Source: Gemmatimonadota bacterium (GTDB lineage: Bacteria > Gemmatimonadota > Gemmatimonadetes > Gemmatimonadales > GWC2-71-9). Taken from it: DNA of 64,000 bases. The stretch's first letter is position 1. The number at the start of each line of letters is the position of its first letter. The stretch is from contig PNAE01000007.1 in assembly GCA_003169895.1 (NCBI GenBank), forward strand, positions 1,135,222-1,199,221, read 5' to 3'. This document shows positions 1 to 64,000 of the stretch, one piece after another. The position numbers and the translations under genes were made by a program. The notes under the pieces were generated by a model. It saw nothing but the letters and a program-made list of their open reading frames with translations, searched no databases and was not told where the DNA came from.

Positions 1-270
1 GGCGTGGGTCGCTTCAGTTCCAATCTGCCGGGACGTGCTGACGCCGGCGTTCCGTGCCAGACGGATCAACCGGACGCCATCGGGAAGGTTCTCCAGCGTG
101 CGCGCCTCACCGGCGGGGCTGGCGTCGTCTACCACGACGATCTCGTCCGGTGGCCGCGTCTGCGTCAGGACGGAGGCAAAGGCTTCAGGGAACCACCGAT
201 CCGCCCGATAAAACGGAATGACTACGGCGATGCGCCCGGCGGCTTCACGGCGAGGCGTGGCGTCACCCAC
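1..270 (-). CDS. Glycosyltransferase family 2, N-terminal part (3' end runs off the window)
   Basis: Reverse-strand translation reads ...GRIAVVIPFYRADRWFPEAFASVLTQTRPPDEIVVVDDASPAGEARTLENL..., a typical GT2 N-terminus. A GTG at 270-268 overlaps the stop of the upstream gene. Not in the supplied ORF track because there is no stop in the window. Confidence 0.6.
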   Translation of the reverse strand, partial: MGDATPRREAAGRIAVVIPFYRADRWFPEAFASVLTQTRPPDEIVVVDDASPAGEARTLENLPDGVRLIRLARNAGVSTSRQIGTEATHA

Positions 271-1867
271 CCTGGAGCAGTTCGGGAATTGGTTGTCCGC
301 TTCCGCCGGAGAATTCGCAGCCCAGCATTCTTGTGAGCGTTGGAGCAAAGTTGACCGTCGGGATGACGCGGTCGATCGTTCCCGGCCGGATGCCCGGACC
401 GCGCGCGAAGAGCAATCCCTGGAGGCGATGCGATCCCGTCCGGCCGGAGCCATTGGAGTGCTCGATCATCCCGGTACGCTCCGAGAAGCCTCGCCATACA
501 CCGCCGGCGCCGCTGCCGACTACGGTCGTACCGCGCGCGCGATCGGACTCCCATTCGACCAGCAGATCGGGAAGTTGGTCGAGGCGCGCCCCGGGATAGA
601 GGTCCGCGGTGCGCAGCACGCGCCGGACCAAGCGCCGCCCAGTTTCGGGATCGGTGAATTCGCCAAGCCCTTGGCGAAGTTCGTCGCAGAAGCGGTCGAC
701 TTCGTCGCCCGGTGTGAGGATGCCGGCGGGTTCCCGGCCCCGGACGTTCAACCTGATTCCGGAGAAACTGGACCCGGCGCCGAACCCCATCTGGAAGGCT
801 CGCGTCCCACTCGGCTCGATGTCGATCGGCTCGCCCCGGCGGAGCCAGTGCCGGTTGATCCGCTGTCGCAGTTCGTAGAAGGGGACTCTGATTGCGGGCG
901 GCACGCTGTGATACGCCGCCTTCAGCCGGCCCTTTAGTCCGCGGGATGGCCCCCTCCGGCCAGGTGCGGTGGCTGCGCGCGAGGCACGACGGAGCGCGCC
1001 AATTCCCTCGAGCATCTGCGGCAGGAGGAGACTCGCGCCACAGGTATGCTGCATTGCATGCAGGCAACCGACGATCACCGTTGTGTCGGGATCCACCGCC
1101 GAGAGGATCTCGCCGACGGCCGCGTCCGCCGCGATGTAGACCTCGCGCAGCAGATCGCCATTCCGGGCGAGGCTGACCGGATCGGCGCCGGGATAGCTGG
1201 TATCGTGATAGTGCCACAACAGGTGACCGGCACAGTGAAGCTCGGTGAAGACCTGAATGCCGAAATCCCACTTTCCGTCAGCCAGAAGGGCTTTGGTCAT
1301 GGCGCCGCGACTCGTGATGCCGCGGATCAACGTGTCGGCGAGTTCGCGGTATTCCTCGCTGGAGAGGCGGAGAGTCTCACAGGCAAGCGGCGCCGTATAC
1401 TCGCCCCAGGTCCGTTTGATCACTCGCTTAAGCCGGGCAGGTGTGGTTTGGAAGCCGAACAGCCCCTCGTGCGCACCCCATTCCGTGATCTGGAAGCCGT
1501 TCAGCCGCTTTGCTGGAGCCGCAAAAGGCACGTCGAGAATAGCCACGCGCCGGCCCGCCTCGCTCATGGCCAACCAGAAAGGATCGATGTGCGCGAAATC
1601 GTTGCCACGCATCCGTTGTTCGCGGAAGGTGCCGGGCATCACCCAATCGATCCAGGAGATGCCGTGTTCCCCCGGCGACTGGCCGCTGAAGAACGACGGC
1701 CACGTGGCGGCGACCTCAAGACCCTCGGGCCCCGCGACATCGAGGACCAGGGCGTCGCGCCTTAATCGGGCTAAGTTGGGCAACGTGCCGTCGGCGGTCC
1801 ATTGCCGCAGCAACTCCGGAGTGGCTGCATCAAGCGCCAGCATCAACACCTTGCGTGAAGCAGACAC
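263..1867 (-). CDS. Alkaline-phosphatase superfamily protein (type I phosphodiesterase / nucleotide pyrophosphatase-like)
   Basis: 534-aa ORF. N-terminus MLALDAATPELL...WPSFFSG and overall layout resemble the AlkP-core phosphodiesterase family. High GC3 frame. Confidence 0.6.
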   Translation of the reverse strand: MSASRKVLMLALDAATPELLRQWTADGTLPNLARLRRDALVLDVAGPEGLEVAATWPSFFSGQSPGEHGISWIDWVMPGTFREQRMRGNDFAHIDPFWLAMSEAGRRVAILDVPFAAPAKRLNGFQITEWGAHEGLFGFQTTPARLKRVIKRTWGEYTAPLACETLRLSSEEYRELADTLIRGITSRGAMTKALLADGKWDFGIQVFTELHCAGHLLWHYHDTSYPGADPVSLARNGDLLREVYIAADAAVGEILSAVDPDTTVIVGCLHAMQHTCGASLLLPQMLEGIGALRRASRAATAPGRRGPSRGLKGRLKAAYHSVPPAIRVPFYELRQRINRHWLRRGEPIDIEPSGTRAFQMGFGAGSSFSGIRLNVRGREPAGILTPGDEVDRFCDELRQGLGEFTDPETGRRLVRRVLRTADLYPGARLDQLPDLLVEWESDRARGTTVVGSGAGGVWRGFSERTGMIEHSNGSGRTGSHRLQGLLFARGPGIRPGTIDRVIPTVNFAPTLTRMLGCEFSGGSGQPIPELLQGG

Positions 1868-1972
1868 GCTGCGCTCCGCGTGATAGGGCTGTCAAATGGG
1901 TTCTATGATAAGACTGTTCGGTCCTTAGCGGGCTCGCAAGATCCGCGCCCCCAGACCCTATCCGAGCCCGCC

Positions 1973-3424
1973 ATGGAACTCGATGCCTTGACGGCTACCG
2001 ATGGCACCGCCCACTCGGCCGATCTGTGCATCGTGGGCGCGGGACCGGCTGGCCTCACGCTCGCCCACGCGCTGGCAGACGCCGGACTGCACATTATCGT
2101 GCTCGAGAGCGGCGCCGACGGAGATGCTGCGACGCGCGAACTCAACGTCGGGTGGAACATCGGGGATCCGATGGCGGACCTGCGCGAGTCAAGGGCGCGG
2201 AGCGTCGGCGGGACGTCAGTCCTCTGGGACACCGTGCGTGGTGGAGTGGCCGGCGCCAAGTATGTCCCTCTCGATGCAATCGACTTCACGAAACGGGACG
2301 AACTGCCGTGGAGCGGCTGGCCCATCACGCGCGCGTCGCTGGATCCGTGGTACCAGCGAGCCCAATCGTTGCTCGGACTGGGCCGGTTCGACGCGAGCGA
2401 CGTCACGTGGAGCGATCGTCAGCATCCCCTGCTTCCGTTCCGGCCCGACGGCCTCACCAGCACCGCGTATCAATGGGGTCCAGCGGACACGTTTCGCCGG
2501 CGTATCCCCGACGCGCTCCGGGCCAGCACCAGCGTCATGCTGATCAGGAACGCCACGGTCACGGAGTTGGTGGGCGGGGACGGCGCCAGCATCACCGAGG
2601 TACGATGGGCCGCATTCTCGGGTGTGCGCGGTACGGTGCGAGCCACGCGTTTCGTGCTGGCGGCGGGAGCGATCGAGAACGCGCGCCTGCTGCTGGCGTC
2701 GCGCATCCCGCGCGCCAATCCGGATGGCTGGCTGGGTCGCGGCTTGATGGAGCACCCGATCGACCGCTCGCTCCGCCTGGTGTCGCGCCACCCGGCGCTC
2801 TCTCCGCGCCCCGGATTCTACGCGCCGTTCGGCACCGGGCGCCGGGCGCACGTGATCGGACGCATCGGCTGCTCGGACGGGCTGCTGCGCGCGGATCGTC
2901 TCTGGAACGCATCACTCCGGTTATTTCCGATTCGCGAACGGCGTCTCGTGCGTACCGCGAAGCGCTTGGTCAGCCTGGTCGGCGGCGCGCCGGTCACGGG
3001 ATACCGGGTGCTTCTCGACCTCGAGCAGGCGCCGCACCGGGAGAACCGGGTCGTGCTCGCCGACCAGCGCGACGCTTTGGGGGTGCCCAGAGTCGTGTTG
3101 CACTGGCGATGGGGCGCCGAGGACGAGGCGAACCGGCAGCGCGTGCTGGCAGCCGTCGTTCGTGAGTTCAGCGTTTCCGGAGCGGGGCAAATGGCGGTCG
3201 TCCTGGGTCTGCCGGTGGATCCCGATGTCCATCATCACGCCGGCACGACACGCATGCATGACGATCCACAGGCAGGGGTGGTGAATCCCGACCTCCGCAT
3301 TCACGGGCTCGAGAACCTGTTTGTCATCGGCGCTTCGGTTTTTCCTACGGCGGGGGTCGCCAACCCGACGTTGACGATCGTGGCGTTGGGGCTGCGTTTG
3401 GCGGATTACCTGCGGCAGGCTTGA
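1973..3424 (+). CDS. GMC-family FAD-dependent oxidoreductase
   Basis: Dinucleotide-binding motif DLCIVGAGPAGLTLAHALADAGLHIIVLESG near the N-terminus. C-terminal HHAGTTRM...NLFVIGASVFPT is typical of the GMC C-domain. The track ORF starts at 1880 (GTG); ATG 1973 is preferred because it leaves a realistic divergent intergenic region. Confidence 0.8.
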   Translation: MELDALTATDGTAHSADLCIVGAGPAGLTLAHALADAGLHIIVLESGADGDAATRELNVGWNIGDPMADLRESRARSVGGTSVLWDTVRGGVAGAKYVPLDAIDFTKRDELPWSGWPITRASLDPWYQRAQSLLGLGRFDASDVTWSDRQHPLLPFRPDGLTSTAYQWGPADTFRRRIPDALRASTSVMLIRNATVTELVGGDGASITEVRWAAFSGVRGTVRATRFVLAAGAIENARLLLASRIPRANPDGWLGRGLMEHPIDRSLRLVSRHPALSPRPGFYAPFGTGRRAHVIGRIGCSDGLLRADRLWNASLRLFPIRERRLVRTAKRLVSLVGGAPVTGYRVLLDLEQAPHRENRVVLADQRDALGVPRVVLHWRWGAEDEANRQRVLAAVVREFSVSGAGQMAVVLGLPVDPDVHHHAGTTRMHDDPQAGVVNPDLRIHGLENLFVIGASVFPTAGVANPTLTIVALGLRLADYLRQA

Positions 3425-3454
3425 GTCATGGGGAAACTCCGTTACCCCGAGTCC

Positions 3455-3515
3455 CTCACTGCGCTCGGGGCAGGCTCCGCGAGCTTGTCACCCCGAACGG
3501 TAGCGAGGGCGGCAC
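3455..3515. repeat. Degenerate REP-like element (variant of the GTCAYCCTGAGCG family)
   Basis: ctcactgcgctcggggcagg ... cttgtcaccccgaacggtagcgagggcgg resembles the reverse and forward arms of the repeat seen at 9257, 11819, 15746, 19531 and 24263. Confidence 0.3.
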
Positions 3516-3809
3516 CCGGCCTCTCCTCAATGCGAGCGGTGGTTGAGGATCCAATCCCATCCGGTTTCGCCTGCGATTGTGGCGGTCTTGCCGCTTACAT
3601 TCCCAAGCCATACTGTAGCATTGTAGCCCCATGTTGCCTCGGGTCACCATTTTGGCAACCCCAAGGGGCGGGGACTCTGCGCAGTAAGGTATTGCAGGGG
3701 AATAACTTGAGAGCTTCCGGCCCGGTTCTGGTCGGCGGCATGCCGGGTGCACCTCGTCTCACCGTTGTCGTCTCCCCACTGACTTGGACGATGCCATGTT
3801 TCCCGGCCC

Positions 3810-4538
3810 TTGTCCCAGGGGTATGTCGTCTTTCCTGCGCAACCGGACTGCCGGAACCCGGCGACCGAGAGGCATGTGACCATAGCCAGGCTGCCCGCGC
3901 CATCGAGCTCACGACTGCTTCGCCTGTTGGCGGTGCTGTGCGTTGGTGCAACGCCTCAGTCACGTGCGGCCGCGCAGCAAGTTCCAGTGCGTGCAGCGAG
4001 TCATCCGGAGGCTGTCCTCCAGCCCGGCGACAAGGTGCAGTTGAAGATCTGGCGCGAGCCGGATCTGTCCGGTGAGTTCGTGGTGGCCGACGACGGGGTG
4101 GTGGTGTTCCCGAAGATCGGGCCCGTTGTCGTCGGTCGGTTGTCGGCTGATTCCCTCAGGGCGCTTCTCGTCGCTCAGTATTCCGTCAGCCTGCGCGATC
4201 CTGCAATCGAAGTTACGGTGCTGCGGCGCGTGAGTGTCGTTGGAGCAGTGCACAATCCCGGCTTCTACTATGCCGACCCGACGGTCACTATCAACGGTGC
4301 GGTGGCGCTCGCTGGGGGCGTGACACCTACCGGGAACCAGAAGCGCATTGATTTATTGCGCGGCGGCGTCCGAACGCAGATCAATCTCTCGCGTCCCATT
4401 CCCATCGCCGATTCGCCGCTACAATCGGGTGATCAGGTGAGCGTGCCGGAACGGAGCTGGTTGTCGCGCAACACGGCCCTGGTCGCCTCCGGGTTTACGG
4501 GGGTCGCATTGATCATCGCCGCGATCATCCGTCCATGA
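3810..4538 (+). CDS. Polysaccharide export protein (Wza / Poly_export + SLBB type)
   Basis: PGDKVQLKIWREPDLSGEFVVADDGVVVFPKIGPVVVGRLSADSL is the Poly_export signature. Signal-like LLRLLAVLCVGATPQSRAAAQ. The true start may be GTG at 3876. Confidence 0.8.
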   Translation: MSQGYVVFPAQPDCRNPATERHVTIARLPAPSSSRLLRLLAVLCVGATPQSRAAAQQVPVRAASHPEAVLQPGDKVQLKIWREPDLSGEFVVADDGVVVFPKIGPVVVGRLSADSLRALLVAQYSVSLRDPAIEVTVLRRVSVVGAVHNPGFYYADPTVTINGAVALAGGVTPTGNQKRIDLLRGGVRTQINLSRPIPIADSPLQSGDQVSVPERSWLSRNTALVASGFTGVALIIAAIIRP

Positions 4539-4551
4539 TGGACCGGCGAGC

Positions 4552-4899
4552 ATGATTCCCGCCCGCTACCCGCCGCAACTGGAAGATCCCGGTACCCGCC
4601 AGCTCACCGGCCAGCCGGAGCCGGGCATGCGCGACCTCGTCGCGGCCCTGCGCCGTCACTGGTTGCTCCTTGCCTTCAGCGTGTTGCTTTGTGTGGGGCT
4701 GGCCACGATGTACACGTTGCACGCGGTCCGGGTGTTCGAAGCGAGTGCCATGGTGCGCTTCGAGGCCGAGCGGCTCGACCTGCCGCAACTGGTGCAGTTG
4801 CCGTACACCGACAACCTCATCAGCACCGAGATGGAGGTACTTCAGGGACGGAGCGCGGCCTGTGATCCATCGCTCCAGGCGCCCGAAGCAGTGAACTGA
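4552..4899 (+). pseudogene. Truncated Wzz/GumC-type chain-length determinant (N-terminal about 100 aa only)
   Basis: Has TM1 (WLLLAFSVLLCVGLATMY) and the start of the Wzz periplasmic domain (FEASAMVRFEAE...ISTEMEVLQGRSAA). Similarity then stops and the frame terminates, exactly where the convergent Big_2 gene ends (4842). Confidence 0.55.
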
Positions 4900-5828
4900 C
4901 TCACACCGGCCAGCGTCAAAGTTACCGACTCGGGGCTCAAGGCGAGTTGGGTAAGCGTTGGGGCTGGCACTGAAATTGTCACGTCCGACGTGTCGGCCCG
5001 GCCATCGACCGTCGCAGTCGCGATCACCCGGGACGACTCGGCGGTCTGTCCCGCAGTGTATAGCCCGGCGGACGACACCGTGCCACCCGTGGCCGACCAG
5101 GTGACCATGGGCAGGGCGTTCGAGCCATTGCTCCATAGCGCGGCCAGCGCGAACTGGCGGGTCGTCCCGGCCATCAGCGACACCGAAGTGGGGTTAAGAA
5201 TGAGCACTTGCAACGTCGCGGGGATTACCCTCATCTGAAGCGACGCGGACGCCGCGTGCCCGGTAACCTGCGCGGAAATTTCGTATGTCCCGGGATCATC
5301 AGGCGCGGAAAAGACTCCGGCGGGGGAGATCGTTCCGCCGGTCGTACTCCAGGTCATGACTGGAGTCGTCATCACGCTGCCATCGGGGAGGACGGCGTGG
5401 GAAATCACCTGAACCGAGCCGCCCGCGCTCACGACCGAATCCTCCGGAGTCAGTTGGATCGTTGCAATCTCGACGGCGGATGAGTCCGATAGAGCTGGCT
5501 GGGCAACCGATACTCCCCGAATGGTGGCGGTGCCCCCGCCGTTCGCGTGGAACCATCCAGCCTCGGAGACCGAGCCACCGGTCGCGGACCATGTGGCAGC
5601 TACCGCCGTGCTGTCACCATTCCGCAGGTGCCCGTAGGCTACCACGGCAAGACTGTCGCCGACCAGCAGGCGCGCGGACCGCGGCACGACGGACACCCGA
5701 ACGATCTCCGTTCCAACGTCGGTCGTCCCGACCACCTGCGTCGCGGGCGAGCTGCACGATTGGATCCCGAGCACTGTGACGGCCGCGAGGCCGAGCAGCA
5801 CGGTAGACGTGCAAAAACGCTTCAACAC
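4842..5828 (-). CDS. Secreted or lipoprotein with bacterial Ig-like (Big_2-type) repeats
   Basis: Signal peptide MLKRFCTSTVLLGLAAVTVLGIQSC. Repeated about 80-aa units of the form ...VTWSATGGTVSSAGLYTAG.../...ATWSATGGSVSEAGWFHANG.../...MTWSTTGGTISPAGVFSAP... Confidence 0.7.
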   Translation of the reverse strand: MLKRFCTSTVLLGLAAVTVLGIQSCSSPATQVVGTTDVGTEIVRVSVVPRSARLLVGDSLAVVAYGHLRNGDSTAVAATWSATGGSVSEAGWFHANGGGTATIRGVSVAQPALSDSSAVEIATIQLTPEDSVVSAGGSVQVISHAVLPDGSVMTTPVMTWSTTGGTISPAGVFSAPDDPGTYEISAQVTGHAASASLQMRVIPATLQVLILNPTSVSLMAGTTRQFALAALWSNGSNALPMVTWSATGGTVSSAGLYTAGQTAESSRVIATATVDGRADTSDVTISVPAPTLTQLALSPESVTLTLAGVSQFTASGAWSDGSQAALRP

Positions 5829-6243
5829 TCCGGGGTCCGGCTTTCTGGCAGAGGTGTTGCCTGGGCGGTAAACGGCTCAGGTATCTGCCTAGCAAGTATC
5901 GGACCGATAGTGACAACAAATAATACTGCATTATGTCAGCCAGAAATACAGTTATAAAACTATGTAATACACAACGTTAGAAGTAATGTTGTGATACCAT
6001 GTGATTACTTGGCTGCTCTGTTATGATACAGTCGTTTTGTCCGCGTATTCGCGGTTATCATCGTATCTAGTCCGGATACGCTCCGGGAGGAGCCGATACA
6101 GGCCAGGGAAGTGTGTTAGCCGGGAAGTCAGGGGATGAGCGCGCCGGAGACGAGTCTTTGCCGGGAATGAGGGAGGCTTCGTCGGGCAAAGCGGCTTGGC
6201 GCCGCCCCTCCCGCCGCTTCAACACTCACTTCGTTGACCTCCG

Positions 6244-7359
6244 TCAGGCGCGTGCGAGCAGGCTATCGAGAATTCGCTCCGATGTGCGGCCGTCCCATAG
6301 TGGCGGGATACTTCCGAACCTGGCGTCGCCAGCAAGCACGCCGTCGATGTCCGCGGCCAGACTTTCCACGCTCGTCAGTTTGTTACTGCCGAGGGTCACG
6401 GTAACAGGGCGCTCCGTGTTGGGGCGGAGAGTAAGGCACGGCGTTCTGAAAAAAGTGCTCTCCTCCTGTAATCCCCCTGAATCCGTCAACACCAGCCGGG
6501 CGTTTTCCGCGAGCCAGAGTGAGTCGTGGTATCCGATCGGCTCGACGATCTTGAGGGAGACACTATCGTCGAACGCAACGCCGAACCGTCCGCACATCTT
6601 GCGGGTGCGAGGGTGCATCGGGAAAATCACTGGCAGGCGGTCGGAGAGTCGCTGCAGTTCGGCCATGATCGTCGTCAGCCTGCTCGCGTCATCCACGTTG
6701 GTGGGGCGGTGCAAGGTCACGTAGGCAAAGTCGCCGGCACGCACCCCGAGTCGGTGCGGCAGTGTGCTGGCGCGAGCCTGTTCCAGGTTAGCGACCAGTG
6801 CGTCGATCATCACATTCCCGACGAACTCGATCTTCGACTCGGGAATCCCCTCCCGTCTCAGGTTTTCGTTGGCGTCGGCCGAAGGAGTCAACAACAAGTC
6901 AGCCAACGCATCGGTTACCAAGCGGTTGACCTCCTCCGGCATCGTGCGGTCAAAACTCCGCAGACCTGCTTCCACATGCGCAATCCGGATTCCCATCTTG
7001 GCGCAGACCAGGCTGCAGGCCATGGTCGAGTTCACGTCGCCGACCACGACAACCCAGTCCGGCTTGTCCACCTCGCATAACGCCTCGAACTTCGTCATGA
7101 TGTCGGCGGTCTGGCGCGCGTGAGAGCCCGATCCCACGGCGAGGTTGACGTCGGGTGCCGGGATCCCGAGTTCGCTGAAAAAAACCGCGGACATCGCGTC
7201 GTCGTAGTGCTGACCCGTGTGGACGAGACGATACGCCAGCGCCGCGCCGGCGGGGCCGCTGCGACCCGTTCGAGTCCTGATGGTGCGGATGATCGGCGCG
7301 ACCTTCATGAAGTTCGGTCGGGCGCCAGCGACGAGGAGAAGCGTCAGAGGGGGCGTCAT
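6244..7359 (-). CDS. wecB: UDP-N-acetylglucosamine 2-epimerase (non-hydrolysing)
   Basis: LLLVAGARPNFMKVAPI, VHTGQHYD, HVEAGLRSFD and HPRT motifs across the full length. Confidence 0.9.
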   Translation of the reverse strand: MTPPLTLLLVAGARPNFMKVAPIIRTIRTRTGRSGPAGAALAYRLVHTGQHYDDAMSAVFFSELGIPAPDVNLAVGSGSHARQTADIMTKFEALCEVDKPDWVVVVGDVNSTMACSLVCAKMGIRIAHVEAGLRSFDRTMPEEVNRLVTDALADLLLTPSADANENLRREGIPESKIEFVGNVMIDALVANLEQARASTLPHRLGVRAGDFAYVTLHRPTNVDDASRLTTIMAELQRLSDRLPVIFPMHPRTRKMCGRFGVAFDDSVSLKIVEPIGYHDSLWLAENARLVLTDSGGLQEESTFFRTPCLTLRPNTERPVTVTLGSNKLTSVESLAADIDGVLAGDARFGSIPPLWDGRTSERILDSLLARA

Positions 7360-7500
7360 TTGAGAATTCTAGTCCAACGGGCCCGCTATCGGGTCCTCCC
7401 GAAACGCGGCCCCGCCGCGCGCGCGTTCGAACGCTCCCACGATCGACCGACAGATGACCGCCCCACGGACCCGCAGCCACCGTTTCGGTATGCCGCCCAC

Positions 7501-7530
7501 TTGCCCCCCATTCGCCGCCGAGACGATACT
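7501..7530 (+). promoter_or_regulatory. Promoter-like TTGCCC-N18-GATACT abutting the start codons of Uma2 copy 1
   Basis: TTGCCC 7501-7506, 18-nt spacer, GATACT 7525-7530, then ATGcccATG. The same architecture precedes all five copies and the mazE-like gene. Confidence 0.4.
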
Positions 7531-8082
7531 ATGCCCATGCCGCTCGCGAGCCACTACACCGCCGCCGCCGTGCGCGCGCTGCCCGACGACGGCAAGCGCT
7601 ACGAGACCGTCCACGGCGAGCTGCTGGTGACGCCGGCGCCGGGTGGACAACACCAGTTCATTCTCAACCGGCTGACCCTGGTCCTCAACCGGTATCTGGC
7701 GAGTCACGGCCTCGAAGAACTCCTCACCTCGCCCGCAGACATTTCGTTCGGTGAAGCCACGCTGGTGCAGCCCGATCTCTTCGTCGCTGACCTCACCCGG
7801 TTCAAGGAGACCTGGAACTGGGCCGACATCAGGACGCTATACCTGACCATCGAGATCGTGAGCCCGTCCAGCGCCAGGGCCGATCGCATCACCAAGCGCC
7901 GGCTCTATCAGGAACAGCGCATTCCAGCGTATTGGGTCGTGGACATCGACCAGCAGCACGTCGAAGTATGGGCGCCCGATGCGCGATTCCCGATCATCGA
8001 GCGTGAGCAGCTGACCTGGCGGCATCCGGCGCTCGACACGAGCTGCATGGTGGACCTGGTCAAGCTGTTCGGGCAGCATTGA
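7531..8082 (+). CDS. Uma2 family (DUF820) PD-(D/E)xK putative endonuclease, paralog 1 of 5
   Basis: ALPDDGKRYETVHGELLVTPAPGG, PDLFVAD, LTIEIVSPSS and TKRRLYQEQRIPAYWVVD match the Uma2 D...E.xS...K pattern. The track ORF (7120-) is over-extended upstream. Alternative start is the second ATG at 7537. Confidence 0.8.
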   Translation: MPMPLASHYTAAAVRALPDDGKRYETVHGELLVTPAPGGQHQFILNRLTLVLNRYLASHGLEELLTSPADISFGEATLVQPDLFVADLTRFKETWNWADIRTLYLTIEIVSPSSARADRITKRRLYQEQRIPAYWVVDIDQQHVEVWAPDARFPIIEREQLTWRHPALDTSCMVDLVKLFGQH

Positions 8083-8163
8083 CCCTTCGGCGCGCTCTTT
8101 CGTGCCGCGGCCGGCCGAGCGTACCTTGCATCGTATCGGCAGACCGCTGGTCGGAGACTGCCG

Positions 8164-8598
8164 ATGCCCGTGACCGCGAAACTTTCCCAGGCCTTCTACG
8201 ACCGTCTCGGCCACCAGGTGGCCGACGAGATGGTGGACTGGTTCAACCAGGTGGACGCTGCCAACCGTTCTGATCTGCGTGAGCTCAATGAGCTGAACTT
8301 CGCGCGCTTCGGCGCGACGCTCGAGCAGCGTGCGGCGGAGCTCTCCGCCAAGATGGAGCAGCGCTACGGCGACCTGTCGGCGAAGGTCGATCGATTTGCT
8401 GCGGAGCTGTCGGCGAAGATCGACCAGGTATCAGCGAACGTTGATCGGCAGATCGCTCAGCTGTCAGCGAGCGTGGATCGCCAGATCGCGGCTCTCGCGC
8501 TCACGGTCGAGCACCAGCAGGTGATCCAGATGCGGTGGATGATCGGGATGTGGGTGGTTGTGCTTGTCGCTGTGATGGGACTCTGGATCCGGCGCTAG
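8164..8598 (+). CDS. Tail-anchored coiled-coil membrane protein (DUF1640-like), copy 1
   Basis: GGAG 7 nt upstream of the ATG. Central 11-residue repeats (AAELSAKMEQR/YGDLSAKVDRF/AAELSAKIDQV/SANVDRQIAQL/SASVDRQIAAL). C-terminal TM RWMIGMWVVVLVAVMGLWIRR. Confidence 0.65.
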   Translation: MPVTAKLSQAFYDRLGHQVADEMVDWFNQVDAANRSDLRELNELNFARFGATLEQRAAELSAKMEQRYGDLSAKVDRFAAELSAKIDQVSANVDRQIAQLSASVDRQIAALALTVEHQQVIQMRWMIGMWVVVLVAVMGLWIRR

Positions 8599-8689
8599 TC
8601 CGGCGAGCGCGCGTTCGAATGATCCGCGCCCCAGCGAACTGATGATCCGGGCCGATCACGTGCGGCTACACTCGGCGCATGCGCCCCAC

Positions 8690-8719
8690 TTGCCCCCAAT
8701 TCGCCGCCGAGACGATACT
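8690..8719 (+). promoter_or_regulatory. Promoter-like TTGCCC-N18-GATACT, Uma2 copy 2
   Basis: TTGCCC 8690-8695, GATACT 8714-8719, then ATGtccATG. Confidence 0.4.
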
Positions 8720-9268
8720 ATGTCCATGCCGCTCACCAGCTATTTCACCGCTGACGCAGTGCGTGCCCTCCCCGACGACGGCAAGCGCTATGAGACCGTC
8801 CACGGCGAGCTGCTCATGACGCCGGCGCCGGGCGGGCAGCACCAACCCTTCCTCAGCGACCTCCACGTTATTCTCGGCTCCTATCTGGCGGCCAACGGCA
8901 TCAAGGGCGTCCTCGAGTCGCCGGCGGACATTTCGTTCGACGACGGCACCCTGGTGCAGCCTGATCTCTTCGTTGCGGACATCGCGGCGTTCCTGCGTTC
9001 CGGCGAGTGGAAGGACGTCCGGACGCTGTACCTGGTGGTTGAAGTTGTGAGCCAGTCCAGCGACACGTCCGATCGCGTCACCAAACGTCGGCTCTATCAG
9101 GAACATCGCATTCCGGAATACTGGGTCGTCGACATCGACCAGCATCAGGTCGAGGTGTGGACCCCTGACGCACTCTTCCCGGTCATCGAGCGCGAGCGGT
9201 TGGTATGGCGGCATCCGGCGCTTGAGGCCGACTGCACCGTGGATCTGGCGAAGCTGTTGTCACCCTGA
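8720..9268 (+). CDS. Uma2 family putative endonuclease, paralog 2 of 5 (C-terminus remodelled by a REP element)
   Basis: Same motifs as copy 1. It ends ...VDLAKLLSP* instead of ...VDLVKLFGQH*, because the last codons and the stop come from the repeat arm TTGTCACCCTGA. Confidence 0.8.
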   Translation: MSMPLTSYFTADAVRALPDDGKRYETVHGELLMTPAPGGQHQPFLSDLHVILGSYLAANGIKGVLESPADISFDDGTLVQPDLFVADIAAFLRSGEWKDVRTLYLVVEVVSQSSDTSDRVTKRRLYQEHRIPEYWVVDIDQHQVEVWTPDALFPVIERERLVWRHPALEADCTVDLAKLLSP

Positions 9269-9325
9269 GTGTGAGGGGCTGCGCTCAGGGTGACAAGCGT
9301 GTGAGGGCCTGCGCTCAGGGTGACA
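9257..9325. repeat. REP-like palindromic element (one forward arm, two reverse arms)
   Basis: ttgtcaccctgag / gtgtgaggggctgcgctcagggtgacaa / gcgtgtgagggcctgcgctcagggtgaca. Confidence 0.75.
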
Positions 9326-9413
9326 CGGTGGCGCGCGTTCGAACGATCCGCGCCCCTCCGAACCGGTGATCCGGGCCGATCACGTGCGGCTACACTCGGC
9401 GCATTCGCCCCAC

Positions 9414-9443
9414 TTGCCCACCTCTGTCCGCCGAGACGATACT
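9414..9443 (+). promoter_or_regulatory. Promoter-like TTGCCC-N18-GATACT, Uma2 copy 3
   Basis: TTGCCC 9414-9419, GATACT 9438-9443, then ATGtccATG. Confidence 0.4.
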
Positions 9444-9995
9444 ATGTCCATGCCGCTCACCAGCTATTTCACCGCTGACGCAGTGCGTGCCCTCCCCGAC
9501 GACGGCAAGCGCTATGAGACCGTCCACGGCGAGCTGCTCATGACGCCGGCGCCGGGCGGACAGCACCAACCTCTTCTCGGCGACCTGTACCTGGTGCTCG
9601 GCAACTATCTGGCCGCCAACGGTATCCGCGGACTGCTTTTCTCCCCTGCGGACATTTCTTTCGGCGATGATACGCTTGTCCAGCCGGACCTCTTCGTCGC
9701 CGACTGCGCGGCATTCTACCGGTCCGGCAACTGGTCCGACGTGCGGACGCTCCACTTGGTGGTGGAGATCATCTCCCGGTCGAGCGTGAAGGCGGATCGT
9801 ACTACCAAGCGTCGCCTGTATCAGGAACAGCGTATTCCAGCGTATTGGGTCGTGGACATCGATCAGCGCCAGGTCGAGGTGTGGACCCCCGACGCATTCT
9901 TCCCGGTCATCGAGCGTGAGCAGCTGACCTGGCGGCATCCGGCGCTCGACACGAGTTGCATGGTGGACCTGGTCAGGCTGTTCGGGCAGCATTGA
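9444..9995 (+). CDS. Uma2 family putative endonuclease, paralog 3 of 5
   Basis: N-terminal 43 aa identical to copy 2. The C-terminal tail and downstream spacer are as in copy 1. Confidence 0.8.
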   Translation: MSMPLTSYFTADAVRALPDDGKRYETVHGELLMTPAPGGQHQPLLGDLYLVLGNYLAANGIRGLLFSPADISFGDDTLVQPDLFVADCAAFYRSGNWSDVRTLHLVVEIISRSSVKADRTTKRRLYQEQRIPAYWVVDIDQRQVEVWTPDAFFPVIEREQLTWRHPALDTSCMVDLVRLFGQH

Positions 9996-10076
9996 CCCTT
10001 CGGCGCGCTCTTTCGTGCCGCGGCCGGCCGAGCGTACCTTGTATCGTATCGGCAGACCCCTGGTCGGAGACTGCCG

Positions 10077-10424
10077 ATGCCCGTGACCGCGAAACTTTCC
10101 CAGGCCTTCTACGACCGTCTCGGCCACCAGGTGGCCGACGAGATGGTGGACTGGTTCAATCAGGTGGACGCTGCCAACCGTTCTGATCTGCGTGAGCTCA
10201 ATGAGCTGAACTTCGCGCGCTTCGACGCGACGCTGAAGCAGCAACTCTCTGAGTTTTCGCGGGTGCTCGATTCTCGCCTCGCCGAGTTTTCTCGGGCCTT
10301 CGAACGCGAGCTCGCCAAACTCGCCATCGAGCTGAAGGATCAGCAAGTCATCCAGATGCGGTGGATGATCGGGGTGTGGTTGGTGGTGCTTGTCGCTGTG
10401 ATGGGACTCTGGATCCGGCGCTAG
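10077..10424 (+). CDS. Tail-anchored coiled-coil membrane protein (DUF1640-like), copy 2
   Basis: The first 49 aa and the C-terminal TM segment are near-identical to copy 1. The central coiled coil differs in sequence and is 29 aa shorter. Confidence 0.65.
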   Translation: MPVTAKLSQAFYDRLGHQVADEMVDWFNQVDAANRSDLRELNELNFARFDATLKQQLSEFSRVLDSRLAEFSRAFERELAKLAIELKDQQVIQMRWMIGVWLVVLVAVMGLWIRR

Positions 10425-10516
10425 TCCGGCGAGCGCGCGTTCGAACGCTCCCCACCATCGACCAACAGATGACCGGCTGTGCGGTCCCGCGGCCACCGTT
10501 CCGGCATGCCGCCTGC

Positions 10517-10546
10517 TTGCCTCCCGTTCGCCGCCGAGACGATACT
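10517..10546 (+). promoter_or_regulatory. Promoter-like TTGCCT-N18-GATACT, Uma2 copy 4
   Basis: TTGCCT 10517-10522, GATACT 10541-10546, then ATGcccATG. Confidence 0.4.
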
Positions 10547-11098
10547 ATGCCCATGCCGCTCGCGAGCCACTACACCGCCGACGCCGTGCGCGCGCTGCCC
10601 GACGACGGCAACCGCTACGAAACCGTCCACGGCGAGTTGCTAGTGACGCCGGCACCCGGTGGCCCGCATCAGCTGATGCTGTTTCGCCTGATCGCCATCG
10701 TGCAGCCCTATCTCGCGGCCGATGGCCTCGAGCAACTCCTTGGCGCGCCCGCGGATCTGTCATGGGGCGGGGATACGCTCACCCAGCCCGACCTCTTCGT
10801 GGCCGACCTCAGCGCGTTCCGGCGCTCCGGCAAGTGGGCCGACATCCGGACGGTCTATCTGGTGATCGAGATCGTGAGCCCGTCGAGCGCGAAGGCGGAT
10901 CGTACTACCAAGCGTCGCCTCTATCAGGAACAGCACGTTCCCGAATACTGGATCGTCGACATCGATCAGCGCCAGGTCGAGGTGTGGACCCCCGACGCAC
11001 TCTTCCCGATCATTGAGCGTGAGCAGCTGACCTGGCGGCATCCGGCGCTTGAGGCGGGCTGCGTGGTGGACCTGGTCAAGCTGTTCGGGCAGCATTGA
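10547..11098 (+). CDS. Uma2 family putative endonuclease, paralog 4 of 5
   Basis: Same motif set (PDLFVAD, IEIVSPSS, TKRRLYQEQ). Confidence 0.8.
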   Translation: MPMPLASHYTADAVRALPDDGNRYETVHGELLVTPAPGGPHQLMLFRLIAIVQPYLAADGLEQLLGAPADLSWGGDTLTQPDLFVADLSAFRRSGKWADIRTVYLVIEIVSPSSAKADRTTKRRLYQEQHVPEYWIVDIDQRQVEVWTPDALFPIIEREQLTWRHPALEAGCVVDLVKLFGQH

Positions 11099-11218
11099 CC
11101 CTTCGGCGCGCGCGTTCGTACCGCTAGCCCGGCGAGCGCGCGTTCGAACGCTCCCACCATCGACCAACAGATGACCGGCTGTGCGGTCCCGCGGCCACCG
11201 TTCCGGCATGCCGCCTGC

Positions 11219-11248
11219 TTGCCTCCTATTCGCCGCCGAGACGATACT
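11219..11248 (+). promoter_or_regulatory. Promoter-like TTGCCT-N18-GATACT, Uma2 copy 5
   Basis: TTGCCT 11219-11224, GATACT 11243-11248, then ATGtccATG. Confidence 0.4.
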
Positions 11249-11800
11249 ATGTCCATGCCGCTCGCGAACTACTACACTGCCGACGCCGTGCGCGCGCTGC
11301 CCGACGACGGCAACCGCTACGAGACCGTCCACGGCGAATTGCTGGTGACGCCGGCGCCGGGTGGGCGACACCAGTACGTTCTCGCGGAACTCTTTCGTGT
11401 CCTCGACGGGTACCTGGTCAGTCACGGAATCAAGGGGATCCTGTGGTCGCCCGCGGATATTTCCTTCGGCGACGACACGCTGGTGCAGCCCGACCTCTTC
11501 GTGGCCGACCTCGAAGCGTTCAGGCGCTCGGGCAAGTGGGCCGACATCCGCGCGCTCTACCTGACCATCGAGATCGTGAGCCCGTCCAGCGCCAGGGCCG
11601 ATCGGATCACCAAGCGTCGGCTCTATCAGGAACAGCGCATTCCCCAATACTGGGTCGTCGACATCGACCAGCAGCAGGTCGAAGTGTGGGCGCCCGATGC
11701 GCGATTCCCGATTATTGAGCGTGAGCAGCTGACATGGCGCCATCCGGCGCTTGACACGAGCTGCGTGGTGGACCTGGTCAAGCTGTTCGGGCAGCATTGA
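11249..11800 (+). CDS. Uma2 family putative endonuclease, paralog 5 of 5
   Basis: Same motif set. The C-terminal half is almost identical to copy 1. Confidence 0.8.
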   Translation: MSMPLANYYTADAVRALPDDGNRYETVHGELLVTPAPGGRHQYVLAELFRVLDGYLVSHGIKGILWSPADISFGDDTLVQPDLFVADLEAFRRSGKWADIRALYLTIEIVSPSSARADRITKRRLYQEQRIPQYWVVDIDQQQVEVWAPDARFPIIEREQLTWRHPALDTSCVVDLVKLFGQH

Positions 11801-11818
11801 CCCTTCGGCCTCACACTC

Positions 11819-11940
11819 TTGTCACCCTGAGCGAAGCGAAGGGGCGGAGTGATGACTTAGTACCAAGTTCCGCCCCTTCGCCTGCGGCTCAGGGTGACAA
11901 GGGCGCCACTCCGCCCCTTCGCCTGCGGCTCAGGGTGACA
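11819..11940. repeat. REP-like palindromic element (one forward arm, two reverse arms)
   Basis: cttgtcaccctgagcgaagcgaaggggcgg ... ccgccccttcgcctgcggctcagggtgacaa ... ccgccccttcgcctgcggctcagggtgaca. Confidence 0.8.
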
Positions 11941-11978
11941 CAAGCCATCCCCCGACGTCGCTAGACTTCCCTCCCCCC

Positions 11979-12767
11979 ATGCCCCTGACTCCAGCCCATG
12001 CTGCCGCGGCGCCGCTGCTGCACCGCCTGATCCGCCCATTGGGCCTCAGTATCCCGATCTCCGCCCTCGTCATCGGCACCATGACGCCGGACTTCGAGTA
12101 CCTTATTCGTCTCACTCCTGGTATTCGCGCCTGGCACACGCCGCTCGGGCTTCTGGAGTTCTGCTTACCTGTCGGCCTGGCGACGTGGTGGGTATTTCGT
12201 GTGATCATCGGCCCGGCGCTGCTGCGACTGCTACCGCCTGGGCTCGGCGCGGCGGCACGCGCGCAGATCGCGCCGGGATCGACATTCCGACTGATCCCCG
12301 GCGCAAGCGTCGCCGTCCTCCTCGGCGCCGTCAGTCACGACTTGTGGGACAGCTTCACGCATGAGGCAGGCTGGGGCGTCCATGAGATCCCTGCGCTCGA
12401 TGCCTCCGTCCCGCTCGGGGGAACCGGTGCAACGCCATGGTATTCGATCCTGCAGTACGGGAGTTCTGCTATCGGCCTGATTGTCATCATTGCCATCCTC
12501 TGGCAGTGGGTCGCGGCACACCCGAAGGCCGATCGCCACGTTCCGGTGGGCCAGCGGGCATGGCGCATCCGCGAACTGGGAGTGCTGCTGCTGGTGGGAG
12601 TGGCGGGAGCGGTACTCAATGCGTCGCGCGGCCGCCATTCCGGCCTCTCATGGACGCTCGGCCTGGCGGCGGTCGGGGGCATGTCGGCGCTCGCACTGGC
12701 GCTCCTGGCCTACGGGATTATCGATTCGATCCGTCACCGCGACGCACCGGCCCGCCGCGACGGCTGA
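11979..12767 (+). CDS. DUF4184-like integral membrane protein (putative metal-dependent hydrolase)
   Basis: N-terminus MPLTPAHAAAAPLL..., PDFEYLIR, later SHDLWDSFTH, and multiple TM segments, as I recall for DUF4184. Confidence 0.55.
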   Translation: MPLTPAHAAAAPLLHRLIRPLGLSIPISALVIGTMTPDFEYLIRLTPGIRAWHTPLGLLEFCLPVGLATWWVFRVIIGPALLRLLPPGLGAAARAQIAPGSTFRLIPGASVAVLLGAVSHDLWDSFTHEAGWGVHEIPALDASVPLGGTGATPWYSILQYGSSAIGLIVIIAILWQWVAAHPKADRHVPVGQRAWRIRELGVLLLVGVAGAVLNASRGRHSGLSWTLGLAAVGGMSALALALLAYGIIDSIRHRDAPARRDG

Positions 12768-12819
12768 CGACCAGGTCTCCTCGGATTGAGGCGCGGACAC
12801 CACGCGCTGCCTGAAGCGC

Positions 12820-12849
12820 TTGCCCCACCCGACATACTACGGTTATACT
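12820..12849 (+). promoter_or_regulatory. Promoter-like TTGCCC-N18-TATACT five nt upstream of the antitoxin ATG
   Basis: TTGCCC 12820-12825, TATACT 12844-12849, ATG at 12855, and no Shine-Dalgarno. Confidence 0.4.
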
Positions 12850-12854
12850 GCGGT

Positions 12855-13091
12855 ATGAAGACCGCGATCTCGATTCCCGATGACCTCTTCGATTCCGCCG
12901 ACGCCTTGGCGGACCGCCTCGGCCTCTCGCGCAGCGCTCTCTATGCCGACGCGGTCGCCGAGTTCGTGGCGAAGCATCAAGGCACCCACATCACCGACCA
13001 ACTGAACACCCTCTACGCCACCGAGCCCAGTCGGCTCGACCGCCACATCAAGCGCGCCCAAGCCAAGGCCGCCCAGTCCGCTCGTTGGTAG
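12855..13091 (+). CDS. Ribbon-helix-helix (CopG/MazE-like) antitoxin
   Basis: MKTAISIPDDLFDSADALADRLGLSRSALYADAVAEFV is a typical RHH N-terminus. It overlaps the downstream toxin gene by 7 nt. Confidence 0.75.
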   Translation: MKTAISIPDDLFDSADALADRLGLSRSALYADAVAEFVAKHQGTHITDQLNTLYATEPSRLDRHIKRAQAKAAQSARW

Positions 13092-13435
13092 TACAGCGGG
13101 GCGAGGTCTGGTGGATCACGCTCCCGGAGCCCGCCGGCTCGGAGCCCGGTTTTCGCCGACCCGTGATCGTCGTCCAGGCAAACGCGTTCAATCGGAGCCG
13201 CATCCAGACCGTGATCGCGGTACTGCTCAGCTCGAACCTGCGGCTATTGGATGCCCCGGGTAATGCATTGGTCCCCGCCAATGCCTCAGGTCTACCGAGA
13301 GACTCCGTCGCGAATGTTTCACAGCTCATCACCATCGACCGCGATGATCTTACGGATCGGGTCGGAAGATTGCCCGGCCGCGTGATGGCCCGCGTGGACC
13401 TCGGACTTCGCATCGTACTCGACCTGGAGCCATAG
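13085..13435 (+). CDS. mazF: PemK/MazF-family type II toxin endoribonuclease
   Basis: RGEVWWITLPEPAGSEPGFRRPVIVVQ...LPRDSVANVSQLITIDRDDL fits the MazF fold signature. TTG start overlaps the antitoxin stop. Confidence 0.8.
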   Translation: MVVQRGEVWWITLPEPAGSEPGFRRPVIVVQANAFNRSRIQTVIAVLLSSNLRLLDAPGNALVPANASGLPRDSVANVSQLITIDRDDLTDRVGRLPGRVMARVDLGLRIVLDLEP

Positions 13436-13729
13436 CGAGTCGCCAGCGCGCGCTGAGAGGAGCCGACCAATAGAGGGGTCGGCCATCCGCCTTGTGGCGA
13501 GCCCACGACAGACCGATGCAGCCGCAACACACGCTCGCCCTCCCGGGCCGGCCTCTCACCGCTGCGGCAGCTTTCCATAAACCATTGCTACTGGATGACT
13601 TGCATGTCTCTCCGCGAAAGAACCGGTTCAAGCCCGGAACTTGCTTTTTGCATCGCCTCGTAACAAGGCGCTATTCGCTGGTCTCGCAGTTTACCGATGC
13701 CGGTTACCCGGCCTGATGGAGTTCTGGCA

Positions 13730-14479
13730 ATGTCGATCCTGTCCTCACGCACGTTTCGGACTTCGTGCCTCGGAACCTTCCTGGCGTTTGGTCTCATTGT
13801 CTCGAACGCGCACTCGGCTGCGGCACAGACCACGCTGATCTTCGATCCGTCGAACTCGTGTGCCGGTGCCTGCGTCCCCTTTGGCACATTGCTGGACCCC
13901 AATTACGGCTCGGGCGGCGGCGTCGCCGTGTCCAACGGCGTGTTGAGCGCGTTCGGCGACCCGATAGTGGGGCTGACTCCGGGACTGTTCTGGGGGGGCG
14001 GCTTTGGACCGTTCAGCAGCGGATTCACATTCGGCTCGTGGGATTACACGTTCCCAATCACGCCCAATGTCGGGGCGTTCGTCTTCAGCGATAACAGTCA
14101 TCAGCTTCAGTTCCTTGGCATGGACATGGCCTCCAACGACGATCCAGCGACCGCCTATGTTAGAGTATACGATCTGGCCGGCAATCTCGTGTGGACGGGT
14201 GGGACAGGCTCCCCCCAGTCCTACACACTGAACTGTTGCGGGAACAGTGGCATTGTTACGCCGACCGGTCCGGCCCCGGCGGTCCTCAATGGATTCGTGG
14301 TCGAGTTCACCTTGTCTCCCGTCTATCCGCTTTCAAACCTCTGGATCGACAACCTCGAATTTGGCCTGGATGGCGCAGGTGCGCCGCAGAGCACCGTGCC
14401 AGAGCCGGCAACCATGAGCCTCGTGGCACTCGGATTGGTCGGCATGGCCGGCGCGGGATTCCGCAAGCGCACGCGCTGA
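13730..14479 (+). CDS. PEP-CTERM sorting-domain protein
   Basis: N-terminal signal MSILSSRTFRTSCLGTFLAFGLIVSNAHSAAAQ. C-terminal VPEPATMSLVALGLVGMAGAGFRKRTR (PEP motif, TM segment, basic tail). Confidence 0.85.
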   Translation: MSILSSRTFRTSCLGTFLAFGLIVSNAHSAAAQTTLIFDPSNSCAGACVPFGTLLDPNYGSGGGVAVSNGVLSAFGDPIVGLTPGLFWGGGFGPFSSGFTFGSWDYTFPITPNVGAFVFSDNSHQLQFLGMDMASNDDPATAYVRVYDLAGNLVWTGGTGSPQSYTLNCCGNSGIVTPTGPAPAVLNGFVVEFTLSPVYPLSNLWIDNLEFGLDGAGAPQSTVPEPATMSLVALGLVGMAGAGFRKRTR

Positions 14480-14497
14480 ACCGCTCAGCAACAATGT

Positions 14498-14535
14498 GAA
14501 AACGGGCGGGCCACTCGGTGGGCCGCCCGTTTTTC
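14498..14535. terminator. Bidirectional rho-independent terminator
   Basis: gaaaACGGGCGGGCCactcggtGGGCCGCCCGTttttcg: a GC-rich stem flanked by an A-tract and a T-tract, between convergent genes. Confidence 0.8.
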
Positions 14536-14631
14536 GTTGCATCGCTACCCTTCGCCCCCGTGAACAGGCCGCGCATGTTGTGCGGCGCAGGCGTCGGTTC
14601 AGCAAGTCGAGCGCCCTCACACCGGTACCGG

Positions 14632-15714
14632 TCACTGCCAGGCGGTCAGTCCGGTCGTCCTCCGCCATGCCTCCGGGTGGGTCCGGAACCACGAGAGCAC
14701 CAGGAGCCGCTCGTGCAGCTGCTCGGCATCGACGCGGTGCGCCGGCGGCAGCGATCTGGCGCATTCCTCGGCTACCACACCGGCAAACATTTCGTGCTCC
14801 AGCGGCGACACCGGATCGGGATAGCAGGCACGCACTTCACCGGATCGGATGAGATAGATCCGATCGTCGCCCTGGCTGCCCGGATCGCGATAGATGAACG
14901 ACAGCAGGTCGAGCGAAGCGCGCGCGCGCGTGGTCGCTGCGAGCAGCCATTCCAGTGCCTCGAACTTCTCGCGCCAGCGCAGCGCGCCCTCGAAATCGGC
15001 GGCTTCCGCCCGCGACGTCATCTCGTGGACGACGCGATCGACCGGCTGCAGCGCCCGACCCTCGCAGAAGCCCGCCGCGGCCTCGACGCGATCGCGATAG
15101 GCCGCCTCGGCGACGAGCCCAGCGCAGGGGCCGAGGCACGTCTTGAAGTCGTACCGCGGACACGCGGCCCGTCGTGGTTCAGCGAAGAGGTCGCCCTGCT
15201 CGGCGTAGTGCATCGGCATGTCGGCGCGGCAATCGCGGAGGCCGAGCAGGTCGGACAGCGCCCGCGCCGCGACCACCGTGCGCGCCGGCGATGGCAGCGG
15301 CCCATAGGTTCGTCCGCGAAGCCGGTCGGGAGTGCCGGTGGCCACCAGCCTGGGCGCGGACTCGTCGGTCAGCACGAGGAAGCCATATCGCTTCGACCGG
15401 TTCATTGCCACGTTGAACGGCGGCCGGTGCTTGCGGATGAGCTTGAGTTCCGCGAGCGCCGCGGAGAATTCACTCGGGGTGTAGTCGAACACAATGTCGC
15501 TGGCGGCGTGCAGGATCCTGGCCTGCTTGTCGTCGGGATACTGGGCGCGGAAATACGACAGCAATCGGGTCCGGATTGCCTTCGCCTTGCCGGCATAAAG
15601 TACATGGCCGCTGGCGTCGATCATGCGGTAGGTGCCCGGCCGGTCCTCAGCCAATCGCTGGATCCGGAATCGCAGGGCGGGCAGATCGGTGGCGGGAAGC
15701 GCGAGGGCGAGCAC
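14632..15714 (-). CDS. UvrC-homologous GIY-YIG nuclease lacking the C-terminal endonuclease/HhH half (Cho-like)
   Basis: GTYRMIDASGHVLYAGKAKAIRTRLLSYF (GIY-YIG), the Cys-containing CPRYDFKTCLGPCAG region, and a UVR-like FEGALRWREKFEALEWL. Only 360 aa versus about 600 for UvrC. Confidence 0.7.
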   Translation of the reverse strand: MLALALPATDLPALRFRIQRLAEDRPGTYRMIDASGHVLYAGKAKAIRTRLLSYFRAQYPDDKQARILHAASDIVFDYTPSEFSAALAELKLIRKHRPPFNVAMNRSKRYGFLVLTDESAPRLVATGTPDRLRGRTYGPLPSPARTVVAARALSDLLGLRDCRADMPMHYAEQGDLFAEPRRAACPRYDFKTCLGPCAGLVAEAAYRDRVEAAAGFCEGRALQPVDRVVHEMTSRAEAADFEGALRWREKFEALEWLLAATTRARASLDLLSFIYRDPGSQGDDRIYLIRSGEVRACYPDPVSPLEHEMFAGVVAEECARSLPPAHRVDAEQLHERLLVLSWFRTHPEAWRRTTGLTAWQ

Positions 15715-15745
15715 GAATGGAAATGTAGCGGCAGGCTTGAGAAGC

Positions 15746-15856
15746 TTGTCACCCTGAGCGCAGCGAAGGGGCGGAGCGTGGTACTAAGGCGCCATCCCGC
15801 CCCTTCGCTGCGCTCAGGGTGACAAACCGCCCCTTCGCTGCGCTCAGGGTGACAAA
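15746..15856. repeat. REP-like palindromic element (one forward arm, two reverse arms)
   Basis: ttgtcaccctgagcgcagcgaaggggcgg ... ccgccccttcgctgcgctcagggtgacaa (x2). Confidence 0.8.
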
Positions 15857-15883
15857 CGTCTCTCGTCTCTCGTCTCTCCTGCT
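15857..15883. repeat. Solitary tandem-heptamer arm (3 x CGTCTCT + CCTGCT)
   Basis: Identical to the distal part of the right arm of the 29000-29143 inverted repeat. No partner arm nearby. Confidence 0.6.
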
Positions 15884-15884
15884 T

Positions 15885-16709
15885 CTACGTCTGACACCGC
15901 CAGCAAAACACCGTGCTTCGCGCGTCGATCGCGTGTGTGCTCACGAGGCGCGTGCCGCACACAACGCACGGCTGGCCCTCGCGGCTGTAGACAACGATCT
16001 CGAGCTGAAAGCTGCCCGGCTGTCCGGCGCCGGTGACGTAGTCCCGGAACGTGGTGCCTTCGCTCGCGATCGCCGCCTGGAGAATCCGCCGGACCTGCCC
16101 GTGCAGGTTGAGCAATTGCTTGTGGGGCACCAGCCGCGCCGGCTTGGACGGATCGATCCCGGCGGCGAACAGCGCCTCGGTCGCATAGATGTTCCCCACG
16201 CCGACAACCATCCGCTGGTTCATGAGGACCTTCTTGATCGGCGAGGCGCTCCGGCCGAGCCGGTCGGCGAACAGCTCGGCGGTAAAGTCCGGGTCGAGCG
16301 GCTCCGGGCCGAGGCGCGCCTGATAGGCCTGCCATCCGCTGGCATCGAGCCAGCGCAACGTTCCGATGCGCCGCACGTCACGGTACACCAGCAAACCGTG
16401 ATCGCTGAGCCGGCACTGCAGCACGGCGTACTTCGACTCCGCGGCGGTCAACTCGCGATCGAAATACAGCAGGGCGCCGGTCATCCCCGGTTGCACGGCA
16501 AGGATGCGGGTGTCGGTGTGAATCAGGGCATGCTTCGCGCGACGGTCGACCGCGGTGATGACGCGCCCCGGGAGTTGGCGAAGCAGGGTGCGCTTCGAGA
16601 CGCCGTCGAGGAGGTCGTCATGCGACAAGGTGGCGGCGATGATCCGGCGTCCGACCAGGCGCGGGCGAAGGCCGCGGACGATGGTTTCGACTTCGGGGAG
16701 TTCTGGCAC
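15885..16709 (-). CDS. mutM: Formamidopyrimidine-DNA glycosylase
   Basis: MPELPEVETIVRGLRP N-terminus (catalytic Pro2), H2TH region, and C-terminal zinc finger CVVCG...CWRCQ. Confidence 0.92.
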   Translation of the reverse strand: MPELPEVETIVRGLRPRLVGRRIIAATLSHDDLLDGVSKRTLLRQLPGRVITAVDRRAKHALIHTDTRILAVQPGMTGALLYFDRELTAAESKYAVLQCRLSDHGLLVYRDVRRIGTLRWLDASGWQAYQARLGPEPLDPDFTAELFADRLGRSASPIKKVLMNQRMVVGVGNIYATEALFAAGIDPSKPARLVPHKQLLNLHGQVRRILQAAIASEGTTFRDYVTGAGQPGSFQLEIVVYSREGQPCVVCGTRLVSTHAIDARSTVFCWRCQT

Positions 16710-16759
16710 GAGAGAAGATAGACCGTATCTTTCCGATAACTATTTCACGGGACGCTATA

Positions 16760-17062
16760 GTGTCCGTAAAGACAGTTACCGTCGACCGCTACGTCGTCGA
16801 TACCCTGCTCGGGGACCTGGTGGGGCACGACCACCGGGCATCGTCGTTCCTGGTCTACCTCCACCTGGCTACCCGGCTGGCGGCTGGACGGCAGCGCCGG
16901 GTCACCGCGTCCTATGCCGACCTGGGGCACGGCACCGGGCTCAGCAAGAGCGCGGTGCAGGCAGCGGTCCGCAACCTCAAGCGGCGTCGGCTGGTGCGCG
17001 TGGAGCGAACCAGTTCCACGGCGACGCCGGTGTATGAAGTGCTGCGGCCGTGGAACAGGTGA
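16760..17062 (+). CDS. Small winged-helix DNA-binding protein (function unknown)
   Basis: 100 aa. SYADLGHGTGLSKSAVQAAVRNLKRRRLVRVER looks like an HTH plus wing. GTG start, divergent from mutM. Confidence 0.5.
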   Translation: MSVKTVTVDRYVVDTLLGDLVGHDHRASSFLVYLHLATRLAAGRQRRVTASYADLGHGTGLSKSAVQAAVRNLKRRRLVRVERTSSTATPVYEVLRPWNR

Positions 17063-17167
17063 GACGTGAGACGTAAGAGGTAAGAGGTAAGAGGTAAGAG
17101 GGGCGCCCCGCGTTGCGCTGGAGCCCCCCTCTTGCCTCTCACCTTTCACCTCTCACCTCTTACCTGT
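17055..17167. repeat. Tandem-heptamer inverted repeat between convergent genes (probable terminator)
   Basis: Left arm (GTGAGAC)x2 (GTAAGAG)x4. Right arm cccctcttgcctctcacctttcacctctcacctcttacctgt. Both flanking ORFs end inside the arms. Confidence 0.7.
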
Positions 17168-18423
17168 TCCCGCCACCCGATGTCCCGCCGGAACTGCTTC
17201 CCTTCGAACGTGATCCGCTCGGCGGCCGCGCGACTTCGCTGGCGTGCTTCGTCGAAGGTCGCTGCGAGCGCGGTCACGGCGAGCACTCGACCGCCGTTGA
17301 CGACGAGCGCGCCATCGTCGCGGAGCTGCGTCCCGGCGTGATAGACGGTCACGCCCGGTCCCAGGTCGGTGGGAATGCTGATGACATCCCCCTTGACTGG
17401 ATGGTCGGGATATCCCGCGGCCGCGAGGATCGTGGTGACCGCCGCGCCCGCGCGGATTCCGATCGTGGGCAGGGGTTCGCCGCGCGCGGCGGCATCAAGC
17501 AGCGCCGTGAGCCCCGATGCAATCAGCGGGACCACGACCTGGGTTTCGGGATCACCCAGCCGGCAGTTGAACTCGACCACATTCGGGGTGCCGTCCGGGT
17601 GCAGCATCAGGCCGGCGTACAGCACCCCGCGATACGGAGCGCCGCGGCGCTCGAGTTCCCGGAGCGTCGGTAGCAGCACCGAGTCGGTCACCCGCCGGAG
17701 CACGGCCGGAGTGGCAATCGAGACAGGCGCATACGCGCCCATGCCGCCGGTATTGGGGCCGTGGTCACCGTCGAGCAACCGCTTGTGATCCTGCGCAGCG
17801 GGAAGCAACCGGACTTCGCGGCCATTGGTGACGGCGAGCACCGACAGCTCTTCACCTTCGAGGAACTCCTCGACGACCACGACGCTGCCGGCGTCGCCAA
17901 AGATGCGCTCGGAGAGCATGGCGCGCGCCGCATGTCGGGCTTCGTCTCGAGTGAGACACACGATCGCGCCCTTGCCGGCAGCGAGCCCGGACGCCTTGAC
18001 CACGAGCGGCTCGGCGTGCGAGTCGATATACGCGAGTGCCGCGCCGGCATCGGTGAACGTGCGACTCCGCGCCGTCGGCACTCCGGCCGCGTGCATGACC
18101 TCCTTGGCGAAGGCCTTCGAGGCTTCGATGCGCGCACCGTTCGCGCCGGGACCGAACACGGTCCGACCTTCGGCGCGGAGGCGGTCGGCGAGGCCAAGGG
18201 CTAGCGGCAACTCCGGGCCCACTAGCGTAAGGTCGATGGCATGGGCATCCACCGCATCGGCGATGCGGTCGAGATCATCGGGCGGGATCGGGAGGTTGGT
18301 GGCGACGGCCGCCGTGCCGGGATTCCCGGGCGCGACGTAGATGTGGTGGGACGGATCATCGGCAGCGAGGGCGAGAGCGAGTGCATGCTCCCGGCCGCCG
18401 CCGCCGATGATGAGCAGCCTCAC
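17146..18423 (-). CDS. purD: Phosphoribosylamine-glycine ligase
   Basis: MRLLIIGGGGREHALALAL and an ATP-grasp core, full length. Confidence 0.92.
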   Translation of the reverse strand: MRLLIIGGGGREHALALALAADDPSHHIYVAPGNPGTAAVATNLPIPPDDLDRIADAVDAHAIDLTLVGPELPLALGLADRLRAEGRTVFGPGANGARIEASKAFAKEVMHAAGVPTARSRTFTDAGAALAYIDSHAEPLVVKASGLAAGKGAIVCLTRDEARHAARAMLSERIFGDAGSVVVVEEFLEGEELSVLAVTNGREVRLLPAAQDHKRLLDGDHGPNTGGMGAYAPVSIATPAVLRRVTDSVLLPTLRELERRGAPYRGVLYAGLMLHPDGTPNVVEFNCRLGDPETQVVVPLIASGLTALLDAAARGEPLPTIGIRAGAAVTTILAAAGYPDHPVKGDVISIPTDLGPGVTVYHAGTQLRDDGALVVNGGRVLAVTALAATFDEARQRSRAAAERITFEGKQFRRDIGWREQVRGER

Positions 18424-19445
18424 ACGGCGCCCTTGCTGCGGGCGTCGTTGAATGCGTCCCGGGCGCGATCGGTGGCTCGCTTCGCGGCAGTCTTCAACTG
18501 GTCGGCAAATTCGGTGAACTCGTTCTTGTAGTGGGCCGCGGCCTCGCGCATGTCATCCCGAAGCGGCCGGTCGTCGGCCGCGCTGCCGCGCCGGACATAC
18601 TCGCCGCTGATAATGCGCTCGTACGCGCCCGACTGAACCCAGGTCTGCACCTGGGCGGCCCGCACGACGTTCATCGGATGGGTGAGCACCAGCGTGTTGA
18701 GCACCTTGTAGACGACATCGAGGCCATCGTTCTGCGTCGCGTACTCGTTCGCCTGCTGCAGGAAGGGCTCGAGGTTGAGGTCGCCGGGGCGGACGTTCGC
18801 CGTGTTGGCCCCGCCGGCCATCTTCATGAACAGCCGCATCGACGCCGCCAGGTCCTGCGAGCCGAGCAGCTCGGCCCGGTCGGCCGAGAGCTCGGACTTG
18901 CGCGACCATTCCAGGAACGCGAGCCGGACCGGCAGCACCAGTAGCTCGAGCGGCAAGGGGAGTGCCCCGATGCTGATCAGCGTCATGATGACCGCGATCG
19001 TGGTGTAGAGAGCGTGTCCGCTGATCACGTGACCCAGCTCGTGCGCCAGCAGCGCCCGCTGCTCATCGTCGTCCAGGAGTTCGAACGCCGAGGAATGCAG
19101 CACGATGAACGGATCGTCGACGCCGTATGCACCGGCGTTGAAGATCGGTGTCTGCGTGACATACAACTCCGGGACGCGGTCCCACCCGAACGTGGCGCAG
19201 TTCTCGATGTGCATGCCCCACAGGCGCGGAAACTGGGTCGGACCACAGCGCACGGCGTTGCCCTGGAACAAGAGACGGATCCCGCGTTCCCCGCCGAGGA
19301 TCGCGATGATCTTGCGAACGACCTGGTCGACGCCGGGAATGGCGCGCAGCGCCTGCAGCGCCGCGCGATCCGCCGGGTGTTCCCACGACACCGGAGCGAT
19401 GTCGGGCAGGGTGACGCGCGGACGAGGTGCGGGGAGGGAGGTCAT
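18420..19445 (-). CDS. M48-family zinc metallopeptidase
   Basis: HELGHVISGH (HExxH) followed by hydrophobic segments. 4-nt overlap with purD. Confidence 0.8.
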   Translation of the reverse strand: MTSLPAPRPRVTLPDIAPVSWEHPADRAALQALRAIPGVDQVVRKIIAILGGERGIRLLFQGNAVRCGPTQFPRLWGMHIENCATFGWDRVPELYVTQTPIFNAGAYGVDDPFIVLHSSAFELLDDDEQRALLAHELGHVISGHALYTTIAVIMTLISIGALPLPLELLVLPVRLAFLEWSRKSELSADRAELLGSQDLAASMRLFMKMAGGANTANVRPGDLNLEPFLQQANEYATQNDGLDVVYKVLNTLVLTHPMNVVRAAQVQTWVQSGAYERIISGEYVRRGSAADDRPLRDDMREAAAHYKNEFTEFADQLKTAAKRATDRARDAFNDARSKGAV

Positions 19446-19530
19446 TGGGCGCTCTTCAGTTGGTGATCAACCGAACTACGATATTTCGCCATCGATGTTT
19501 CAAGTTGCGCCGGTTGGTGACCGGAGAGTC

Positions 19531-19674
19531 AGTGTCATCCTGAGCGAAGCAACGGCGAAGCCGTTGCGAAGTCGAAGGACCTCGGCTCCGCGCGAAAAAG
19601 GCTGGCCTTGCCTTGCGGCGCCGAGGTCCTTCGACTTCGTGCGGCCTGCGGCCGCACTTCGCTCAGGATGACAA
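19531..19674. repeat. REP-like nested palindrome (GTCATCCTGAGCGAAGC variant)
   Basis: Outer arms are gtgtcatcctgagcgaagc / cttcgctcaggatgacaa. Inner arms are gaagtcgaaggacctcggc / gccgaggtccttcgacttc. The right arm supplies the last codons and stop of the adjacent gene. Confidence 0.8.
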
Positions 19675-20832
19675 GGCGGCATCGAGATCCGCCTGCAAGT
19701 CCGCCACGTCCTCGATGCCGACCGACAATCTCACCAGCGAATCCGTCAGCCCCATTTCTTCACGCAATGCCTTGGGTACCGATGCATGGGTCATCGAGGC
19801 CGGATGGCCGATCAGGCTCTCCACGCCGCCGAGCGATTCGGCCAGCGCGAAGATCCGGGTGCCTTCCGCCACCTTGCGCGCGCGTTCCAAGCTGCCGAGT
19901 TCCAGCGAAATGATCCCGCCGAACGCGGACATCTGCCGTTTCGCCAACTCGTGCTGCGGATGCTCGGGCAGGCCCGGGTAATACACTCGCGTGACATCCT
20001 TGCGGCCGTCGAGCCACCGCGCGAGCTGCATTGCGTTGTCGCAATGCGCGCGCATCCTGAGCGGCAGCGTCTTCACGCCTCGAAGCGCCAGCCAGCAGTC
20101 AAACGGGCCCGGCACGCCGCCGGCCGCGTTCTGCAGGAAAGCAATCCGTTCAGCGAGGTCGTCGCGCGAGGTCAGCAGCGCGCCGCCGACCATATCGGAA
20201 TGCCCGTTCAGATACTTGGTCGTGGAATGCAGCACGATGTCGGCGCCGAAGGACAACGGCCGCTGGAGCATCGGCGTCGCGAACGTGTTGTCGGTGACCA
20301 GCAGGACACCGAGGGCCTGCGCCATGTCGCCCAGCGCGCGAAGGTCCACCAGGAACATCATCGGATTGCTGGGCGTCTCGCAGAACAGCATGCGCGTGTT
20401 CGGCGTCATTGCCCGTTCCACGTTCGTGACGTCGCGCATGTCGACGAACGAGAAGGTCAGGCCGAAGCGTCCGTAGATCTGGTCCATCTGCCGGTGGCTG
20501 CCGCCGTAGATGTTGTTGCCGACGACGACATGATCGCCGGCGGACAGCAGCTTGAGCGTAGTGTCGAGTGCGGCGAGCCCCGAGGCAAACGCAAAGCCAT
20601 GGGCGGCCCCCTCGAGCGCGGCGAGGTTGGCTTCCCAGACTTCCCGCGTCGGGTTCCGCGTGCGGGCGTACTCGTAGCCATGGTGCGGCCGGCCGAGCCC
20701 ATCCTGGATGTAGGTCGAAGTCTGGTAGATCGGTGGCATCACTGCGCCGGCGACCGGATCGGGGCGCTGGCCAGCGTGCACCGCGAGTGTGGCGAGGTGA
20801 TGGCTGCGGTCGGCTTCGGAAGCACGAGTCAT
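19663..20832 (-). CDS. PLP-dependent transsulfuration enzyme (cystathionine gamma-synthase / lyase family)
   Basis: STTKYLNGHSDMVGG (PLP-lysine motif) and full-length Cys/Met metabolism fold. Confidence 0.88.
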   Translation of the reverse strand: MTRASEADRSHHLATLAVHAGQRPDPVAGAVMPPIYQTSTYIQDGLGRPHHGYEYARTRNPTREVWEANLAALEGAAHGFAFASGLAALDTTLKLLSAGDHVVVGNNIYGGSHRQMDQIYGRFGLTFSFVDMRDVTNVERAMTPNTRMLFCETPSNPMMFLVDLRALGDMAQALGVLLVTDNTFATPMLQRPLSFGADIVLHSTTKYLNGHSDMVGGALLTSRDDLAERIAFLQNAAGGVPGPFDCWLALRGVKTLPLRMRAHCDNAMQLARWLDGRKDVTRVYYPGLPEHPQHELAKRQMSAFGGIISLELGSLERARKVAEGTRIFALAESLGGVESLIGHPASMTHASVPKALREEMGLTDSLVRLSVGIEDVADLQADLDAALSS

Positions 20833-21701
20833 TACGCCACCCGCCCTTCGCGGTCGGCGAAGCGGCGCCGCATGATGTCGACTGCCTCGGGATTGCTGTC
20901 GATCAGGACTACGTCGCGGCCGTGCCGGTCGGCGGCCTCGCCAAACGAGCCACTGCCCGCGAAGAAATCACACAGCCGCATCCCGGGCGCGGAGTGGACT
21001 TTCACAATGCGTTCGAGCAAGCCGACCGGCTTCTGGGTCGGATAACCGGTTTTTTCCTTGCCGGTCGGACTCACGATGGTGTGCCACCAGGTATCCGTCG
21101 GTGTCTTGCCGCGCGCCGCCTTCTCGGCGCCGACCAGGCCCGGCGCCATGTACGGGATGCGGTCGGCCTCATCGTGCCGGAAGACGTAGTCGGTCGGATC
21201 CTGCGAGTACCACAGGATGTTGTCATGCTTGGCCGGCCAGCGCCGGGTGGTGCGAGCGCCGTAATCGTAGGCCCAGATGATCTCGTTCTGGAAGCACTCC
21301 CGGCCGAAGATCCCGTCCAGGAGCACCTTGACGTAGTGCACCTCGCGATAGTCGAGATGCACGAACAGGCTGCCCTGAGGCGTCAGCAGCCGCTTCGCTT
21401 CATGCAGTCGCGGCTCGAGGAAGCCGAGGTAGTCGTCGAACGAGTCGGCGTAGCTGTGCGTTGCGACCGGCTCGGTGCGATAGCGCTGGCCCTGGAAGCC
21501 GGTCCGGTTGCCGTCCGGGTCGCGCGTGGTCACCAGCTGCGTCTGTCGGCGCGTGCGCCCGGTGTTGAACGGTGGGTCGATATAGATGAGATCGAACGAG
21601 CCGTCGGCAAAGCCGCGCAGAACCTCGATATTGTCGCCCAGATGCACGTCGATCATCGAGCCTCCGCAGCCTCGGACCCGGACGAATCTAGTGCGGATCA
21701 C
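20832..21701 (-). CDS. Beta-class DNA methyltransferase (N6-adenine or N4-cytosine), orphan
   Basis: Motif IV LIYIDPPFNTG precedes motif I CDFFAGSGSFGEAA. The likely start is MIDVHLGDN at 21656. The stop TAA overlaps the ATG of the downstream gene (TAATG). Confidence 0.85.
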   Translation of the reverse strand: MIRTRFVRVRGCGGSMIDVHLGDNIEVLRGFADGSFDLIYIDPPFNTGRTRRQTQLVTTRDPDGNRTGFQGQRYRTEPVATHSYADSFDDYLGFLEPRLHEAKRLLTPQGSLFVHLDYREVHYVKVLLDGIFGRECFQNEIIWAYDYGARTTRRWPAKHDNILWYSQDPTDYVFRHDEADRIPYMAPGLVGAEKAARGKTPTDTWWHTIVSPTGKEKTGYPTQKPVGLLERIVKVHSAPGMRLCDFFAGSGSFGEAADRHGRDVVLIDSNPEAVDIMRRRFADREGRVA

Positions 21702-21736
21702 TGCCCGGTGCTTTCGCCCCGGCTTAGTTTTCGTCC

Positions 21737-22804
21737 ATGGATGCGCCCCCCGCAGCCCCTCCTGAAACCGCGGCGACAGCCGTGCTGGTGGTCGACGACG
21801 ATTCGCTCGTCCGCGAACTCCTGGTCCGGTTGCTCACCGCGCAGGGATACCGGGTCGCGGAGGCGGACGGCACGGACGCGGCGTTGGCACTGCTCGACCG
21901 CGACGGCGAGGTTCCGCTGGTGATCAGTGACCTCCACATGCCGGGCCGCGATGGACTCGAGTTGCTGCGCGAGGTACGGATCCGCTACCCCGACACGGCC
22001 ATGGTGATGCTCACCGGCGACGGTGATGTTGCCACGGCGGTGGAGTGCCTCAAGATCGGCGCGCGCGATTACCTGTCCAAACCGGTGCAGGTGCAGGAGG
22101 TTCGTGCCCGGATCGACAAGGCGCTGGCAGAGCGCCGGCTGGCGATCGAGATGCGGGAGTTGCGTGATAGCTATAACCGGGATCTCGAGCGGCAGGTGCA
22201 CGAACTGTCGCGCAAGAACCAGGGGATGTTCCTGGCCCAGGTCCAGATGGCGGTGACGATGCTCGAGGCGAAGGATTCGTACACGCGCGGTCATTCGCAC
22301 CGTGTCGCGGAGTACGCCGTCGCCACCGGGCGGGTGATGGGACTGGCGCCGGCGTTGCTGGAGCAACTGCGCCTTGGGGGCGAGTTGCACGACATCGGCA
22401 AGATCGGCACTCGCGATGCCGTCCTCCACAAGCCCGGTCCGCTCGACGACGAGGAGTTTGCCGAGATTCGCCGGCACACACTGGAAGGCGAGGCGATGCT
22501 GAGCCTGTTGCGCGCCGATAATCCCGAGGTCCTGCACATCGTGCGTTGGCACCACGAACGGCTTGACGGCACCGGCTTCCCCGATGGACTGCTTGCGAAC
22601 CAGATTCCGATGACCGCGCGCATAGTCTCCGTTGTCGATGCCTTCGACGCGATGACGACCAATCGCGCCTATCGGGCCCAGCTGGTGGCCGAGGTCGCGA
22701 TCGGCGAATTGCAGCGGTGTGCGGGAAACCAGTTTGACCCCGCGGTAGTGGCGGCGTTTCGCTCGACATTTCCCGATCCCAACGCGTTGCCGAGCCGGGT
22801 ATGA
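21737..22804 (+). CDS. Response regulator with HD-GYP phosphodiesterase output domain
   Basis: Receiver VLVVDDD...VISDLHMPG...MLTG...LSKP, then HSHRVAEY, GELHDIGKIG and HHERLDGTGFP. Confidence 0.88.
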   Translation: MDAPPAAPPETAATAVLVVDDDSLVRELLVRLLTAQGYRVAEADGTDAALALLDRDGEVPLVISDLHMPGRDGLELLREVRIRYPDTAMVMLTGDGDVATAVECLKIGARDYLSKPVQVQEVRARIDKALAERRLAIEMRELRDSYNRDLERQVHELSRKNQGMFLAQVQMAVTMLEAKDSYTRGHSHRVAEYAVATGRVMGLAPALLEQLRLGGELHDIGKIGTRDAVLHKPGPLDDEEFAEIRRHTLEGEAMLSLLRADNPEVLHIVRWHHERLDGTGFPDGLLANQIPMTARIVSVVDAFDAMTTNRAYRAQLVAEVAIGELQRCAGNQFDPAVVAAFRSTFPDPNALPSRV

Positions 22805-22813
22805 ACACAGCCG

Positions 22814-22890
22814 CCATGAGCCATGAGCCCCCCCGTTGAGCTCGGCCAGGCCCGGCCGCGCCCAAGGCATCGCCGCATGGCTCATGGCTG
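22814..22890. repeat. Tandem-heptamer inverted repeat (CCATGAG x2 / CTCATGG x2)
   Basis: ccatgagccatgagcc ... gcatggctcatggctg, separated by about 47 nt. Confidence 0.55.
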
Positions 22891-22900
22891 ACGGAGTCCA

Positions 22901-24262
22901 ATGTCCGACACCCTGATGATCTCCGTCTCCGGCATGCGCGGTATTGTCGGGAAGGACCTTACTCCGGAACTCGTCGCCCGCCATGCTGCGGCGCTCGGTT
23001 CCTGGGTGCGTGGCCACGGCGGCACCCACGTGGTGCTCGGCCGGGATGCGCGGACGTCCGGCGCGATGTTCGCGCATGCCGCGACGGCTGGCTTCCAGTC
23101 GGTCGGTGTCCACGTCATCGACGTGGGCGTGGTCCCGACGCCCACCGTGCAGATGGCGGTCGAGCACCACCGCGCCGGTGCCGGCTTGATCATCACGGCC
23201 AGCCATAACCCCGTCGAATGGAACGCGCTCAAGTTCGTGGGGCCGGATGGGATCTTTCTCGATGCGGGCGCTGGCGCAGCGGTGCGCCGGATGGCTGACG
23301 CCGGTCCTCCTCGCGCCGCCTGGGACGGCATCGGAACGACGTCGCGCGACGAGGCGGCCATTGCGCGCCATCTCGACGCCATCCTCGCGCTGCCGGAAGT
23401 CGACGCCGACGCGATACGCGCGCGCGAGTTTCACGTCGCGCTCGATTGCGTGCGCGGCGCCGGCGGTCCCGCCATGCTGGCGCTCTTCGACCGGTTGGGC
23501 GTTCGCGTCAGCGGCATCAACCTCGAGCCCGATGGGCGCTTCCCCCGGGAGCCGGAACCAATCCCGGAAAATCTCGGCGCACTGGGTGAGCTGGTGCAGC
23601 AGAGCGGCGCCGATATCGGAATGGCGGTCGATCCGGACGTCGACCGTCTCGCTCTGGTCGATGAGACCGGTCACCCGATCGGTGAGGACTATACGCTGGC
23701 CATCGCGGTGCGCGCAGTGCTCGCGCGCGCCAAAACGGATCCGCAACCGATGGTGGTCGCGAACCTGTCGACCTCGCTGGTTGTTGCCGATGCGGTCCGG
23801 GACTGCGGTGGCCGGTTGGTCCGCGCGCCGGTGGGCGAAGCCAACGTCGCCCGCGCCATCGTGGCAGAAAAGGCCATCATTGGCGGCGAGGGGAACGGCG
23901 GGGTCATCCTGCCGGCGTTGCACGTCGGGCGGGATGCGCCCCTGGGGGCGGCCCTCATCTTGCAATACCTGGCCGTCACCGGCAGGCGACTGTCCGAGGT
24001 GGTTGGGGCATCACCCGGATACGTCATCATGAAGGCCAAGGCGCCCCGTGGCGGCGATCTCAAGGCACAATACCGGCGGCTCGACAGCATGTTCCCGGAC
24101 GCGGAGCGAGATGTTCACGACGGATTGCGACTGGGGTGGCCCGACCGCTGGCTGCACGTGCGGCCGTCCGGCACCGAGCCGATTGTTCGGTTGATTGCGG
24201 AAGCACCCACGCTGGTGGAAGCGGAAGCGCTGATTGCGAGGGCGCGGGAAGCCGGCAAGTAG
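22901..24262 (+). CDS. Phosphohexomutase family (phosphoglucosamine mutase / phosphomannomutase)
   Basis: SVSGMRGIVG, active-site loop ITASHNPVEWNALKF, and the metal loop DPDVDR. Lies directly upstream of glmS. Confidence 0.85.
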   Translation: MSDTLMISVSGMRGIVGKDLTPELVARHAAALGSWVRGHGGTHVVLGRDARTSGAMFAHAATAGFQSVGVHVIDVGVVPTPTVQMAVEHHRAGAGLIITASHNPVEWNALKFVGPDGIFLDAGAGAAVRRMADAGPPRAAWDGIGTTSRDEAAIARHLDAILALPEVDADAIRAREFHVALDCVRGAGGPAMLALFDRLGVRVSGINLEPDGRFPREPEPIPENLGALGELVQQSGADIGMAVDPDVDRLALVDETGHPIGEDYTLAIAVRAVLARAKTDPQPMVVANLSTSLVVADAVRDCGGRLVRAPVGEANVARAIVAEKAIIGGEGNGGVILPALHVGRDAPLGAALILQYLAVTGRRLSEVVGASPGYVIMKAKAPRGGDLKAQYRRLDSMFPDAERDVHDGLRLGWPDRWLHVRPSGTEPIVRLIAEAPTLVEAEALIARAREAGK

Positions 24263-24352
24263 GACAGCGTCGCCCCGAGCGTAGCGAGTGGTTAGTGTCA
24301 TCCTGAGCGCAGCGAAGGAGCGAACGCCCTTCGCTACGCTCAGGGCGACATC
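24263..24352. repeat. REP-like palindromic element (two forward arms, one reverse arm)
   Basis: gtcgccccgagcgtagcgag ... gtgtcatcctgagcgcagcgaaggagcg ... cgcccttcgctacgctcagggcgac. Confidence 0.75.
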
Positions 24353-24370
24353 ACCGAGGAGTACCGGTAC

Positions 24371-26197
24371 ATGTGTGGAATCGTCGGATATGTCGGCCCC
24401 AGGCAGGCCACCCGGATCCTGATGGAAGGGCTCCGCCGGATGGAGTATCGCGGCTACGACTCCGCCGGCATCGCCGTGCTGAACAACGGCGGCATCGAGA
24501 TCCACAAGGCAGCGGGCAAGCTCAGCGTGCTTGCCGGCGAACTCGAGGGGTGCGAGCCGGTGGGCACGACCGGCATCGGCCACACCCGCTGGGCCACGCA
24601 CGGTGCGCCGACCACGGCGAACGCACATCCGCATACCGATCAATCCGGGCGGATCGCGTTGATCCACAACGGCATCATCGAGAACTCCAACAGCATCAAG
24701 AAGGCGCTGCTCGCCCGGGGACACATCTTTCACTCCGAGACCGACACGGAGGTGCTGGCGCACCTGATCGGCGAGCTGTACGAGGGAAATCTCGAAGAGG
24801 CGGTCGCGGCCGCGTTGCGTGACGTTGACGGGGCGTATGGCATTGTGGTGATCTCGGCCGACGAGCCCGGCATGCTCGTGGCTGCGCGCAACGGCTCGCC
24901 GATCGTGCTCGGCATTGGGGAAGGGGAGAACCTGGTCGCCTCGGACCAGGCGGCGCTGATGGAGCACACCCGCTCCGTGGTCTACCTCGACAACGGCGAA
25001 TTGGCGGTGCTCACCGCCAACGAATTCCGGGTCCGCAACCTCACCGCGCGCCAGATCGACAAGCCGATCAACCAGATCGAGTGGGACCTCGCCACGATTG
25101 AACGGGGCGGTTTCGATCACTTCATGCTCAAGGAAATCTTCGAGCAACCCGACAGCATCGAGAACACGATGCGCGGGCACCTGCTCGAGGAGACCGGCAG
25201 CGTGCGCGTTTACGGACTCAAACTCTCCGATACCGACGCGAAGAAGGTCAAGCGGATCATCATCACGGGGTGCGGGACATCGTGGCACGCCGGGCTGATC
25301 GGCAAGCAGATGCTGGAAGAACTGGCGCGGATTCCGACCGACGTGGAATACGCGTCGGAATTCCGCTACCGCAATCCGATCGTTGACGCGGAGACGCTGG
25401 TCATCGCGATTTCGCAGTCCGGCGAAACCGCCGACACGCTCGCCGCGCTGATGGAGGCGAAGCATCGCGGCGCGCGAGCGCTCGGCCTGGTGAACGTCGT
25501 CGGCTCGAGCATTGCGCGTGAAGTGCACGGCGGGCTCTACCTGCGCTGCGGCCCGGAGATCGGTGTGGCAAGCACCAAGGCGTTCACCGCCCAGGTGGTG
25601 GCACTGGCGATGGTGACCCTGCGTTTTGGCCGGTTGCGTACCATGTCACTGCTCGAGGGCCGCCGGTACGTCGAGGCGCTGCATCAGCTCCCGGCGCAGG
25701 TCCAACAGATTCTCGACCGCGCCGATGAAGTGGAGGCATTGGCCTCGCGGTTCGATGACGTGACCAACGCACTCTATCTCGGGCGCGGCGTGAACTTCCC
25801 CGTGGCGCTCGAAGGTGCGCTCAAGCTCAAGGAGATCTCCTACATCCACGCCGAAGGCTATCCGGCTGCCGAAATGAAGCACGGGCCGATCGCGCTGATC
25901 GATGAAAACATGCCGGTCGTGGTCGTCGCCCCCCGCGACGCGGTGCACAGCAAGATCGTGTCGAACATCCAGGAAGTGCGGGCCCGGGGCGGCCGGGTGA
26001 TTGCGATCGTGAACAAGGATGACGAGGAGATCTCGCGGCTGGCCGAGGCAACGTTCATTGTCCCCGAGACGCTCGACCTGCTGACGCCGGTCCTGACCGT
26101 TGTGCCACTGCAGCTATTGTCGTATTACGTCGCGGTCAAGCGGGGTTGCAATGTCGACCAGCCGCGCAACCTGGCGAAGAGCGTGACGGTAGAGTAG
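24371..26197 (+). CDS. glmS: Glutamine-fructose-6-phosphate aminotransferase
   Basis: MCGIVGYVG N-terminal nucleophile, two SIS domains, and C-terminal ...NLAKSVTVE. Confidence 0.95.
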   Translation: MCGIVGYVGPRQATRILMEGLRRMEYRGYDSAGIAVLNNGGIEIHKAAGKLSVLAGELEGCEPVGTTGIGHTRWATHGAPTTANAHPHTDQSGRIALIHNGIIENSNSIKKALLARGHIFHSETDTEVLAHLIGELYEGNLEEAVAAALRDVDGAYGIVVISADEPGMLVAARNGSPIVLGIGEGENLVASDQAALMEHTRSVVYLDNGELAVLTANEFRVRNLTARQIDKPINQIEWDLATIERGGFDHFMLKEIFEQPDSIENTMRGHLLEETGSVRVYGLKLSDTDAKKVKRIIITGCGTSWHAGLIGKQMLEELARIPTDVEYASEFRYRNPIVDAETLVIAISQSGETADTLAALMEAKHRGARALGLVNVVGSSIAREVHGGLYLRCGPEIGVASTKAFTAQVVALAMVTLRFGRLRTMSLLEGRRYVEALHQLPAQVQQILDRADEVEALASRFDDVTNALYLGRGVNFPVALEGALKLKEISYIHAEGYPAAEMKHGPIALIDENMPVVVVAPRDAVHSKIVSNIQEVRARGGRVIAIVNKDDEEISRLAEATFIVPETLDLLTPVLTVVPLQLLSYYVAVKRGCNVDQPRNLAKSVTVE

Positions 26198-26271
26198 GAC
26201 CGCAGCCTCCCCGCCCGGCACCCTCGCAGCCGCTTCGCCCATCAGAGGCTGACCGTGGCGCCAAGGAACAA

Positions 26272-26904
26272 CTAGAGCTGCCGCGCGATCCCGAGCGCGA
26301 ACCCGGTCCGCCACATCGCTCGCTGCCTGAAGCCTTCGGGCAATTCCTCAGTCGTGAAAACGGAAGGGCCCGCCGTGACTTCCCCGCGCACCACGGCGCT
26401 CCAGCGTCGGCCGATCGGGAAGTCCGCTTCAAGCGCGCCGTGTGCGGCGGCACGCCACCGCGCCGGCGCTCCTGCGAAGCTCCACCGGTCGCCGCCCAGT
26501 CCCACGCCGGCACGGAGCGTCGGTGTCGACGACTGACCCGCGATCCGGACCCCAACCTCGAAGCCGGCTCCCCACGCGTCGAAGGCACCGAATGTGGTGA
26601 CTGCCGCCGAGGCACTCACCTCACTCAGGTCGGCAGTGCTGTGATGGCCCTCCACGCCGACCCGCCATCGCCCGGTTTCACGGGCGACGGCGACCGTCAG
26701 GGTGGCGGGATGATCGGCGTGGAACTCCGGATGCGCGGGGTCGACGTCGTCGCGCGCATCACCGTGCGACGTCGCGCTACCGGACAGCAACGCGATGCGC
26801 CATTGAGCGTTCAGGGCACTTGAGGCGGTACACACGAGGAGGCAGAGCAGGAAGTGTCGCACGAAATCCTCGGGAAGAAGACCGTGCGAACCTCGCTGCC
26901 CCAC
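26272..26904 (-). CDS. Hypothetical secreted protein, possible small outer-membrane beta-barrel
   Basis: Signal-like FLLCLLVCTASSALNAQ and an alternating hydrophobic pattern. The opposite-strand ORF is Arg-rich shadow. No family recognised. Confidence 0.45.
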   Translation of the reverse strand: MGQRGSHGLLPEDFVRHFLLCLLVCTASSALNAQWRIALLSGSATSHGDARDDVDPAHPEFHADHPATLTVAVARETGRWRVGVEGHHSTADLSEVSASAAVTTFGAFDAWGAGFEVGVRIAGQSSTPTLRAGVGLGGDRWSFAGAPARWRAAAHGALEADFPIGRRWSAVVRGEVTAGPSVFTTEELPEGFRQRAMWRTGFALGIARQL

Positions 26905-27032
26905 ATCAACGGAACGTCAACAGTTCACGCATGGCTTCCTTGATGTACCCGGCGAGAGTCCTTTTCGATGGCAGGTCCTTGACCGAGTCCGTGATTGTGA
27001 GTCGTCGGGAAGAAAACGAGAAGCCCGTTCTG

Positions 27033-27914
27033 TCAGCGCATCGTCCAGGTTTCGCCGAGCGTTGCGGCCACGATCCGACTCGCATCCGGCCCGGCAGCGG
27101 CGTGCAGGCGGGCCAGCGGCTCGGCCATCGGCTCGCGGCTCAGCCGGAAGGTCGAGTGATGCACCGGCATGAACGCACCGGTGCCCAGCTGCTCGGCCAT
27201 GCCCCACGCCTCTTCGGGCGAGCAATGATTCGCGATCCATGGATTGTACGCGCCAATGGGCATGATGGCGAGGTCGACCGCTCCGCCCGCGGCGAGCGGC
27301 CGGAGTGCGTCGGTGCGCGCAGTGTCGCCGGCAAACAGAATGCGGCGTCCGCGAACCGTCAGCAAGAACCCACCCCACCCGCGGTGCCGGTCCCGAAGCA
27401 TCCGTGCGCCCCAGTGCTTCGCCGGCGTGGCCTCGATATCGATCTCGCCTACGCGAGTCGTCTCACCCCAGGCCAGTTCGCGGACGTCACGGAATCGGGT
27501 AAGGAGGTCGCCCAGATATGGTGCCGTCACGACGACCGACGACCGCGGCAACCGGCGCAATGTCGGGATGTCAAGGTGATCGAAGTGCGCATGACTCAGC
27601 AGCACCAGGTCGATCGGCGGAAGTTCCTTGACCCGGAGCGCGGGCGGCGTGAGCCGGCGAACACCGACCTGTACCATCCCCAGCGAGATGCCGACGCGCC
27701 GGCCGAGGACTGGATCGGTGATGACCCAGGTGTCGAACAGCCGCATCAGGACGGTCGAATGACCCAGCCACGCCACCGTGATCCGATCGGACGGCCACGA
27801 CGCCGGATCGGGATGGAGCGGCTTGATGGCGCGCTGCGCCGCGCGGTCCCGCTGCCGGTACAGTTCGGTGAAGCGGGCATAGCGGCGGAGGGCTTCGACA
27901 TGACTCTTGAACAT
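27033..27914 (-). CDS. MBL-fold metallo-hydrolase
   Basis: LLSHAHFDHLD (HxHxDH) and a downstream His/Asp ligand pattern. Confidence 0.8.
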   Translation of the reverse strand: MFKSHVEALRRYARFTELYRQRDRAAQRAIKPLHPDPASWPSDRITVAWLGHSTVLMRLFDTWVITDPVLGRRVGISLGMVQVGVRRLTPPALRVKELPPIDLVLLSHAHFDHLDIPTLRRLPRSSVVVTAPYLGDLLTRFRDVRELAWGETTRVGEIDIEATPAKHWGARMLRDRHRGWGGFLLTVRGRRILFAGDTARTDALRPLAAGGAVDLAIMPIGAYNPWIANHCSPEEAWGMAEQLGTGAFMPVHHSTFRLSREPMAEPLARLHAAAGPDASRIVAATLGETWTMR

Positions 27915-27936
27915 GGACGAAGCTAAGACGTGAGAA

Positions 27937-27970
27937 GTGAGAGGTGAAAGGTGAACCTCTTACCTCTCAC
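27937..27970. repeat. Tandem-heptamer hairpin in a divergent intergenic region
   Basis: GTGAGAGGTGAAAGG tgaa CCTCTTACCTCTCAC. 15-bp stem with one mismatch and one G-U, and a tetraloop. It lies 22-23 nt from both flanking start codons. Confidence 0.7.
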
Positions 27971-27992
27971 CGCCTTGTTCTTACTTTCCAGC

Positions 27993-28436
27993 ATGCGGGT
28001 ATTGCTCCAGCGCGTGTCGCAGGCGAGTGTCACTATCGGCGGGCGCGTCGTTGGCGCGATAGGTGGCGGCTTCCTGCTGCTGGTCGGTTTTAGCCACGGC
28101 GACACCATCGACGCCGTGCGGTGGATGACGGACAAGGTCGCCGGCCTGCGGGTGTTCAACGACGACGACGGGAAGATGAACCGTGATCTCGCCGCCGTTG
28201 GCGGGGCGGTCCTGGTGGTATCGCAATTCACGCTGTACGGCGGTGCGACGAAGGGACGGCGGCCGTCGTTCATCGATGCCGCGCGACCGGAGATCGCGAT
28301 CCCGCTCTACGAAGCGTTTCTGGCGTCCCTCGCGGGTGCTGGGCTCACGGTGGCGAGCGGTGAGTTCGGCGCCGACATGCAGGTCTCCCTGATCAACGAC
28401 GGCCCGGTCACCCTGATGCTGGAGCACCCGGCTTGA
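27993..28436 (+). CDS. dtd: D-aminoacyl-tRNA deacylase
   Basis: MRVLLQRVSQASVTI...GGFLLLVGF...SQFTLYG, full length about 147 aa. The track ORF start (27951) lies inside the repeat. Confidence 0.9.
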   Translation: MRVLLQRVSQASVTIGGRVVGAIGGGFLLLVGFSHGDTIDAVRWMTDKVAGLRVFNDDDGKMNRDLAAVGGAVLVVSQFTLYGGATKGRRPSFIDAARPEIAIPLYEAFLASLAGAGLTVASGEFGADMQVSLINDGPVTLMLEHPA

Positions 28437-29029
28437 CCATCCCGACTCTCGTCCTCGCTTCCGCATCGCCGCGCCGGAAGCAACTGCTTGAAATGTTGCG
28501 GATTCCGGTGCTGGTCCATCCGGCAAACGTGCCGGAGGCCGCGTTGCCCGCTGAGGCCCCCGCGGCCTACGCCCGCCGCCTGGCCCGCGACAAGGCGCGG
28601 GCAGTGCCCGGCCACTATGTCCTCGGGGCCGACACCATTGTCGTGCTCGACGATCGCATCCTCGAGAAGCCCACCGATGACGCCGACGCGCTCCGCATGC
28701 TCCGGGCGCTGCAGGGGCGCACCCATACCGTCATCACCGCCGTCTGCCTCGTCGCACATGGCGCGGAACGTCACGCCATCGACGAGACATACGTCACCTT
28801 CCGGTCCTGCACGGATGATTTCCTGCGCGACTACATCGCCACCGGTGAGCCGCACGACAAGGCGGGCGCCTACGGCATCCAGGGCTGGGGCGCGGCGCTG
28901 GTCGAGCGAGTGGACGGGGACTTCTTTGGCGTGATGGGGTTGCCGGTGCGATTGGTACTGAAACTGCTGGCGGAGGCGGGGTGCGAGTATCGATTTGACA
29001 GCAGGAGAGACGAGAGACGAGAGACGTGA
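28433..29029 (+). CDS. maf: Maf-like nucleoside triphosphate pyrophosphatase
   Basis: LVLASASPRRKQLL...GADTIV...KAGAYGIQG. The last about 10 codons are read from the heptamer repeat. Confidence 0.88.
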   Translation: MTIPTLVLASASPRRKQLLEMLRIPVLVHPANVPEAALPAEAPAAYARRLARDKARAVPGHYVLGADTIVVLDDRILEKPTDDADALRMLRALQGRTHTVITAVCLVAHGAERHAIDETYVTFRSCTDDFLRDYIATGEPHDKAGAYGIQGWGAALVERVDGDFFGVMGLPVRLVLKLLAEAGCEYRFDSRRDERRET

Positions 29030-29143
29030 GACGTGAGACGTGAGACGTGAGACGAGAGAAGGGACAGCCGTAGGGCTGTCATCACACGTGCGGGTTGTTC
29101 TCGTCTCTCGTCTCACGTCTCACGTCTCTCGTCTCTCCTGCTG
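29000..29143. repeat. Large tandem-heptamer inverted repeat between convergent genes (probable terminator)
   Basis: Left arm agcagga(GAGACGA)...(GTGAGAC)x4...gagagaaggg. Central mini-hairpin gacagccgtagggctgtc. The right arm tctcgtctctcgtctcacgtctcacgtctctcgtctctcctgctg has fewer heptads. Confidence 0.8.
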
Positions 29144-30629
29144 TTCCTGCCAATCCCAGCGCCGCAAGCATCGCCCCGGCCTTCGCGATCGTTTCGTTGA
29201 ACTCGGTCTCCGGAACCGAATCGGTCACGATCCCGGCCCCCGCCTGGACATAGGCGGTGTCGCCGTGGAACACGACGGTCCGGATGGCGATGGCGGTGTC
29301 GAGGCTGCGCGCACCGAAGCCGACGTAGCCCACCGCGCCGGCATACGGCCCGCGGCGCGTGACTTCAAGCCCGTCGATGATTTCCATGGCACGGACTTTC
29401 GGCGCACCACTCACCGTGCCGGCCGGGAATGCCGCCGCCAGGGCATCGAGCGCGTCGACACCGGGGCGCAGCGTGCCGCGCACCTCGCTCACCAGGTGCA
29501 TGACATGCGAGTATCGCTCCACCACCATCTGCTCGACGATCCGTACCGACCCGTACTGCGCGACCCGCCCGACGTCGTTGCGTCCGAGGTCAAGCAGCAT
29601 GAGATGCTCGGCGCGCTCCTTGGGATCGGCGCGCATCTCGGCTTCAAGTGCAAGATCGAGCTCGGGGGTCACGCCGCGAGGGCGGGTGCCGGCGATCGGA
29701 CGCACGGTGACCTCATCCCGTTCAACGCGAATCAGCACTTCCGGTGACGCCCCGGCGATGGTCATGTCGCCCAGCCGGAGAAAGTAGCAGTAGGGTGCGG
29801 GGTTGAGTGCACGCAGCCAACGGTAGCTCAGAAACGGATCGGGAGCAGGCGCCACGTCGAGGCGCCGGGAGAGCACGATCTGGAAGGCGTCGCCCGCGGC
29901 GAGGTACTCCTGGCAGCGACGGACGTCGCGGCGGAATGCGTCATCGGGATATACCGATGTCGCGGCGGCGAGCGGGCGCGTCGGCGGCATTGCCAGCGGG
30001 GCGAGGTCGTTCGGTACTGCGAGTCGGCCCAGCCAGTCGTCGCAGTGCGCCTCGGCGGCGGCGATGCGCCGTTCCAGCTCCACGTCGTCCAATCCCGGCG
30101 CCACCGCCACGTTCGCGATCACGATGGCGCGGTGAAACAGATTGTCGAGCACCAGGAGCGTGTTCACCAGCATGACGACCGCGTCCGGAAGACCGCGGTC
30201 GTCTCGCGGTGCGTCCGGGAGTTCCTCCAGCGTCCGGACCACGTCGTAGCCCCAGAAGCCGACCGCGCCGCCGGTGAACCGTGGCAACCCGGCGATCTCC
30301 AGCGACCGATCCTGCCGCAGCAGCGCGCCAAGATGATCGAGCGGAGCCGCGTCCGCTGCCTCCAGCGCCCACGTGTCGTCGTCCAGCAGTCGCTCGACCC
30401 GCTTCCCGCGATACTGGTAGACCGCAAGCGGCTCCGTCGCCAGGAACGAGTAGCGCGCCCAGCGTTCGCCGCCTTCGAGCGACTCCAGCAGAAAGCCGTA
30501 CCGACCGCGATGCAGCTTCGCGAACGCCGACACCGGCGTGTCGCCGTCGAGCACCACTTCACGTGTCAACGGAACGCGCGAATAGCCGTCCTGCACCGCC
30601 GCACGGCAGCGGGTGAGAAGTTGCTTCAT
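29082..30629 (-). CDS. trpE: Anthranilate synthase component I
   Basis: Full-length chorismate-binding fold, with ...GTVSGAPKVRAMEII... and GAGIVTDSVPETEFNET. The C-terminal tail runs into the repeat. Confidence 0.9.
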   Translation of the reverse strand: MKQLLTRCRAAVQDGYSRVPLTREVVLDGDTPVSAFAKLHRGRYGFLLESLEGGERWARYSFLATEPLAVYQYRGKRVERLLDDDTWALEAADAAPLDHLGALLRQDRSLEIAGLPRFTGGAVGFWGYDVVRTLEELPDAPRDDRGLPDAVVMLVNTLLVLDNLFHRAIVIANVAVAPGLDDVELERRIAAAEAHCDDWLGRLAVPNDLAPLAMPPTRPLAAATSVYPDDAFRRDVRRCQEYLAAGDAFQIVLSRRLDVAPAPDPFLSYRWLRALNPAPYCYFLRLGDMTIAGASPEVLIRVERDEVTVRPIAGTRPRGVTPELDLALEAEMRADPKERAEHLMLLDLGRNDVGRVAQYGSVRIVEQMVVERYSHVMHLVSEVRGTLRPGVDALDALAAAFPAGTVSGAPKVRAMEIIDGLEVTRRGPYAGAVGYVGFGARSLDTAIAIRTVVFHGDTAYVQAGAGIVTDSVPETEFNETIAKAGAMLAALGLAGTAGETRDVRRETRDENNPHV

Positions 30630-31183
30630 CGAGCCGCGACCAGCGCGTAGCTACCGGCTGCCGCCACCGGGAAGCGCACGACGTCGGCCGCCGGGCGCAC
30701 GCCGCCGATGAATTGCACCTTGTTGGCTGCACCGAGTTCTGCCGGCGCGAGTGCCTGCTCGAACTTTCCCGCCGACGGATACTTCACGCTGGCCCCGGCG
30801 GGTGCCCGGAAATGGACCGCATACGAAAAGGTCGCGCTGGAGTTGCCGGGCAGCTTGTCCGTGGTGACGAGTTCAAACGCATACGTGCCCGCGACCGGGT
30901 GCACACGGACGTGGACGCTATCACGGGCGTGCATCGTGTCGGTCGCGGCGGGGAAATCCAGGATCAGGAAGATCGCGTCGTCGGGAGGCGCGTGGCGCAA
31001 CACAATCGTGCGCCCGGTCGTTGCGGCGAACGTGACGGACGTATCCGGTACCGGCGCGCCGGACGCTTCGAGCAGCCACACCTTGTCGAGCGTCGTTGCC
31101 GATGCCGGCGCGATGGTGGCTGAGGCCGGCGTGGCGGATAGATCGGCGCGGCTGCTGTGGCATGCCGCCCCGAGCCCCAGCAT
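30626..31183 (-). CDS. Hypothetical lipoprotein
   Basis: MLGLGAAC lipobox-like start. 185 aa with normal composition and high GC3. ATGA overlap with the trpE start. It is the only credible part of the 909-aa track ORF. Confidence 0.55.
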   Translation of the reverse strand: MLGLGAACHSSRADLSATPASATIAPASATTLDKVWLLEASGAPVPDTSVTFAATTGRTIVLRHAPPDDAIFLILDFPAATDTMHARDSVHVRVHPVAGTYAFELVTTDKLPGNSSATFSYAVHFRAPAGASVKYPSAGKFEQALAPAELGAANKVQFIGGVRPAADVVRFPVAAAGSYALVAAR

Positions 31184-31207
31184 GAGCGTGGCCCCTATCT
31201 TCCCGAT

Positions 31208-33217
31208 ATGTCCCGCGCCGTGCCCTGGACCCTTCTGCTGCTGGTCGTCGCGGGCCGCGCCGGCGCCCAGGTGTGGCGGTCGGGCACCGAGATCGACCTG
31301 ATCCGGCGCGCGGTCGCGCACCGCGCCGCCCGCGATGCGGACACCGTGCTGGCCGGTTGGGAGGCACAGGCTCACGGGATGCTGCGATACATCTCGGTCG
31401 TGGATCACGGGGACGGTCCGGTGGAACGGGTCATCAGGGCAGACGAGTTGCAGGTCGAAGTGTACGGGGAGTCCCCGAATCGGAGCAAGCAGATCATCCT
31501 GGCGTGGCGGGACACGTCGTTCCTTCCCAATCGCATCGACTATCATCGCGACCACCTCGGCATCGTCGCCAACGACTTCGGTCCGACCATCCGATTGGGA
31601 CAGGGCGAGGAAGTCCGCGACGTACCGCACCCGCTGTCGGATGCCGGCCTGACCGCGTACCAGTTCGCGCTGGGCGACACGTTGACGCTGAGCACGCCGA
31701 AGGGCCGCATCCGGGTCGTGTCGATCCAGGTCCGGCCAAGGGACCCGGATTCGGCCGGGACCATCGGGACCTTGTACCTGGACCTGGATCGCGCCGCGCT
31801 GGTGCGCTTCCGGTTCACCTTCACACCCGCTTCCTATCGCGATCCTACGGTGGAGGAGATCACCGTCGCACTCGACAACTCGCTGCAGCAGAACGCGCGA
31901 TGGTTGCCGTGGCGGCAATCCATCGTCATCCGGCGCGGCTTGCCGCTGCTCGATTTTCCGATCCGCACCGTGATCCGCGCCGAATGGACCATCGACGACT
32001 ACCGTCTCGGCGCGCGCCAACCCACGAGCCGTTTTGATGGCCCCTTCATCGACGGGCCCCGCGCCCCGCAACCGGGCGGAAGCTGGGACGCGCCGATGGC
32101 GGGTGACCTGCACGCGGTACCCGCCAGCAATGCCGACCTCGCGGCTGCGGAGCGTGATGCATCCCAGGCGCTTGGAGCTCGCCTGCTTGATGGATTGCCT
32201 CGCTTGCGGTTTCTCGCAACCGGCATCAGCGACTTTGTCCGGGTCAACCGCGTCGAGGGTGTGACGCTGGGATTGGGCGGACGGCTCGCTGTGGGCGATC
32301 TCCTCGTGACGAGCGGGCATGTGGGGCTCGGTTTCAGCGATCACCGCGTTGTCGGGACGATTGCGCTGTCTGGACCAGCCGGACATTCGCGCTGGTCGAT
32401 CACCGGTGAACGCGCCATGCGCGACGTGGCGGACATACCGGTCATCAGCGGCATCGCCAACTCGCTCGGCACGGCGGTTTCGGGCCAGGACTATGGCGAC
32501 TACACGCTGATCGAGCGGGTCACCGCAGCGTTGCACGCCACGGTCGGGGGCAGTCGCGCCGCGGTCGAAGCGGGCGAAGAGTGGTCCTGGTCCGTCGCGA
32601 CGGCATTCAATCCGCTGACTGGATCTGCCGCGGCCAACCCGGCGCTGGGCGTTGGCGCGTCGACCGTGGTACGGGCCACGCTGGCACGGGGCGATCCGGC
32701 CGGAGCGGGCTGGTCGGTCGACGTCGAAGGCGGCACTGGTGTCAGCCAATGGGGCCGGATGCACTCGAGCGTCCGAGGTCGGATCGCGCTCCCATCGGGC
32801 GAATTGCAGGTCACCGGCGATGTCGGCCTCGGCACCGCCGACCTGCCGGGATATCGCGACTTCGTCCTCGGGGGCCGTGGCACGCTGCTCGGCGTGCCGT
32901 TCCGGGCACTTGGCGGCCGTCGGATGCTCCGTGGCGAGTTGGCCTGGGCGCTTCCGCTCAGGGTGCCGACGCCACCAGTTCCCTACGCGCGCTATGTCCG
33001 GTTGCCCAGCACGGTGGCACCATTCCTCGCCGCCGGGATCGCTGGCGGCGATCAGGCGGACCTGCCTTGGCGGGCAACCGGTAGGATCGAGCCGGTCGCC
33101 GGACTGCGGCTCGATCTGTGGGGACCGCTGTTGCGGGTTGAGGCCGGCATGGCGCTGCGGACCGGACGCCTGGCACTGGCTATCGACGTCCATCCGGATT
33201 GGTGGGCAACGATGTGA
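31208..33217 (+). CDS. Hypothetical secreted protein with an outer-membrane beta-barrel-like C-terminus
   Basis: Signal MSRAVPWTLLLLVVAGRAGAQ. The C-terminal third has alternating strands ending ...RLALAIDVHPDWWATM. No specific family recognised. Confidence 0.55.
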   Translation: MSRAVPWTLLLLVVAGRAGAQVWRSGTEIDLIRRAVAHRAARDADTVLAGWEAQAHGMLRYISVVDHGDGPVERVIRADELQVEVYGESPNRSKQIILAWRDTSFLPNRIDYHRDHLGIVANDFGPTIRLGQGEEVRDVPHPLSDAGLTAYQFALGDTLTLSTPKGRIRVVSIQVRPRDPDSAGTIGTLYLDLDRAALVRFRFTFTPASYRDPTVEEITVALDNSLQQNARWLPWRQSIVIRRGLPLLDFPIRTVIRAEWTIDDYRLGARQPTSRFDGPFIDGPRAPQPGGSWDAPMAGDLHAVPASNADLAAAERDASQALGARLLDGLPRLRFLATGISDFVRVNRVEGVTLGLGGRLAVGDLLVTSGHVGLGFSDHRVVGTIALSGPAGHSRWSITGERAMRDVADIPVISGIANSLGTAVSGQDYGDYTLIERVTAALHATVGGSRAAVEAGEEWSWSVATAFNPLTGSAAANPALGVGASTVVRATLARGDPAGAGWSVDVEGGTGVSQWGRMHSSVRGRIALPSGELQVTGDVGLGTADLPGYRDFVLGGRGTLLGVPFRALGGRRMLRGELAWALPLRVPTPPVPYARYVRLPSTVAPFLAAGIAGGDQADLPWRATGRIEPVAGLRLDLWGPLLRVEAGMALRTGRLALAIDVHPDWWATM

Positions 33218-33331
33218 CGACTCCCGCGGCGACGGGCAATGGCACGGCCCGGGCCGCGTCTCCCGGCGCCCCGGCCGATCGGCATCTAGATTGCAACAGG
33301 GCTTGGAATCTCCCTCGTCCGATGGCCGAAA

Positions 33332-35632
33332 GTGGCACCTGTGCCGAATTATCAAGACGAATGGTTGGCGGCCGTCCTCGGTCCGCTCATTCCAGAAGCC
33401 AAGCTGGCTCGGCTCAAGGACGACACTGAGTCGAAGACGTCACTGTGGGAACGGATCATCGATGCGCGGCTCCTGACCCAGGCCGAGGTCCTCGATGCAG
33501 TTTCCGCCCGGTGCAAGCTGCCGATCGCGAATCTCGAGCTCGCTGGCGAAAGCGGCCGCGACGCATTGCCGGAGCAGCTGGCACGCCGGCACGCCGTGGT
33601 GCCACTCACCGTCACCGACGCGGTGCTCGAGGTGGCCACCAGCAATCCTTTCGACATTGGTGCGGAGCAGGCGCTGGCCTTCGCCACCGGACGCGAAGTG
33701 CGCATGTTGCTCGCGTCGCCGCCCCGGATTCGCGAACGCCTCGACATCCTGTACGGCAGCGCGCAACGCGGCGGCAGTGTCAAGGACATCCTCGGTGGGA
33801 TGGAGGATGTCGACGTTACCGAGCTCCCCGATGCGCAGGACGAGCTCGACGCCGAAGCCGCGGCGGCCGAGGCGAGTTCCCGGCCGATCATCAAGCTGGT
33901 CGACGTGTTATTGGCCGACGGCATCACCAGCCGGGCAAGCGATATCCATATTGAATCCGGCGAGGCGGTGGTGGTCATTCGCTACCGCATCGACGGTGTG
34001 CTGCGGCACGCCATGACGATCCCACGCAAGGCCGGCACGCCGCTGATCTCTCGCATCAAGATCATGTCGGGGCTCGACATCGCCGATCGCCTGCGGCCGC
34101 AGGACGGCCGCGCGCGCGTCGCGGTGAACGGCAATCCCGTCGACCTGCGCATCTCCACGCTTCCCGCAACGCACGGCGAAAAGGTCGTCATCCGTATCCT
34201 GAACACGCAGTCGACCATGCTGTCGCTCGAGGCGCTCGGCCTGTTCGAGGACGAGCAAGCCATCATCAAGAAGCTGCTCAACAGCAAGGAAGGGATCATC
34301 CTCTGCACCGGACCGACCGGTTCGGGCAAGACGACGACGCTGTACTCCTGTATTCGCATGATCGAAGGCGAAGGGGTCAACATCGTCACGGTGGAGGATC
34401 CGGTCGAGTACCGGCTTGGCAAGAACGTCGTACAAGTGCAGACCAACGAGAAAACCGGCCTCACCTTTGCCGCGGCGCTGCGATCGATCCTGCGCCAGGA
34501 CCCGGACATCGTGCTGGTGGGCGAGATCCGCGACATCGAGACCGCCCAGGTGGCAGTGCAGGCGTCGCTCACGGGCCACCTCGTGCTGTCCACGTTGCAC
34601 ACGAACGACGCTCCGAATACGGTCACGCGTCTGGTGGACATGGGACTCGAGGCGTTCAAGATCGGCGCGGCGTTGCGGGGCATCATTGCGCAGCGGCTGA
34701 TGCGCCGCATCTGTCCCGTGTGCCGTGAGAAGCAGCCGCTGAGCGAGCTCCCCGAGCGGTTGCGCAAGTGGGTGCCCGAAGGAGCTACGCTCTGGAAGGC
34801 TATCGGTTGCAGCCAATGCACCCAGACGGGGTATCGCGGCCGGTTCTCGGTGGTCGAAATCCTGGTGATGAACCCCGAAATCGAGCGACTCGTCGGCAAC
34901 AACGGCAACGCCGATGTCATCGCGGTGGCGGCGCGGGCGGCCGGCATGCGGTCGCTGTTTGAGTGCGGGCTCGCGCACCTGCTCGAGGGCCATACCACGG
35001 TCGACGAACTGCTTCGCGTCACCGACGTACCACAGGCACCGGAAGGTGCCGTCAAGGCGAAGGGGAAGTCGAAGGACAAGGCGAAGGGCCGCGCGGGCAC
35101 GACCGGTAACAGCACCCCGGTGGAACCGGCGACCGACGTCGAGACCACCGCCGAGCAAAGCGAGGATGAGCTGTTCGCGGGGATCGAGCTGGTTGATGAG
35201 TCGGACGGGCCGACCGAGCCCGCCGCCGCCGGATCGCGCGCGACGATCCTGCTGGTCGAGGACGAGGACTCACTCCGCCGCGTGATGAAGGACCTGCTGC
35301 AACAGGAAGGCTACGTGATCTGCGAGGCGCGCGACGGTGCCGAGGCCATGGAACAGGTGGACCGCCATAATCCCGATCTCGTGCTGCTCGACCTCAACCT
35401 GCCCAACGTTGATGGTTACACCGTCCTGCAACGGCTCCGGTCCCACCCGCGCACCCAGAACCTCCCGGTCATCATCCTCTCGGCACGAGGCGACGAGGAC
35501 AACGAAGTGAAAGTCCTGCGTCTCGGTGCCACCGATTTCCTCGCCAAGCCGTTCCGGCCGCGCGCGCTGTCGGCGCGGCTCGAAGCGACGCTGGCCAGAA
35601 GCAGGGCGGAAGAGGTCAAAGGTGAGAGGTGA
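33332..35632 (+). CDS. GspE/PilB-family secretion ATPase fused to a C-terminal response-regulator receiver domain
   Basis: T2SSE_N-like N-domain. Walker A CTGPTGSGKTTTLY, Asp/His boxes (VGEIRD, LVLSTLHTNDA), and a tetracysteine CPVC...CSQC. An about 85-aa charged linker, then REC (LLVEDED, LVLLDLNLP, IILSARG, LAKPF) at 35240-35629. Confidence 0.85.
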   Translation: MAPVPNYQDEWLAAVLGPLIPEAKLARLKDDTESKTSLWERIIDARLLTQAEVLDAVSARCKLPIANLELAGESGRDALPEQLARRHAVVPLTVTDAVLEVATSNPFDIGAEQALAFATGREVRMLLASPPRIRERLDILYGSAQRGGSVKDILGGMEDVDVTELPDAQDELDAEAAAAEASSRPIIKLVDVLLADGITSRASDIHIESGEAVVVIRYRIDGVLRHAMTIPRKAGTPLISRIKIMSGLDIADRLRPQDGRARVAVNGNPVDLRISTLPATHGEKVVIRILNTQSTMLSLEALGLFEDEQAIIKKLLNSKEGIILCTGPTGSGKTTTLYSCIRMIEGEGVNIVTVEDPVEYRLGKNVVQVQTNEKTGLTFAAALRSILRQDPDIVLVGEIRDIETAQVAVQASLTGHLVLSTLHTNDAPNTVTRLVDMGLEAFKIGAALRGIIAQRLMRRICPVCREKQPLSELPERLRKWVPEGATLWKAIGCSQCTQTGYRGRFSVVEILVMNPEIERLVGNNGNADVIAVAARAAGMRSLFECGLAHLLEGHTTVDELLRVTDVPQAPEGAVKAKGKSKDKAKGRAGTTGNSTPVEPATDVETTAEQSEDELFAGIELVDESDGPTEPAAAGSRATILLVEDEDSLRRVMKDLLQQEGYVICEARDGAEAMEQVDRHNPDLVLLDLNLPNVDGYTVLQRLRSHPRTQNLPVIILSARGDEDNEVKVLRLGATDFLAKPFRPRALSARLEATLARSRAEEVKGER

Positions 35633-35674
35633 GAGGTGAGCGGTGAAAGGTGACACCTTTCACCTCTATCTCTC
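35612..35674. repeat. Tandem-heptamer hairpin filling the GspE-REC / NUDIX intergenic space
   Basis: (GGTGAGA)x2 GGTGAGC GGTGAAA GGTG a CACCTTTCACC tctatctctc. The core is a perfect 11-bp stem at 35642-35664. Confidence 0.7.
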
Positions 35675-36160
35675 ATGACCACCATCCGCACAGCGCTCGT
35701 CGATGTCTACGTCCTGCGCGGGCGGGGTGAAACGCTCGAGGCGCTGCTGCTGCGCCGCGCCCGCGATCAGGTCCGCGGCGGGACGTGGGAGGCGGTACAC
35801 GGCAAGATCGACGGCGGCGAGACGCCGGTCGCGGCGGCGCGGCGCGAGCTGCGCGAGGAAATCGGCTGCGAGCCCCTGGCGTTGTACAACCTGAGCCGGG
35901 TCGAGCAGTTCTACCTGCACCACGACGACGAGATCGCGCTGGTTCCGGTCTTCGTCGCGTTCGTTGCGGCTGATGCGGTGATCCGCCTCAGCGACGAGCA
36001 CGACACGCTGCTCTGGCTCTCACCCGAAGCGGCCACGGCGCAGTGCACGTGGCCGCGCGCGGCGCGGGCGCTGGAGGATGCGGTCCGGATGCTCGGCACG
36101 GGCAACGCTGGACTGCTGGAGGAGATCCTGCGGATCCCGCCACCGCCTCTTCCAGATTGA
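35675..36160 (+). CDS. NUDIX hydrolase
   Basis: NUDIX box GKIDGGETPVAAARRELREEIG. Confidence 0.85.
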   Translation: MTTIRTALVDVYVLRGRGETLEALLLRRARDQVRGGTWEAVHGKIDGGETPVAAARRELREEIGCEPLALYNLSRVEQFYLHHDDEIALVPVFVAFVAADAVIRLSDEHDTLLWLSPEAATAQCTWPRAARALEDAVRMLGTGNAGLLEEILRIPPPPLPD

Positions 36161-36279
36161 TACGTCGCGCCGTTCTTCCTCGATCGAACTTGCGCGCGTC
36201 GAGTCTGCATGTACCATCTATTCGGTCACTGCACGCCTCCTAAGGTTCCCGATCCATCCTTGCGGCTCAGGAAATCGGC

Positions 36280-37605
36280 ATGGACGTTCGCCACTGGACG
36301 ATCACCGTATTCGCCGCCACCGTGAGCCTTGCGGCGCCGCATTGTCGCGCGGCGGCCCAGGCCTCGGTGATCGATCGCCTGACGAAGGCCGCGCAGGATG
36401 CGGCCAACGCGGGCAAGAAGGCCGTGGCCCAGGAGGTCAATCGGCAGGTCAACAGCGCCGTGGAGGCGGCCGCCGAGCAGGACGTGGCCGACGGGAGCTT
36501 CATCGCGGTGCTGTCGCCGTGGAGTTCCAGCGACGGCACCAAACGGGTGGAGTTGGCGAGGTATTCCGGGGCGGCATTCGTCGTGACCGGCGCGACTGGG
36601 CGCCAGATCGTGGTCTGTGACACCAAGGGCGTGCTGCCGTGGCAAGTGACATTCAACGTCCAGAACAGTCCCGGCGCCGGCGGAGCGACCGGAGCCGCGA
36701 CCGGAGGGACGGCGCTCGCTGGGCGGGGCGGCGGGACGGCGCTCACTGGGCGGGGCGGCGGCGCCGCGCCGTCGGGCCGTGGTGGCACCGGTGCCACCGG
36801 TGCCCCGTCCACCGGGAGTCGCGGCGGAGCGCCACCGGCGAACGGTGGCGGCGGCACATCGGCGCGAGGTGGCGGTGGCACATCGGCGCGAGGTGGCGGT
36901 GGCACATCGGCGCGAGGCGGCGGCTCGCCGGCGGGGAGAGGCGGCGCGGCGGATACTTCGTCGTCAAGAGGTGGCGGGGCTGCTCCCGCCAAGACCGAAT
37001 CGGCCCCATCGGCAAACCAGCGGGACTACCGGTTTCCGTCCAACCAGGTGACCGTCACCCTCCCGACAGTGGGTGCCCGCAGCGGCAACCCGAGCCAGGG
37101 ATCGCTCCGAGTCGGAGATATTTCAGAAACGGTGCTCGCGGGTGCGGCGAAGATCCGGTTCGCGCAGGCGACGTTGCCCGGGCAGGCGGGGCCGCAAGTC
37201 GTCGACTTTGGCGTCGCATTCAAGGCAAGGGTCCTGCCGTCGGGCGAGGCGCCCGTGGGGTGCCTGGCGCCAACTGCCGGCAGGGGCACGCTGGCCGGTC
37301 CGAGTCCGGCCGGCAGAGGCAGCGCTACCGCCGGCCGTGGCGGCACCGCCAACCCGGCGACGAATCCGTCGCCTGCAGCCGTGCCCAATCCCGGTCCGAC
37401 GTTCGCCGCGGGTGATATCCTGACGCCGAAGATCGACAACGTGAAAATGCTCGCCGAGGCGAAGGACAGCGCCAAGGTCGCCACCACAGTCAAGAAGGGC
37501 GATGAACTCGTCTATCTTGGCGACGAGCAGAACGGGTTCGAACACGTGCAGAGCGCGACTGGGGAAGGTTGGGTCAAGAAGGTGCTGGTGATGAAGCACC
37601 CCTGA
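36280..37605 (+). CDS. Secreted protein with Gly/Arg-rich repeats and a C-terminal SH3b-like domain
   Basis: Signal ...VSLAAPHCRAAAQA. GRGGG-type repeats. C-terminal KMLAEAKDSAKVATTVKKGDELVYLGDEQNGFEHVQSATGEGWVKK resembles bacterial SH3. Confidence 0.65.
   Translation: MDVRHWTITVFAATVSLAAPHCRAAAQASVIDRLTKAAQDAANAGKKAVAQEVNRQVNSAVEAAAEQDVADGSFIAVLSPWSSSDGTKRVELARYSGAAFVVTGATGRQIVVCDTKGVLPWQVTFNVQNSPGAGGATGAATGGTALAGRGGGTALTGRGGGAAPSGRGGTGATGAPSTGSRGGAPPANGGGGTSARGGGGTSARGGGGTSARGGGSPAGRGGAADTSSSRGGGAAPAKTESAPSANQRDYRFPSNQVTVTLPTVGARSGNPSQGSLRVGDISETVLAGAAKIRFAQATLPGQAGPQVVDFGVAFKARVLPSGEAPVGCLAPTAGRGTLAGPSPAGRGSATAGRGGTANPATNPSPAAVPNPGPTFAAGDILTPKIDNVKMLAEAKDSAKVATTVKKGDELVYLGDEQNGFEHVQSATGEGWVKKVLVMKHP
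36844..36915 (+). repeat. Near-perfect 24-nt tandem repeat x3 inside the CDS (GGGGTSAR x3)
   Basis: ggtggcggYggcacatcggcgcga repeated three times head to tail. Confidence 0.9.
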
Positions 37606-37636
37606 GGACCCGGTTCGGGCGCAGCACGCCGCGCCC

Positions 37637-38476
37637 CTACGGTCGCGGCCGGTCCGGGTCGCGATGTGTCGAAAACACTTCTGGTGGTGCATTTGGCTTG
37701 ACGCGAATCGACTTGGCAGGAATGCCGACATGTACGTGATACGGCCGCACGTCCTTCGTTGCCAGCGCCCCGGCTCCCACCATCCCGTTCCGACCAATGC
37801 GCACGCCCGCCAGCACCGTCGCGTGGTAGGTGATCCGCACGTCATCCTCCAGCACCGTGCGCAACGCCGTCACTTCCTTCTGGTCGATGATACTGTGCGT
37901 GTGCGAGTAGATATTGGCGTAATCCGAAATCGAGACGCGATCGCCCAGCACCAGGCCGCCGCGGTCGTCGAGCAGCACGTGCCGGTGCACCACGACGTCG
38001 TCCCCTACTTCCAGTTGATATCCGAACGAAAACTCCACGTGCTGGAAGCACTTGAAGTTGCTGCCGACACGCGCCAAGACAAACGGCGCCAGCATCCGGC
38101 GAAAATGCACGCCAAGATCGACGTTCTGCCCGCCGGCCGGCAGGCGATCAAACGAATACCACAACCACAGCAGCGGCTTGACCCGCGCGAAACGCGCCTC
38201 ATCGACCTCGGCGTAATACTCCGGCTCGAGCGTGATGTTGCGCGGATCGCAGGCGTCGAGCGCGATACGGTTCGCCAGTGGCAGGGATGGATCGGCCCGG
38301 CGCTCCGTCCAGCTCCCCTGCAGGGGATACGCCAGCTCGAACAGGGTATCGCGCGCGATGACATTCCAGTCGGCGCCTGCAGCGCGAAGCCGCTGGTCGA
38401 CGTCGGCGAGCCATTCGTCGCGGAGCTGGCGCGCAGCGGGTGGAACCTCGATGCGACGCAAGGGACGCAACGGCAT
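37637..38476 (-). CDS. Hexapeptide-repeat (left-handed beta-helix) acyl/acetyltransferase
   Basis: The C-terminal half has ...VGDDVVVHRHVLLDDRGGLVLGDRVSISDYANIYSHTH...ITYHATVLAGVRIGRNGMVGAGALATKDV hexapeptide periodicity. Confidence 0.7.
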   Translation of the reverse strand: MPLRPLRRIEVPPAARQLRDEWLADVDQRLRAAGADWNVIARDTLFELAYPLQGSWTERRADPSLPLANRIALDACDPRNITLEPEYYAEVDEARFARVKPLLWLWYSFDRLPAGGQNVDLGVHFRRMLAPFVLARVGSNFKCFQHVEFSFGYQLEVGDDVVVHRHVLLDDRGGLVLGDRVSISDYANIYSHTHSIIDQKEVTALRTVLEDDVRITYHATVLAGVRIGRNGMVGAGALATKDVRPYHVHVGIPAKSIRVKPNAPPEVFSTHRDPDRPRP

Positions 38477-38478
38477 GG

Positions 38479-39153
38479 TCAGCGGTGGCTCGTGTCCGGG
38501 CGGGCACGTGCACCGCCAAGTATCCGTGCCCGCTCTTCATCGAAGCGCGTCAGGCGGTTTCCCCAGTCGTCGTTGTTCGCCGCGAGATACGAGAGCGTGA
38601 ACGCTTCCTTGACCGGGATGTCGCGACGGAAGATGAACAGTGCCAGCACCTGTTCGCGGACGTCGAGCTGCTGGTTGGAAAAGGTCGACGACAGCGCCAC
38701 CCACGCGGCAGGGCGGAACTGCTGGCCGTGAAAGGTGAGTGTCAGCAGCTGCGGATCGAATCGCGTATTGGGTGCCAGCCCATGAAAACTCACGAAGGCC
38801 AAGCCGGGTGAGGTCACCCCGGCGGCGGCCGCCGCGGAGTCGATGGACGGCTGGTGTTGCTGGATCAGCCGCTCCATCGATTGATACGAGTCCCTGGTGA
38901 GCAGGCGCAGGACCCGTTCGTCAAGCGGGACGAAGACGACCTCGAGATTCGTGTTGGTGAGGTTGATCGTAATGTTGGACAGGCTGAGCTGGCCCTTGTC
39001 CGTCGGGAGGTTGTCGGTCCGGGAGGTGTCGGCGCCTGCCTGCGCACGCACGGCGGCTGGCATCGTCGCAGCTGCGACGACCAGGACGGTGTACAGACTC
39101 CGCCGGCCGATTCGAAAGTCATGACCGTCGGTGCTGACCTTGTCTCGCCTCAT
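38479..39153 (-). CDS. Hypothetical secreted protein
   Basis: Signal-like SLYTVLVVAAATMPAAVRAQA. ATGA overlap with the engB stop. No family recognised. Confidence 0.5.
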   Translation of the reverse strand: MRRDKVSTDGHDFRIGRRSLYTVLVVAAATMPAAVRAQAGADTSRTDNLPTDKGQLSLSNITINLTNTNLEVVFVPLDERVLRLLTRDSYQSMERLIQQHQPSIDSAAAAAGVTSPGLAFVSFHGLAPNTRFDPQLLTLTFHGQQFRPAAWVALSSTFSNQQLDVREQVLALFIFRRDIPVKEAFTLSYLAANNDDWGNRLTRFDEERARILGGARARPDTSHR

Positions 39154-39761
39154 GCCGCCTCCGTCGCCGCCGCGAGCAGCGATTCGCCCAGCTCTGCGAT
39201 GCCCAGGCCCGTGGTTGCGCTGACCAGCTGAACCTGCTCCCGGCCAATACCCAGCTCACGCGACCTCGCCGCGAGCGCCGCCGCCTGCCTGCCGTGGGGC
39301 AGCTTGTCCGCCTTGGTCAGCACCGCGAGCACCGCGCGGCCCGACTCGGACAGCAGTGTCTGGAACTCCTGATCGTCCACCGACAGCGGATGCCTCACAT
39401 CCAGCAGCCACACGACCCCGGTCAGCGAATCACGGGATCGCAGCAGCGTCTGCAGCAGTTCGCGGTACTCGCGGCGTGCCGTCTGGCCAGCCTTGGCGAA
39501 GCCGTACCCGGGCAAGTCAATAAGATAGAGCCTCGGCAGCCGATAGACGTTGAGCAACTGGGTCTTTCCCGGGGTTCCGCTCACGCGGGCGACCGACCGG
39601 CGACCGACCAGGGCATTGAGCAAGGAAGACTTGCCGACGTTGGACCGGCCGATGAAGGCGAATTCCGCGGCCGCGGGTATCAGTCGATGTGACGGATCGG
39701 GAAAGCTGCCGAGGAACTCGATCGGGAGGCCGGCGAGCGGGGATGGGGCCTGCGGATTCAC
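39150..39761 (-). CDS. engB: Ribosome-biogenesis GTPase YihA/EngB
   Basis: G1 [25 protein letters not shown]. Confidence 0.9.
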
Positions 39762-39806
39762 AGGGTCCCTCGCGGTGCCCGGGACGTGGCGTTCGCGCGG
39801 CGAACG

Positions 39807-41063
39807 CTATGCTTCCTTCTTCTGCCGGGCGCGTTCGGTCACGATCAGCGGCGCCGATCCCTGGTTGATCGACTCGGGTGTGATGATCACCTCGCGCACA
39901 TCGGTTCGGGTCGGCAACTCGAACATGATGTCCGTCATCATGTGCTCGAGAATGGCGCGCAGGCCGCGGGCACCCGTCTGCCGGGTGATCGCCTTGCGAG
40001 CCGCGGCGCGGAGCGCCTCGGGATCGAAGGTGAGTCCAACCCCTTCGAGGTCGAACAGCTTCTGGTACTGCTTGGTCAGCGCATTCTTCGGCTCGACGAG
40101 GATGCGCACCAGCGCGTCTTCGTCGAGCGATTCGAGTGCGACGAGCACCGGCAGGCGGCCGACCAGTTCGGGAATCATGCCGAAACGGAGCAGGTCGTCC
40201 GGTTCGGCGGACTTGTAGGGGTGCTGCTCGTCGAACACCACGCCGGTCGGGGGGAGCTCCTCGCCGCGGTCCGCAAAGCCGATCCGCTGGCGGCCCAGGC
40301 GGGCCTCGATGATCTTCTCGAGGCCGTCGAACGCGCCACCGCAGATGAACAGGATGTCGCGGGTATTGATCTGGATGTATTCCTGTTGCGGATGCTTGCG
40401 GCCGCCCTGCGGCGGCACCGATGCGACGGTGCCTTCGAGGATCTTGAGCAGCGCCTGCTGCACCCCTTCGCCCGACACGTCGCGCGTGATGCTCGGGTTT
40501 TCCGACTTGCGCGCGATCTTGTCGATTTCGTCGATGTAGACGATGCCGCGCTCGCACTCACTGACGTTGAAGTCGCCGGCCTGCAGCAATCGGACGAGGA
40601 TGTTCTCGACATCCTCGCCCACATAGCCGGCCTCGGTCAGCGTGGTCGCGTCGGCGATCGTGAATGGCACGTCGAGGATCCGCGCCAGCGTTTGGGCCAG
40701 CAGCGTCTTGCCGGTGCCGGTCGGCCCGAGCATCAGGATGTTCGACTTCTCGAGCTCGACCTCGCTGCTGTCGCGCGGGCCGGAATTGATGCGCTTGTAG
40801 TGGTTGTAGACCGCAACCGACAACGAGCGCTTGGCGCGCTCCTGTCCGATCACGTACTGGTCCAGCGTATCCTTGATTTCCTGCGGCGACGGAACCGGGC
40901 GCTGGGCTTCGGTCGCTTCGCGCTCCTCATCCTCGGCGAGGATTTCGTTGCAGAGCGTGATGCACTCGTTGCAGATATACACCGACGGCCCGGAAATGAA
41001 CTTCCGGACGGAGTCCTTGCTCTTGCCGCAGAAGCTGCATCGCAGGTGCTTGTCGTTGGACAT
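39807..41063 (-). CDS. clpX: ATP-dependent Clp protease ATP-binding subunit ClpX
   Basis: Zinc finger CSFCGKS...CNEC, Walker [14 protein letters not shown], full length. Confidence 0.97.
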
Positions 41064-41075
41064 TGCCGATTTCCC

Positions 41076-41690
41076 CTAGACCGCCGCCGTCGCGGCTTTG
41101 CGGGGCGCAAAAACCGTGTCGACGAGCCCGTATGCCACCGCTTCTTCGGCGCTCATGAATCGGTCGCGCTCCATGTCGTGCTCGATCTGCGACAGGGCCT
41201 GCCCGGTGTGGCGCGCGTACAGCTCGTGCATCTTGCCGCGCAGGTACAGGATCTCTTTCGCCTGGATCTCGATGTCGGCCGCGGTGCCCTGCGCGCCGCC
41301 CGAAGGCTGGTGCATCATGATCCGCGAATGGGGCAACGCGGCCCGCTTGCCCTTGGTGCCTGCCGCCAGCAGGAACGACCCCATCGATGCCGCCATGCCC
41401 ATGCAGATCGTATTGATCGGCGCCCGCAAGTGCTGCATCGTGTCGTAGATCGCCATGCCGCTCGACACCACGCCGCCCGGCGAGTTGATGTACACGTAGA
41501 TGTCCTTCTCCGGGTTGTCCGCCTCAAGGAACAGCAGCTGCGCGATGATGATGTTCGCGACATCGTCATTGATCGCGGCGCCGAGGAACACGATGCGGTC
41601 CATCAGCAGGCGCGAGAAGATGTCGTACGTCCGCTCGCCCCGGCTGGAGCGCTCGATAATGTACGGCGGATAGATGGAGGCGTGGGTCAC
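41076..41690 (-). CDS. clpP: ATP-dependent Clp protease proteolytic subunit
   Basis: [14 protein letters not shown], and [11 protein letters not shown] (catalytic Ser). Confidence 0.97.
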
Positions 41691-42943
41691 GCCGCATCCT
41701 CGGTGACGGTGGATTGCTGGAGGAGCCAGGCGAACACCTTCTCCTCCGTGATCGAATGCTCGAGCTCGCCCAGCCGGCGATTCTGCTGCAGGGACGCATA
41801 CAGCTTGCCCGGCTCGACCCCGCGAGCCCCGGCCAGACTGGCCACTCGCTGGTCGATATCCGCCTCCGTGGCACGCAGGTTCTGGGCCGCTGCCACTGAA
41901 TCGAGAATAAGTTCGCGTTTGACCTGCGCCTCCGCAACCGACCGGAACGACTGGGCGAACGTTTCAAACTGGGCTGGTTCCACCCGGTACGATTCGCCAT
42001 AGGCATGCAGCAGGCGGTGAACCATGGACGGCGGCGCCGGGACGTGGTTGGCCTCGCCGATTCGCCGAAGCAGCTCGCCCTTGACCTCGTTGTCGGCCTG
42101 CCGGGCGGCGTCGGCGGTGAGGTCGGCGCGCACCCGTTCCCGCAGCGTGGTCAGTGAATCGAAGTCACCCAGTTCGCGCGCCAGGGCATCATCGAGGTCG
42201 GGGAGGATCTGCTCCTTCACCTCATGCAGTGCGATGCGAACCCGCCGGGTCTGGCCGCGATGGCTCGCTTCGGCGTGATCATCCGGGAAGCGCACCTCGG
42301 CTTCCACCGCTGCTCCTGGCTCGAGTGCCATGATGCGCTCCTCCAGCTCCGGAATCGCCTGGCCCTGGCCGAGCACGAGGTCGTGCGGTGCAGTGGCGGC
42401 GGGGTCGACGCCTTCTTCGAGCGTCGTCACTGTCACGGAGACGAGATTGCCCGGCTTCGGCCGCACGCCGGACAACGGGCTCCACGTGCCGCGTTGCTCG
42501 CGCAGTTGCTGCAATTGCTCCTGCACCATTTCGTCGGTCACAGCCGGAACGCTGCGCTTGAGCGCGAACCCGCCAGTTGTCGCGAGCGCCAACTGCGGCC
42601 GCACCTCGATCAGTACCTCGAATGTCAGCGGCTTGCCGGTTTCGAACGACACGTTGCGGATCTGCGGGTCGGCGGTCGGCTTGAGCTCGGTTTCCTTGAG
42701 GATCGTGTCCCAGCTCTCCCTGAGCGCGTCCTCGAGGACGGACCGCCGGATTTCGGTCTCGAAGCGGCGGCGCACTACCGGCTCGGGGGCGTGCCCCTTC
42801 CGGAACCCGGGCAGCCGCGCCTTGCGCGCATACTCGCGGACCGCGCGACGTTCGGTGGCCTCCAGCCGGTCCACGTCGACGGTGACCTGCAGTGATTTCG
42901 AAGCGACGTCTTCAGCCGTGGTCTGATAGGAGATTCCAGTCAT
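41687..42943 (-). CDS. tig: Trigger factor
   Basis: N-domain ...[12 protein letters not shown]..., a PPIase-like middle and the C-domain. Preferred start MTGISYQ at 42943, because the track start 42985 lies inside an intergenic repeat. Confidence 0.9.
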
Positions 42944-42966
42944 AGCTTCTAAAGATAGCGGAGGGA

Positions 42967-42995
42967 CTGGTGGCTGGTGGGTCATGAGCCACCAG
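42967..42995. repeat. Tandem-heptamer hairpin (CTGGTGG x2 ... CCACCAG) in the tig / response-regulator divergent region
   Basis: ctggtggctggtgg gtcatgag ccaccag, immediately followed by TATAAT (42997-43002), 9 nt before the ATG at 43012. Confidence 0.55.
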
Positions 42996-43011
42996 CTATA
43001 ATCTTCTTGTC

Positions 43012-43401
43012 ATGGCCCGAATCCTTCTGGTTGACGATGACGCGTCCGTGCGCCGGGTGGTGCGGTTGACATTCGAACGCGGCGGATACACGGTCATCGA
43101 GGCGTCATCGGCGTTCGAGGCGCTCGGCATGCTGCGGGGCGACGAATTGCCCGACGCCGTAGTGTGTGACGTCCTGATGCCGGGCATGACCGGGTTGCAG
43201 TTCTACCGGCATCTCGCCGAGCGGGCGCCGAGGTTGCGCCATCGGGTCGTGTTCCTCACCGGCGCGAACCAGGATCCCGACGTGCATCGTCCGATCGAGC
43301 AACTCGGCGTTCCGCTGCTTGGCAAGCTCGGCGACCTCCGGCTGGTGCTCGACGCCGTGCGCATCGCCCTGTTGCGGCCGGACCACGCCGATCCGCCCTG
43401 A
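43012..43401 (+). CDS. Stand-alone response-regulator receiver (CheY-like)
   Basis: ILLVDDD, AVVCDVLMPGMTG, VVFLTG. Confidence 0.85.
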   Translation: MARILLVDDDASVRRVVRLTFERGGYTVIEASSAFEALGMLRGDELPDAVVCDVLMPGMTGLQFYRHLAERAPRLRHRVVFLTGANQDPDVHRPIEQLGVPLLGKLGDLRLVLDAVRIALLRPDHADPP

Positions 43402-43461
43402 TGGTGCGCCTCACTCTCCGCACGACAGGTCGCCATCACCCATCCCCGTTCTGAGGTCTGC

Positions 43462-45135
43462 ATGCGCCGTTTGTCATGGATCATCGGATGTGTCACGGTC
43501 ATCGCGAGCCGCGCCACGGCACAGGACACGCGCCCGTTCACCCACGCCGACACGCTGCGCGGCAGCATCGGCCCCGCGCGCGCCTGGTGGGATGTCACGT
43601 TCTACGATCTTCATGTGCGGGTGAATCCCGCCGACAGCAGCATCCGCGGATGGAACGGCATCACCTACCAGGTGCTCGCGCCGGGGAACGAGATGCAGAT
43701 CGACCTGCAGGTTCCCATGGAAGTCGACAGCATGCTGCAGGGCGGCAAGCCATTGACGTGGCGCCGTGACGGCAACGCGTTCTTCGTGGCGCTGCCGTCC
43801 CCGCAGCGCACGGGTACCCGTCGCACGGTCAGCGTGTATTACCACGGTCACCCGATCGCGGCGCGCCGCCCGCCGTGGGATGGCGGTTTCATCTGGCAGC
43901 ACGACTCGCTCGGCCGGCTGTGGGTTGCCACGGCCAACCAGGGCGCCGGTGCCTCGATCTGGTGGCCAACCAAGGACACCCAGGCTGACGAGCCCGATTC
44001 GCAGCGCATCGCGATCACCATGCCCGATCCGATGGTCGACGTCTCCAACGGACGGTTGCGCAAGACCACGCACAACACCGATGGCACGACGACCTTCGAA
44101 TGGTTCGTGACCGCACCGATCAACAACTACGACGTGGCTGTCAACGCCGGAACGTACGCGCACTTCAGCGATGTCTACGACGGGGAGGCGGGCAAGCTCA
44201 CCATGGACTTCTGGCCGCTTGCCTATCACCTGGACACCGCGAAGGTGCAGTGGCAGCAGGCGAAGAGCATGATGCGGTGCTTCGAGCACTGGTTTGGCCC
44301 GTACCCGTGGTATGCCGACGGCTACAAGCTGGTGGAGGCGCCCCACCTGGGGATGGAACACCAGACGGCGGTGGCGTACGGTAACCACTTCAGGAACGGC
44401 TACTACGCCGGCGCGCGCGGCCAGGAACGCTGGATCGATTTCTCGGGGATGGGCGAGGGATACAAGTGGGATTTCATCATCGTGCACGAAAGCGCGCACG
44501 AATGGTTCGGCAACAACATCACCACCAAGGACATCGCCGACAGCTGGGTGCACGAGGGCTTCGCCAACTACGCCGAGGGCATCTATTCCGAATGCCAGGA
44601 TGGCAAGGAAGCCGGCGCGCGATACATCATCGGGAGCCGGCGCCAGATCCGCAACGACGCACCAATCATCGGGCCGTATGGCGTCAACCGGGACGGTTCC
44701 GGCGACATGTATTACAAGGGCGGCAGCATGCTGCACACGATGCGGCAGGTGGTCGACAACGACGAGAAGTGGCGCGGCGTCCTGCGTGGACTCAACCAGA
44801 CCTTCTGGCACCAGACCGTCACGGGCCGGCAGGTGGAGGACTACATCAACCAGCAGTCCGGCGTCAACTTCGACAAGGTGTTCGAGCAGTACCTCACGAC
44901 CACACGCATCCCCACGCTGGAATACCGCATCAGCGCCGGGACGCTTTCGTTTCGGTGGGTCGACGTCGTCCCCGGCTTCGCCATGCCGGTGAAGGTGACG
45001 CTGAAGGGAAGCGGGTTGTCCTGGATTCGTCCGACCGAATCCTGGAACACCACGGATATCGCACTGCCTGACGCCGCGGCGTTCAAGGTCGACGACAACT
45101 TCCTGGTGAAGTCCTCGAATGTCGGTGGCAGCTGA
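43462..45135 (+). CDS. M1-family zinc metallopeptidase (aminopeptidase N-like)
   Basis: HESAHEWFGN ...18 aa... WVHEGFANY (HExxH-x18-E), and a signal peptide. Confidence 0.88.
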   Translation: MRRLSWIIGCVTVIASRATAQDTRPFTHADTLRGSIGPARAWWDVTFYDLHVRVNPADSSIRGWNGITYQVLAPGNEMQIDLQVPMEVDSMLQGGKPLTWRRDGNAFFVALPSPQRTGTRRTVSVYYHGHPIAARRPPWDGGFIWQHDSLGRLWVATANQGAGASIWWPTKDTQADEPDSQRIAITMPDPMVDVSNGRLRKTTHNTDGTTTFEWFVTAPINNYDVAVNAGTYAHFSDVYDGEAGKLTMDFWPLAYHLDTAKVQWQQAKSMMRCFEHWFGPYPWYADGYKLVEAPHLGMEHQTAVAYGNHFRNGYYAGARGQERWIDFSGMGEGYKWDFIIVHESAHEWFGNNITTKDIADSWVHEGFANYAEGIYSECQDGKEAGARYIIGSRRQIRNDAPIIGPYGVNRDGSGDMYYKGGSMLHTMRQVVDNDEKWRGVLRGLNQTFWHQTVTGRQVEDYINQQSGVNFDKVFEQYLTTTRIPTLEYRISAGTLSFRWVDVVPGFAMPVKVTLKGSGLSWIRPTESWNTTDIALPDAAAFKVDDNFLVKSSNVGGS

Positions 45136-45142
45136 GGCCGGT

Positions 45143-45168
45143 CACTTCTTTCGTCTCGCGTCTCTCAT
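45143..45168. repeat. Degenerate solitary heptamer arm
   Basis: tcacttc tttcgtc tcgcgtc tctcatt, the complement-type of the GAGACGA/GTGAGAC heptads. No partner arm. Confidence 0.4.
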
Positions 45169-45186
45169 TCAATCGCCGGTCGGCAT

Positions 45187-45621
45187 GTGCGCGACCTCGT
45201 CGCCGACCCGTCTCCTGTGGAGTATCTCTTCCGGAGCGGTGTCATGATGGGCAATTTCATGAGGTTTTGCAGCGACGAACCGCTGGACGTGCTGGTCAAT
45301 CCCCACCGGGCCGAAGAACAGGACGCCGCGAAGGCGGCGGGCGCAGTGCGCCTGCAGGTACTCGGCGTGCGCCTCACCGGCACCGAGACGAGTGACGAGG
45401 TGGGCGACCTGCTCGACGCGATCGAGCGGTTCGAACAGGCGGTCGAATTGCACGGCGGCGACTTGATGGTGGACGAAGGCCCGCACGGCCGCACCACGGA
45501 GCCGGACGACCCGCAGTTCGCGCTTCCCCGGCGCATCGCAAACGAATCCGCGGCGGCGTACGTGGCCCGCCTCAGCGAGGCGACCGGGCGACTGCACCGC
45601 CGCCCGCGTCACCGCGACTGA
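45187..45621 (+). CDS. Hypothetical acidic protein
   Basis: High GC3 in this frame and a balanced acidic composition. The opposite-strand ORF (45169-45663) is Arg-rich shadow. GTG start, or ATG at 45244. Confidence 0.45.
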   Translation: MRDLVADPSPVEYLFRSGVMMGNFMRFCSDEPLDVLVNPHRAEEQDAAKAAGAVRLQVLGVRLTGTETSDEVGDLLDAIERFEQAVELHGGDLMVDEGPHGRTTEPDDPQFALPRRIANESAAAYVARLSEATGRLHRRPRHRD

Positions 45622-45690
45622 GGGAACCTTCGATCGCCTGCCAGTACCTGCCTCCGACCGCACCGTCTCCGTGACGGGACCCGGGATGCG

Positions 45691-47853
45691 CTAATTCGGT
45701 TTCTTGAACTGCTTGTCCAGTTGGTCCCGCTCCTGCTGATGCCGTACGTCCTGTGCCTTCGTCTCGTTCTGCTGCTGTTGTTGCAATTGCGCGGCTGAGA
45801 CGCCCGCTGGCAACTGCTTCAGTTGCGCCTGGTGCCGTGCGGCAAGATCGGCGTCCTCCTTTTGCTGTTTCGCGTTCAGTTGTTTCAGCTGCATCGTCCG
45901 CTGCAGCTGCGTCTTGTCAGGCACGGCGGCAGCCGACGGTGGCGGGTTGCCGCGGCCCGCCGGTGTCGGCTGGGCGGCAGGTGGTGCTGATTGCCTGCCG
46001 CGACCGCGACCCTGATCGGGCGGTGCCGGCTGAGCCGGCGGTGGCGGCACCGGACGTGGTTGGATCGGTGGCGGTGGCGGTGGCGCCGGTACTGGCGCCG
46101 CCTGCGCCGGCGTTGGAGCCGGTGGTGGTTGCGACTGGCGCCCACGTCCGCGACCCTGGGCCGGCGGCGGCGCTGGTGGCAGCGGCGCGGGCGGCGGCGG
46201 TTGCGCTGGCGGCGGCGTCGGTAGCGGCGGGGGGACCTGCGTTGGCTGTTGCGCCGGCGGTCCCGATGGGCGCGGTGGCGGTTGGCCGCGGCCGCGGTCC
46301 TGCGGTGGCGGTGGTGGCGTTGGCGCAGGTGTTGGCTGTGCTGCCGGCGGCCCGCTTGGCCTTGGCGGCTGACCGGGTTGCGGCGGCGGCTGCGTCGTCG
46401 TCGGGGGTTCGCCACGGCCTGGCTGCTGCGTGCCGGGGCGCGGACGGGCCCGCCATTGCGGCGGTGGCGCCGGGGTCACCTGTCCCGCCGGAAGGCCGGG
46501 TGGATGCGGGGCCACGCCCCGGCCGCGACCCTGGTCCGGCATCTGGCCCCGCGGTGGCGCTGCAATCGGCTGTCCCGCAGCCACGGGCGCTGCGCTCGGG
46601 CGGGCCCCCGCGATGTCGGTCGGCCGGACTGGTACGGCAGCGCTCGCCACGGGCCGAGAGCCTTGGAACGCGTCTCGCGGCACCGCCGTCATTGCGCCCG
46701 GCACATTCCGGTTGGCTAGCGGTATCTGATTGACATCGGGGTGACCGAGATCGACGCCGACCCGGACGCCCTGCAGGTTGATGTTGATCCGATTGACATA
46801 CGTGGGACTGGCGCGGTAGGCCGGAACGAACGGTTCGCCGGGTGCGAGCGGCACCCAGCCCACGGCGCCGCCGCTACCGAACGACGCCGATGCGCCCCAA
46901 CCCTGGCCACCAACAAACGCTACCAACGCTGGCGCGTACACCGGGCGCTGGCGTTCTGAGCCGGGCACCCACGCCCAGCGGCCGCGCACCGAGGCCCAGC
47001 GTCCATAATGGAATGGTGCAAAGCCCCACGGCGCATCGTCGATCCAGGTCCAGCCCCATGGCTGTACTGACTCCCAGTGGCCATTGCGGTACGGCGCCCA
47101 GCCGGCAGGAACATCGCGCGGGGTCCACACCGGGCCGTAGTTGGCATCGGTCTGCCACGTGCCGTACGCATCGAGATCGTCGTATCCCACCATGTCACGC
47201 GACACGTAACGTGCCGATGGCAACGCGTCCTCGAGTTGATCCCGCCCGTCCGCCCAGCGTTCCCAATCGTCCGGCTGGATGGCGGCGCTCGTGATCGGCG
47301 GACGGTCGGTGGCAACGATCGTCGCCGACGTCCCCGCGGCCACCTGATAGCTGCGATCGCCAATGCTTATTTCCGCGCCGCCATCGCGCACGGTCACCGT
47401 CGTCCGCCGACCATCGGGCGTCACGTCGACGCGATAGTGGCCCTGGTCCAGCAGCGATATGGCGCCAGTCGGCGTGTCGATCTCGTACACTTCGTCAGCG
47501 CTGAGCTCACGCACGTTCACATCGATGGACCCTTCATCGAGTCGCACCTGGGTGACCGTATCGCTGACTTCGCCGAAGACGAGCGACGTCAGCGGCGCGA
47601 TCCGCACCGCCGACGAACCAAGATGCACTTCGGCTCGCGCGTCGCTGTCCGCCCAGAGCGCGTCACCGCTGGTCAACGGGTAGTTGAGCGACGCCGGCGT
47701 CCAGTCAGTGGCGCCCACGCCGTAGAGCGAGACAGTGCCCTGCATGTCGCTCACACGACCCACGCGCGCCGGTGGATCGACTCCCTGGCCGCACGCTGTG
47801 TTGAGGACGCCGAGGCCGAGGATACCAGTCATGAACAGGTGATGGCGACGCAT
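45691..47853 (-). CDS. FecR-like / DUF6600-like protein with a long Pro-rich linker and C-terminal coiled coil
   Basis: Lipoprotein-like MRRHHLFMTGILGLGVLNTAC, a FecR-like beta region, and a Trp-rich block YGTWQTDANYGPVWTP...GHWESVQPWGWTWIDDAPWGFAPFHYGRWA. About 200 aa of P/Q/A with GRGRG punctuation follows, then a KQL-rich coiled coil. Confidence 0.65.
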   Translation of the reverse strand: MRRHHLFMTGILGLGVLNTACGQGVDPPARVGRVSDMQGTVSLYGVGATDWTPASLNYPLTSGDALWADSDARAEVHLGSSAVRIAPLTSLVFGEVSDTVTQVRLDEGSIDVNVRELSADEVYEIDTPTGAISLLDQGHYRVDVTPDGRRTTVTVRDGGAEISIGDRSYQVAAGTSATIVATDRPPITSAAIQPDDWERWADGRDQLEDALPSARYVSRDMVGYDDLDAYGTWQTDANYGPVWTPRDVPAGWAPYRNGHWESVQPWGWTWIDDAPWGFAPFHYGRWASVRGRWAWVPGSERQRPVYAPALVAFVGGQGWGASASFGSGGAVGWVPLAPGEPFVPAYRASPTYVNRININLQGVRVGVDLGHPDVNQIPLANRNVPGAMTAVPRDAFQGSRPVASAAVPVRPTDIAGARPSAAPVAAGQPIAAPPRGQMPDQGRGRGVAPHPPGLPAGQVTPAPPPQWRARPRPGTQQPGRGEPPTTTQPPPQPGQPPRPSGPPAAQPTPAPTPPPPPQDRGRGQPPPRPSGPPAQQPTQVPPPLPTPPPAQPPPPAPLPPAPPPAQGRGRGRQSQPPPAPTPAQAAPVPAPPPPPPIQPRPVPPPPAQPAPPDQGRGRGRQSAPPAAQPTPAGRGNPPPSAAAVPDKTQLQRTMQLKQLNAKQQKEDADLAARHQAQLKQLPAGVSAAQLQQQQQNETKAQDVRHQQERDQLDKQFKKPN

Positions 47854-48093
47854 AACCGCTCCGATCAAGCGAGGGCCACAGGCCCTGCCGGGCACGTTGA
47901 GTAGCAAGTACGTTCAATCTGGAGACGTGTTAACCGACCCATGGAGCACCGCGGTGAGGCATTGGCGAATGGAATAGCGGGCCCTATGCCAGTCCGAGCA
48001 TGGACACAGGCCTCGAGGGCGACGACTGCGGGACGGCATCTCGCTCCGGGCCAGAGCGAGCCGTACGTACAGCCAACCGCGACGGTCGTTCGC

Positions 48094-48247
48094 GTGAGGG
48101 TCGCGTCTCGGGAGGACCCGATTCCGCGCACCCGCGATTACGCTCGCGCCCGCGCACCCGCGCGGGCGACTCGCGAATCGCCGCCGGCGTCAGACGCCGG
48201 CGGCGGGCGCGCTCCCTCGCGGGTCCTCCCTGCGACGCGACCCTCAC
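48094..48247. repeat. Nested inverted repeat (27/28-nt outer arms enclosing two perfect GC hairpins)
   Basis: Outer arms are gtgagggtcgcgtctcgggaggacccg / cgggtcctccctgcgacgcgaccctcac. Inner hairpins are cgcccgcgc-accc-gcgcgggcg and gccgccggcg-tcaga-cgccggcggc. Confidence 0.8.
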
Positions 48248-48364
48248 CTCTCGCCGGAGACGCCGCCCCCGCAGTCGCCAATCTCCCGTCAGTCGCACGG
48301 GCGAGGGACGCACGCCGGACCAGAGCGAGCCGCCCGCTCACCCACGGTGATGGAACGCCGCTGT

Positions 48365-48456
48365 AGTACAGGCGAGCGGTTGGGCCGGTGTGCGCCCGAG
48401 TCCATGCGACTGACGGCGGGAGTACAGGCGAGCGGTTGGGCCGGTGTGCGCCCGAG
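48365..48456. repeat. 36-bp perfect direct repeat x2 (period 56 bp)
   Basis: agtacaggcgagcggttgggccggtgtgcgcccgag at 48365-48400 and 48421-48456. Confidence 0.9.
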
Positions 48457-48515
48457 CCCGGCGACACCGCTGTTGAACTGGCTCCCATCGGTGGCGGTTG
48501 GTATGGTTCGCTACG

Positions 48516-50465
48516 ATGAGGTACGCTAGCAGGACAACCGCCAGTACGCCGCTCGCGCTCGGCGTGGCGATCGCCGGGCTGGTGCTGCCCGCCGGCCGGG
48601 CTGCGGCGCAGGAACATCCGATCACCTGGTCGCTCACCAGCGCCACCAGGGTGGTGCTGCAGGGCAAGCCGTTCGCGACGTTTCTCCACGCGCAGATTCC
48701 CACTGGCTGGCACCTGTATTCCATGACACAGCCACCCGGTGGCCCGGTGCCCACCGTAGTCAGCGTCGCGAATGACGGCGCGTTCGTACTTGCGGCGATC
48801 CCCACGGCGCGCGAGCCGGACGTCGCCCCCGACAACAACTTTCAGATCGTCACCGAGACCTACGCGGACTCGGTCACGTTCATCGTTCCGGTCGCGGCGC
48901 GAGCATCGGGTGTGCAGACACTCGACCTGAAGACGGCATACCAGACCTGCACCGACCGCTACTGCCTGCCACCGACCAGCGAGTTGCTGCATCTGTCGCT
49001 GCGCGTGATACCGAGCGCCGGGCCTGCGCTCAGCGTGACACCGGTGCGGCCACCGGGACCGTCACCGCCGGCGCAGCGCCCGGCCGCGAGCGCCGCGGCG
49101 CCGCTGCACGCGGCCACGTCCTCGCCGGACCGTGGTGCGACGCAGTCGCTGCCGCTGTTCCTCTGGCTCGCGGCAGTCATGGGCGCATTGTCGCTGCTCA
49201 CGCCGTGCGTGTTTCCGATGATCCCGATCACGGTGTCGTATTTCACGCGTACCGGCGAGGTGGCGCGCGGCAAGCCCGCGCGCAACGCGCTGATCTACGC
49301 CGGCGGCATCATGGCCACCTTCACCGTGTTGGGGATGGCGATTGCCGTCCTGGTCGGCGCCGGTGGCATCAATCGGTTCGCCGCCAACCCGTGGGTCAAC
49401 CTGCTGGTCACCGGCATCTTTCTGGCCTTCGCGTTCAACCTCTTCGGCGCCTATCAGATTGCGCTGCCGGCGTCCCTCCTGACGCGGCTCGACACCGCCA
49501 CCCGACGGACCGGGGGCAGCGAAACCGCCGGCATCCTGGCGATGGGACTCACGTTCACGTTGACGTCGTTCACTTGCACGGCGCCATTCGTCGGCACGCT
49601 GCTGGTCATGGCCGCGCAAGGGACCTGGATCTGGCCGCTATGCGGGTTGCTGGTGTTCTCCGCCGTCTTCGCGTTGCCGTTCTTCCTGCTGGCGTTGATG
49701 CCAAGCGCGGTGGCCAGGCTGCCGCGTTCGGGGCCGTGGCTGCAGTCGGCGAAGGTAATGATGGGGTTCATCGAGCTCGCGACCGCAATGAAGTTCCTCT
49801 CCAATGCCGATCTCGTGCTGCGCTGGGGTATTTTCACCCGGACGGCAGTGCTCGCGATCTGGCTGGGCATTGCCGTGGCGGCTGCGCTGTACCTCCTGGG
49901 CGTCGCCGGATGGCGCCCCGGCCAGCCACGCAGTCGGCTGACTCCGGCGCGGATGCTGGCTGCCCTCGTCCCGCTCACCGTAGCAGCCTACGTCGCTCGC
50001 GGACTCGGCGGCCGGCGACTCGGCGAGCTGGAGTCATTCGTGCCGCCGCCCGAAGGAGCCGTGACTTCGGGCATGACGTCGGTGCGGGGAGAGCTGCCGT
50101 GGCTCGTCAACGACTATGACGGGGGACTTGCGCGTGCGCGGGTCGAGCACAAGCAGGTCATGGTCGATTTCACCGGCTATACCTGCACCAACTGCCGCTG
50201 GATGGAAGCGAACATGTTTCCCCGCGATGAGGTCAAGCGGGAACTGGGCCGGTTCGTCCGGGTCCGGCTGTATACCGATGGCCAGGGCGAACTGTATCAG
50301 CGCCAGCAGCGTATGGAGCAGGAGAAGCTCGGCACGGTCGCGCTGCCGTACTATGTGATCGTTGACACGCTCGGCGCGGTCAAGGCGCAGTTCCTCGGCA
50401 TGACGCGCAATCGCGATGAATTCGTGCAGTTCCTGAGTCGCGGGCGGAGCTCGACCGCCCCCTAG
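48516..50465 (+). CDS. dsbD: Thiol:disulfide interchange protein DsbD-like
   Basis: N-terminal periplasmic domain, TM core with LTPCVFPMIPI, and C-terminal thioredoxin CTNCRWME. Confidence 0.85.
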   Translation: MRYASRTTASTPLALGVAIAGLVLPAGRAAAQEHPITWSLTSATRVVLQGKPFATFLHAQIPTGWHLYSMTQPPGGPVPTVVSVANDGAFVLAAIPTAREPDVAPDNNFQIVTETYADSVTFIVPVAARASGVQTLDLKTAYQTCTDRYCLPPTSELLHLSLRVIPSAGPALSVTPVRPPGPSPPAQRPAASAAAPLHAATSSPDRGATQSLPLFLWLAAVMGALSLLTPCVFPMIPITVSYFTRTGEVARGKPARNALIYAGGIMATFTVLGMAIAVLVGAGGINRFAANPWVNLLVTGIFLAFAFNLFGAYQIALPASLLTRLDTATRRTGGSETAGILAMGLTFTLTSFTCTAPFVGTLLVMAAQGTWIWPLCGLLVFSAVFALPFFLLALMPSAVARLPRSGPWLQSAKVMMGFIELATAMKFLSNADLVLRWGIFTRTAVLAIWLGIAVAAALYLLGVAGWRPGQPRSRLTPARMLAALVPLTVAAYVARGLGGRRLGELESFVPPPEGAVTSGMTSVRGELPWLVNDYDGGLARARVEHKQVMVDFTGYTCTNCRWMEANMFPRDEVKRELGRFVRVRLYTDGQGELYQRQQRMEQEKLGTVALPYYVIVDTLGAVKAQFLGMTRNRDEFVQFLSRGRSSTAP

Positions 50466-50495
50466 GAGTCGCTCCGGCGACTGGAGATTGGCAGC

Positions 50496-51827
50496 ATGCG
50501 AAGCGCAGCCGTGTTCCTGGCCGGATTGATCGCCGCGCCGGTGATCATGATGGCGCAGGTGGCCCCGCCAGCGGCAACTCCGGTGGGATGCAGCAAGGAC
50601 GCCAACGACTGGTTCAACGTTGCGTACCGGGCAGCTCGCGACAGCGCCGCCCAGCCTGGCGGGAAGCCGGCCGACGTGCAGGGACTGCTTGCGACGCGCA
50701 CCGCCAGAACGAAGGCCTGCGCGGCGCAATTCAGCGTCGACCGGACGTCCGGACCGCAGCTGCTGCCGCTGGCGTCGCTCTATTCAGAGGTCGGCGAGGA
50801 TTCGCTCGCCAGGGCGGCGGTCAACAAGCGCCTGGGGGAACCGGGGCTGCGTGACGCCGACCGGGCCGATGCGCTGGTCACGATGATCGGTGCGCTCACG
50901 AAGCCGGATACCCTGGTGATCGCCCGCGCCGAGCCGTACATGCAGCAACTCGACGCGCTACCCGACGCGACGGTCATGCAGAAGCTCGACGCGCACAATC
51001 GCCTCAATGGCGAATACCGCTACCTCGATGTGAACGATCGCATCCGGCAACATTCGCTGGCGATCATCGCACTCGGGCGAAAGCTGAAGGCGGCGTCGTC
51101 CGCGGGCGATCGCACGCCGGGAACGGTGAATCCGTACGTGCTGCTCAGCGCCTATGTCAACCTTGCCGAGGTTTACGCCGATTTTGGCCACGTGGACTCG
51201 ACGTTCATGATTCTCCAGCAGGCGACCACGGATCATCCGGAAATCGCTGCCAAGGACGCCGACACCTACCTCGAGTCGGAACGCGAGCGTTACGAACTGG
51301 TCGGCAAGCCGGCCATGACGCTGGAGGCGAATCATTGGCTCAATGCGCCGGCCGATACGCGCACGTTCGATTCCAAGGGCCGCGTGACGGTGATCGAGTT
51401 CACGGCCCATTGGTGCATCCCGTGCCGCAACAGCTACCCTGCCATGACGCAGATGGCGGCGAAATTCGGCAAACAAGGCGTCCAGTTCGTGTTTGCCACG
51501 GAATTCTACGGATACCTGGGCGCTCGCCAGAATCTCGACCCGGCCGCCGAGTTCGCGGCCGACGAAGAGTATTTCGTCACCGAGCATGGCATCCATTTTC
51601 CAGTGGCGATCGCCGACGCACCGCCGCCATACCAGCCAGGCACACCATACGTGCCCAACGTCAACGACGGCCGCTATAAGGTCGGCGGCATTCCGCAGAC
51701 GGTGGTCATCGACCGCAATGGGACCATTCGCAGGATCCTGACCGGCTGGGACACCGGAAACGCCGAGCGGCTGCCGGCGCTGATCGCGATGCTCCTCAGG
51801 GAGGAGCCGGCTCGGCCGACACCCTAA
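50496..51827 (+). CDS. TlpA/redoxin-family periplasmic thiol-disulfide oxidoreductase with an N-terminal helical domain
   Basis: VIEFTAHWCIPCRNSYP (CxxC) in the C-terminal thioredoxin fold, plus a signal peptide. Confidence 0.8.
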   Translation: MRSAAVFLAGLIAAPVIMMAQVAPPAATPVGCSKDANDWFNVAYRAARDSAAQPGGKPADVQGLLATRTARTKACAAQFSVDRTSGPQLLPLASLYSEVGEDSLARAAVNKRLGEPGLRDADRADALVTMIGALTKPDTLVIARAEPYMQQLDALPDATVMQKLDAHNRLNGEYRYLDVNDRIRQHSLAIIALGRKLKAASSAGDRTPGTVNPYVLLSAYVNLAEVYADFGHVDSTFMILQQATTDHPEIAAKDADTYLESERERYELVGKPAMTLEANHWLNAPADTRTFDSKGRVTVIEFTAHWCIPCRNSYPAMTQMAAKFGKQGVQFVFATEFYGYLGARQNLDPAAEFAADEEYFVTEHGIHFPVAIADAPPPYQPGTPYVPNVNDGRYKVGGIPQTVVIDRNGTIRRILTGWDTGNAERLPALIAMLLREEPARPTP

Positions 51828-51868
51828 TTAACAGCAACGTCCGTCACCCGTCATCCGTAGAAGAGACT

Positions 51869-53611
51869 ATGCCATTCCACGAATCGAAGCTCCTGGTTGC
51901 TGCGGCGCTCGCGGCATGCCTCGGCGCATGCAGCAGCAACACCGTCCCAACGGCCACCGGTCCAAGCACCTTCGTCACCAATCCCTGCAGCCCGACCGCA
52001 ACCCTGCAACTCGCCGTCGCACAGGGAGCGCTCCTCGACTGCGGCGCCGGTGGAACGACGGTGACCTTGGCCGGCAACGGCGCGAGCTATCTGATCATTC
52101 CGCAGTTCCCGACCAACCAGGTCGCGAATCAGCCGGTGTCGTACACCCTCGCCACCGGGAATCTTGCCGCGGCGCTTGCCTCATCCCAGCGTGTCGCCGC
52201 GCTGCGGTCATCGCCGGGGGGCCTGGCATCCGGCCTTGCCGGCGGGGTGCCCGCATTACGCCCGCGGGAACGGCAGCTCGCCTTCGAGAACGCGATCTTC
52301 GCGCGGGCACGCGGTGCCGCCATCCTGCCGGCGTTGCCGCCGCGTGCCGCGCTCGCAACCCCGCCCACCGTGGGCAGTACCCAGGCGTTCCGGGTCCTGT
52401 CCAACCTCACGGCCGGCACCTGGACCACCATTACCGCGCAGCTGACGTTCGTTGGCACCAACGTCCTGCTGTACATCGATGTCAACGCGCCGGCGAACGG
52501 GTTCACGCCGACCCAGCTTGCCGCGTTCGGGCAGCTTTTCGACCAGACGTTGTACGGGATCGATGTCGGGGCGTTCGGCCAGCCATCGGATGTCGACCAG
52601 AACGGGCACGTGATCATGCTCATGTCGCCGGTCGTGAACGCCGACACGCCGGCGTCGACCTGCGCATCGCAGGGTTATGTGGTGGGATTCTTCGATCCCG
52701 AGGACTTCACTTCGAGTGTCAACTCCAACCAGGGCGAGATTTTCTATTCGGTTGTCCCCGACCCGAATGCAACCGTTAGCTGCTCGCATTCGGTTGCCCG
52801 CCTGGGGCTCGACATTCCGGCGACGTTCCTGCACGAGCTGCAGCACCTCATCAACTTTTCGCAGCATGTGGTCATCAATAACGGCAATCCGCTGTCGAGC
52901 TGGCTGGACGAGGGGATGAGTATCGCCGCTGAAGAACTCGGCTCAGACTACTACGAGCAGAAGTGTCCGCCACCGGCGTGCCGAACCGATCCGGCGCAAA
53001 TATTCCCCGATTCGTCGCAGGGATTCGTCAACGGATTCCTGTACGATTCCTACCAGTACGCCCTCCTGCCGGATACGGCGAGCCTCACGTTGCACAGCGA
53101 TTCGGACGACGGCTTTTCCTGGCGTGGTGGCGACTGGGCACTGGTACGGTATCTCGGCGATCGATTCGGAAGCGGGTTCTACCAGCAGCTCGAGCAGGGG
53201 CCCTCGGACGGTCTCACCGCCATCGCGGCGGCGGCGGGACACTCGTTCCCGTCGCTGTTCGCCGACTTCGGGACGGCCCTGTACACCGACAGCTTCCCAG
53301 GCCTGCCGCGCGCGACGGCTCCCGCCGTTGACCGGTTCGGCTCACGCAATGTACGGCAACTGTGGGCGAGGTTGTTCACGACGTCGGGGCCGAGCACGAG
53401 CTTCCCCCGTGCCATGCCGCTGCAGCTGTTCGCCGTCACCACCGATACGTCCCCGTTCGTGATGAACCCGGGGACGATGTCGTTCTGGCGGCTGGACACG
53501 CCGGCCGCTGATTCGACGGTGTCGATCCGCTTTGCCACGCCCGGCGGCAACCGCTTGTCACCGGCGCTTCACCCGCAACTGGCGATCTTCAGGCTGCCGG
53601 CCGGACAATAA
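51869..53611 (+). CDS. Lipoprotein zinc metallopeptidase (HExxH; M30 hyicolysin-like from memory)
   Basis: Lipobox AAALAACLGAC. TFLHELQHLINFSQH...WLDEGMS. Confidence 0.55.
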   Translation: MPFHESKLLVAAALAACLGACSSNTVPTATGPSTFVTNPCSPTATLQLAVAQGALLDCGAGGTTVTLAGNGASYLIIPQFPTNQVANQPVSYTLATGNLAAALASSQRVAALRSSPGGLASGLAGGVPALRPRERQLAFENAIFARARGAAILPALPPRAALATPPTVGSTQAFRVLSNLTAGTWTTITAQLTFVGTNVLLYIDVNAPANGFTPTQLAAFGQLFDQTLYGIDVGAFGQPSDVDQNGHVIMLMSPVVNADTPASTCASQGYVVGFFDPEDFTSSVNSNQGEIFYSVVPDPNATVSCSHSVARLGLDIPATFLHELQHLINFSQHVVINNGNPLSSWLDEGMSIAAEELGSDYYEQKCPPPACRTDPAQIFPDSSQGFVNGFLYDSYQYALLPDTASLTLHSDSDDGFSWRGGDWALVRYLGDRFGSGFYQQLEQGPSDGLTAIAAAAGHSFPSLFADFGTALYTDSFPGLPRATAPAVDRFGSRNVRQLWARLFTTSGPSTSFPRAMPLQLFAVTTDTSPFVMNPGTMSFWRLDTPAADSTVSIRFATPGGNRLSPALHPQLAIFRLPAGQ

Positions 53612-53629
53612 CGCGGCGGCGTGAACCGG

Positions 53630-53803
53630 TCAGCTCGACGGGTCCTTGGATCGGGTGCGAGTCACGCCAGTCAGGATCCCGAGGCCGAGGAGAATCACGC
53701 AGGTGATGGCCACCCAGACGTGACTCAAGCCGGCCGTGGCCAGAGCCCATGCCACGCCACCGATGAAGATGACGAACCCGATGGTATAGAGTGCGAACGA
53801 CAC
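53630..53803 (-). CDS. Small two-TM membrane protein (57 aa), not in the ORF track
   Basis: AGGAGG 7-8 nt upstream of a GTG. Translation VSFALYTIGFVIFIGGVAWALATAGLSHVWVAITCVILLGLGILTGVTRTRSKDPSS. Confidence 0.5.
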   Translation of the reverse strand: MSFALYTIGFVIFIGGVAWALATAGLSHVWVAITCVILLGLGILTGVTRTRSKDPSS

Positions 53804-53926
53804 GAGGCCACCTCCTGGCTATGCCTGCGTTCGGCATGAGAGACGACCGGCGCGCGGCAACGGACACTCCGCCGGACGCCGCATCCACTCGACCTCGGTT
53901 GCGACGATGGTACGCGCAGCTGGCCG

Positions 53927-56140
53927 TCAGTGGCTGCCGTGCACCTGAATGACACGGTCCAGCCGGATGTCGGCCGATGAGGCTCCCACCTCGAGGCGTA
54001 CCGGCTCCGATTCCGTGCTCCACGCATGGGCGCCAACATTCCAGTACGCGAGAGACGCCGTCGGCAGCGGAAACACAACGGTACGGGTCTCACCAGGATT
54101 GAGCGTGACCCGCTGATAGCCCCGCAGGTCCTGCCTCGGCCGCGTAACCGCTGAACCCAGGTGCTGCACGTAGAGTTGCACGACTTCGTCACCGGCGCGG
54201 TGCCCGGTGTTGGTGATGTTAACTCGAACCGCGACGGTGTCACCGGCGGCGAGGGAGTCGGTGCTGGTACGCAACGAATCGTACGCGAACGTGGTGTAAC
54301 TCAGCCCGTGGCCGAACGGATACAGCGGCGGTCCGTCGAAGAAGCGATAGGTGCGTCCCGCCATGCTGTAGTTGTCGAACGCCGGCAGATCGTCGACGCT
54401 TCGATAGAACGTCACCGGCAGTCGGCCGCCGGGGTTGTAATCGCCGAACAGCACATCGGCAATCGCCGCGCCGCCGGCCTGTCCGGGGTACCACGCATCG
54501 ACGATGGCTGGCACATGCTCCTGCGCCCAGTTCACCGCGAGCGCGCTGCCATTCATCAATACCAGCACCGTCGGCTTGCCGATGGCGGCGATGCGTTCGA
54601 GTAGCCGCTCCTGTGCCGCCGGCAGGTCGATCGACGTGCGGTCGCCGCCGCGGAAGCCGGCGACTTGCACCGGCATCTCTTCGCCCTCCAACTCGTTGGT
54701 GAGGCCAAGGAAAAGCACCACGGCGTCCGCCGCTGTGGCGGCCCTTACGGCGTCCTCCTCCAGCGTCGCGGATGTCTCTGAGTCCGGGCCCGCAACGCCG
54801 TCAGCCAGGTTCGCGCCGCGGGCGTACAGGACGTGGGTACCCATCGCGACCGCCGCACGGATGCCACGGAGGGGGGTGATCGTGTCGGACGGGCTGCCAT
54901 TGTAGTTGCCAAGCAGCATGGCAGCCTGGTCCGCGTTCGGGCCGATGACTGCGAGTGCACGGAGATCCTTGCGCAGCGGCAGCAGCCCGCCCTGGTTCTT
55001 GAGCAGCACGATTGACTCGCGCGCGACCTGCCGGGCGAGCTCGCGGTGCGATGGCTCGTCGACCACGCGGTATGGAATCCGCGACCAGGGCACGCGATCG
55101 GCCGAATCGAACATGCCGAGCTTCATGCGCGCCATGAAGAGGCGGGTGACGGACGAATCGATCTCCGCGTCCGTGATCAGGCCCTGATGGACCGCGTCGA
55201 CCAGCGCCGAATACACTCCGCCGCACTCGAGGTCCGTGCCGCTCTTCACTGCCAGTGCCGCTGCCTCGGCCGCGGTGGCGACCACCTTGTGGCGCTGGTA
55301 GATGTCATCGATGGCACCGCAGTCGGACACGACGTAGCCGGGAAAGCCCCATTCACCGCGCAGGACGTCCGTGAGCAGCATGTTGCTGCCGCAGGCAGCC
55401 TTCGCGTCGACCCGGTTGTACGCGCACATCAGGGAGTACGCGCCGCCCTGCTTGATCCCAGCCTCGAAGTGCGGCAGGTAGCTCTCGCGAAGGTCGCGTT
55501 CGCTCACGACCGCGTCGAATGTGTGCCGCGCCGGTTCAGGTCCGCTGTGCACGGCGAAATGCTTCACGGTCGCGACGGCCTTGAGGTACTTGGGATCGTC
55601 CCCCTGCATGCCATGGATGAACTGCACTGCCAGTCGGCCCGTGAGGAACGGGTCCTCGCCGTAGGTTTCCTGGCCGCGCCCCCAGCGTGGATCGCGAAAC
55701 AGGTTGATGTTCGGCGACCAGAACGTCAGGCCACCGTAGCGATCATGCTTGTCCTGCCGGAGGTATTCCTGGTACTTGGCGCGCGCTTCGTCCGAGATGA
55801 CGCTCGCCGCGCGGAAGAGCAATGAATCGTCCCACGTGGCGGCGAGCCCGATGGCCTGGGGGAACGACGTGGCGAGTCCCGAGCGTGCCACGCCGTGGAG
55901 CGCTTCGTTCCACCAGTTGTAGGCCGGTACGCCGAGCCGGTCGATGGCGGGCGCGACGTCCTTCATCTGGGAAACCTTCTCCGCCAGCGTCATCCGGGCG
56001 ACGAGGTCGCGTACCCGCGCGGCGAACGGGAGGTCCTGGTTCAGGTAATCCGGGGTTTGCGCACCGGCGGCGGCGGCGAGGAGGCTGCACAATGCAGCGG
56101 CGCCGAGCAGGGAGGAGCGGGTCATCGGACGGATGGTCAT
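53927..56140 (-). CDS. Glycoside hydrolase family 3 (beta-glucosidase / beta-xylosidase type)
   Basis: Signal peptide, GYVVSDCGAIDD catalytic region, the GH3 C-domain and an Fn3-like tail. Confidence 0.9.
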   Translation of the reverse strand: MTIRPMTRSSLLGAAALCSLLAAAAGAQTPDYLNQDLPFAARVRDLVARMTLAEKVSQMKDVAPAIDRLGVPAYNWWNEALHGVARSGLATSFPQAIGLAATWDDSLLFRAASVISDEARAKYQEYLRQDKHDRYGGLTFWSPNINLFRDPRWGRGQETYGEDPFLTGRLAVQFIHGMQGDDPKYLKAVATVKHFAVHSGPEPARHTFDAVVSERDLRESYLPHFEAGIKQGGAYSLMCAYNRVDAKAACGSNMLLTDVLRGEWGFPGYVVSDCGAIDDIYQRHKVVATAAEAAALAVKSGTDLECGGVYSALVDAVHQGLITDAEIDSSVTRLFMARMKLGMFDSADRVPWSRIPYRVVDEPSHRELARQVARESIVLLKNQGGLLPLRKDLRALAVIGPNADQAAMLLGNYNGSPSDTITPLRGIRAAVAMGTHVLYARGANLADGVAGPDSETSATLEEDAVRAATAADAVVLFLGLTNELEGEEMPVQVAGFRGGDRTSIDLPAAQERLLERIAAIGKPTVLVLMNGSALAVNWAQEHVPAIVDAWYPGQAGGAAIADVLFGDYNPGGRLPVTFYRSVDDLPAFDNYSMAGRTYRFFDGPPLYPFGHGLSYTTFAYDSLRTSTDSLAAGDTVAVRVNITNTGHRAGDEVVQLYVQHLGSAVTRPRQDLRGYQRVTLNPGETRTVVFPLPTASLAYWNVGAHAWSTESEPVRLEVGASSADIRLDRVIQVHGSH

Positions 56141-56164
56141 TCGTCGATCCTCAATGATCGGTGG

Positions 56165-58153
56165 TCAGGTTCCCCGCATCAACGGTATGAACTCCGCATC
56201 ATCCTTCGCCAGCGACTTGAGCCAATCGATGAGCGTAGTGATCTGTTCGGGCGGATACGTGCCGGTGCGGCCCGAGATCACATGCACGATGTGGAGCTCG
56301 CGACCAGTTTGGGTGTACTCGGCCTGATAGGTTCCGAATACGCTGCTGGCCGACACCGGCGCTGGAAGCTGCGCGGTCCATCCAGCGGGGAGCGTGAGCC
56401 GCAACTCCCGCCGCGTCGTGAGCGGCCCAACGACGCGACCGGCATCGATCGGTAACCGGCGCTTGTCCGCGCGCTCGAGTTCCTCGACCAGCCTGCGGTA
56501 GACTTGCGCCGAGCCGCTGAAGTTGGCGGGGATCGATAGGATCATGAGCGAGCCGGCCGGCTTGGCACCCTCGCCATTGCGGAGCGCGATCTCGATGGCG
56601 GGCGGCACGGTACGATCGCGCCCGTCGGGAAAGATGATCGTATCCACCGTTGCGTCGGGGAATGGCCGCGGCGCCTCGCGCTTGAGGCTGGCACGGCGCG
56701 CCGAATCGGGTGGCTCGGCATACGCCCGGCGGAGGGTGTTCTCGGCCAGGCCACCCCGAGCAGCCAGTGAGAAGCGCCCGGTGACGTGGCCATCGGGCGT
56801 CAATTCACCAACGAACCGCTGCTCGGACACGCCGCCAGAGTCCTTCGGGAACGTCACGTCGCGCGAGCTGCCATCCGGCAGGACGACCAGCCCGAATGCG
56901 CCCTGGTAGGAGGGCGGGACCTCGCCGGCGGGGTAGTCGAAGGTCGTCAGGTCGAGGAACCCATATCCCGGGATACCACGACGCTCGACCGCGGCGATCA
57001 CATGGTTGAACTGTTCGATGGCGGGCAGTTCCTTGTCGATGCCGCCGAAGCTGTTCAGCAGGACCGGGTACGCGATGATGCCCAGGTGGCGCGCAGCGGC
57101 GATGAACAGTGTCGCCTTGTCCTTGCAATCGCCAAAGCCGGTCGCCACGGTCGCTTCGGGAAATCGTGGCTGATATCCGCCGATGCCAAATGAGATCGAC
57201 ACGTAGCGCAGGTCCCGCGCGATCCAGCGATGCAGCGCGGTCACCGTATCGTCGGCGCTTCGCGCCTGGCGGACGATGGAATCCACCGCCGCAGTCAAGG
57301 CCGGCGTCAGCACGTAGCGATCCTTCGACAGACCGTTGTACCAGCGGCCGATGTCACTCCATGCGAGCGGCGATCCCACCCGGATCGACATCGAGGGAAT
57401 GCTCGAGTCGGGAGCAAAGACCTCCCGCCTGGGTGGCCTGACGTTCCGGGCCGCCCAGGTGAACCGGTGGCGGCCGCCATCGATCTGTTCGCCGCGCTTG
57501 AAGTCGAGATGCCGCTCGATGATGCGGGGATTGACTGACGCGGGGACGTCGAGCACGAACAGCGAACGCAGCGCCGGCGTCGGCATCGAGACGCTCCACG
57601 ACGCGAGCAGGTCGCCGGGCAGCGGGGGCTTGCTGTTCTCGATGGTGGTGCTGAGGTCTACGATCGTTCCGGGTGCGACGTTGCTGAGCGAATACCGCAG
57701 CACTTTCGTCTGGGTGTATACCGGGTCGCGCAGCGATGCGGAGACGTCCGACGCCTGGGACTGGCTCGGCTTGTCGCTGATCACTTCACCGGAAGGCCGT
57801 ACGACCCGCATCCAGTTCACCGTGACCTTTTCGCGCTCCGGTTGATAACTGATACTGCGTTCCGCCCAGCCGGCGACCGCCGCTGGCTTGAGGATCTGCA
57901 CGACCTGACGGAAGGTGCGAGTACTGCGCCCGTCCGCTTCGTAGTGGGCGACTTCCTCATCGAGCAGGTAGACGAACGAGTACTCTCGATAGGCGGCAGA
58001 ATCGACGGCGAGTTGGTAGATGGTATCCAACGGAGCCTTGGAATGACCGCGACGCATGGCGTCCACCGCCGGTGCGGCGCCGGGAGCACGTGACCCACCG
58101 AGGACAACGGCACCAGCCGCCGCGGCGACAAAGGAGAACGAGGCTGGCCTCAT
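56165..58153 (-). CDS. DUF3857 + transglutaminase-like cysteine-protease-fold protein
   Basis: TGFGDCKDKATLF core-Cys motif after a long N-domain. ATGA overlap with the upstream gene. The track ORF start (58342) is over-extended. Confidence 0.7.
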   Translation of the reverse strand: MRPASFSFVAAAAGAVVLGGSRAPGAAPAVDAMRRGHSKAPLDTIYQLAVDSAAYREYSFVYLLDEEVAHYEADGRSTRTFRQVVQILKPAAVAGWAERSISYQPEREKVTVNWMRVVRPSGEVISDKPSQSQASDVSASLRDPVYTQTKVLRYSLSNVAPGTIVDLSTTIENSKPPLPGDLLASWSVSMPTPALRSLFVLDVPASVNPRIIERHLDFKRGEQIDGGRHRFTWAARNVRPPRREVFAPDSSIPSMSIRVGSPLAWSDIGRWYNGLSKDRYVLTPALTAAVDSIVRQARSADDTVTALHRWIARDLRYVSISFGIGGYQPRFPEATVATGFGDCKDKATLFIAAARHLGIIAYPVLLNSFGGIDKELPAIEQFNHVIAAVERRGIPGYGFLDLTTFDYPAGEVPPSYQGAFGLVVLPDGSSRDVTFPKDSGGVSEQRFVGELTPDGHVTGRFSLAARGGLAENTLRRAYAEPPDSARRASLKREAPRPFPDATVDTIIFPDGRDRTVPPAIEIALRNGEGAKPAGSLMILSIPANFSGSAQVYRRLVEELERADKRRLPIDAGRVVGPLTTRRELRLTLPAGWTAQLPAPVSASSVFGTYQAEYTQTGRELHIVHVISGRTGTYPPEQITTLIDWLKSLAKDDAEFIPLMRGT

Positions 58154-61100
58154 TCGCCCGGTTTCCTGCCGCCGCGGATCGCTGCCCGCGCCGCACTCGG
58201 CACGCAGGCCGGCACCGCCAACGCCGGGCTCGCCGCAGCGATCGGCTTGACCCCATTCTGCTGCAGCAGCGCGTTGATCTCCACCAGGTCCCTGGTGTTG
58301 ATGGTGTTCCACGCAGTCACCACCGCCTTCAGATCGGCGCACGCCGCGAGATACGCCTTGTTCATCGGCTCACTGGGCGCCATGTCGGCAAAGTCGATCG
58401 TGGTTTGCTGCCGATTCATCGTCCCGTTGAGAGCCACGAATGTCGGCGCCGCACCCGCACCGCCCCCGCGGCCGCCACCGAACCCACCGCCGCGTCCCCC
58501 GCCACCGGTGGCACCACCGACGGTCAGTAGCCTGGCATCGAACGCCGTCGCAGCCGAATCCACCGGTGCGGGTGGATTGCCGCGCTTCACCTCGGCGATC
58601 GCCGCGCGCATGGCCGCCACCTGATCGTAGCCCGCCATCGCCTCCTTGGCGCCGTCGAACAGCTTCAGCTGCAACGCTTGCTGTGCGACGAGGTCTGCAG
58701 CGGTGGCGGGTGAACGCGGATCGTTCTTGACGATGACGCTTTGGGTGTAGCTCTTTCCGTCCACGGTCAACTTGACGGTGTATACCCCCGGCAACGCCAG
58801 CGGCCCCTCGGGCGACCATGGCGTTTCACCGGCCACGGCGCCCATCACTTGTGCAAAGTTGTGGGTGAACGTCGGCGGGTTGTCATACCGGATGTTCCAG
58901 TTGATCCGGTTGGTGCCGACTTCCATCGGCATCGGCTTCGACTTTTCCAGCCAGAACTCCGGCACCGGCGGCGGCGCCTCGGTGAGCGGTGGAATCGGGG
59001 CGCTCGAGTAGTGACGCACGGGCTTGCCCATCGCGTCCATGATGTCGAGCATGATGTCGCCCGATGGCTTGGCGCCGAGATAGTAGTAGATCACCGCGCC
59101 CAGAGGGGGATTCTCGGCGTGTGGCATTTCAGGCGGAATCGGCGTGTCGCCATTGACATTGCGCCGCACCCGGATCGCGTCGCCCGGCTTGAACAGATGC
59201 GCGGCTTCGGAAGCGATCGATGGCGTGAGCTGGCGGAGCGGCGAAATGTCATCCAGCACCCAGAAGCTCCGGCCATAGGTGCCAACGACCAGATCGTTGT
59301 CCTTGATCACCATGTCGCGGTACGAAGTGTTGGGCAGGTTGAGCATCAGCGACTGCCAGTCGTCGCCGTCGTTGAACGACACGTACACCGAACTCTCGGT
59401 ACCGGCAAACAAGAGACCCGACTTCCTGGTGTCGGCTCGAATCACCCGCGCAAAACTCCCGCTCGGCTGATCGGTGCGCATTCCATTGATGATCTTCGCC
59501 CAAGTCCTGCCGTAGTCGCGAGTGCGATAGAAGTACGGCGTGTAATCGCCAACGCCGTGATAATCGATCGCGACATATGCCGTGGCGGGATCCTGATGGG
59601 ACGCGTCGATCGCCAGAATGTCGGCGCGCGTGGGGTTGGAGAGGTCGGGGATGGTGACGTCGTCCCAAGTGAGGCCGTGGTTCTTCGTCACCTTGATCAG
59701 GCCGTTGTTCGTCCCCACCCAGATGACGCCACCGTTGACGCTCGATGGCGAAATCGACTCGATCGAACCGCCGGCCGGCACACCGGGCCCGCCGCCACCA
59801 CCTCGACCGCCGCCTCCGCCTGCTGGTGCTGGGGGCGGTGTCACGCCCCTGGGATAGCCCAGGTCGGGACTCAATTTCTTCCAGTGCACGCCGCCGTCGG
59901 TGGTTGCCATGAGATACTGGAAGCCCACCAGCAGTTCGTGCGGATTGGTCGCCGACCAGAGCATCGGCTGGTTGCCGACTTTGCGCAGTCCTTCGCTGGC
60001 GGCCATGTTGGGCGAAACGTTGATCCACTGACCGCTGGGATAGAAGATCTTGACGATCCCGGCCGCCGGTCCACCAGAATACACGATGTCGGGATTGAGC
60101 GGATCGGCAACGATCGATCCGAATTCATACCCCGGGACGGCCCGCCAATCGAGCACGGTGATGGCACCCAGGTCGCCCCGCGATCGGGTCGCGATGGCGC
60201 CAGCGTCCTGCTGGGTGGCATACACCCAATATGGATACGAGTTGTCAACGGAAATGTGGTAGACCTGTTCGGTCGCCTGATTGTACCAGGGACTCCAGGT
60301 GTCGCCGCCGTCGAGCGAAATGGTCGCCCCCTGATCGACACCCAGGAACATCCGCCTACCGTCGGTCGGATCGATCCACATCACCTGCGGATCGTCGCCG
60401 CCCGGCGCACCCTTGAACGCGGCGAAGGTGTTGCCGCCGTCGAGCGAGCGATAACTCGACGTGGCGAGCGTGTACACGATGTCCGGATTGCTGGGATCAA
60501 CGAACACGCCTGACGTGTAGTTCCCCTGGCCGTTGGCGATCCGGCTGTCGCTCGCGGCCACGCGGCGCCACGAATCGCCGCCATCATCGGAGCGGTACAG
60601 TCCGAATCCGCCGATAATGAACATCCGTTGCGCATTGGTGTGCGTCGCGATGGCGACGCAGGTGCGCCCGGTGAGAATCGGCAAGCCGTGCCCACTGATC
60701 TCCTGCCAGGTCACGCCTTCGTCGGTGGACTTGAACAGTTTCGTGTTGGTCGGCCCGACTGGTCCGCCACCGCCGCGCCCACCTCGTCCGGCGCCTGGTG
60801 GGGCTCCCGCCGCCGGTGCGCCGCCGCCGCGGGGTGCGAGCGGATTGGTGAAGTGCTGCACCGTCGTCGCAAGGACGACGTTGGGATGATCATACGCATA
60901 AACGAGCTTCTGGATGCCGACGGAGTCACTGACATAGAGTGTCTTCGTCCAGGTCTTCCCGCCGTCGGCCGACCGATATAGCCCCCGCTGGTCGTTCTTG
61001 ACGTGAATGTTTCCCTGTGCCGCAACGAGAACGATATCGGGATCACGCGGATCGACGACGATCGACGGGATCTGCTTTGTCTCGTCCAGGCCGAGGTGCT

Positions 61101-61581
61101 GCCAGGTCTTGCCGGCATCGGCGGACTTGTACACCCCGTTGCCTTCGTTGATGCCACCGCCGGTGACCAAGTCGCCCATGCCGACATAGATGACGTTGGG
61201 GTCCGACGGCGCGACTTCGATCGCGCCGACCGACGACGCTTCCTTGACCGCGTCCAGGACCGGGTACCATGTCACGCCGGCGCTGGTCGTCTTCCAGACA
61301 CCGCCGAGCGGCAGGCCCATGTAGAACACGCCGGGCCGCCCGACCGCGCCGGTGACCGCCGAAACGCGCCCGCCGCGAAACGGCCCGATGTTGCGCCAGA
61401 CCAGGCCATGGTAGAGAAGCGGCTCGATTGGAGTCCGGACCACGCCGGTGGTGAGCAATCCAATCTGCAACATCGCCATGCCGGAAAACCAGCGGAGAGA
61501 GAACGCGCGCGTGAACATGGTGGGCACACCCTCGACGTGAAAATGGGAGTCGAGCGAATCATATGTCGAGGTCTTCTGCAT
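58150..61581 (-). CDS. VPS10/sortilin-type BNR-repeat beta-propeller protein, paralog A
   Basis: Many SxDxGxTW motifs (SADAGKTWQ, SADGGKTWT, STDEGVTWQ, SLDGGDTWS, TRDYGRTWA). The probable start is MFTRAF at 61518. Confidence 0.8.
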   Translation of the reverse strand: MQKTSTYDSLDSHFHVEGVPTMFTRAFSLRWFSGMAMLQIGLLTTGVVRTPIEPLLYHGLVWRNIGPFRGGRVSAVTGAVGRPGVFYMGLPLGGVWKTTSAGVTWYPVLDAVKEASSVGAIEVAPSDPNVIYVGMGDLVTGGGINEGNGVYKSADAGKTWQHLGLDETKQIPSIVVDPRDPDIVLVAAQGNIHVKNDQRGLYRSADGGKTWTKTLYVSDSVGIQKLVYAYDHPNVVLATTVQHFTNPLAPRGGGAPAAGAPPGAGRGGRGGGGPVGPTNTKLFKSTDEGVTWQEISGHGLPILTGRTCVAIATHTNAQRMFIIGGFGLYRSDDGGDSWRRVAASDSRIANGQGNYTSGVFVDPSNPDIVYTLATSSYRSLDGGNTFAAFKGAPGGDDPQVMWIDPTDGRRMFLGVDQGATISLDGGDTWSPWYNQATEQVYHISVDNSYPYWVYATQQDAGAIATRSRGDLGAITVLDWRAVPGYEFGSIVADPLNPDIVYSGGPAAGIVKIFYPSGQWINVSPNMAASEGLRKVGNQPMLWSATNPHELLVGFQYLMATTDGGVHWKKLSPDLGYPRGVTPPPAPAGGGGGRGGGGGPGVPAGGSIESISPSSVNGGVIWVGTNNGLIKVTKNHGLTWDDVTIPDLSNPTRADILAIDASHQDPATAYVAIDYHGVGDYTPYFYRTRDYGRTWAKIINGMRTDQPSGSFARVIRADTRKSGLLFAGTESSVYVSFNDGDDWQSLMLNLPNTSYRDMVIKDNDLVVGTYGRSFWVLDDISPLRQLTPSIASEAAHLFKPGDAIRVRRNVNGDTPIPPEMPHAENPPLGAVIYYYLGAKPSGDIMLDIMDAMGKPVRHYSSAPIPPLTEAPPPVPEFWLEKSKPMPMEVGTNRINWNIRYDNPPTFTHNFAQVMGAVAGETPWSPEGPLALPGVYTVKLTVDGKSYTQSVIVKNDPRSPATAADLVAQQALQLKLFDGAKEAMAGYDQVAAMRAAIAEVKRGNPPAPVDSAATAFDARLLTVGGATGGGGRGGGFGGGRGGGAGAAPTFVALNGTMNRQQTTIDFADMAPSEPMNKAYLAACADLKAVVTAWNTINTRDLVEINALLQQNGVKPIAAASPALAVPACVPSAARAAIRGGRKPGE

Positions 61582-61647
61582 GCACAGGCCGATGTGCGTC
61601 GCGGTATTACCGCACCGTCCGCTCGAGCTTTCCTCGCCGGTGCCGCG

Positions 61648-64000
61648 CTACTGTCTGCGCTCGCGTCGCGATGGTTCTGCGTTCACGCACACCGGCAGTG
61701 GCAACATCTGGCTCGCTGCCGAGATCGGCTTGATGCTGTTCTTCATCAGCATCGAGTTGAAGGTGACGAGGTCCTGGGTATTGATCGTCTGCCAATGCGT
61801 CAGGGCGCCCCGCAAATCGGAGCAGACCTGCCGCCACGCGTTGAGCTTCGAGGGATTTGGCGCCATGTCACCGGAGTCCATCACCTTGAGCTGGCCGTTG
61901 AGCGACACCAGCACGGCGCCTTCCTCAGCCTCGACGCCATTGAGCGCGGTGAAGTTGGGTGGGGCAGGAGGGCCACCTCCCGCGCGGCCGCCGCCACCGC
62001 GGCCGGCCGGTGGGGGGCCACCGGTCCCGCCGATCCGCACCAGCGCAGAATCGAACGCGGCCGCAGCGGCGGCCACGTCTGCCGGCGGATTGCGATGCAT
62101 CACGTCCGCAACCGCCGCGCGCATCGCGGCGACCTGCTGGTAGCCGGTCCAGCTCTCCCTGATCCCCGCGTAGAGTTTCATCTGCAAGTCGTGCTCTGCC
62201 TGCAAATCAGCTACCGAGGCCGGCGAATTGGGGTCCTTCTTCACCGTTACGGTCTGCGTGTATGGCGTGCCATCGACGGTGAGCTTGAGCGTGTACACGC
62301 CAGGAAGCGCGAGCGGACCTTCGGGTCCCCACGGCGTGTCACCGACAATCGCGCCGGTGACATGGGCCATGTAGTGGATGAACGCCGGCGGATCGTCGTA
62401 GCGGACGTTCCAACTGATGCGGTGCATGCCGATGTCGGTGGGCAGCGGGCGAGGGACATACATCCACATGTCGGGGATCGGTGGCGGCGGCTCGTTGACT
62501 GGAGGAATCTGGTCACTCGAGAAGTGGCGCACCAATCTGCCGGCCGCGTCCATCACGTCCAGGTCGATGTGCTTCGCCGGGACACTGAGGCTGTAGTAAA
62601 TCACCGCACCCAACGGTGGATTGTCGCCATGCGGGATTTCCGGCGGAAACGGCGTGCCAGTGTTGATGTTGCGCCGGACACGGATTGCGTCGCCTGGCTT
62701 GAACAAGTGCGCGGGCTCGGAAGCGATGGCCGGGCTCATCTGTCGGAGCGGTGAGAAGTCATCGAGAATCCAGATGCTTCGGCCGTACGTCGCCACCACG
62801 AGGTCGTTGTCCTTGACGACGATGTCGCGATACGACGTGTTGGGCAGGTTCAGCATCAACGATTGCCAGTCGTCGCCATCGTCGAAGGATACGTACATGG
62901 CGCTTTCCGTCCCCGCAAAGAGCAATCCCGCCTGTTTGGGGTCCGCGCGGATGACGCGAGCGTAGCTGCCGCTCACCTGATTGGCGGGCAGTCCATTCAC
63001 GATCTTCGTCCACGTCTTGCCATAGTCGTGCGTGCGATAGAAGGACGGCGTATTGTCGGCGATGCCGCGATTGATGGCTACATACGCACCGGCCGGGTCC
63101 TGGTACGACGCATCGATCGCCGACACGCCGCCGCCACGACCACCGCCCGGAATCTCGACGCCGGGTATGGACGCGTCGTCCCACGTCACGCCGTGATTCT
63201 TCGTCACCTTGACCAGGCCGTTGCTCGTTCCCACCCAGATGACGCCGGGCGCCACGTTTGACGTGGTGATCGCGTTGATGGTACCGCCGGCGCCACCGCC
63301 GCCAGGTGCGGCTGGAGCAGCACCGCGCGCCGGCGGCGTCATGCCTTTGGGAAGCCCGAGGTCCGGTGAGATCCGCTTCCAGTTCACGGCGCCATCGGTG
63401 GTCGAGTAGAGGTACTGGAAGCCGAGCAGCAGCTCGTGCGGGTTGGATCGGGAGAAGATCAATGGCTGGTCGCCGGTGCGGCGCAGTCCCAGACTCGTGT
63501 CGACGTTGGGCGACACGTCGACCCACTGATTGGTCGGCTTGGTGACTTTCACGATCCCCGCGGTGGAACCGACCATGTACAGGATGTTGGCGTTCAGCGG
63601 ATCGGGCGCGACGAAGCCATTCTCGTACGCGGGAGTGGGGTACCAATCGAGTGTCGTCACCGCACCAAGCTCGCCGCGGCTTCGAACGGCCACAGCGCAG
63701 GCATCCTGCTGGCTGCCGTAGATCCAGTAGGGCGACGAGTTATCAACGCCGATGTGGTAGATCTGCGCGGTTGGCTGGTTGTACCACGAGCTCCACGCCA
63801 GGCCGCCGTCCTGCGAGATGGTGCCGCCCTGGTCGTAGCCGAGGAACATCCGGTTGGCGTCGGTAGGATCGATCCACATCACCTGGGGGTCATCACCGCC
63901 GGGCGAGCAATGGAATCCGGTGAAATGACTGCCTCCATCGGTGGAGATATACGTGCAGGTGGCCAGTGTATAGACGATGTCGGGATTCTTGGAATTGACG
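61648..64000 (-). CDS. VPS10/sortilin-type BNR-repeat beta-propeller protein, paralog B (5' end beyond the window)
   Basis: Collinear with paralog A (TTDGAVNWK, THDYGKTWT, FDDGDDWQ). The reading frame stays open past the track start 63882 to the window edge (...STDGGSHFTGF...GGDDPQVMWIDP). Confidence 0.8.
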   Translation of the reverse strand, partial: VNSKNPDIVYTLATCTYISTDGGSHFTGFHCSPGGDDPQVMWIDPTDANRMFLGYDQGGTISQDGGLAWSSWYNQPTAQIYHIGVDNSSPYWIYGSQQDACAVAVRSRGELGAVTTLDWYPTPAYENGFVAPDPLNANILYMVGSTAGIVKVTKPTNQWVDVSPNVDTSLGLRRTGDQPLIFSRSNPHELLLGFQYLYSTTDGAVNWKRISPDLGLPKGMTPPARGAAPAAPGGGGAGGTINAITTSNVAPGVIWVGTSNGLVKVTKNHGVTWDDASIPGVEIPGGGRGGGVSAIDASYQDPAGAYVAINRGIADNTPSFYRTHDYGKTWTKIVNGLPANQVSGSYARVIRADPKQAGLLFAGTESAMYVSFDDGDDWQSLMLNLPNTSYRDIVVKDNDLVVATYGRSIWILDDFSPLRQMSPAIASEPAHLFKPGDAIRVRRNINTGTPFPPEIPHGDNPPLGAVIYYSLSVPAKHIDLDVMDAAGRLVRHFSSDQIPPVNEPPPPIPDMWMYVPRPLPTDIGMHRISWNVRYDDPPAFIHYMAHVTGAIVGDTPWGPEGPLALPGVYTLKLTVDGTPYTQTVTVKKDPNSPASVADLQAEHDLQMKLYAGIRESWTGYQQVAAMRAAVADVMHRNPPADVAAAAAAFDSALVRIGGTGGPPPAGRGGGGRAGGGPPAPPNFTALNGVEAEEGAVLVSLNGQLKVMDSGDMAPNPSKLNAWRQVCSDLRGALTHWQTINTQDLVTFNSMLMKNSIKPISAASQMLPLPVCVNAEPSRRERRQ

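Follow-up and report, generated by a model that had tools for sequence, protein, structure and literature searches.

Proteins of the Uma2 family (DUF820, TT1808, COG4636; PF05685) are predicted, from their fold and residues, to be Mg2+-dependent PD-(D/E)XK enzymes that cleave or bind nucleic acids. The family typically shows lineage-specific paralogue expansion, as also seen here; such expansions have long been known, with 15 paralogues in Thermus (PMC1274311) and 15–17 in Thermosynechococcus (PMC9403480). The searchable literature contained no demonstration of nuclease activity for any Uma2 protein, nor, in agreement with a first-pass annotation of this DNA, any established role. Arrays under concerted evolution are known from hsdS specificity genes and silent pilin cassettes, in which gene conversion likewise homogenises the flanks while divergent central segments are kept.

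Five Uma2 genes and their mosaic divergence

The array analyzed here lies in the chromosome of a soil bacterium of the phylum Gemmatimonadota. Within the window (the whole 64,000-nt stretch of DNA analyzed) we confirmed five co-oriented genes on the + strand, U1 (7531–8082, 183 aa), U2 (8720–9268, 182 aa), U3 (9444–9995, 183 aa), U4 (10547–11098, 183 aa), and U5 (11249–11800, 183 aa), and no further Uma2 copies. They are bona fide family members, matching PF05685 with 93.3, 95.3, 89.3, 104.4, and 95.8 bits, respectively (cutoff 27), with paralogue alignments as further evidence for U1 and U2. Like other Uma2 proteins they are single-domain, about 183 aa long, and have the family's conserved acidic residues and lysine: D82 (QPDLFVAD), E108 and S111 (IEIVS), and K122 (TKRRLYQE) are kept in all five copies. 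The AlphaFold model of U4 is confident (pLDDT 90.6) and shares the restriction-endonuclease-like fold of the Uma2 structures 6okh, 9y1l, 3ot2, and 1wdj (TM 0.65–0.77). Here the genes form a head-to-tail five-gene array with gene-conversion mosaicism, each copy with a subfamily-specific 5′ promoter module of about 110 nt and some adjoining a coiled-coil gene; none of these three features was found described for the family in the literature searched. U2 ends in KLLSP* instead of KLFGQH*, its last codons having been replaced by the insertion of a REP/MITE-like element (TGTCACCCTGAG...CTCAGGGTGACA, two copies; 9257–9326, no strand assigned), recognized from the sequence and the upstream alignment.

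The copies had been described as near-identical yet locally diversified. The first term is too strong, as the paralogues share 67–82% amino acid and 74–85% nucleotide identity. Pairwise dS values of 0.37–0.93 together with purifying selection (dN/dS 0.17–0.35) indicate old copies rather than recent duplications. Since all five are under purifying selection, each is probably functional, the copies probably differing in a surface for substrate recognition or subunit pairing.

Local diversification between conserved flanks, on the other hand, is borne out by the divergence and identity profiles. U4 and U5 are 98–100% identical upstream and only 57–65% in the centre, identity between U2 and U3 is 100% over −7 to +113, and U1 and U3 share 97% identity at the 3′ end. 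Old divergent alleles are kept in an exposed helix face (codons 43–67) and a loop (codons 88–98), with pN/pS values of 0.70 and 1.0 in these two patches versus 0.15–0.31 elsewhere. In the U4 model the variable residues line up as an exposed stripe along helix 39–57, while H41, Q42, L45, L48, Y55, and L56 of this region are invariant. An independent five-gene Uma2 array (L196) shows the same pattern (dS 0.79 in the patch versus 0.24 in the rest). We propose that gene conversion would homogenise each copy's 5′ module, first 40 codons, and 3′ half, while the exposed face of helix 39–57 and the 88–98 segment would retain old divergent alleles. The patches are equally well explained by selection for diversity and by relaxed constraint coupled with failed gene conversion where the DNA has diverged, and dN/dS in the variable patches does not exceed 1 in either array. 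In contrast to hsdS genes and silent pilin cassettes, the Uma2 array has no invertase or recombinase and no arrangement of an expression locus with silent copies, every copy having its own promoter and a full-length open reading frame.

Coiled-coil genes and the ancestral repeat unit

As annotated in the first pass, U1 and U3 each have a coiled-coil gene behind them, separated by 81 nt, whose product ends in a hydrophobic helix: P1 (8164–8598, + strand, 144 aa) and P2 (10077–10424, + strand, 115 aa). P1 shows the plan of the whole partner family, namely a conserved N-terminus of 55 aa, a variable stalk of 11-residue (hendecad) repeats, and a C-terminal transmembrane helix. P2, identified by alignment to P1, is identical or near-identical to it in residues 1–49 and in the transmembrane helix, but has a divergent stalk that is shorter by 29 aa. 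The predicted structure is a single long helix with a membrane anchor. CCDC90-like (DUF1640, PF07798) proteins similarly combine a long stretch of helical repeats with a transmembrane helix at the C-terminus, and apolipoprotein- and LEA-type repeats share the 11-residue periodicity. The suspected DUF1640 relationship is present as a match, but one below the Pfam threshold (27.0 and 19.6 bits versus 33.5), and the strongly conserved 55-aa N-terminal domain falls outside the DUF1640 and apolipoprotein models. The NCBIfam model of the LA_3696 N-terminal domain (51 aa) matches 20 of 32 partner-family members collinearly, all far under the curated cutoff (about 16–17 bits versus 32); like the partner, LA_3696 and SpiroCoCo/LA_3659 of Leptospira are paralogous coiled-coil families. 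The Leptospira Uma2 orthologue of 6okh adjoins MPL17 and has no partner-like coiled-coil neighbour. The partners form a large, apparently undescribed family which, unlike CCDC90-like and apolipoprotein-type proteins, appears limited to Gemmatimonadota.

The view of the coiled-coil gene as a fixed partner did not withstand a wider survey. Only about 6 of 93 partner genes adjoin a Uma2 gene and 3 of 80 Uma2 genes adjoin a partner, gene order varies where the two meet, partner genes also occur alone or in tandem with one another, and Uma2 arrays of five and of three genes are found at other loci with no partner. The partner is thus most likely a facultative companion and not a subunit needed by every Uma2 protein. 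These observations, with the long-known Uma2 expansions, fit ordinary paralogue growth in which two small-gene families, unrelated to each other, accumulate in shared permissive regions, uncoupled and with a hitch-hiking or captured promoter. We regard this explanation as unlikely: adjacency, although a minority arrangement, is about three times that of random placement (7 observed versus 2.4 expected, P = 0.002), and the ancestral unit at this locus held both genes. The latter follows from a deletion scar in the U4–U5 spacer (11099–11127, + strand), detected by spacer alignment. The first 38 aligned nt match the spacer between a Uma2 gene and its partner, including the partner's CTTTCG box. 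The match then picks up again with CGCTAG, the last codon and stop of the partner, with the junction at 11121/11122. A syntenic relative (L195) carries Uma2, partner, and Uma2 behind the same epimerase gene.

Genomic surroundings and the defence hypothesis

The array ends in REP/MITE-like inverted and direct repeats (11820–11941, no strand assigned; repeat search and sequence), including a 31-nt direct repeat at 11869–11899 and 11910–11940. The MazEF module and repeats reported next to the array do exist downstream (an RHH/MazF pair at 12855–13435 and REP-like repeats); MazEF shows no sign of linkage to the array. The small nuclease-fold genes in many copies, each equipped with a promoter and a self-contained module of some 110 nt where homology stops, and this type II toxin-antitoxin pair 1 kb away could suggest selfish or addictive elements, with Uma2 as a homing-endonuclease-like protein or toxin and the partner or MazEF as the antidote; mobile-element contexts in gammaproteobacteria (Steczkiewicz et al., 2012) also count in this direction. 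We consider such a nature very improbable, as the locus keeps its synteny and is stable, integrase and transposase genes are missing within 10 kb of it, and the units are not bordered by terminal repeats or target duplications. Moreover, a conserved two-gene pairing is absent, the membrane-anchored single helix of the partner is unlike an antitoxin, and all five copies show long-term purifying selection.

The array had further been read as a cassette system, with defence among its suggested roles. The family as such is a defence candidate, since a Uma2-type HMM is listed in PADLOC as the single-gene phage-defence candidate PDC-S03, and all array copies match it (E 1e-20 to 1e-23). An anti-phage or anti-plasmid battery of restriction-like nucleases with diversified specificities, and with the partner as an obligate sensor or tether, would agree with the intact nuclease fold and residues, the diversified surface patches, and the multicopy, patchy arrangement. 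In addition, one three-gene Uma2 array adjoins AbiEi/AbiEii and one partner pair adjoins an integrase/EcoRII/Dcm/Vsr/Z1 island. Nevertheless, PDC-S03 is an unvalidated candidate on which we found no paper in the searchable literature, and the present array lies outside defence islands and any viral or mobile context: its flanks are housekeeping genes, it is fixed across many assemblies of the species, and neither family was found on viral contigs. A methyltransferase or other self-protection partner is absent at the array, most Uma2 loci and other arrays have no coiled-coil partner, and dN/dS is not above 1. A defence role is thus possible but this locus lends it no support, and the battery in the form described is decidedly doubtful.

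The promoter-type element and its distribution

The main new result of our analysis is a promoter-like element shared by both gene families. Its consensus, CTTKC-N12-GCCGAG-NN-KANNNT, has seven matches in the window versus 0.08 expected, all at the seven array genes, which upholds the description of the genes as individually promoted. The element of U1 (7500–7530; CTTGCC-N11-GCCGAG-AC-GATACT), found by window scan and family-wide conservation, abuts ATGCCCATG, whereas about 37 nt separate that of P1 (8097–8127; CTTTCG-N11-GCCGAG-CG-TACCTT) from the ATG, with a GGAG after the element. The window scan placed the others at 8689–8719 (U2), 9413–9443 (U3), 10010–10040 (P2), 10516–10546 (U4), and 11218–11248 (U5), all seven on the + strand. 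Each gene would thus be its own transcription unit behind the same element. About 85 Uma2 genes are free of indels between −37 and −1, with almost no variation in TTGC, A(−5), and T(−1). In the partner family the corresponding sequence is CTTTCGG-N10-GCCGAGCGTAnnTTGTA, present in 91 genes and spaced exactly as in the Uma2 family.

The Uma2 element is preceded by a distal block, defined by upstream alignments (+ strand; 7416–7499 in U1 and 8605–8688, 9329–9412, 10432–10515, and 11134–11217 in U2–U5), which in U1 contains a palindrome (GCGTTCGAACGC, 7423–7434), GATGAC near −78, and a CATG-type motif near −42. The 115-nt leader noted earlier is real as a homologous stretch of about 115 nt before each ATG, yet it is likelier a promoter module than a transcribed leader. 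That the block is a regulatory leader (riboregulator, attenuator, or small RNA) is hardly credible to us, even though conserved sequence reaches back to about −110 and includes motifs at −105, −78, and −42, GAGG lies 9–10 nt ahead of the first ATG, and single sequences form hairpins. RNAalifold on 78 sequences gave no shared structure and no covarying pairs, Rfam gave no match, and the invariant bases are those of a −35/−10 pair with an 18-nt spacer. GCCGAG also occurs about 45 nt upstream of the partner genes, which have their own GGAG after it, and is therefore no Shine-Dalgarno sequence. A generic sigma-70 scan passed over the element sites, since their agreement with the consensus is limited to 8 of 12 positions. 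As the −10-like hexamer abuts ATGnnnATG in Uma2 genes, their mRNAs are predicted to be leaderless and to begin at the second ATG; alternatively, the invariant first ATG and the GAGG before it could serve a leadered mRNA.

Scanning 1.21 Mb of related DNA yielded 115 matches versus 4–7 for permuted controls, 99 of which directly precede Uma2 or partner starts and at least seven more precede missed copies; because the surveyed loci were selected for containing these genes, the background for judging this exclusivity is the roughly 1.2 Mb of DNA that flanks them. The element is conserved base for base in about 180 genes saturated at synonymous sites and is thus under selection in both families, which, like its near absence from other genes, argues against uncoupled expansion. 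Being common to both families across the phylum and nearly absent elsewhere, it points to a single dispersed regulon, governed by a dedicated sigma factor or regulator, as the likeliest arrangement, although a common promoter could also stem from shared descent or promoter capture without joint function. The proposed link between Uma2 and partner would thus survive in another form, as a dedicated promoter-type element in common and an ancestral two-gene unit.

Overall, the array observed in the first pass holds, and its interpretation is partly supported. On balance, we lean towards an old tandem expansion of a unit of Uma2 and a tail-anchored hendecad coiled-coil protein, with a common promoter element, membership in a dispersed regulon, and a facultative partner. 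Unequal crossing-over would have multiplied the two-gene unit, one partner copy would later have been deleted, leaving the scar, and REP-like elements would have inserted. The array may serve defence or a stress or DNA-damage response. The promoter in common hints that the Uma2 and partner families are switched on jointly, and the element offers a concrete handle for studying the function of a large nuclease family.

Uma2 genes and their tail-anchored neighbors

Uma2/DUF820 proteins form a very large family; genomes of cyanobacteria and Thermus each carry dozens of copies. Their structures have been solved since 2004, and to our knowledge the family has no known function. The array under study contains five Uma2 genes on the + strand (U1 to U5; 7531-8082, 8720-9268, 9444-9995, 10547-11098, and 11249-11800), located as read in the first-pass annotation and each encoding 182-183 aa, and a tblastn search of the window revealed no copies beyond these five. 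The Pfam search proposed there gave a significant match to PF05685 (Uma2/DUF820) in all five copies (89.3-104.4 bits; gathering threshold 27). The PD-(D/E)XK pattern is kept in each copy, with D82 (QPDLFVAD), E108 and S111 (IEIVS), and K122 (TKRRLYQE) being invariant across U1-U5 and 46 homologs in the alignment. With these residues intact, the proteins are predicted to be of the nuclease type. An AlphaFold model of U4 (pLDDT 90.6, pTM 0.87) has only four good structural neighbors, the uncharacterized Uma2 structures 6okh, 9y1l, 3ot2, and 1wdj (Foldseek probability 1.00, TM 0.65-0.77), and the modeled fold is restriction-endonuclease-like, as in TT1808 (1wdj) and Ava_3926 (3ot2). An N-terminal extension of the open reading frame from an in-frame ATG at -78 was rejected because this region carries a 1-nt indel in U1 and the position of GATGAC varies by 1-3 nt between homologs; the Pfam match begins only at residue 15.

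At 90% identity, this subfamily alone comprises over 7,000 clusters. As a family, Uma2/DUF820/TT1808/COG4636 is already known; its members are predicted PD-(D/E)XK proteins, and lineage-specific expansions have been documented (PMC3424549, PMC1274311, PMC9403480, PMC4963859). No experimental function or biochemical data for any member were found in the literature searched, and the earlier statement that Uma2 proteins have no experimentally established role holds. The accompanying claim of an undescribed system is too strong because U1-U5 are ordinary members of a known, uncharacterized family.

A coiled-coil gene follows U1 and U3, 81 nt downstream each time (P1, 8164-8598, 144 aa; P2, 10077-10424, 115 aa). 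The predicted structure of this partner is one helix (residues 17-143), and its C-terminus consists of 18 hydrophobic residues. About 1,968 relatives were found in the protein collection (E<=1e-3) and 451 in species-representative genomes, the latter essentially all from Gemmatimonadota. Three parts are common to all relatives: a strongly conserved N-terminus of 55 aa, a hypervariable stalk, and a C-terminal TM helix. The stalk is built from 11-residue repeats (self-identity 0.42 at lag 11, 0.36 at lag 22, and about 0.05 at other lags) with a hydrophobic period of 3.67, and the lengths of the proteins fall into classes 11 residues apart. The partner had been taken for a DUF1640/CCDC90-like protein (PF07798), which likewise has a coiled coil followed by a C-terminal TM helix; this identity was not borne out, with scores of 27.0 and 19.6 bits below the threshold of 33.5 and matches at E<=1e-3 in only seven out of 32 family members. 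Pfam Apolipoprotein matches are sub-threshold. The NCBIfam LA_3696 N-terminal domain (NF047472) scores 15.8 and 17.1 bits against a curated cutoff of 32; its collinear matches at E<=0.01 in 20 of the 32 members (best 5.6e-4) also lie far below this cutoff. Among Pfam and NCBIfam models, no curated family covers the partner.

A promoter-type element in front of both families

Each of the seven genes is preceded by a conserved sequence, which the first-pass annotation described for the Uma2 genes as a leader of about 115 nt. A conserved upstream module is indeed present; it is better read as a promoter module. Around 85 Uma2 upstream regions from many genomes align without any indel from -37 to -1, with TTGC at -30 to -27, GCCGAG around -15, A at -5, and T at -1 as near-invariant bases, followed by ATGnnnATG. 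The 91 partner genes compared have CTCTTTCGGTAC-N9-GCCGAGCGTAnnTTGTA in common, followed by about 25 nt, GGAG, and the ATG. Anchored on GCCGAG, both families follow the same layout, CTT(G/T)C(N)-N11-GCCGAG-(C/A)(G/C)-(G/T)AnnnT. The invariant bases are those important in a -35/-10 pair with an 18-nt spacer. A generic sigma-70 scan of the window called none of these sites because only eight out of 12 consensus positions match.

The element is highly specific. The pattern GCCGAGCS[TG]ANNNT occurs 115 times in 1.21 Mb of non-redundant Gemmatimonadota DNA, against four and seven times for permuted controls. Of these occurrences, 28 are located immediately upstream of Uma2 starts and 71 immediately upstream of partner starts; among the remaining 16, at least seven belong to Uma2 or partner copies missed by the HMM criteria. 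The full pattern CTTKC-N12-GCCGAG-NN-KANNNT has seven matches in the 64-kb window (0.08 expected), located exactly at the five Uma2 and two partner genes, and every copy in three independent arrays (L194, L195, and L196) carries the element. This shared, nearly exclusive element is the best evidence that the two families may act in one programme, the nature of which the element does not tell.

In the Uma2 genes, transcription is predicted to start at the A of the second ATG, so that the mRNA would be leaderless, and the partner genes have a predicted leader of about 25 nt with a Shine-Dalgarno sequence. CCGAG was considered as the Shine-Dalgarno sequence of the Uma2 genes and rejected: partner genes have the same box 43-51 nt ahead of their start codons, together with a GGAG of their own. 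A leaderless layout as a genome-wide feature was discarded as well, since in the window it is confined to the five Uma2 genes and a MazE-like antitoxin. In this RHH antitoxin gene (12855-13091), TTGCCC-N18-TATACT ends 5 nt before the ATG, the only clearly leaderless-type layout besides the Uma2 genes; it has no GCCGAG box and thus falls outside the shared-element set. A palindromic operator, CTCGGC-N-GCCGAG, is present in 17% of partner and 10% of Uma2 promoters (shuffled controls 8-9%) and was rejected. A structured RNA leader was likewise discarded: RNAalifold on 78 upstream regions returned zero pairs, and Rfam gave no match at the gathering threshold, only spurious miRNA hairpin matches on the REP-like repeat.

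Homology among Uma2 upstream regions stops at about -110, beyond which contexts are unrelated and often contain an intrinsic terminator. Between this point and the element lies a distal Uma2 5' module (7416-7499, 8605-8688, 9329-9412, 10432-10515, and 11134-11217), which is also conserved across genomes in the loci L091-L170. Its motifs, among them the GCGTTCGAACGC palindrome of the window, lie near -105, -78, and -42. The motif near -105 is a CGTTTTCGG-like sequence or GCGTTCGAACGC and is similar to the CTCTTTCGGTAC box of the partner genes. GCGTGAAAnCGATGAC(G) spans about -90 to -78, and (C/G)RTG is found near -42. The distal module may serve as a regulator site or as a second promoter farther upstream.

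Array history and variable surface patches

The five copies had been called near-identical yet locally diversified. The former does not apply, with pairwise identities of 67-82% (aa) and 74-85% (nt), dS of 0.37-0.93, and dN/dS of 0.17-0.35. Local diversification is evident, as pN/pS reaches 0.70 in codons 43-67 and 1.0 in codons 88-98 versus 0.15-0.31 elsewhere. In sliding windows, the identity of U4 and U5 is 98-100% upstream and drops to 57-65% in the central coding region. U2 and U3 do not differ at all between -7 and +113 (100%), and the 3' ends of U1 and U3 are 97% identical. The flanks have therefore apparently been homogenized by gene conversion, with old alleles kept in the center.

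On the U4 model, the first variable patch is a long helix (39-57) and the second a short helix (89-94) directly after the PD strand. Across 46 homologs, the buried positions of helix 39-57 (H41, Q42, L45, L48, Y55, and L56) are invariant, and few parts of the protein vary as much as its exposed stripe (40, 43, 46, 49, 50, 53, 54, and 57). The same helix and loop patches vary in L196 (GCA_964421625.1, CAYQXR010000020.1, 5193-8558), an independent tandem array of five Uma2 genes without partner genes, flanked by housekeeping genes, in which the proteins are 185 aa each and share 77-86% identity, and the genes are regularly spaced by 680-724 nt. The patches of L196 have a dS of 0.79 and a dN of 0.36, compared with 0.24 and 0.03 for the remainder of the genes, so conversion would spare the same two surface segments in separate lineages. 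This pattern fits maintained diversity in a recognition or pairing surface. Relaxed constraint fits it equally well because dN/dS stays <=1; positive selection was rejected, as the crude regional dN/dS is never clearly >1, the 10-codon C-terminal tail excepted.

The partner genes bear similar marks. P1 and P2 have the same residues 1-49 and almost the same C-terminal hydrophobic helix, with a 29-aa indel and many substitutions in between. Their first ~165 nt (8164-8330 and 10077-10243) differ at two positions only. The stalks are unalignable in places, and the combination of conserved ends with a variable middle is like the Uma2 mosaic, which suggests that gene conversion acts on the partner genes as well.

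Most likely, Uma2 and coiled-coil genes with promoters of their own expanded here in tandem long ago, and the locus was shaped by unequal crossing-over, gene conversion, one partner deletion, and insertions of REP elements. The U4-U5 spacer aligns with the Uma2-partner-Uma2 interval at both ends: over its first 38 nt, including the CTTTCG box of the partner, and again from exactly the final codon and stop of the partner (CGCTAG) onward. It is the scar of a deletion of about 400 nt that removed a partner gene, so the ancestral repeat unit here was Uma2 plus partner. REP/MITE-like elements bounded by TGTCACCCTGAGCG...CTCAGGGTGACA are found at 9257-9326 and 11820-11941 in the window and at 9497-9670 in L001, a locus from this genome or a close relative. 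Both inverted and direct copies occur, among them an exact direct repeat of 31 nt. One of the insertions reaches into the 3' end of U2, where it has replaced the last codons (C-terminus KLLSP*); another, after U5, truncates the common 3' flank.

Pairing, genomic setting, and significance

Association of the two families was part of the original proposal, and it stands for the ancestral unit at this locus, which held both genes; across the phylum it is facultative, with Uma2 arrays lacking the partner. Six cases of a Uma2 gene directly next to a partner were found in 80 partner-centered loci (755 kb with 93 partner genes), in both gene orders and on both strands, including one divergent pair. 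Seven adjacencies were observed against 2.4 expected from random placement in the same loci (P=0.002). Partner genes also occur alone or in tandem with one another. The 80 loci revealed no conserved or obligate neighbor of the partner genes; the most recurrent neighbors are a TolB/tricorn-like protein (13/80), other partner paralogs (9/80), and Uma2 (8/80). Among 80 Uma2-centered metagenome loci, 70 contain one Uma2 gene and 10 contain two, and a partner gene is nearby in three. L195, a syntenic relative of the window locus, reads epimerase, Uma2, partner, Uma2, and L194 (293-5561) has three tandem Uma2 genes without a partner, each with the promoter box. The partner is thus not obligate.

These data bear on a type II toxin-antitoxin pair with Uma2 as toxin and the coiled coil as antitoxin. 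Adjacency exceeds the random expectation, but it involves only about six out of 93 partner genes and three out of 80 Uma2 loci, with both orders and strands instead of a fixed-order pairing, and Uma2 arrays exist without the partner; this reading was rejected. So was a cross-phylum link between Uma2 and coiled-coil genes via Leptospira, the source of the nearest structure, 6okh, and the home of the LA_3696/SpiroCoCo families, because the gene after the 6okh ortholog is MPL17, not a coiled-coil gene. In the four Leptospira loci surveyed (L197-L200), this ortholog has a conserved position between yajQ and MPL17, a secreted surface-protein gene, and in one genome an IS (DDE_3) lies directly upstream of it.

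The nearest homologs are all from Gemmatimonadota MAGs, and the same array of five Uma2 and two partner genes is found, gene for gene, in many assemblies of one species, including GCA_003134875.1 and GCA_003169745.1. It is flanked on one side by polysaccharide export (Wza/Wzz) and epimerase genes and on the other by DUF4184, MazEF, a PEP-CTERM protein, UvrC-like, Fpg, PurD, and M48 peptidase genes. The DUF4184/Zn-dependent phospholipase-C-like membrane protein (11979-12767, 164 bits) directly follows the array; its gene is conserved at this position in all assemblies of the species and absent from L195. The MazEF module (RHH/MazF pair) and REP-like repeats near the array were confirmed downstream of it, with the MazF/PemK toxin gene (13085-13435) overlapping the antitoxin gene by 7 nt. 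The contig annotation also contains an N6/N4 DNA methyltransferase-type gene (PF01555; ~20286-21700, - strand) about 9 kb downstream of the array.

Within 10 kb of the array, Pfam reveals neither an integrase nor a transposase, and the locus is therefore not a classical defense island. An integron-type or mobile cassette array was judged unlikely too, given this absence and units seen to be bounded solely by homology ending at about -110. U1, U2, and U4 match the HMM set of the PADLOC candidate PDC-S03 (E-values 4.5e-22, 1.9e-23, and 2.7e-21), for which no paper was found in the literature searched. The window locus is not situated among known defense genes or on a mobile island; other Uma2 or partner loci do lie near AbiE or R-M islands. 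In L194, an AbiEi/AbiEii abortive-infection or TA module and an unannotated gene of 287 aa immediately precede the Uma2 array; this is the only clear defense-type neighborhood seen for a Uma2 array. In L001 (10001-11098), two tandem partner paralogs (136 and 176 aa) without Uma2 adjoin a tRNA gene and an integrase island with EcoRII, a Dcm-type methylase, Vsr, and a Z1-domain protein. At the window locus itself, with housekeeping-type flanks, no integrase, and a partner that is not obligate, the suggested defense role is unsupported. A phage origin was rejected, as no relatives of this Uma2 subfamily occur on viral contigs; neither the partner family nor the full element was found there, and the 23 box matches on viral contigs are low-GC chance matches without the -35 part or genes.

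Novelty appears to lie in four features: the architecture of the array, the variable patches protected from homogenization, the hendecad-stalk family that no catalogue covers, and, foremost, the promoter-type element common to two families. This highly specific cis-element would define when the Uma2 and partner genes are expressed and offers a handle for finding the regulator and delimiting the regulon. The two hypervariable surface patches spared by gene conversion are natural candidates for specificity determinants, and a second, apparently undescribed family, whose tail-anchored stalks vary in their number of 11-mer repeats, has this control element in common with Uma2. If the co-regulation is real, Uma2 proteins would gain their first functional context outside cyanobacteria; even if it is not, concerted evolution that leaves a variable core protected is cleanly exemplified by this locus. 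A bolder scenario, which we consider rather unlikely, is that the Uma2 subfamily and the tail-anchored hendecad-stalk family form one dispersed, multi-paralog Gemmatimonadota regulon, in which a dedicated sigma factor or regulator would recognize CTTKC-N12-GCCGAG-NN-KANNNT, diversified recognition surfaces would be deliberately maintained, and the stalks would localize or gate the nucleases at the membrane. Were this true, it would amount to a novel type of inducible surveillance or stress system for nucleic acids, with many specificities, and would give Uma2/DUF820 its first functional handle.

Follow-up and report, generated by a model that had tools for sequence, protein, structure and literature searches.

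Five tandem Uma2 genes of a Gemmatimonadales bacterium combine homogenized ends with old, divergent central segments

Members of the Uma2 family (DUF820/COG4636) are putative PD-(D/E)xK nucleases of the PD-EXX-K variant, and they occur as many paralogs per genome, for which tandem duplication and recombination among the copies have been predicted (Feder and Bujnicki 2005; PMC551604). A two-hybrid screen in Synechocystis revealed that nine DUF820 proteins interact with themselves and that some of the paralogs interact with one another (PMC2779905). Proteins that both self-associate and cross-interact pose a problem of partner choice for paralogs residing in the same cell, one that a variable interface could solve. 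In HsdS of the type I restriction systems, target-recognition domains are located between conserved repeats. In the literature we searched, we found no description for Uma2 of a variable cassette in helix α1 and a strand connector, of homogenized flanks, or of a promoter motif borne by each gene.

Here we analyze five tandem Uma2 (PF05685/DUF820) genes at positions 7531–11800 of a 64,000-nucleotide stretch of DNA (the window) from a Gemmatimonadales genome. The genes lie on the same (plus) strand and encode putative nucleases of 183 residues (copy 1, 7531–8082; copy 3, 9444–9995; copy 4, 10547–11098; and copy 5, 11249–11800) or 182 residues (copy 2, 8720–9268, for which a REP-like element provides the C-terminus and stop codon). 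Each contains two variable segments, which we define as W1 (codons 43–66) and W2 (codons 87–100). W1 and W2 are found, respectively, at 7657–7728 (FILNRLTLVLNRYLASHGLEELLT) and 7789–7830 (DLTRFKETWNWADI) in copy 1, at 8846–8917 and 8978–9019 in copy 2, at 9570–9641 and 9702–9743 in copy 3, at 10673–10744 and 10805–10846 in copy 4, and at 11375–11446 and 11507–11548 in copy 5. A first-pass annotation had described the copies as near-identical Uma2 paralogs. Five Uma2 paralogs they are, but they share only 67–82% of their residues and 74–85% of their nucleotides in pairwise comparisons, and with a dS of about 0.64 overall and 1.3 in W1 they are old rather than recent.

Could the array be a product of chimeric repeat assembly, or else of programmed variation, for example by a diversity-generating retroelement or by silent-cassette switching? 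We consider both very improbable. Tandem repeats are easily misassembled, and one assembly of the region (L082) does break and deviate at the edge of a repeat, near window position 10446. However, the 12.5 kb that include the array recur at 100% identity in three other assemblies, on contigs of more than 1 Mb in two of them, and gene callers report the same seven genes there; the array is therefore real. As to a programmed diversifier, the variation is not confined to one type of base, all copies are full-length with their predicted active sites intact, and no further Uma2 fragments, partial cassettes, or W1-like templates are present elsewhere in the 64 kb (a weak match at 48.3–48.6 kb is not a Uma2 gene).

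As judged by their sequences, the five genes are ordinary members of the known Uma2 family of putative PD-(D/E)xK nucleases, with a useful and testable feature. They share with characterized structures of the family (PDB 1WDJ, 3OT2, 6OKH, and 9Y1L) the Pfam match, the active-site variant with its histidine, and the fold, and with the family at large the abundance of paralogs, tandem duplication, and recombination among copies, but they belong to a Gemmatimonadales subfamily, unlike the cyanobacterial proteins treated in PMC551604. Copy 1 matches PF05685 with 93.3 bits (gathering cut-off, 27; E = 1.5e-26), and all five copies score 325–343 bits against a hidden Markov model of the subfamily. 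H41, Q42, D82, E108, and K122 are present in every copy, and H41, D82, E108, and K122 are invariant across 116 aligned sequences. The arrangement is that of the PD-EXX-K variant (Asp on β2, Glu on β3, and Lys shifted to the next helix), and the conserved His precedes helix α1, as in the Uma2 pattern of PMC551604. An AlphaFold2 model (pLDDT 90, pTM 0.87) has as its best Foldseek matches 6OKH, 3OT2, 9Y1L, and 1WDJ (probability 1.00, TM 0.66–0.79), which have the restriction-endonuclease-like fold, and all three of the sequence-matched PDB entries contain two chains.

The variation among the copies is concentrated where the first-pass annotation had placed it, in a stretch at about residues 41–66 and a second patch at about 86–98. 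The most diverse 26-residue stretch begins at residue 42 (mean pairwise difference among the five copies, 0.56 versus 0.255 overall; column-shuffle p = 1e-4), and the most diverse 13-residue stretch outside it begins at residue 88, with a weaker peak (0.48; p = 0.037 among the columns remaining outside the first). The peptides quoted for these patches are present, but their numbering was off by one or two codons (the true residues are 42–67 and 88–100). The rest of the protein is less uniform than had been claimed: of residues 1–40 and about 100–183, said to be almost invariant, 9 of 40 columns (1–40) and 34 of 84 columns (99–182) vary. As had also been noted, the first variable segment follows the GxxH motif: W1 begins directly after the invariant H41-Q42 and comprises the predicted outward face of the first core helix, α1, and the loop that follows, whereas W2 is the β2–β3 connector, after the strand bearing the catalytic Asp. 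Entropy has a periodicity of about 100°, with its peak at 105° (p = 0.005), and the variable face of α1 lies opposite the conserved face, outward and not buried. Variability peaks at the same columns in 111 homologs from other genomes (1.76 and 1.91 bits, as compared with 0.57–1.15 elsewhere; Spearman correlation of column entropy with the five copies, 0.72). Thus, the variability of W1 and W2 characterizes the subfamily rather than this array in particular. It would also be expected if, with an unchanged evolutionary history of old paralogs and homogenized flanks, W1 and W2 were simply the least constrained surface of the protein, drifting fastest and then, once their divergence prevented heteroduplexes from forming, becoming mechanically immune to conversion, with no paralog-specific function, a serious rival that we hold to be possible if on balance improbable. 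The high-entropy positions are, however, 44% hydrophobic, with aromatic residues frequent at positions 43, 49, and 66, unlike a free solvent-exposed surface.

The proposal that the flanks are homogenized was borne out by significant mosaic tracts in the promoter and 5′ end and in the 3′ half of the genes. Copies 2 and 3 are about 100% identical over 8646–8810 (plus strand; equivalent to 9370–9534), from nucleotide −74 to +90 as counted from the ATG (runs test, p = 0.0002), a conversion tract that takes in the promoter and codons 1–30. A duplicated or converted tract at 7991–8311 (plus strand), which runs from the 3′ end of a Uma2 gene across the spacer into the 5′ end of a gene for a coiled-coil protein, is 98% identical to 9904–10224. 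In sliding comparisons, copies 4 and 5 are 100% identical from −89 to −45, copies 1 and 3 are 97–100% identical from +466 to past +700, and copies 1 and 5 are 93–100% identical from +316 to +540, whereas between nucleotides 106 and 300 every pair is at or below about 85%. A runs-permutation test gave pairwise p values of 0.0002–0.0004 for pairs 4–5, 2–3, 1–5, and 1–3, with a global p of 0.0012 or less for the first three of these and 0.07 for pair 1–3. Moreover, pairs from the same locus have a pS of about 0.5 in codons 41–98 as against 0.23–0.24 in the flanks, whereas pS is nearly flat (0.25–0.38) in pairs from different loci. The promoter with codons 1–35, and the 3′ half, have thus been repeatedly homogenized by gene conversion or unequal recombination, and as a consequence the nearest neighbor of a given copy changes from segment to segment. 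Codons 36 to 100, approximately, form a central block that escapes homogenization and is saturated at both classes of site; within it, codons 67–86 (the catalytic strand region) are under strong purifying selection, which is why two variable patches are seen.

The first-pass annotation had attributed this pattern to diversifying selection, and a reading in which W1 and W2 diverged rapidly after recent duplication and are still diversifying, driven by an arms race against phage inhibitors or by changing targets, draws some support from a non-synonymous divergence that is three to six times higher in these segments than in the flanks, from the lack of a synonymous excess in W2 (pS 0.39, ratio 0.74), and from the listing of Uma2 by PADLOC as candidate defense gene PDC-S03. 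But the annotation had also held that equally elevated synonymous divergence would point to old mosaic segments, and this is the case in W1: pS among the five copies is 0.62 in codons 41–66 and 0.58 in codons 67–85, as compared with 0.33–0.39 in the flanks, and it reaches 0.93 in W1 of pair 4–5. With a pN of 0.38, W1 is saturated for both kinds of change, a state that neutral drift would equally produce. We calculated dN/dS by Nei–Gojobori counting and, on partition trees, by a SLAC-like count based on parsimony, both approximate under saturation and recombination. Among the five copies, W1 gave a ratio of 0.40 and W2 one of 0.74; on a tree of 95 genes the values were 0.64 and 0.55, respectively. 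In every comparison of the segments the ratio was below 1. None of the 182 codons showed a significant non-synonymous excess on that tree, even nominally. The most variable codons (46, 50, 53, 54, 66, and 92) had ratios of about 1.0–1.35, not significantly above 1 and such as neutral sites would have, and the ratios of the variable segments, although the highest in the gene, stay below 1, again as relaxed constraint would predict.

Comparison with relatives in other genomes speaks to both rivals. Protein identity to the closest relative is 0.71–0.92 in W1, on a par with the 0.81–0.89 of the rest of the protein; the closest relative of copy 1 (P0002) occupies the same position, adjoining wecB, and that of copy 5 (P0004) shares 92% of its W1. 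Across the four closest pairs drawn from different genomes, W1 had a pS of 0.27, a pN of 0.095, and a ratio of 0.35, an estimate that is based on few changes (20 non-synonymous and 21 synonymous) and slightly biased by the choice of partners by overall identity; the ratio was 0.27 for W2 and 0.16–0.24 for the other segments. A pair of orthologs from two further loci (L073 and L074) gave 0.32 for W1. In six cross-genome pairs, with small counts, W1 appears constrained within a type, whereas co-resident copies are 36–62% diverged in nucleotide sequence. Within types, purifying selection on W1 and W2 is about as strong as elsewhere in the protein, and a W1 ratio so near that of the rest and so far from 1 argues against unconstrained drift. 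W1 does behave in the manner proposed for a specificity segment, being kept in the closest relatives and radically unlike among co-resident copies, but not in the sense of ongoing diversification. Given the age of the copies and the retention of W1 elsewhere, diversifying selection is largely refuted as an explanation, and we regard it as unlikely.

Twelve arrays in other genomes show the same pattern, and distinct types co-occur in arrays of many genomes. Over the 13 arrays (37 within-array pairs), mean nucleotide identity is 0.86 in codons 1–40, 0.56 in W1, 0.79 in codons 67–86, 0.67 in W2, and 0.81 in codons 101–182, and in 31 of the pairs W1 has the lowest identity of all segments. This recurrence, together with the purifying selection on W1 between closest relatives, indicates that W1 and W2 are old mosaic "type" segments and not the outcome of recent or ongoing diversifying selection. 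At one locus (L007) the two segments have reassorted between copies: the copies at 6725 and 8085 have W1 in common (0.89) but not W2 (0.60), whereas those at 5277, 6001, and 8085 have W2 in common (0.90–0.95) but not W1. At this locus and at another (L066), conversion extends to both borders of the 72-nucleotide W1 (codons 67–86 are 0.85–0.95 identical), yet only 1 of the 37 pairs shares W1, which is not what mechanical immunity alone would lead one to expect. Meanwhile, over-dispersion of W1 was not seen in the arrays: identity was 0.45 between co-resident copies and 0.39 between random subfamily pairs with similar flanks. Since co-resident segments are no more different than random pairs, nothing suggests that W1 types actively repel one another, as the neutral explanation would have it.

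The array consists of five anciently diverged Uma2 types with homogenized ends, and we infer that W1, with W2, serves in it as a paralog-specificity element, a reading to which we give an even chance. The W1 helix, of which each copy retains its own old version although the ends are exchanged, is the likely specificity element. Each copy represents a type of its own, with its own promoter-like motif and a complete predicted active-site set (H41/D82/E108/K122). Conversion or unequal recombination overwrites the promoter with codons 1–35, and the 3′ half, and spares the central block; retention of distinct cassettes would then be what protects W1 and W2 from being overwritten. The individual specificity so conferred might lie in the choice of a dimer partner, which would stop co-expressed paralogs from pairing with one another, or in the choice of a nucleic-acid substrate beside the active site. 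Against this assignment, dN/dS never exceeds 1, so that purifying selection alone is directly demonstrated; high divergence can by itself halt conversion tracts at W1; and W1 types are, as noted, not over-dispersed. The Synechocystis proteins offer a partial parallel: they come from another phylum, are encoded by dispersed genes, and interact through an unmapped interface, and it is there that interactions are known, whereas the array is known from sequence.

The array resembles HsdS, and families evolving in concert with islands that escape conversion, in its exchanged conserved flanks, its short, old, diverged segments, and the reassortment of two modules at L007. It differs in that it varies over stretches of 24 and 14 residues within one small domain instead of over whole recognition domains, and, unlike switching systems of the HsdS type, it has no visible dedicated recombinase or inverted-repeat switch and its role in specificity is conjectural. 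A bolder and more doubtful idea is that Uma2 arrays are combinatorial specificity repertoires whose homogenized ends act as recombination handles for the exchange and reassortment of W1 and W2, so that an array would encode several homodimeric nucleases, each with its own partner and/or target specificity, perhaps for use in defense (PADLOC PDC-S03). If true, this would offer a mechanism for the large orphan Uma2 family and a first clue to its function. Copy 1 does match all four PADLOC PDC-S03 profiles (E = 4.5e-22 to 2.8e-12), but the array shares this profile match without lying in a clear defense island: its neighborhood contains a UDP-GlcNAc 2-epimerase, DUF4184, a PEP-CTERM protein, and one MazF-type toxin pair, the only defense-like genes nearby.

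Finally, we note several features between and around the genes. A promoter-like motif, CTTGCC-N-CGCCGAG-N2-GAtacT, whose function is presumed, lies on the plus strand immediately 5′ of ATGnnnATG at 7500–7530 and, once for each of the other copies, at 8689–8719, 9413–9443, 10516–10546, and 11218–11248 (also plus strand); its key bases are kept at 66–69 of the 69 loci compared, which come from different genomes. A gene at 8164–8598 (plus strand), between copies 1 and 2, encodes a small coiled-coil protein of 144 residues with a C-terminal membrane anchor, and between copies 3 and 4 is a paralog of 115 residues (10077–10424). The coiled-coil gene turned up close to just 2 of 79 other loci, and its product is no constant partner of Uma2. 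The array ends in a long, unstranded REP-like hairpin at 11813–11905 (−65 kcal/mol, z = −6.5).

Copies 1 to 5 belong to the Uma2/DUF820/COG4636 family, for which a nuclease role is putative, and have all of its defining features that could be checked. Copy 1 scored 93 bits against the Pfam Uma2 model (PF05685; cut-off 27) and matched the solved structures 9Y1L, 6OKH, and 3OT2 in sequence, and an AlphaFold2 model built from 116 sequences (pLDDT 90, pTM 0.87) was structurally most similar to 6OKH, 3OT2, 9Y1L, and 1WDJ. According to Feder and Bujnicki (2005, PMC551604), family members have an active-site set made up of an Asp on β2, a Glu on β3, a Lys that has moved to the helix that follows, and a conserved His; D82, E108, K122, and H41 constitute this set, are found in all five copies, and are invariant in the alignment. 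The family, for which there are four crystal structures, makes up as much as 2% of genes in some cyanobacteria, and our search alone returned more than 4000 close relatives in Gemmatimonadota. The closest homologues all come from metagenome-assembled genomes of Gemmatimonadales/Gemmatimonadota. PADLOC lists the family as a candidate defense gene (PDC-S03), and a survey of Tn7 cargo genes classed COG4636 with restriction endonucleases.

The array occupies positions 7531-11800, with its five genes (7531-8082, 8720-9268, 9444-9995, 10547-11098, and 11249-11800; 183 or 182 codons) on the same strand. The MxMPL start is the one used by homologues and by gene callers in other assemblies; we discounted upstream stretches that extend the Uma2 reading frames (for example, from 7120, 8642, and 9366), as well as long ORFs on the opposite strand in the region 7120-11800 (for example, 9390-10496 and 10760-11797), as arising from the 65% G+C content. 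An assembly artefact can be rejected for the array: it and its surroundings, 12.5 kb in all, are 100% identical in three further assemblies (L080, L081, and L083). Nor did these assemblies reveal strain-level polymorphism, the only deviation in the array being at the end of a contig in a fourth assembly (L082). That contig end, compared with window positions 10446-10585, continues past the second coiled-coil gene into the version found at 8515-8758 rather than into the region upstream of copy 4; this is probably an assembly break induced by the repeat, a structural variant being possible. The same assembly lacks 177 nt (compared with window positions 5444-5621) within a 328-aa ORF at 4842-5828.

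Neighbors of the array include genes for a UDP-GlcNAc 2-epimerase, a DUF4184 protein, a MazF-type toxin pair, and a PEP-CTERM protein. The toxin pair, 1 kb downstream at 12855-13435, comprises a candidate ribbon-helix-helix-like antitoxin and a PemK/MazF toxin (E = 1.3e-24); in Synechocystis, DUF820 genes have been noted beside toxin-antitoxin modules (PMC4963859). We found neither silent cassettes nor a diversity-generating retroelement in the window, which also has no tRNA genes, and a search of 5000-14500 against Rfam yielded no known RNA family, only a sub-threshold hairpin match.

The first-pass annotation had described the copies as near-identical genes with two short hypervariable segments that look like those under diversifying selection. 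Its observation stands in part: the peptides that it quoted are present, with residue numbers shifted by one to two codons, and variation is indeed clustered, but the copies are only 67%-82% identical in protein and 74%-85% in nucleotide sequence, and 40% of the columns in the supposedly almost invariant C-terminal part (residues 99-182) vary. Among 26-residue windows diversity peaks in the one beginning at residue 42 (column-shuffle p = 1e-4), and among 13-residue windows elsewhere in the one beginning at residue 88 (p = 0.037). We refer to the two variable segments as W1 (codons 43-66) and W2 (codons 87-100); a literature search turned up no earlier account of them and no functional study of Uma2.

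We placed both segments using predicted secondary structure, helical periodicity, and sequence proximity to the catalytic residues. The AlphaFold2 model has helix α1 at residues 39-57; strands at 64-66, 71-74, 77-79, and 83-86, the last adjoining D82; short helical turns at 91-94 and 97-99; strand β3 at 103-109, with E108; and helix α2 at 121-128, with K122. In this model W1 corresponds to α1 directly past the invariant H41-Q42 together with the next loop, in keeping with the earlier assignment to the first helix, and W2 is the connector joining the strand of the catalytic Asp to that of the catalytic Glu. Entropy along α1 varies with the period of a helix (best angle 105 degrees, p = 0.005), with variable positions 43, 46, 50, 53, 54, and 57 on one face and conserved positions 41, 45, 48, 52, 55, and 56 on the opposite one; the variable positions are therefore predicted to point away from the core. 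Variable positions are 44% hydrophobic and rich in aromatic residues at 43, 49, and 66, a make-up that would suit protein contact better than bulk solvent.

Homogenization of the flanks, also proposed in the first-pass annotation, was borne out by sliding nucleotide identity, which revealed a mosaic of near-identical tracts. Counting from the ATG, identity is 100% between copies 2 and 3 over -74 to +90, between copies 4 and 5 over -89 to -45 (and 93%-100% from there to +75), and between copies 1 and 4 over -14 to +45; it is 93%-100% between copies 1 and 5 over +316 to +540 and between copies 3 and 4 over +406 to +480. A further tract, 98% identical between copies 1 and 3 (7991-8311 and 9904-10224), runs from the Uma2 3' end into the next gene. 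Across nt 106-300 identity has a ceiling of about 85% in every pair. A runs-permutation test on variable sites was significant for copies 4-5, 2-3, 1-5, and 1-3 (pairwise p = 0.0002-0.0004), with global p values of 0.0012 or less for the first three pairs and 0.07 for 1-3. Among co-resident copies (independent closest pairs), pS was about 0.5 in codons 41-98 and 0.23-0.24 in the flanks, whereas between different genomes it was nearly flat (0.25-0.38). The flanks are thus young through conversion, and the center reflects the true, old age of the paralogues.

Has the center also been diversified by selection? Nei-Gojobori counts pooled over the ten pairs of copies gave pS, pN, and dN/dS values of 0.33, 0.06, and 0.13 for codons 1-40; 0.62, 0.375, and 0.40 for codons 41-66; 0.58, 0.11, and 0.11 for codons 67-85; 0.39, 0.31, and 0.74 for codons 86-98; and 0.39, 0.12, and 0.24 for codons 99-182. 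Synonymous divergence is therefore as raised in W1 as non-synonymous divergence, and is raised in the adjoining conserved stretch as well, the very outcome that the first-pass annotation had named as counting against diversifying selection; its interpretation survives only in part. In a second analysis, a parsimony-based, SLAC-like count over 95 genes of the subfamily in which each of three partitions had its own tree, ratios were 0.64 for W1, 0.55 for W2, and 0.21-0.41 elsewhere. The most variable codons (46, 50, 53, 54, 66, and 92) had ratios of 1.0-1.35, which were not significant, and none of the 182 codons had a nominally significant non-synonymous excess. No analysis indicated a dN/dS above 1, the methods being approximate under saturation and recombination, and we consider ongoing positive selection on the windows improbable.

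Within a type, that is, a given version of W1 and W2, the sequence is conserved. Copies 1, 2, 3, and 5 have the same W1 type as their closest relatives from other metagenomes, with W1 identities (0.71-0.92) equal to those of the rest of the protein (0.81-0.89), and the W1 of proteins with the most similar flanks is often unrelated. For example, P0004, the relative closest to copy 5, has flanks 84%-89% identical to those of copies 1, 4, and 5, yet its W1 matches that of copy 5 alone. P0002, the closest relative of copy 1 (81% identity), is also its positional orthologue, adjoining the same UDP-GlcNAc 2-epimerase gene; on its 2469-nt soil metagenome contig a DUF2442 gene comes next in place of an array, and array content at this site therefore differs between related genomes. 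In DNA comparisons of the four closest cross-genome pairs, the pS and pN of W1 were 0.27 and 0.095, and dN/dS was 0.35 for W1, 0.27 for W2, and 0.16-0.24 for the other segments; two orthologous pairs from loci L073 and L074 gave 0.32 for W1. These values, from small counts (about 25 non-synonymous and 27 synonymous changes), show that W1 is under purifying selection within a type and not neutral. They thereby speak against the main rival to a functional reading, a neutral account in which the windows have nothing more to them than the weakest constraint in the protein and have diverged so far that conversion is blocked mechanically; we regard this account as possible but doubtful.

The same pattern recurs elsewhere. 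In 111 homologues from other genomes the two windows had the highest column entropies (1.76 and 1.91 bits versus 0.57-1.15), and column entropy correlated with that of the five copies (Spearman 0.72). Twelve other genomes contain arrays of two to five Uma2 copies. Over 37 within-array pairs, ten of them from our array, mean nucleotide identity was 0.86 for codons 1-40, 0.56 for W1, 0.79 for codons 67-86, 0.67 for W2, and 0.81 for codons 101-182; W1 was the least similar segment in 31 pairs and was common to both copies in just one. At loci L007 and L066 conversion extends up to both borders of W1 (identity of 0.85-0.95 in codons 67-86), with W1 itself only 0.50-0.79 identical. L007, a five-copy array in a Gemmatimonadaceae metagenome-assembled genome (CAYQXR010000020.1, 5277-8640) with flanks 0.85-0.96 identical, is the clearest case of shuffling of W1 and W2 cassettes: the copies at 6725 and 8085 have a common W1 and different W2 segments, and those at 5277, 6001, and 8085 have a common W2 and different W1 segments. 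Co-resident W1 segments were no more different (identity 0.45) than those of random subfamily pairs with similar flanks (0.39); nothing therefore points to active repulsion.

Together these results show that the paralogue types are old, that both the 3' half and the promoter with the 5' end are subject to gene conversion, that the central segment is an island without conversion, that purifying selection holds W1 and W2 within each type, and that the pattern recurs across genomes. We hold this evolutionary description with considerable confidence. It agrees with the proposal, made for the family in 2005, of proliferation, tandem duplication, and recombination among copies. Whether W1, together with W2, confers on each paralogue a specificity of its own seems to us evenly balanced as a whole explanation. 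Such specificity might lie in subunit pairing or in substrate choice beside the active site. On the side of pairing, Synechocystis DUF820 proteins self-interact and paralogues can cross-interact (PMC2779905), and all three sequence-matched PDB entries contain two chains. Patterns of this sort, with concerted evolution around a divergence island, are already known, and the array is a clean natural example from a bacterial tandem array; the copies add new members to an established family and have a feature that is useful in working out its function. Because paralogue identity is concentrated in W1 and W2, which are conserved within a type and distinct within arrays despite the surrounding conversion, the search for function is narrowed to about 24 plus 14 residues beside the active site. 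This would not surprise a specialist, but it points, in a concrete and testable way, to the candidate specificity element in a large orphan family of putative nucleases.

Each Uma2 gene is preceded by a promoter-like motif (7500-7539, 8689-8728, 9413-9452, 10516-10555, and 11218-11257) that accompanies the gene at 69 loci in different genomes and consists of CTTGC, CGCCGAG, and an xAxxxT hexamer, then directly ATGnnnATG. The T, T, and G of CTTGC and the T of the hexamer are invariant at all 69 loci, and the A of the hexamer at 68. The hexamer ends 6 nt upstream of the second ATG, and MxM is universal, which suggests a leaderless mRNA beginning at residue 3; alternatively, GAG may serve the first ATG as a weak ribosome-binding site. 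A standard σ70 scan called no promoter at its 9-of-12 threshold (the motif has 8 of 12 matches), and the promoter reading is therefore based on conservation.

Interleaved in the array are two genes (8164-8598, 144 aa; 10077-10424, 115 aa) for coiled-coil proteins with a C-terminal membrane anchor and weak CCDC90-like/DUF1640 matches. Their N-terminal 49 residues are identical, their anchors near-identical, and their central coiled coils different, a layout of homogenized ends and variable middle that they share with the Uma2 genes; the longer gene has 33-nt repeats at 8417-8489. They are not an obligate Uma2 partner, relatives occurring near only two of 79 other Uma2 loci (L050 and, weakly, L027).

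Finally, we note a REP-like palindromic element at 9256-9327, 11813-11942, 15745-15856, 3484-3498, and 19661-19675, whose core, GCTCAGGGTGACAAG, has 11 matches versus 0.05 expected. Directly after copy 5 it forms a predicted hairpin of -65 kcal/mol. After copy 2 it is a 30-nt tandem repeat that supplies the last codons and stop of that gene, and hence its odd C-terminus (LLSP rather than LFGQH).

Follow-up and report, generated by a model that had tools for sequence, protein, structure and literature searches.

Heptamer-repeat hairpins at gene ends of a Gemmatimonadales soil bacterium: heptad turnover, fixed arm order and a possible function as 3′-end structures

The DNA of a soil bacterium of the order Gemmatimonadales carries, at many gene boundaries, stable hairpins whose arms are made of heptamers repeated head to tail, and the largest of them, between the convergent genes maf and trpE, raises the question of what such structures are, how they arise and whether they do anything for the genes that they separate. 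In the window (i.e., the whole stretch of 64,000 nucleotides analysed here), the initial annotation had listed eight loci with arms of this kind; all eight can be read in the sequence as described (Table 1; gene contexts were assigned with a simple ORF caller), and six of them share one family of units, G-W-R-A-R-A-S (GTGAGAC, GAGAGAC, GTAAGAG, GTGAAAG, GTGAGAG). Two tandem GWRARAS units are matched 23 times, at six loci, where shuffled sequences lead one to expect 0.01 matches, and four tandem units 10 times against an expectation of 0. Seven runs of exact period 7 reach 2.5 units or more, compared to none or one for each of the periods 6 and 8–12, the enrichment thus being limited to period 7; likewise, 107 kb of Gemmatimonadales DNA holds 19 period-7 arrays and none of periods 8–12. 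These counts, set against shuffles and other periods, exclude the chance origin that the annotation had named as its own possible refutation, and since the window sequence is identical in four independent assemblies, neither is it an assembly artefact.

Table 1. Heptad-repeat elements of the window, their parts and their neighbouring genes
Feature	Position	Strand	Details
Largest heptad hairpin	28998-29144		Between convergent maf and trpE; from sequence, Tandem Repeats Finder and folding
Its outer pairs	28998-29004 / 29138-29144		Non-heptamer, ACAGCAGG / CCTGCTGT
Its left (purine) arm	29005-29060		GAGAGAC x3, GTGAGAC x4, one degenerate unit
Its loop	29061-29098		38-42 nt
Its right (pyrimidine) arm	29099-29137		About 5.6 units
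maf	28433-29029	+	Stop is TGA in the 4th heptad unit of 28998-29144
trpE	29082-30629	-	Reads through the whole right arm, stops in the loop
Heptad hairpin	17052-17170		Between convergent 100-aa gene and purD
Its outer pairs			GGAACAGG / CCTGTTCC
Its left arm	17059-17100		GTGAGAC x2, GTAAGAG x4
Its loop	17101-17128		
Its right arm	17129-17163		
100-aa gene	16760-17062	+	Stop is TGA from the arm of 17052-17170
purD	17146-18423	-	Stop is TGA from the arm of 17052-17170
Small heptad hairpin	27923-27970		GTGAGAA, GTGAGAG, GTGAAAG / CCTCTTACCTCTCACC; z -4.7; neighbours divergent
Metallo-beta-lactamase-fold gene	27033-27914	-	Neighbour of 27923-27970
dtd		+	Neighbour of 27923-27970
Near-loopless heptad hairpin	35608-35670		Left arm about 7 units, right 2-3; z -5.5 / -4.7
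GspE-REC gene	33332-35632	+	Neighbour of 35608-35670
NUDIX gene	35675-36160	+	Neighbour of 35608-35670
Lone pyrimidine arm	15857-15878	-	CGTCTCT x3
Second-family hairpin	22813-22888		GCCATGA x2 / TCATGGC x2; z -3.1 / -4.3; between co-directional response-regulator HD gene and phosphoglucomutase-family gene
Small hairpin, weak member	42967-42995		CTGGTGG x2 / CCACCAG, 2 + 1 units; z -3.8 / -4.5; between divergent trigger-factor and response-regulator genes
Degenerate lone pyrimidine arm	45146-45166	-	GTCTCGC, GTCTCTC; 10 nt past the aminopeptidase N gene

Folding, which had been proposed as a check, gives about -104 and -79 kcal/mol for the two large elements, both with z about -11 (-104.4 / -100.3 kcal/mol and z -11.4 for 28998-29144; -79 / -83.5 kcal/mol and z -10 to -11.5 for 17050-17172), and z between -3 and -5.5 for the smaller ones. 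Tandem Repeats Finder reads the arms of the largest element as period 7 with 7.9 and 5.6 copies. The further features that had been ascribed to these elements hold as well: at least three registers pair at 93–95% complementarity in the largest element, as found by repeat search; the two arms have unequal heptad numbers in 37 of the 44 pairs among the matches listed; direct reading of the loci finds no U-tract after the arms; and maf, the 100-aa gene, purD and GspE-REC take their last codons and stop from them. No part of the window matches Rfam 15 at the gathering score or was recognised by a tRNA/tmRNA scan, and the units, being 7 nt long and contiguous, do not make a CRISPR array with its repeats of 24–48 nt and unique spacers. 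What the elements do share with heptamer hairpins of the STRR type is exact 7-nt units in at least two to three copies, many dispersed loci, inverted stem-forming pairs, a mostly intergenic location close to where the upstream ORF ends, and a copy number or presence that varies among relatives.

The lesser loci become readable by comparison with these relatives. At 15857, TGTCACCCTGAGCG-type palindromic repeats (15739-15862) have taken the place of the left half of the hairpin, and the related strain L131 has there a complete hairpin, (GAGAGAC)2 GAGAGAA - loop - (GTCTCTC)3, of which the lone arm in the window is the remnant; a counterpart of the other lone arm, at 45146-45166, was not found in the related species. 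The hairpin at 22813-22888 is kept in strain L007 with four substitutions, hairpins of its unit family stand at other junctions in L007 and L176, and because the junctions so occupied in relatives carry GAGCCAT-type and GCCGTGA-type hairpins, GCCATGA stands for a genuine second heptamer family. At the junction of the weak member (42967-42995), a related species has a (GCCGTGA)2..(CTCACGG)2 hairpin.

The same comparisons reveal how the elements change. Strains whose genes are about 97% identical have nevertheless remodelled them, and the expansion or contraction that had been proposed on the grounds of unequal arms is seen as shifts by whole heptads: two otherwise identical maf/trpE alleles have six and four GAGAGAC units, and the purD junction has 6+5 units in the window versus 9+7 in a related strain, with loop and flanks unchanged. 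Arrays evidently grow and shrink by whole heptads. At maf/trpE the window has a right arm that repeats the left one in inverted form, ACAGCAGG included, other strains have right arms of CTTTCAC type, and in some strains the unit types of the two arms match poorly. One arm can be made anew from the other in inverted orientation, adjacent non-repeat bases included, which fits template switching (quasipalindrome correction), the mutagenesis reportedly described by Ripley and by the Lovett laboratory, in which one arm is said to be rewritten from the other. Such switching accounts for the mirrored arm and the flanking non-repeat bases at maf/trpE, but it is a mutational mechanism and no element class, and leaves period 7 unexplained. 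As to the birth of arrays, the GspE-REC and NUDIX genes overlap by 4 nt at ..AAGAGGTGAC.. in two related species, so that the element at 35608-35670 is a lineage-specific expansion of the junction heptamer; arrays can be seeded by tandem duplication of a heptamer with the stop codon, e.g., GAGGTGA. Hairpins are kept at the same junctions across species with changing units and loops (maf/trpE, lactamase/dtd, tig/response regulator), and at 27923-27970 the base stem is kept in relatives, but the apex has given way to heptamers of another kind, to a simple hairpin or to a dispersed repeat. Other small repeats are inserted in or beside the hairpins, and the C-terminal protein tails next to them vary freely.

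Beyond the window, more than 119 stretches of a genome collection, drawn from many phyla, contain the heptamer family among the matches listed, the per-phylum counts being a sample of those matches and no census. The commonest unit in Gemmatimonadales is GTGAGAG, with 82 of 215, and a TGA or TAA stands in 83–90% of units, so that every reading frame is closed by three units in tandem. This TGA or TAA belongs to the purine arm, which precedes the pyrimidine arm in 44 hairpins and follows it in two, in the genome sample and among the matches listed; the ratio is 3:0 in viral contigs, where the composite hairpin patterns gave 0 and 0 matches and are uninformative. The polarity is also seen in hairpins between divergent genes, without any ORF entering the element, and hairpins with unrelated units have more A than T in the 5′ arm in 8 out of 10. 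Among the matches listed, the stop codons of incoming genes have a median distance of 1 nt to the array and, for 23 of the 47 such genes, lie inside it, at -4, -11, -18 or -25. The order is therefore fixed, from a purine arm with TGA/TAA through a loop to a pyrimidine arm, with the purine arm on or beside the incoming stop. Loops are unrelated between copies and absent in 3 of the 44 pairs among the matches listed, and a consistent terminal motif was not found across genomes. A BLAST comparison between the window and the loci found by pattern returned only the repeats and one conserved gene (glmS region), with no orthologous locus.

As regards placement, 43% of the hairpins among the matches listed lie between convergent genes, compared to a baseline of 18% (p = 3e-4), 6 of 37 between divergent genes, as at the background rate, and 31 of 37 have at least one incoming gene; of 15 co-directional cases, again among the matches listed, 12 have a sense RNA that folds more stably than its antisense counterpart (p = 0.035). 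That each arm simply belongs to its own gene end was considered as the cause of polarity and rejected, single co-directional arrays being unbiased (21 vs 16). This rejection was later refined, as single arrays near a stop codon have the purine strand toward the gene in 24 of 31, and distant ones the pyrimidine strand in 21 of 30 (Fisher p = 3e-4 for near vs distant, among the matches listed).

The annotation did not recognise the elements as a described class of repeats, and here it has to be corrected. The REP/BIME sequences of enterobacteria and pseudomonads form extragenic hairpins scattered over the genome, at the 3′ ends of genes or between cistrons, vary between strains and stabilise the upstream mRNA, and in dispersal, location and variability the elements resemble them; however, a REP is a fixed palindrome of 20–40 nt that has a conserved GTAG head and goes together with a RAYT transposase, whereas the window elements are slippage-prone tandem units of no fixed sequence or length, with units, lengths and loops that differ between copies and share no palindrome. 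The cyanobacterial STRR have units such as CCCCAGT, TTGGTCA and CAACAGT. In the accessible part of PMC2670836 they are described as intergenic 7-bp tandem repeats able to fold into hairpins (e.g., at hupS-hupL), with proposed roles in transcript stability, translational coupling or termination; they are thus like the elements here in being intergenic and hairpin-forming, yet have other units, belong to low-GC filamentous cyanobacteria, and are not reported, in that part of the source, to have polarity or stop-codon adjacency. The GGGAATC repeats of Xanthomonas (Rehm et al. 2015; PMC4692102) occur as 2–26 tandem copies at about 185 dispersed, mostly intergenic sites, with 70–75 convergent, stem-loop-capable inverted pairs per genome, near the 3′ end of the upstream ORF (on average 28 nt past it), rarely between divergent genes and not at the same genes in related species. 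Tandem 7-nt units, inverted pairs near ORF 3′ ends and poor conservation are common to both, as is the order, since all Xanthomonas pairs are convergent, which we read as G-rich arm first. On the other hand, that unit is G-rich, quadruplex-capable and stop-free and belongs to a different phylum, and arrays of the window type, instead of lying 28 nt away, typically contain or touch the stop codon. The TAACTGA repeats (MacGregor 2015; PMC4679880) of Beggiatoaceae, Cyanobacteria and Bacteroidetes are also intergenic arrays of a stop-codon-containing heptamer spread over distant phyla, but they are almost always direct (169 sets vs one indirect) rather than inverted, and stand just upstream of start codons rather than at stops. 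The window units match none of the described families (GGGAATC, GGGGAYT, STRR units, TAACTGA); a literature search for the window repeat strings gave unrelated eukaryotic matches only, and one for Gemmatimonadetes repeats found nothing.

Are the elements, then, terminators? Bidirectional intrinsic terminators consist of an A-tract, a GC hairpin and a T-tract (Ju et al. 2019, cited through PMC13613805), and the elements share with them a symmetric hairpin between convergent genes, with the A or purine side at 5′ and the T or pyrimidine side at 3′ on both strands; the 8/10 bias of A over T in 5′ arms matches the tract order of the one canonical bidirectional terminator of the window (14494-14535). 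The elements differ in having stems several times longer, in standing also between divergent genes, and in combining a GC-rich hairpin with no U-tract directly 3′ of the stem. Scans of the window for canonical terminators and promoters gave no excess over shuffled sequence, and the terminator scan lists, among the eight loci, only 42970-42999, whose tail AATCTTCTTG is no U-run. Given the divergent placement at background rate and the origin of one element in an overlapping gene pair, the elements are not simply terminators; a terminator between GspE and NUDIX, which overlap in relatives, would split the operon, and as only about 9 of the 35 intergenic regions of the window have strong structure, most genes do without. 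The idea that loops hold a core terminator was also rejected, since only 6 of 44 fold better than shuffles among the matches listed. L017 is a clear exception.

On balance, we lean, with moderate confidence, towards STRR-type hypervariable heptad hairpins, driven by slippage and template switching, that serve as REP-like or U-tract-less bidirectional 3′-end structures. The origin and dynamics are documented by the comparisons above, and it is the function that we infer. The elements would be transcribed as 3′-UTR or intercistronic RNA and fold into very stable stem-loops, which, acting like REP elements or bidirectional terminators lacking a U-tract, may stop exonucleases that work from the 3′ end, terminate transcription arriving from either side, or do both; a weak RNA:DNA hybrid formed by the pyrimidine-rich 3′ arm may stand in for the U-tract, and changes in heptad number would adjust the length of the stem and alter the C-terminal tails of neighbouring proteins. 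Extreme stability, convergent enrichment, sense-strand stability, persistence at junctions, the bias of A over T in 5′ arms and the lack of any excess of canonical terminator-like sites over shuffled sequence are indirect points for such a function; the missing U-tract, the divergent cases, the birth in an operon junction and the mismatched arms of some strains are points against it. Convergent intergenic regions are also those that tolerate neutral insertions best, and the bias in sense/antisense stability (n = 15) could stem from transcription-linked C-to-T mutation instead of selection.

These last considerations lead to the rival that survives best, unlikely though by no means negligible, namely that the elements are functionless heptamer microsatellites produced by slippage and fold-back template switching where selection is weak (gene ends or convergent spacers, for instance), their polarity arising from the toleration of arrays at gene ends only when they supply stops in three frames. 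The extreme turnover between strains with nearly identical genes, the de novo origin of the GspE/NUDIX element, the stops contained in most units, the freely varying protein tails and the many intergenic regions without any such element would all be expected of it. It is less at ease with hairpins that persist at the same junctions across species despite replacement of their sequence, with the higher stability of the sense RNA, and with a polarity that holds between divergent genes too. Moreover, the Xanthomonas pairs are stop-free in both orientations, yet all are convergent (PMC4692102), i.e., by our G-rich-arm-first reading, of the same order.

A very unlikely alternative is that the arrays bind a protein covering 7 nt of single-stranded nucleic acid, e.g., a cold-shock-domain protein, whose binding along one arm would open the hairpin or hold it fixed, with regulated termination or translation as the result. 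A period of specifically 7 across many unrelated unit sequences speaks for it, as do, in PMC4679880, the report of CspB on heptamer direct repeats with one protein per heptamer and the proposal of Csp, S1 and CsrA as binders of TAACTGA repeats, and also the preference of cold-shock proteins for T/U-rich heptamers (PMC7704496). However, high-GC units such as GTCTCAC and CTCTCAC are not U-rich, and the many different units within the same genomes argue against a sequence-specific binder. It is highly improbable, too, that the hairpin is a translational element, holding or releasing ribosomes at the stop codon and so affecting coupling, re-initiation or stalling. To be sure, the most frequent Gemmatimonadales unit, repeated as (GTGAGAG)n, equals a rotated (GAGGTGA)n, the Shine-Dalgarno core, and the opposite arm (TCACCTC)n mimics the anti-Shine-Dalgarno tail of 16S rRNA; arrays begin at stop codons, the one at GspE/NUDIX derives from a stop/start overlap, and the NUDIX start codon adjoins its right arm. 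A comparison is offered by those REP elements that lie within 15 nt of a stop codon, the case reportedly treated by Liang, Rudd and Deutscher in 2015. Still, many units are not Shine-Dalgarno-like (GAGAGAC, GTGAGAC, GTGAAAC, GCCATGA), elements between convergent genes have no downstream gene for coupling, and the same arrays are found in Bacteroidota, which make little use of Shine-Dalgarno pairing. Finally, a mobile MITE- or REP-like element with the arrays as transposase-recognised terminal inverted repeats would account for the 44:2 polarity among the matches listed, for the A(G/A)CAGG / CCTG(C/T)T termini common to two window elements and for other small repeats inserting in or next to hairpins, but is hardly credible and was rejected, with loops that are unrelated or absent, freely varying units per arm, no shared termini in other genomes, no conserved core, no target-site duplications where these were looked for at element borders, and one element (GspE/NUDIX) that is visibly an in-place expansion of local junction sequence.

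Hypervariable heptad hairpins with a function at 3′ ends remain our preferred reading, and it could be extended to a cross-phylum class with a common logic, although, taken jointly, its parts make an unlikely whole. Arrays would be seeded at stop codons, in many instances where the stop overlaps a Shine-Dalgarno sequence as in GAGGTGA; the second arm would be mirrored by template switching; the fixed purine-then-pyrimidine order would be kept as a U-tract-independent bidirectional 3′-end signal that also stops ribosomes in three frames; period 7 would follow from a physical constraint, namely the footprint of a protein bound to single strands or a geometry in which three units make two helical turns; and slippage would adjust the expression of neighbouring genes.

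That heptamer repeats are over-represented in bacterial genomes has been known since 2007 (as cited in PMC4692102). The elements described here show a strict orientation and a tight link to the stop codon, and these provide two testable rules, i.e., purine arm first (44:2 among the matches listed) and array on the stop codon. The window and its relatives, in addition, supply an unusually clear natural-history record of such elements, from birth at a stop codon through heptad slippage and arm mirroring to replacement. In practical terms, they alter the C-termini with which neighbouring proteins are annotated, and they break short-read assemblies. If the hairpins do end or stabilise transcripts, they would explain how 3′ ends are defined in high-GC lineages with few canonical terminators, and would add to gene expression a layer that slippage can tune.

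The initial annotation had listed eight loci whose arms consist of head-to-tail heptamers, and all eight are present in the window sequence as it gave them. Six of these (15857, 17055, 27937, 29000, 35612 and 45143) share one family of units, G-W-R-A-R-A-S (GWRARAS), while the unit is GCCATGA at 22814 and CTGGTGG in the small hairpin at 42967. Tandem 7-mers are far above chance: two consecutive GWRARAS units match 23 times in the window versus 0.01 expected, and four match 10 times versus 0; exact runs number seven for period 7 and 0-1 for neighbouring periods, and 107 kb of related DNA hold 19 arrays of period 7 but not one for periods 8-12. These pattern counts, together with the specificity of the period, exclude a chance origin of the arrays. 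Both arms of the largest element, between maf and trpE, have period 7 according to Tandem Repeats Finder, and they can indeed pair in several registers (at least three, with 93-95% complementarity). Folding energies of the two large elements are -104 and -79 kcal/mol (z about -11 for either strand), and the small ones reach z of -3 to -5.5; an Rfam search of the window gave no match. The maf/trpE element has the same sequence in four independent assemblies, and contigs of many samples, including GCA_003169745.1 and some above 1 Mb, encode a TrpE identical to that of the window; the nearest named TrpE homologues (70-83% identity) are labelled Gemmatimonadales. Four short-read contigs (L005, L006, L127, L129) end independently inside the maf/trpE array, so the heptad repeats fragment metagenome assemblies.

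Positions and make-up of the repeat elements and of features observed beside them
Feature	Stretch	Position	Details
maf/trpE element	window	28998-29144	outer non-repeat stem 7-8 bp, ACAGCAGG / CCTGCTGT; left arm GAGAGAC x3 + GTGAGAC x4 + one degenerate unit; loop ~40 nt; right arm ~5.6 units
(GTGAGAG)n / (GAGGTGA)n sites	window	35608-35656	
(GTGAGAG)n / (GAGGTGA)n sites	L053, L085, L099, L112, L123 (Gemmatimonadales)		
Palindromic repeat family	window	9269-9325, 11820-11940, 15739-15862, 19533-19673, 24269-24350	units TGTCA(T/C)CCTGAGCG(A/C)AGCGAAGG.., inverted and tandem copies; strong hairpins, z -3 to -9
Dispersed element	window	48286-48416	inverted ends 48286-48307 / 48395-48416
Piece of dispersed element	L007 (close strain)	9426-9511	96% identical; replaces left arm of lactamase/dtd hairpin
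Extra DUF5655/DUF1801 gene	L007	7873-8475	versus window ~26904-27033
PIN toxin and partner	L132 (close strain)	438-1105	versus window 16709-16760
Textbook bidirectional terminator	window	14494-14535	AAAA, hairpin, TTTTT
Perfect TATAAT	window	42997-43014	9 nt upstream of response-regulator ATG (43012); just past small 42967 hairpin
G-rich tandem repeats	window	36702-36923, 46019-46331	periods 27, 24, 15, 9 nt; inside long ORFs (36280-37605; 45.7-47.9 kb region)
Long single array	L025	3917-4224	42 units
Long single array	L061	1718-1885	24 units
Nested hairpins	L162 (viral contig)	1842-2014	outer arms of one heptamer family, inner arms of another
Nested hairpins	L128, L130, L127		as in L162

The contig of a close strain (L007 and L131, genes about 97% identical) aligns to the window except at the repeat elements. 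The variation in heptad number between strains that had been anticipated is found at maf/trpE, where five differing alleles were compared and two otherwise identical ones carry 6 versus 4 GAGAGAC, and at the purD junction, with 6+5 heptads in the window versus 9+7 in the other strain between the same flanks and around the same loop. In most maf/trpE alleles the right arm is made of CTTTCAC units pairing only with the inner left units; in the window allele it reproduces, inverted, the left arm of that allele together with the flanking ACAGCAGG of the outer stem. An inverted-copy arm that extends into the flank is the pattern expected of template switching in a quasipalindrome, and from general knowledge of this class of mutation we infer that the window's right arm is probably such a product. 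The C-terminal tails of Maf and TrpE are translated arms, and differ from strain to strain. At 15857, where the window shows a single arm, the other strain has a complete small hairpin, the left half of which is supplanted in the window by TGTCACCCTGAGCG-type palindromes; another junction has a heptad hairpin in one strain and a palindrome of this type in the other, and in one case the left arm has given way to a roughly 95-nt dispersed repeat.

The TGTCA(T/C)-type palindromic repeats are strain-variable, and one and the same junction can hold either such a repeat or a heptad hairpin; half a copy lies in the maf/trpE hairpin loop of L133, from a more distant relative. The dispersed element and its piece in the lactamase/dtd hairpin suggest a small mobile element that may target heptad hairpins. 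The differences in gene content between the close strains also lie at intergenic junctions.

Between species, the comparison rests on two relatives (L133, L134, L176) whose TrpE is about 80-83% identical to that of the window. Their maf/trpE junctions also carry hairpins of (GAGAGAC)n..(GTCTCTC)4 build, whose loops differ. At the divergent lactamase/dtd junction the base stem GGAAGGTAA / TTACCTTCC is conserved, and L133 caps it with a plain hairpin, L134 with GGCTGGG / CCCAGCC heptamers and the window with heptamers of the GTGAGAG type; at the divergent tig/response-regulator junction, CTGGTGG units of the window correspond to GCCGTGA ones in a relative. At these three junctions hairpins thus persist despite sequence turnover. 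The GspE-REC and NUDIX genes of both relatives share a 4-nt overlap (..AAGAGGTGAC.. in L134), and at this place the window has exactly this heptamer expanded in tandem, with a short inverted copy after it, a clear instance of an element born at a stop codon. The Arg/Glu/Asp-rich ends (ETRDERRET type) of TrpE in many Gemmatimonadales point to probable order-wide arrays at the end of trpE.

With genes called by our own ORF caller, consistently with the calls returned for matching contigs, the elements at 17055 and 29000 are flanked by convergent genes, those at 22814, 35612, 15857 and 45143 by co-directional ones, and those at 27937 and 42967 by divergent ones. As had been claimed, flanking ORFs end in the arms: maf, a 100-aa gene, purD and GspE-REC stop at an arm TGA, and trpE reads across the entire right arm. 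No U-run follows any arm, also as described, and a terminator scan of the window found no enrichment of canonical terminator-like sites. Only about 9 of the 35 intergenic regions are strongly structured, and they are those with heptad hairpins and with the separate palindromic family. The TATAAT near the 42967 hairpin may give a leaderless or near-leaderless response-regulator transcript.

Across genomes, with contexts from the same ORF caller, neighbouring arrays among the matches listed have the purine arm ahead of the pyrimidine arm in 44 cases and behind it in 2 (p = 3e-11), a polarity that is not an ascertainment effect since the search is strand-symmetric; viral contigs give 3:0, and hairpins with unrelated units have A>T in the 5′ arm in 8/10. 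Among the matches listed, 43% of hairpins are in convergent context versus a baseline of 18% (p = 3e-4) and divergent context is at its baseline rate; the median distance from the incoming gene's stop codon to the array is 1 nt, and in 23/47 cases the stop lies inside it, at -4, -11, -18 or -25, i.e., at the TGA or TAA of units 1-4. Single arrays adjoining a stop turn their purine strand toward that gene in 24/31 of the matches listed, and distant ones show the pyrimidine strand in 21/30. As 83-90% of units contain TGA or TAA, three units in tandem put a stop in every frame. Between co-directional genes, the sense RNA has a more stable fold than the antisense RNA in 12/15 cases (p = 0.035).

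A scan for GTRARAS x4, with one genome per species, gave at least 119 stretches. Those among the matches listed include 14 from Gemmatimonadales, many from Bacteroidota, and others from Anaerolineae and Chloroflexia, Wenzhouxiangella, Nitrospirota, NC10, Verrucomicrobia, methanotrophs and a Bacillota; 41 viral contigs match. Other heptamer families make up 104/337 arrays among the matches listed in these genomes, which ties the phenomenon to period 7 and not to one sequence. Complete Methylotuvimicrobium / Methylomicrobium genomes (L025, L061) hold very long single arrays of the GTRARAS type, bordered by arrays built from other heptamers (AGAGAAT, TAGTGAA). The window's G-rich tandem repeats presumably encode repeat-containing proteins, as their periods are divisible by 3.

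The interpretation we favour is a role at RNA 3′ ends, REP-like or as terminators without a U-tract, because of the extreme stability of the hairpins and their enrichment between convergent genes, their persistence at orthologous junctions despite sequence turnover, and a polarity that parallels the A-tract / T-tract arrangement of bidirectional terminators. The weakest kind of RNA:DNA hybrid is that of pyrimidine RNA with purine DNA, and from nucleic-acid thermodynamics the purine-first order would place it at the position of the U-tract. Against this reading, elements also occur between divergent genes, at the baseline rate, one was born within the junction of an operon, most genes lack a heptad element, and convergent spacers readily tolerate neutral insertions; a purely neutral origin therefore remains a serious rival. 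Binding by a protein that covers 7 nt of single strand, with a cold-shock-domain protein as a candidate (PMC4679880, PMC7704496), would account for period 7. A link to the Shine-Dalgarno sequence is intriguing, as the dominant Gemmatimonadales unit (GTGAGAG)n, read in another register, gives the Shine-Dalgarno core (GAGGTGA)n and the opposite arm (TCACCTC)n has the sequence of the anti-Shine-Dalgarno stretch in 16S rRNA, but many units lack this property.

The initial annotation did not recognise these repeats as a described class; precedents exist. GGGAATC arrays of Xanthomonas form 70-75 convergent inverted pairs per genome, adjoin the 3′ ends of ORFs and lack conservation across species (PMC4692102), cyanobacterial STRR are 7-bp repeats in intergenic hairpins of unknown function (PMC2670836), and TAACTGA direct repeats occur across phyla (PMC4679880). 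What appears new relative to the searchable literature is the GTRARAS unit family with its cross-phylum spread, the near-absolute purine-first polarity and the way arrays are physically tied to stop codons and rewrite protein tails. We file the heptad hairpins of the window under a known but poorly understood kind of repeat; the dynamics of these hairpins are demonstrated here: whole-heptad slippage, arm mirroring, seeding at stop codons and replacement by other small repeats.
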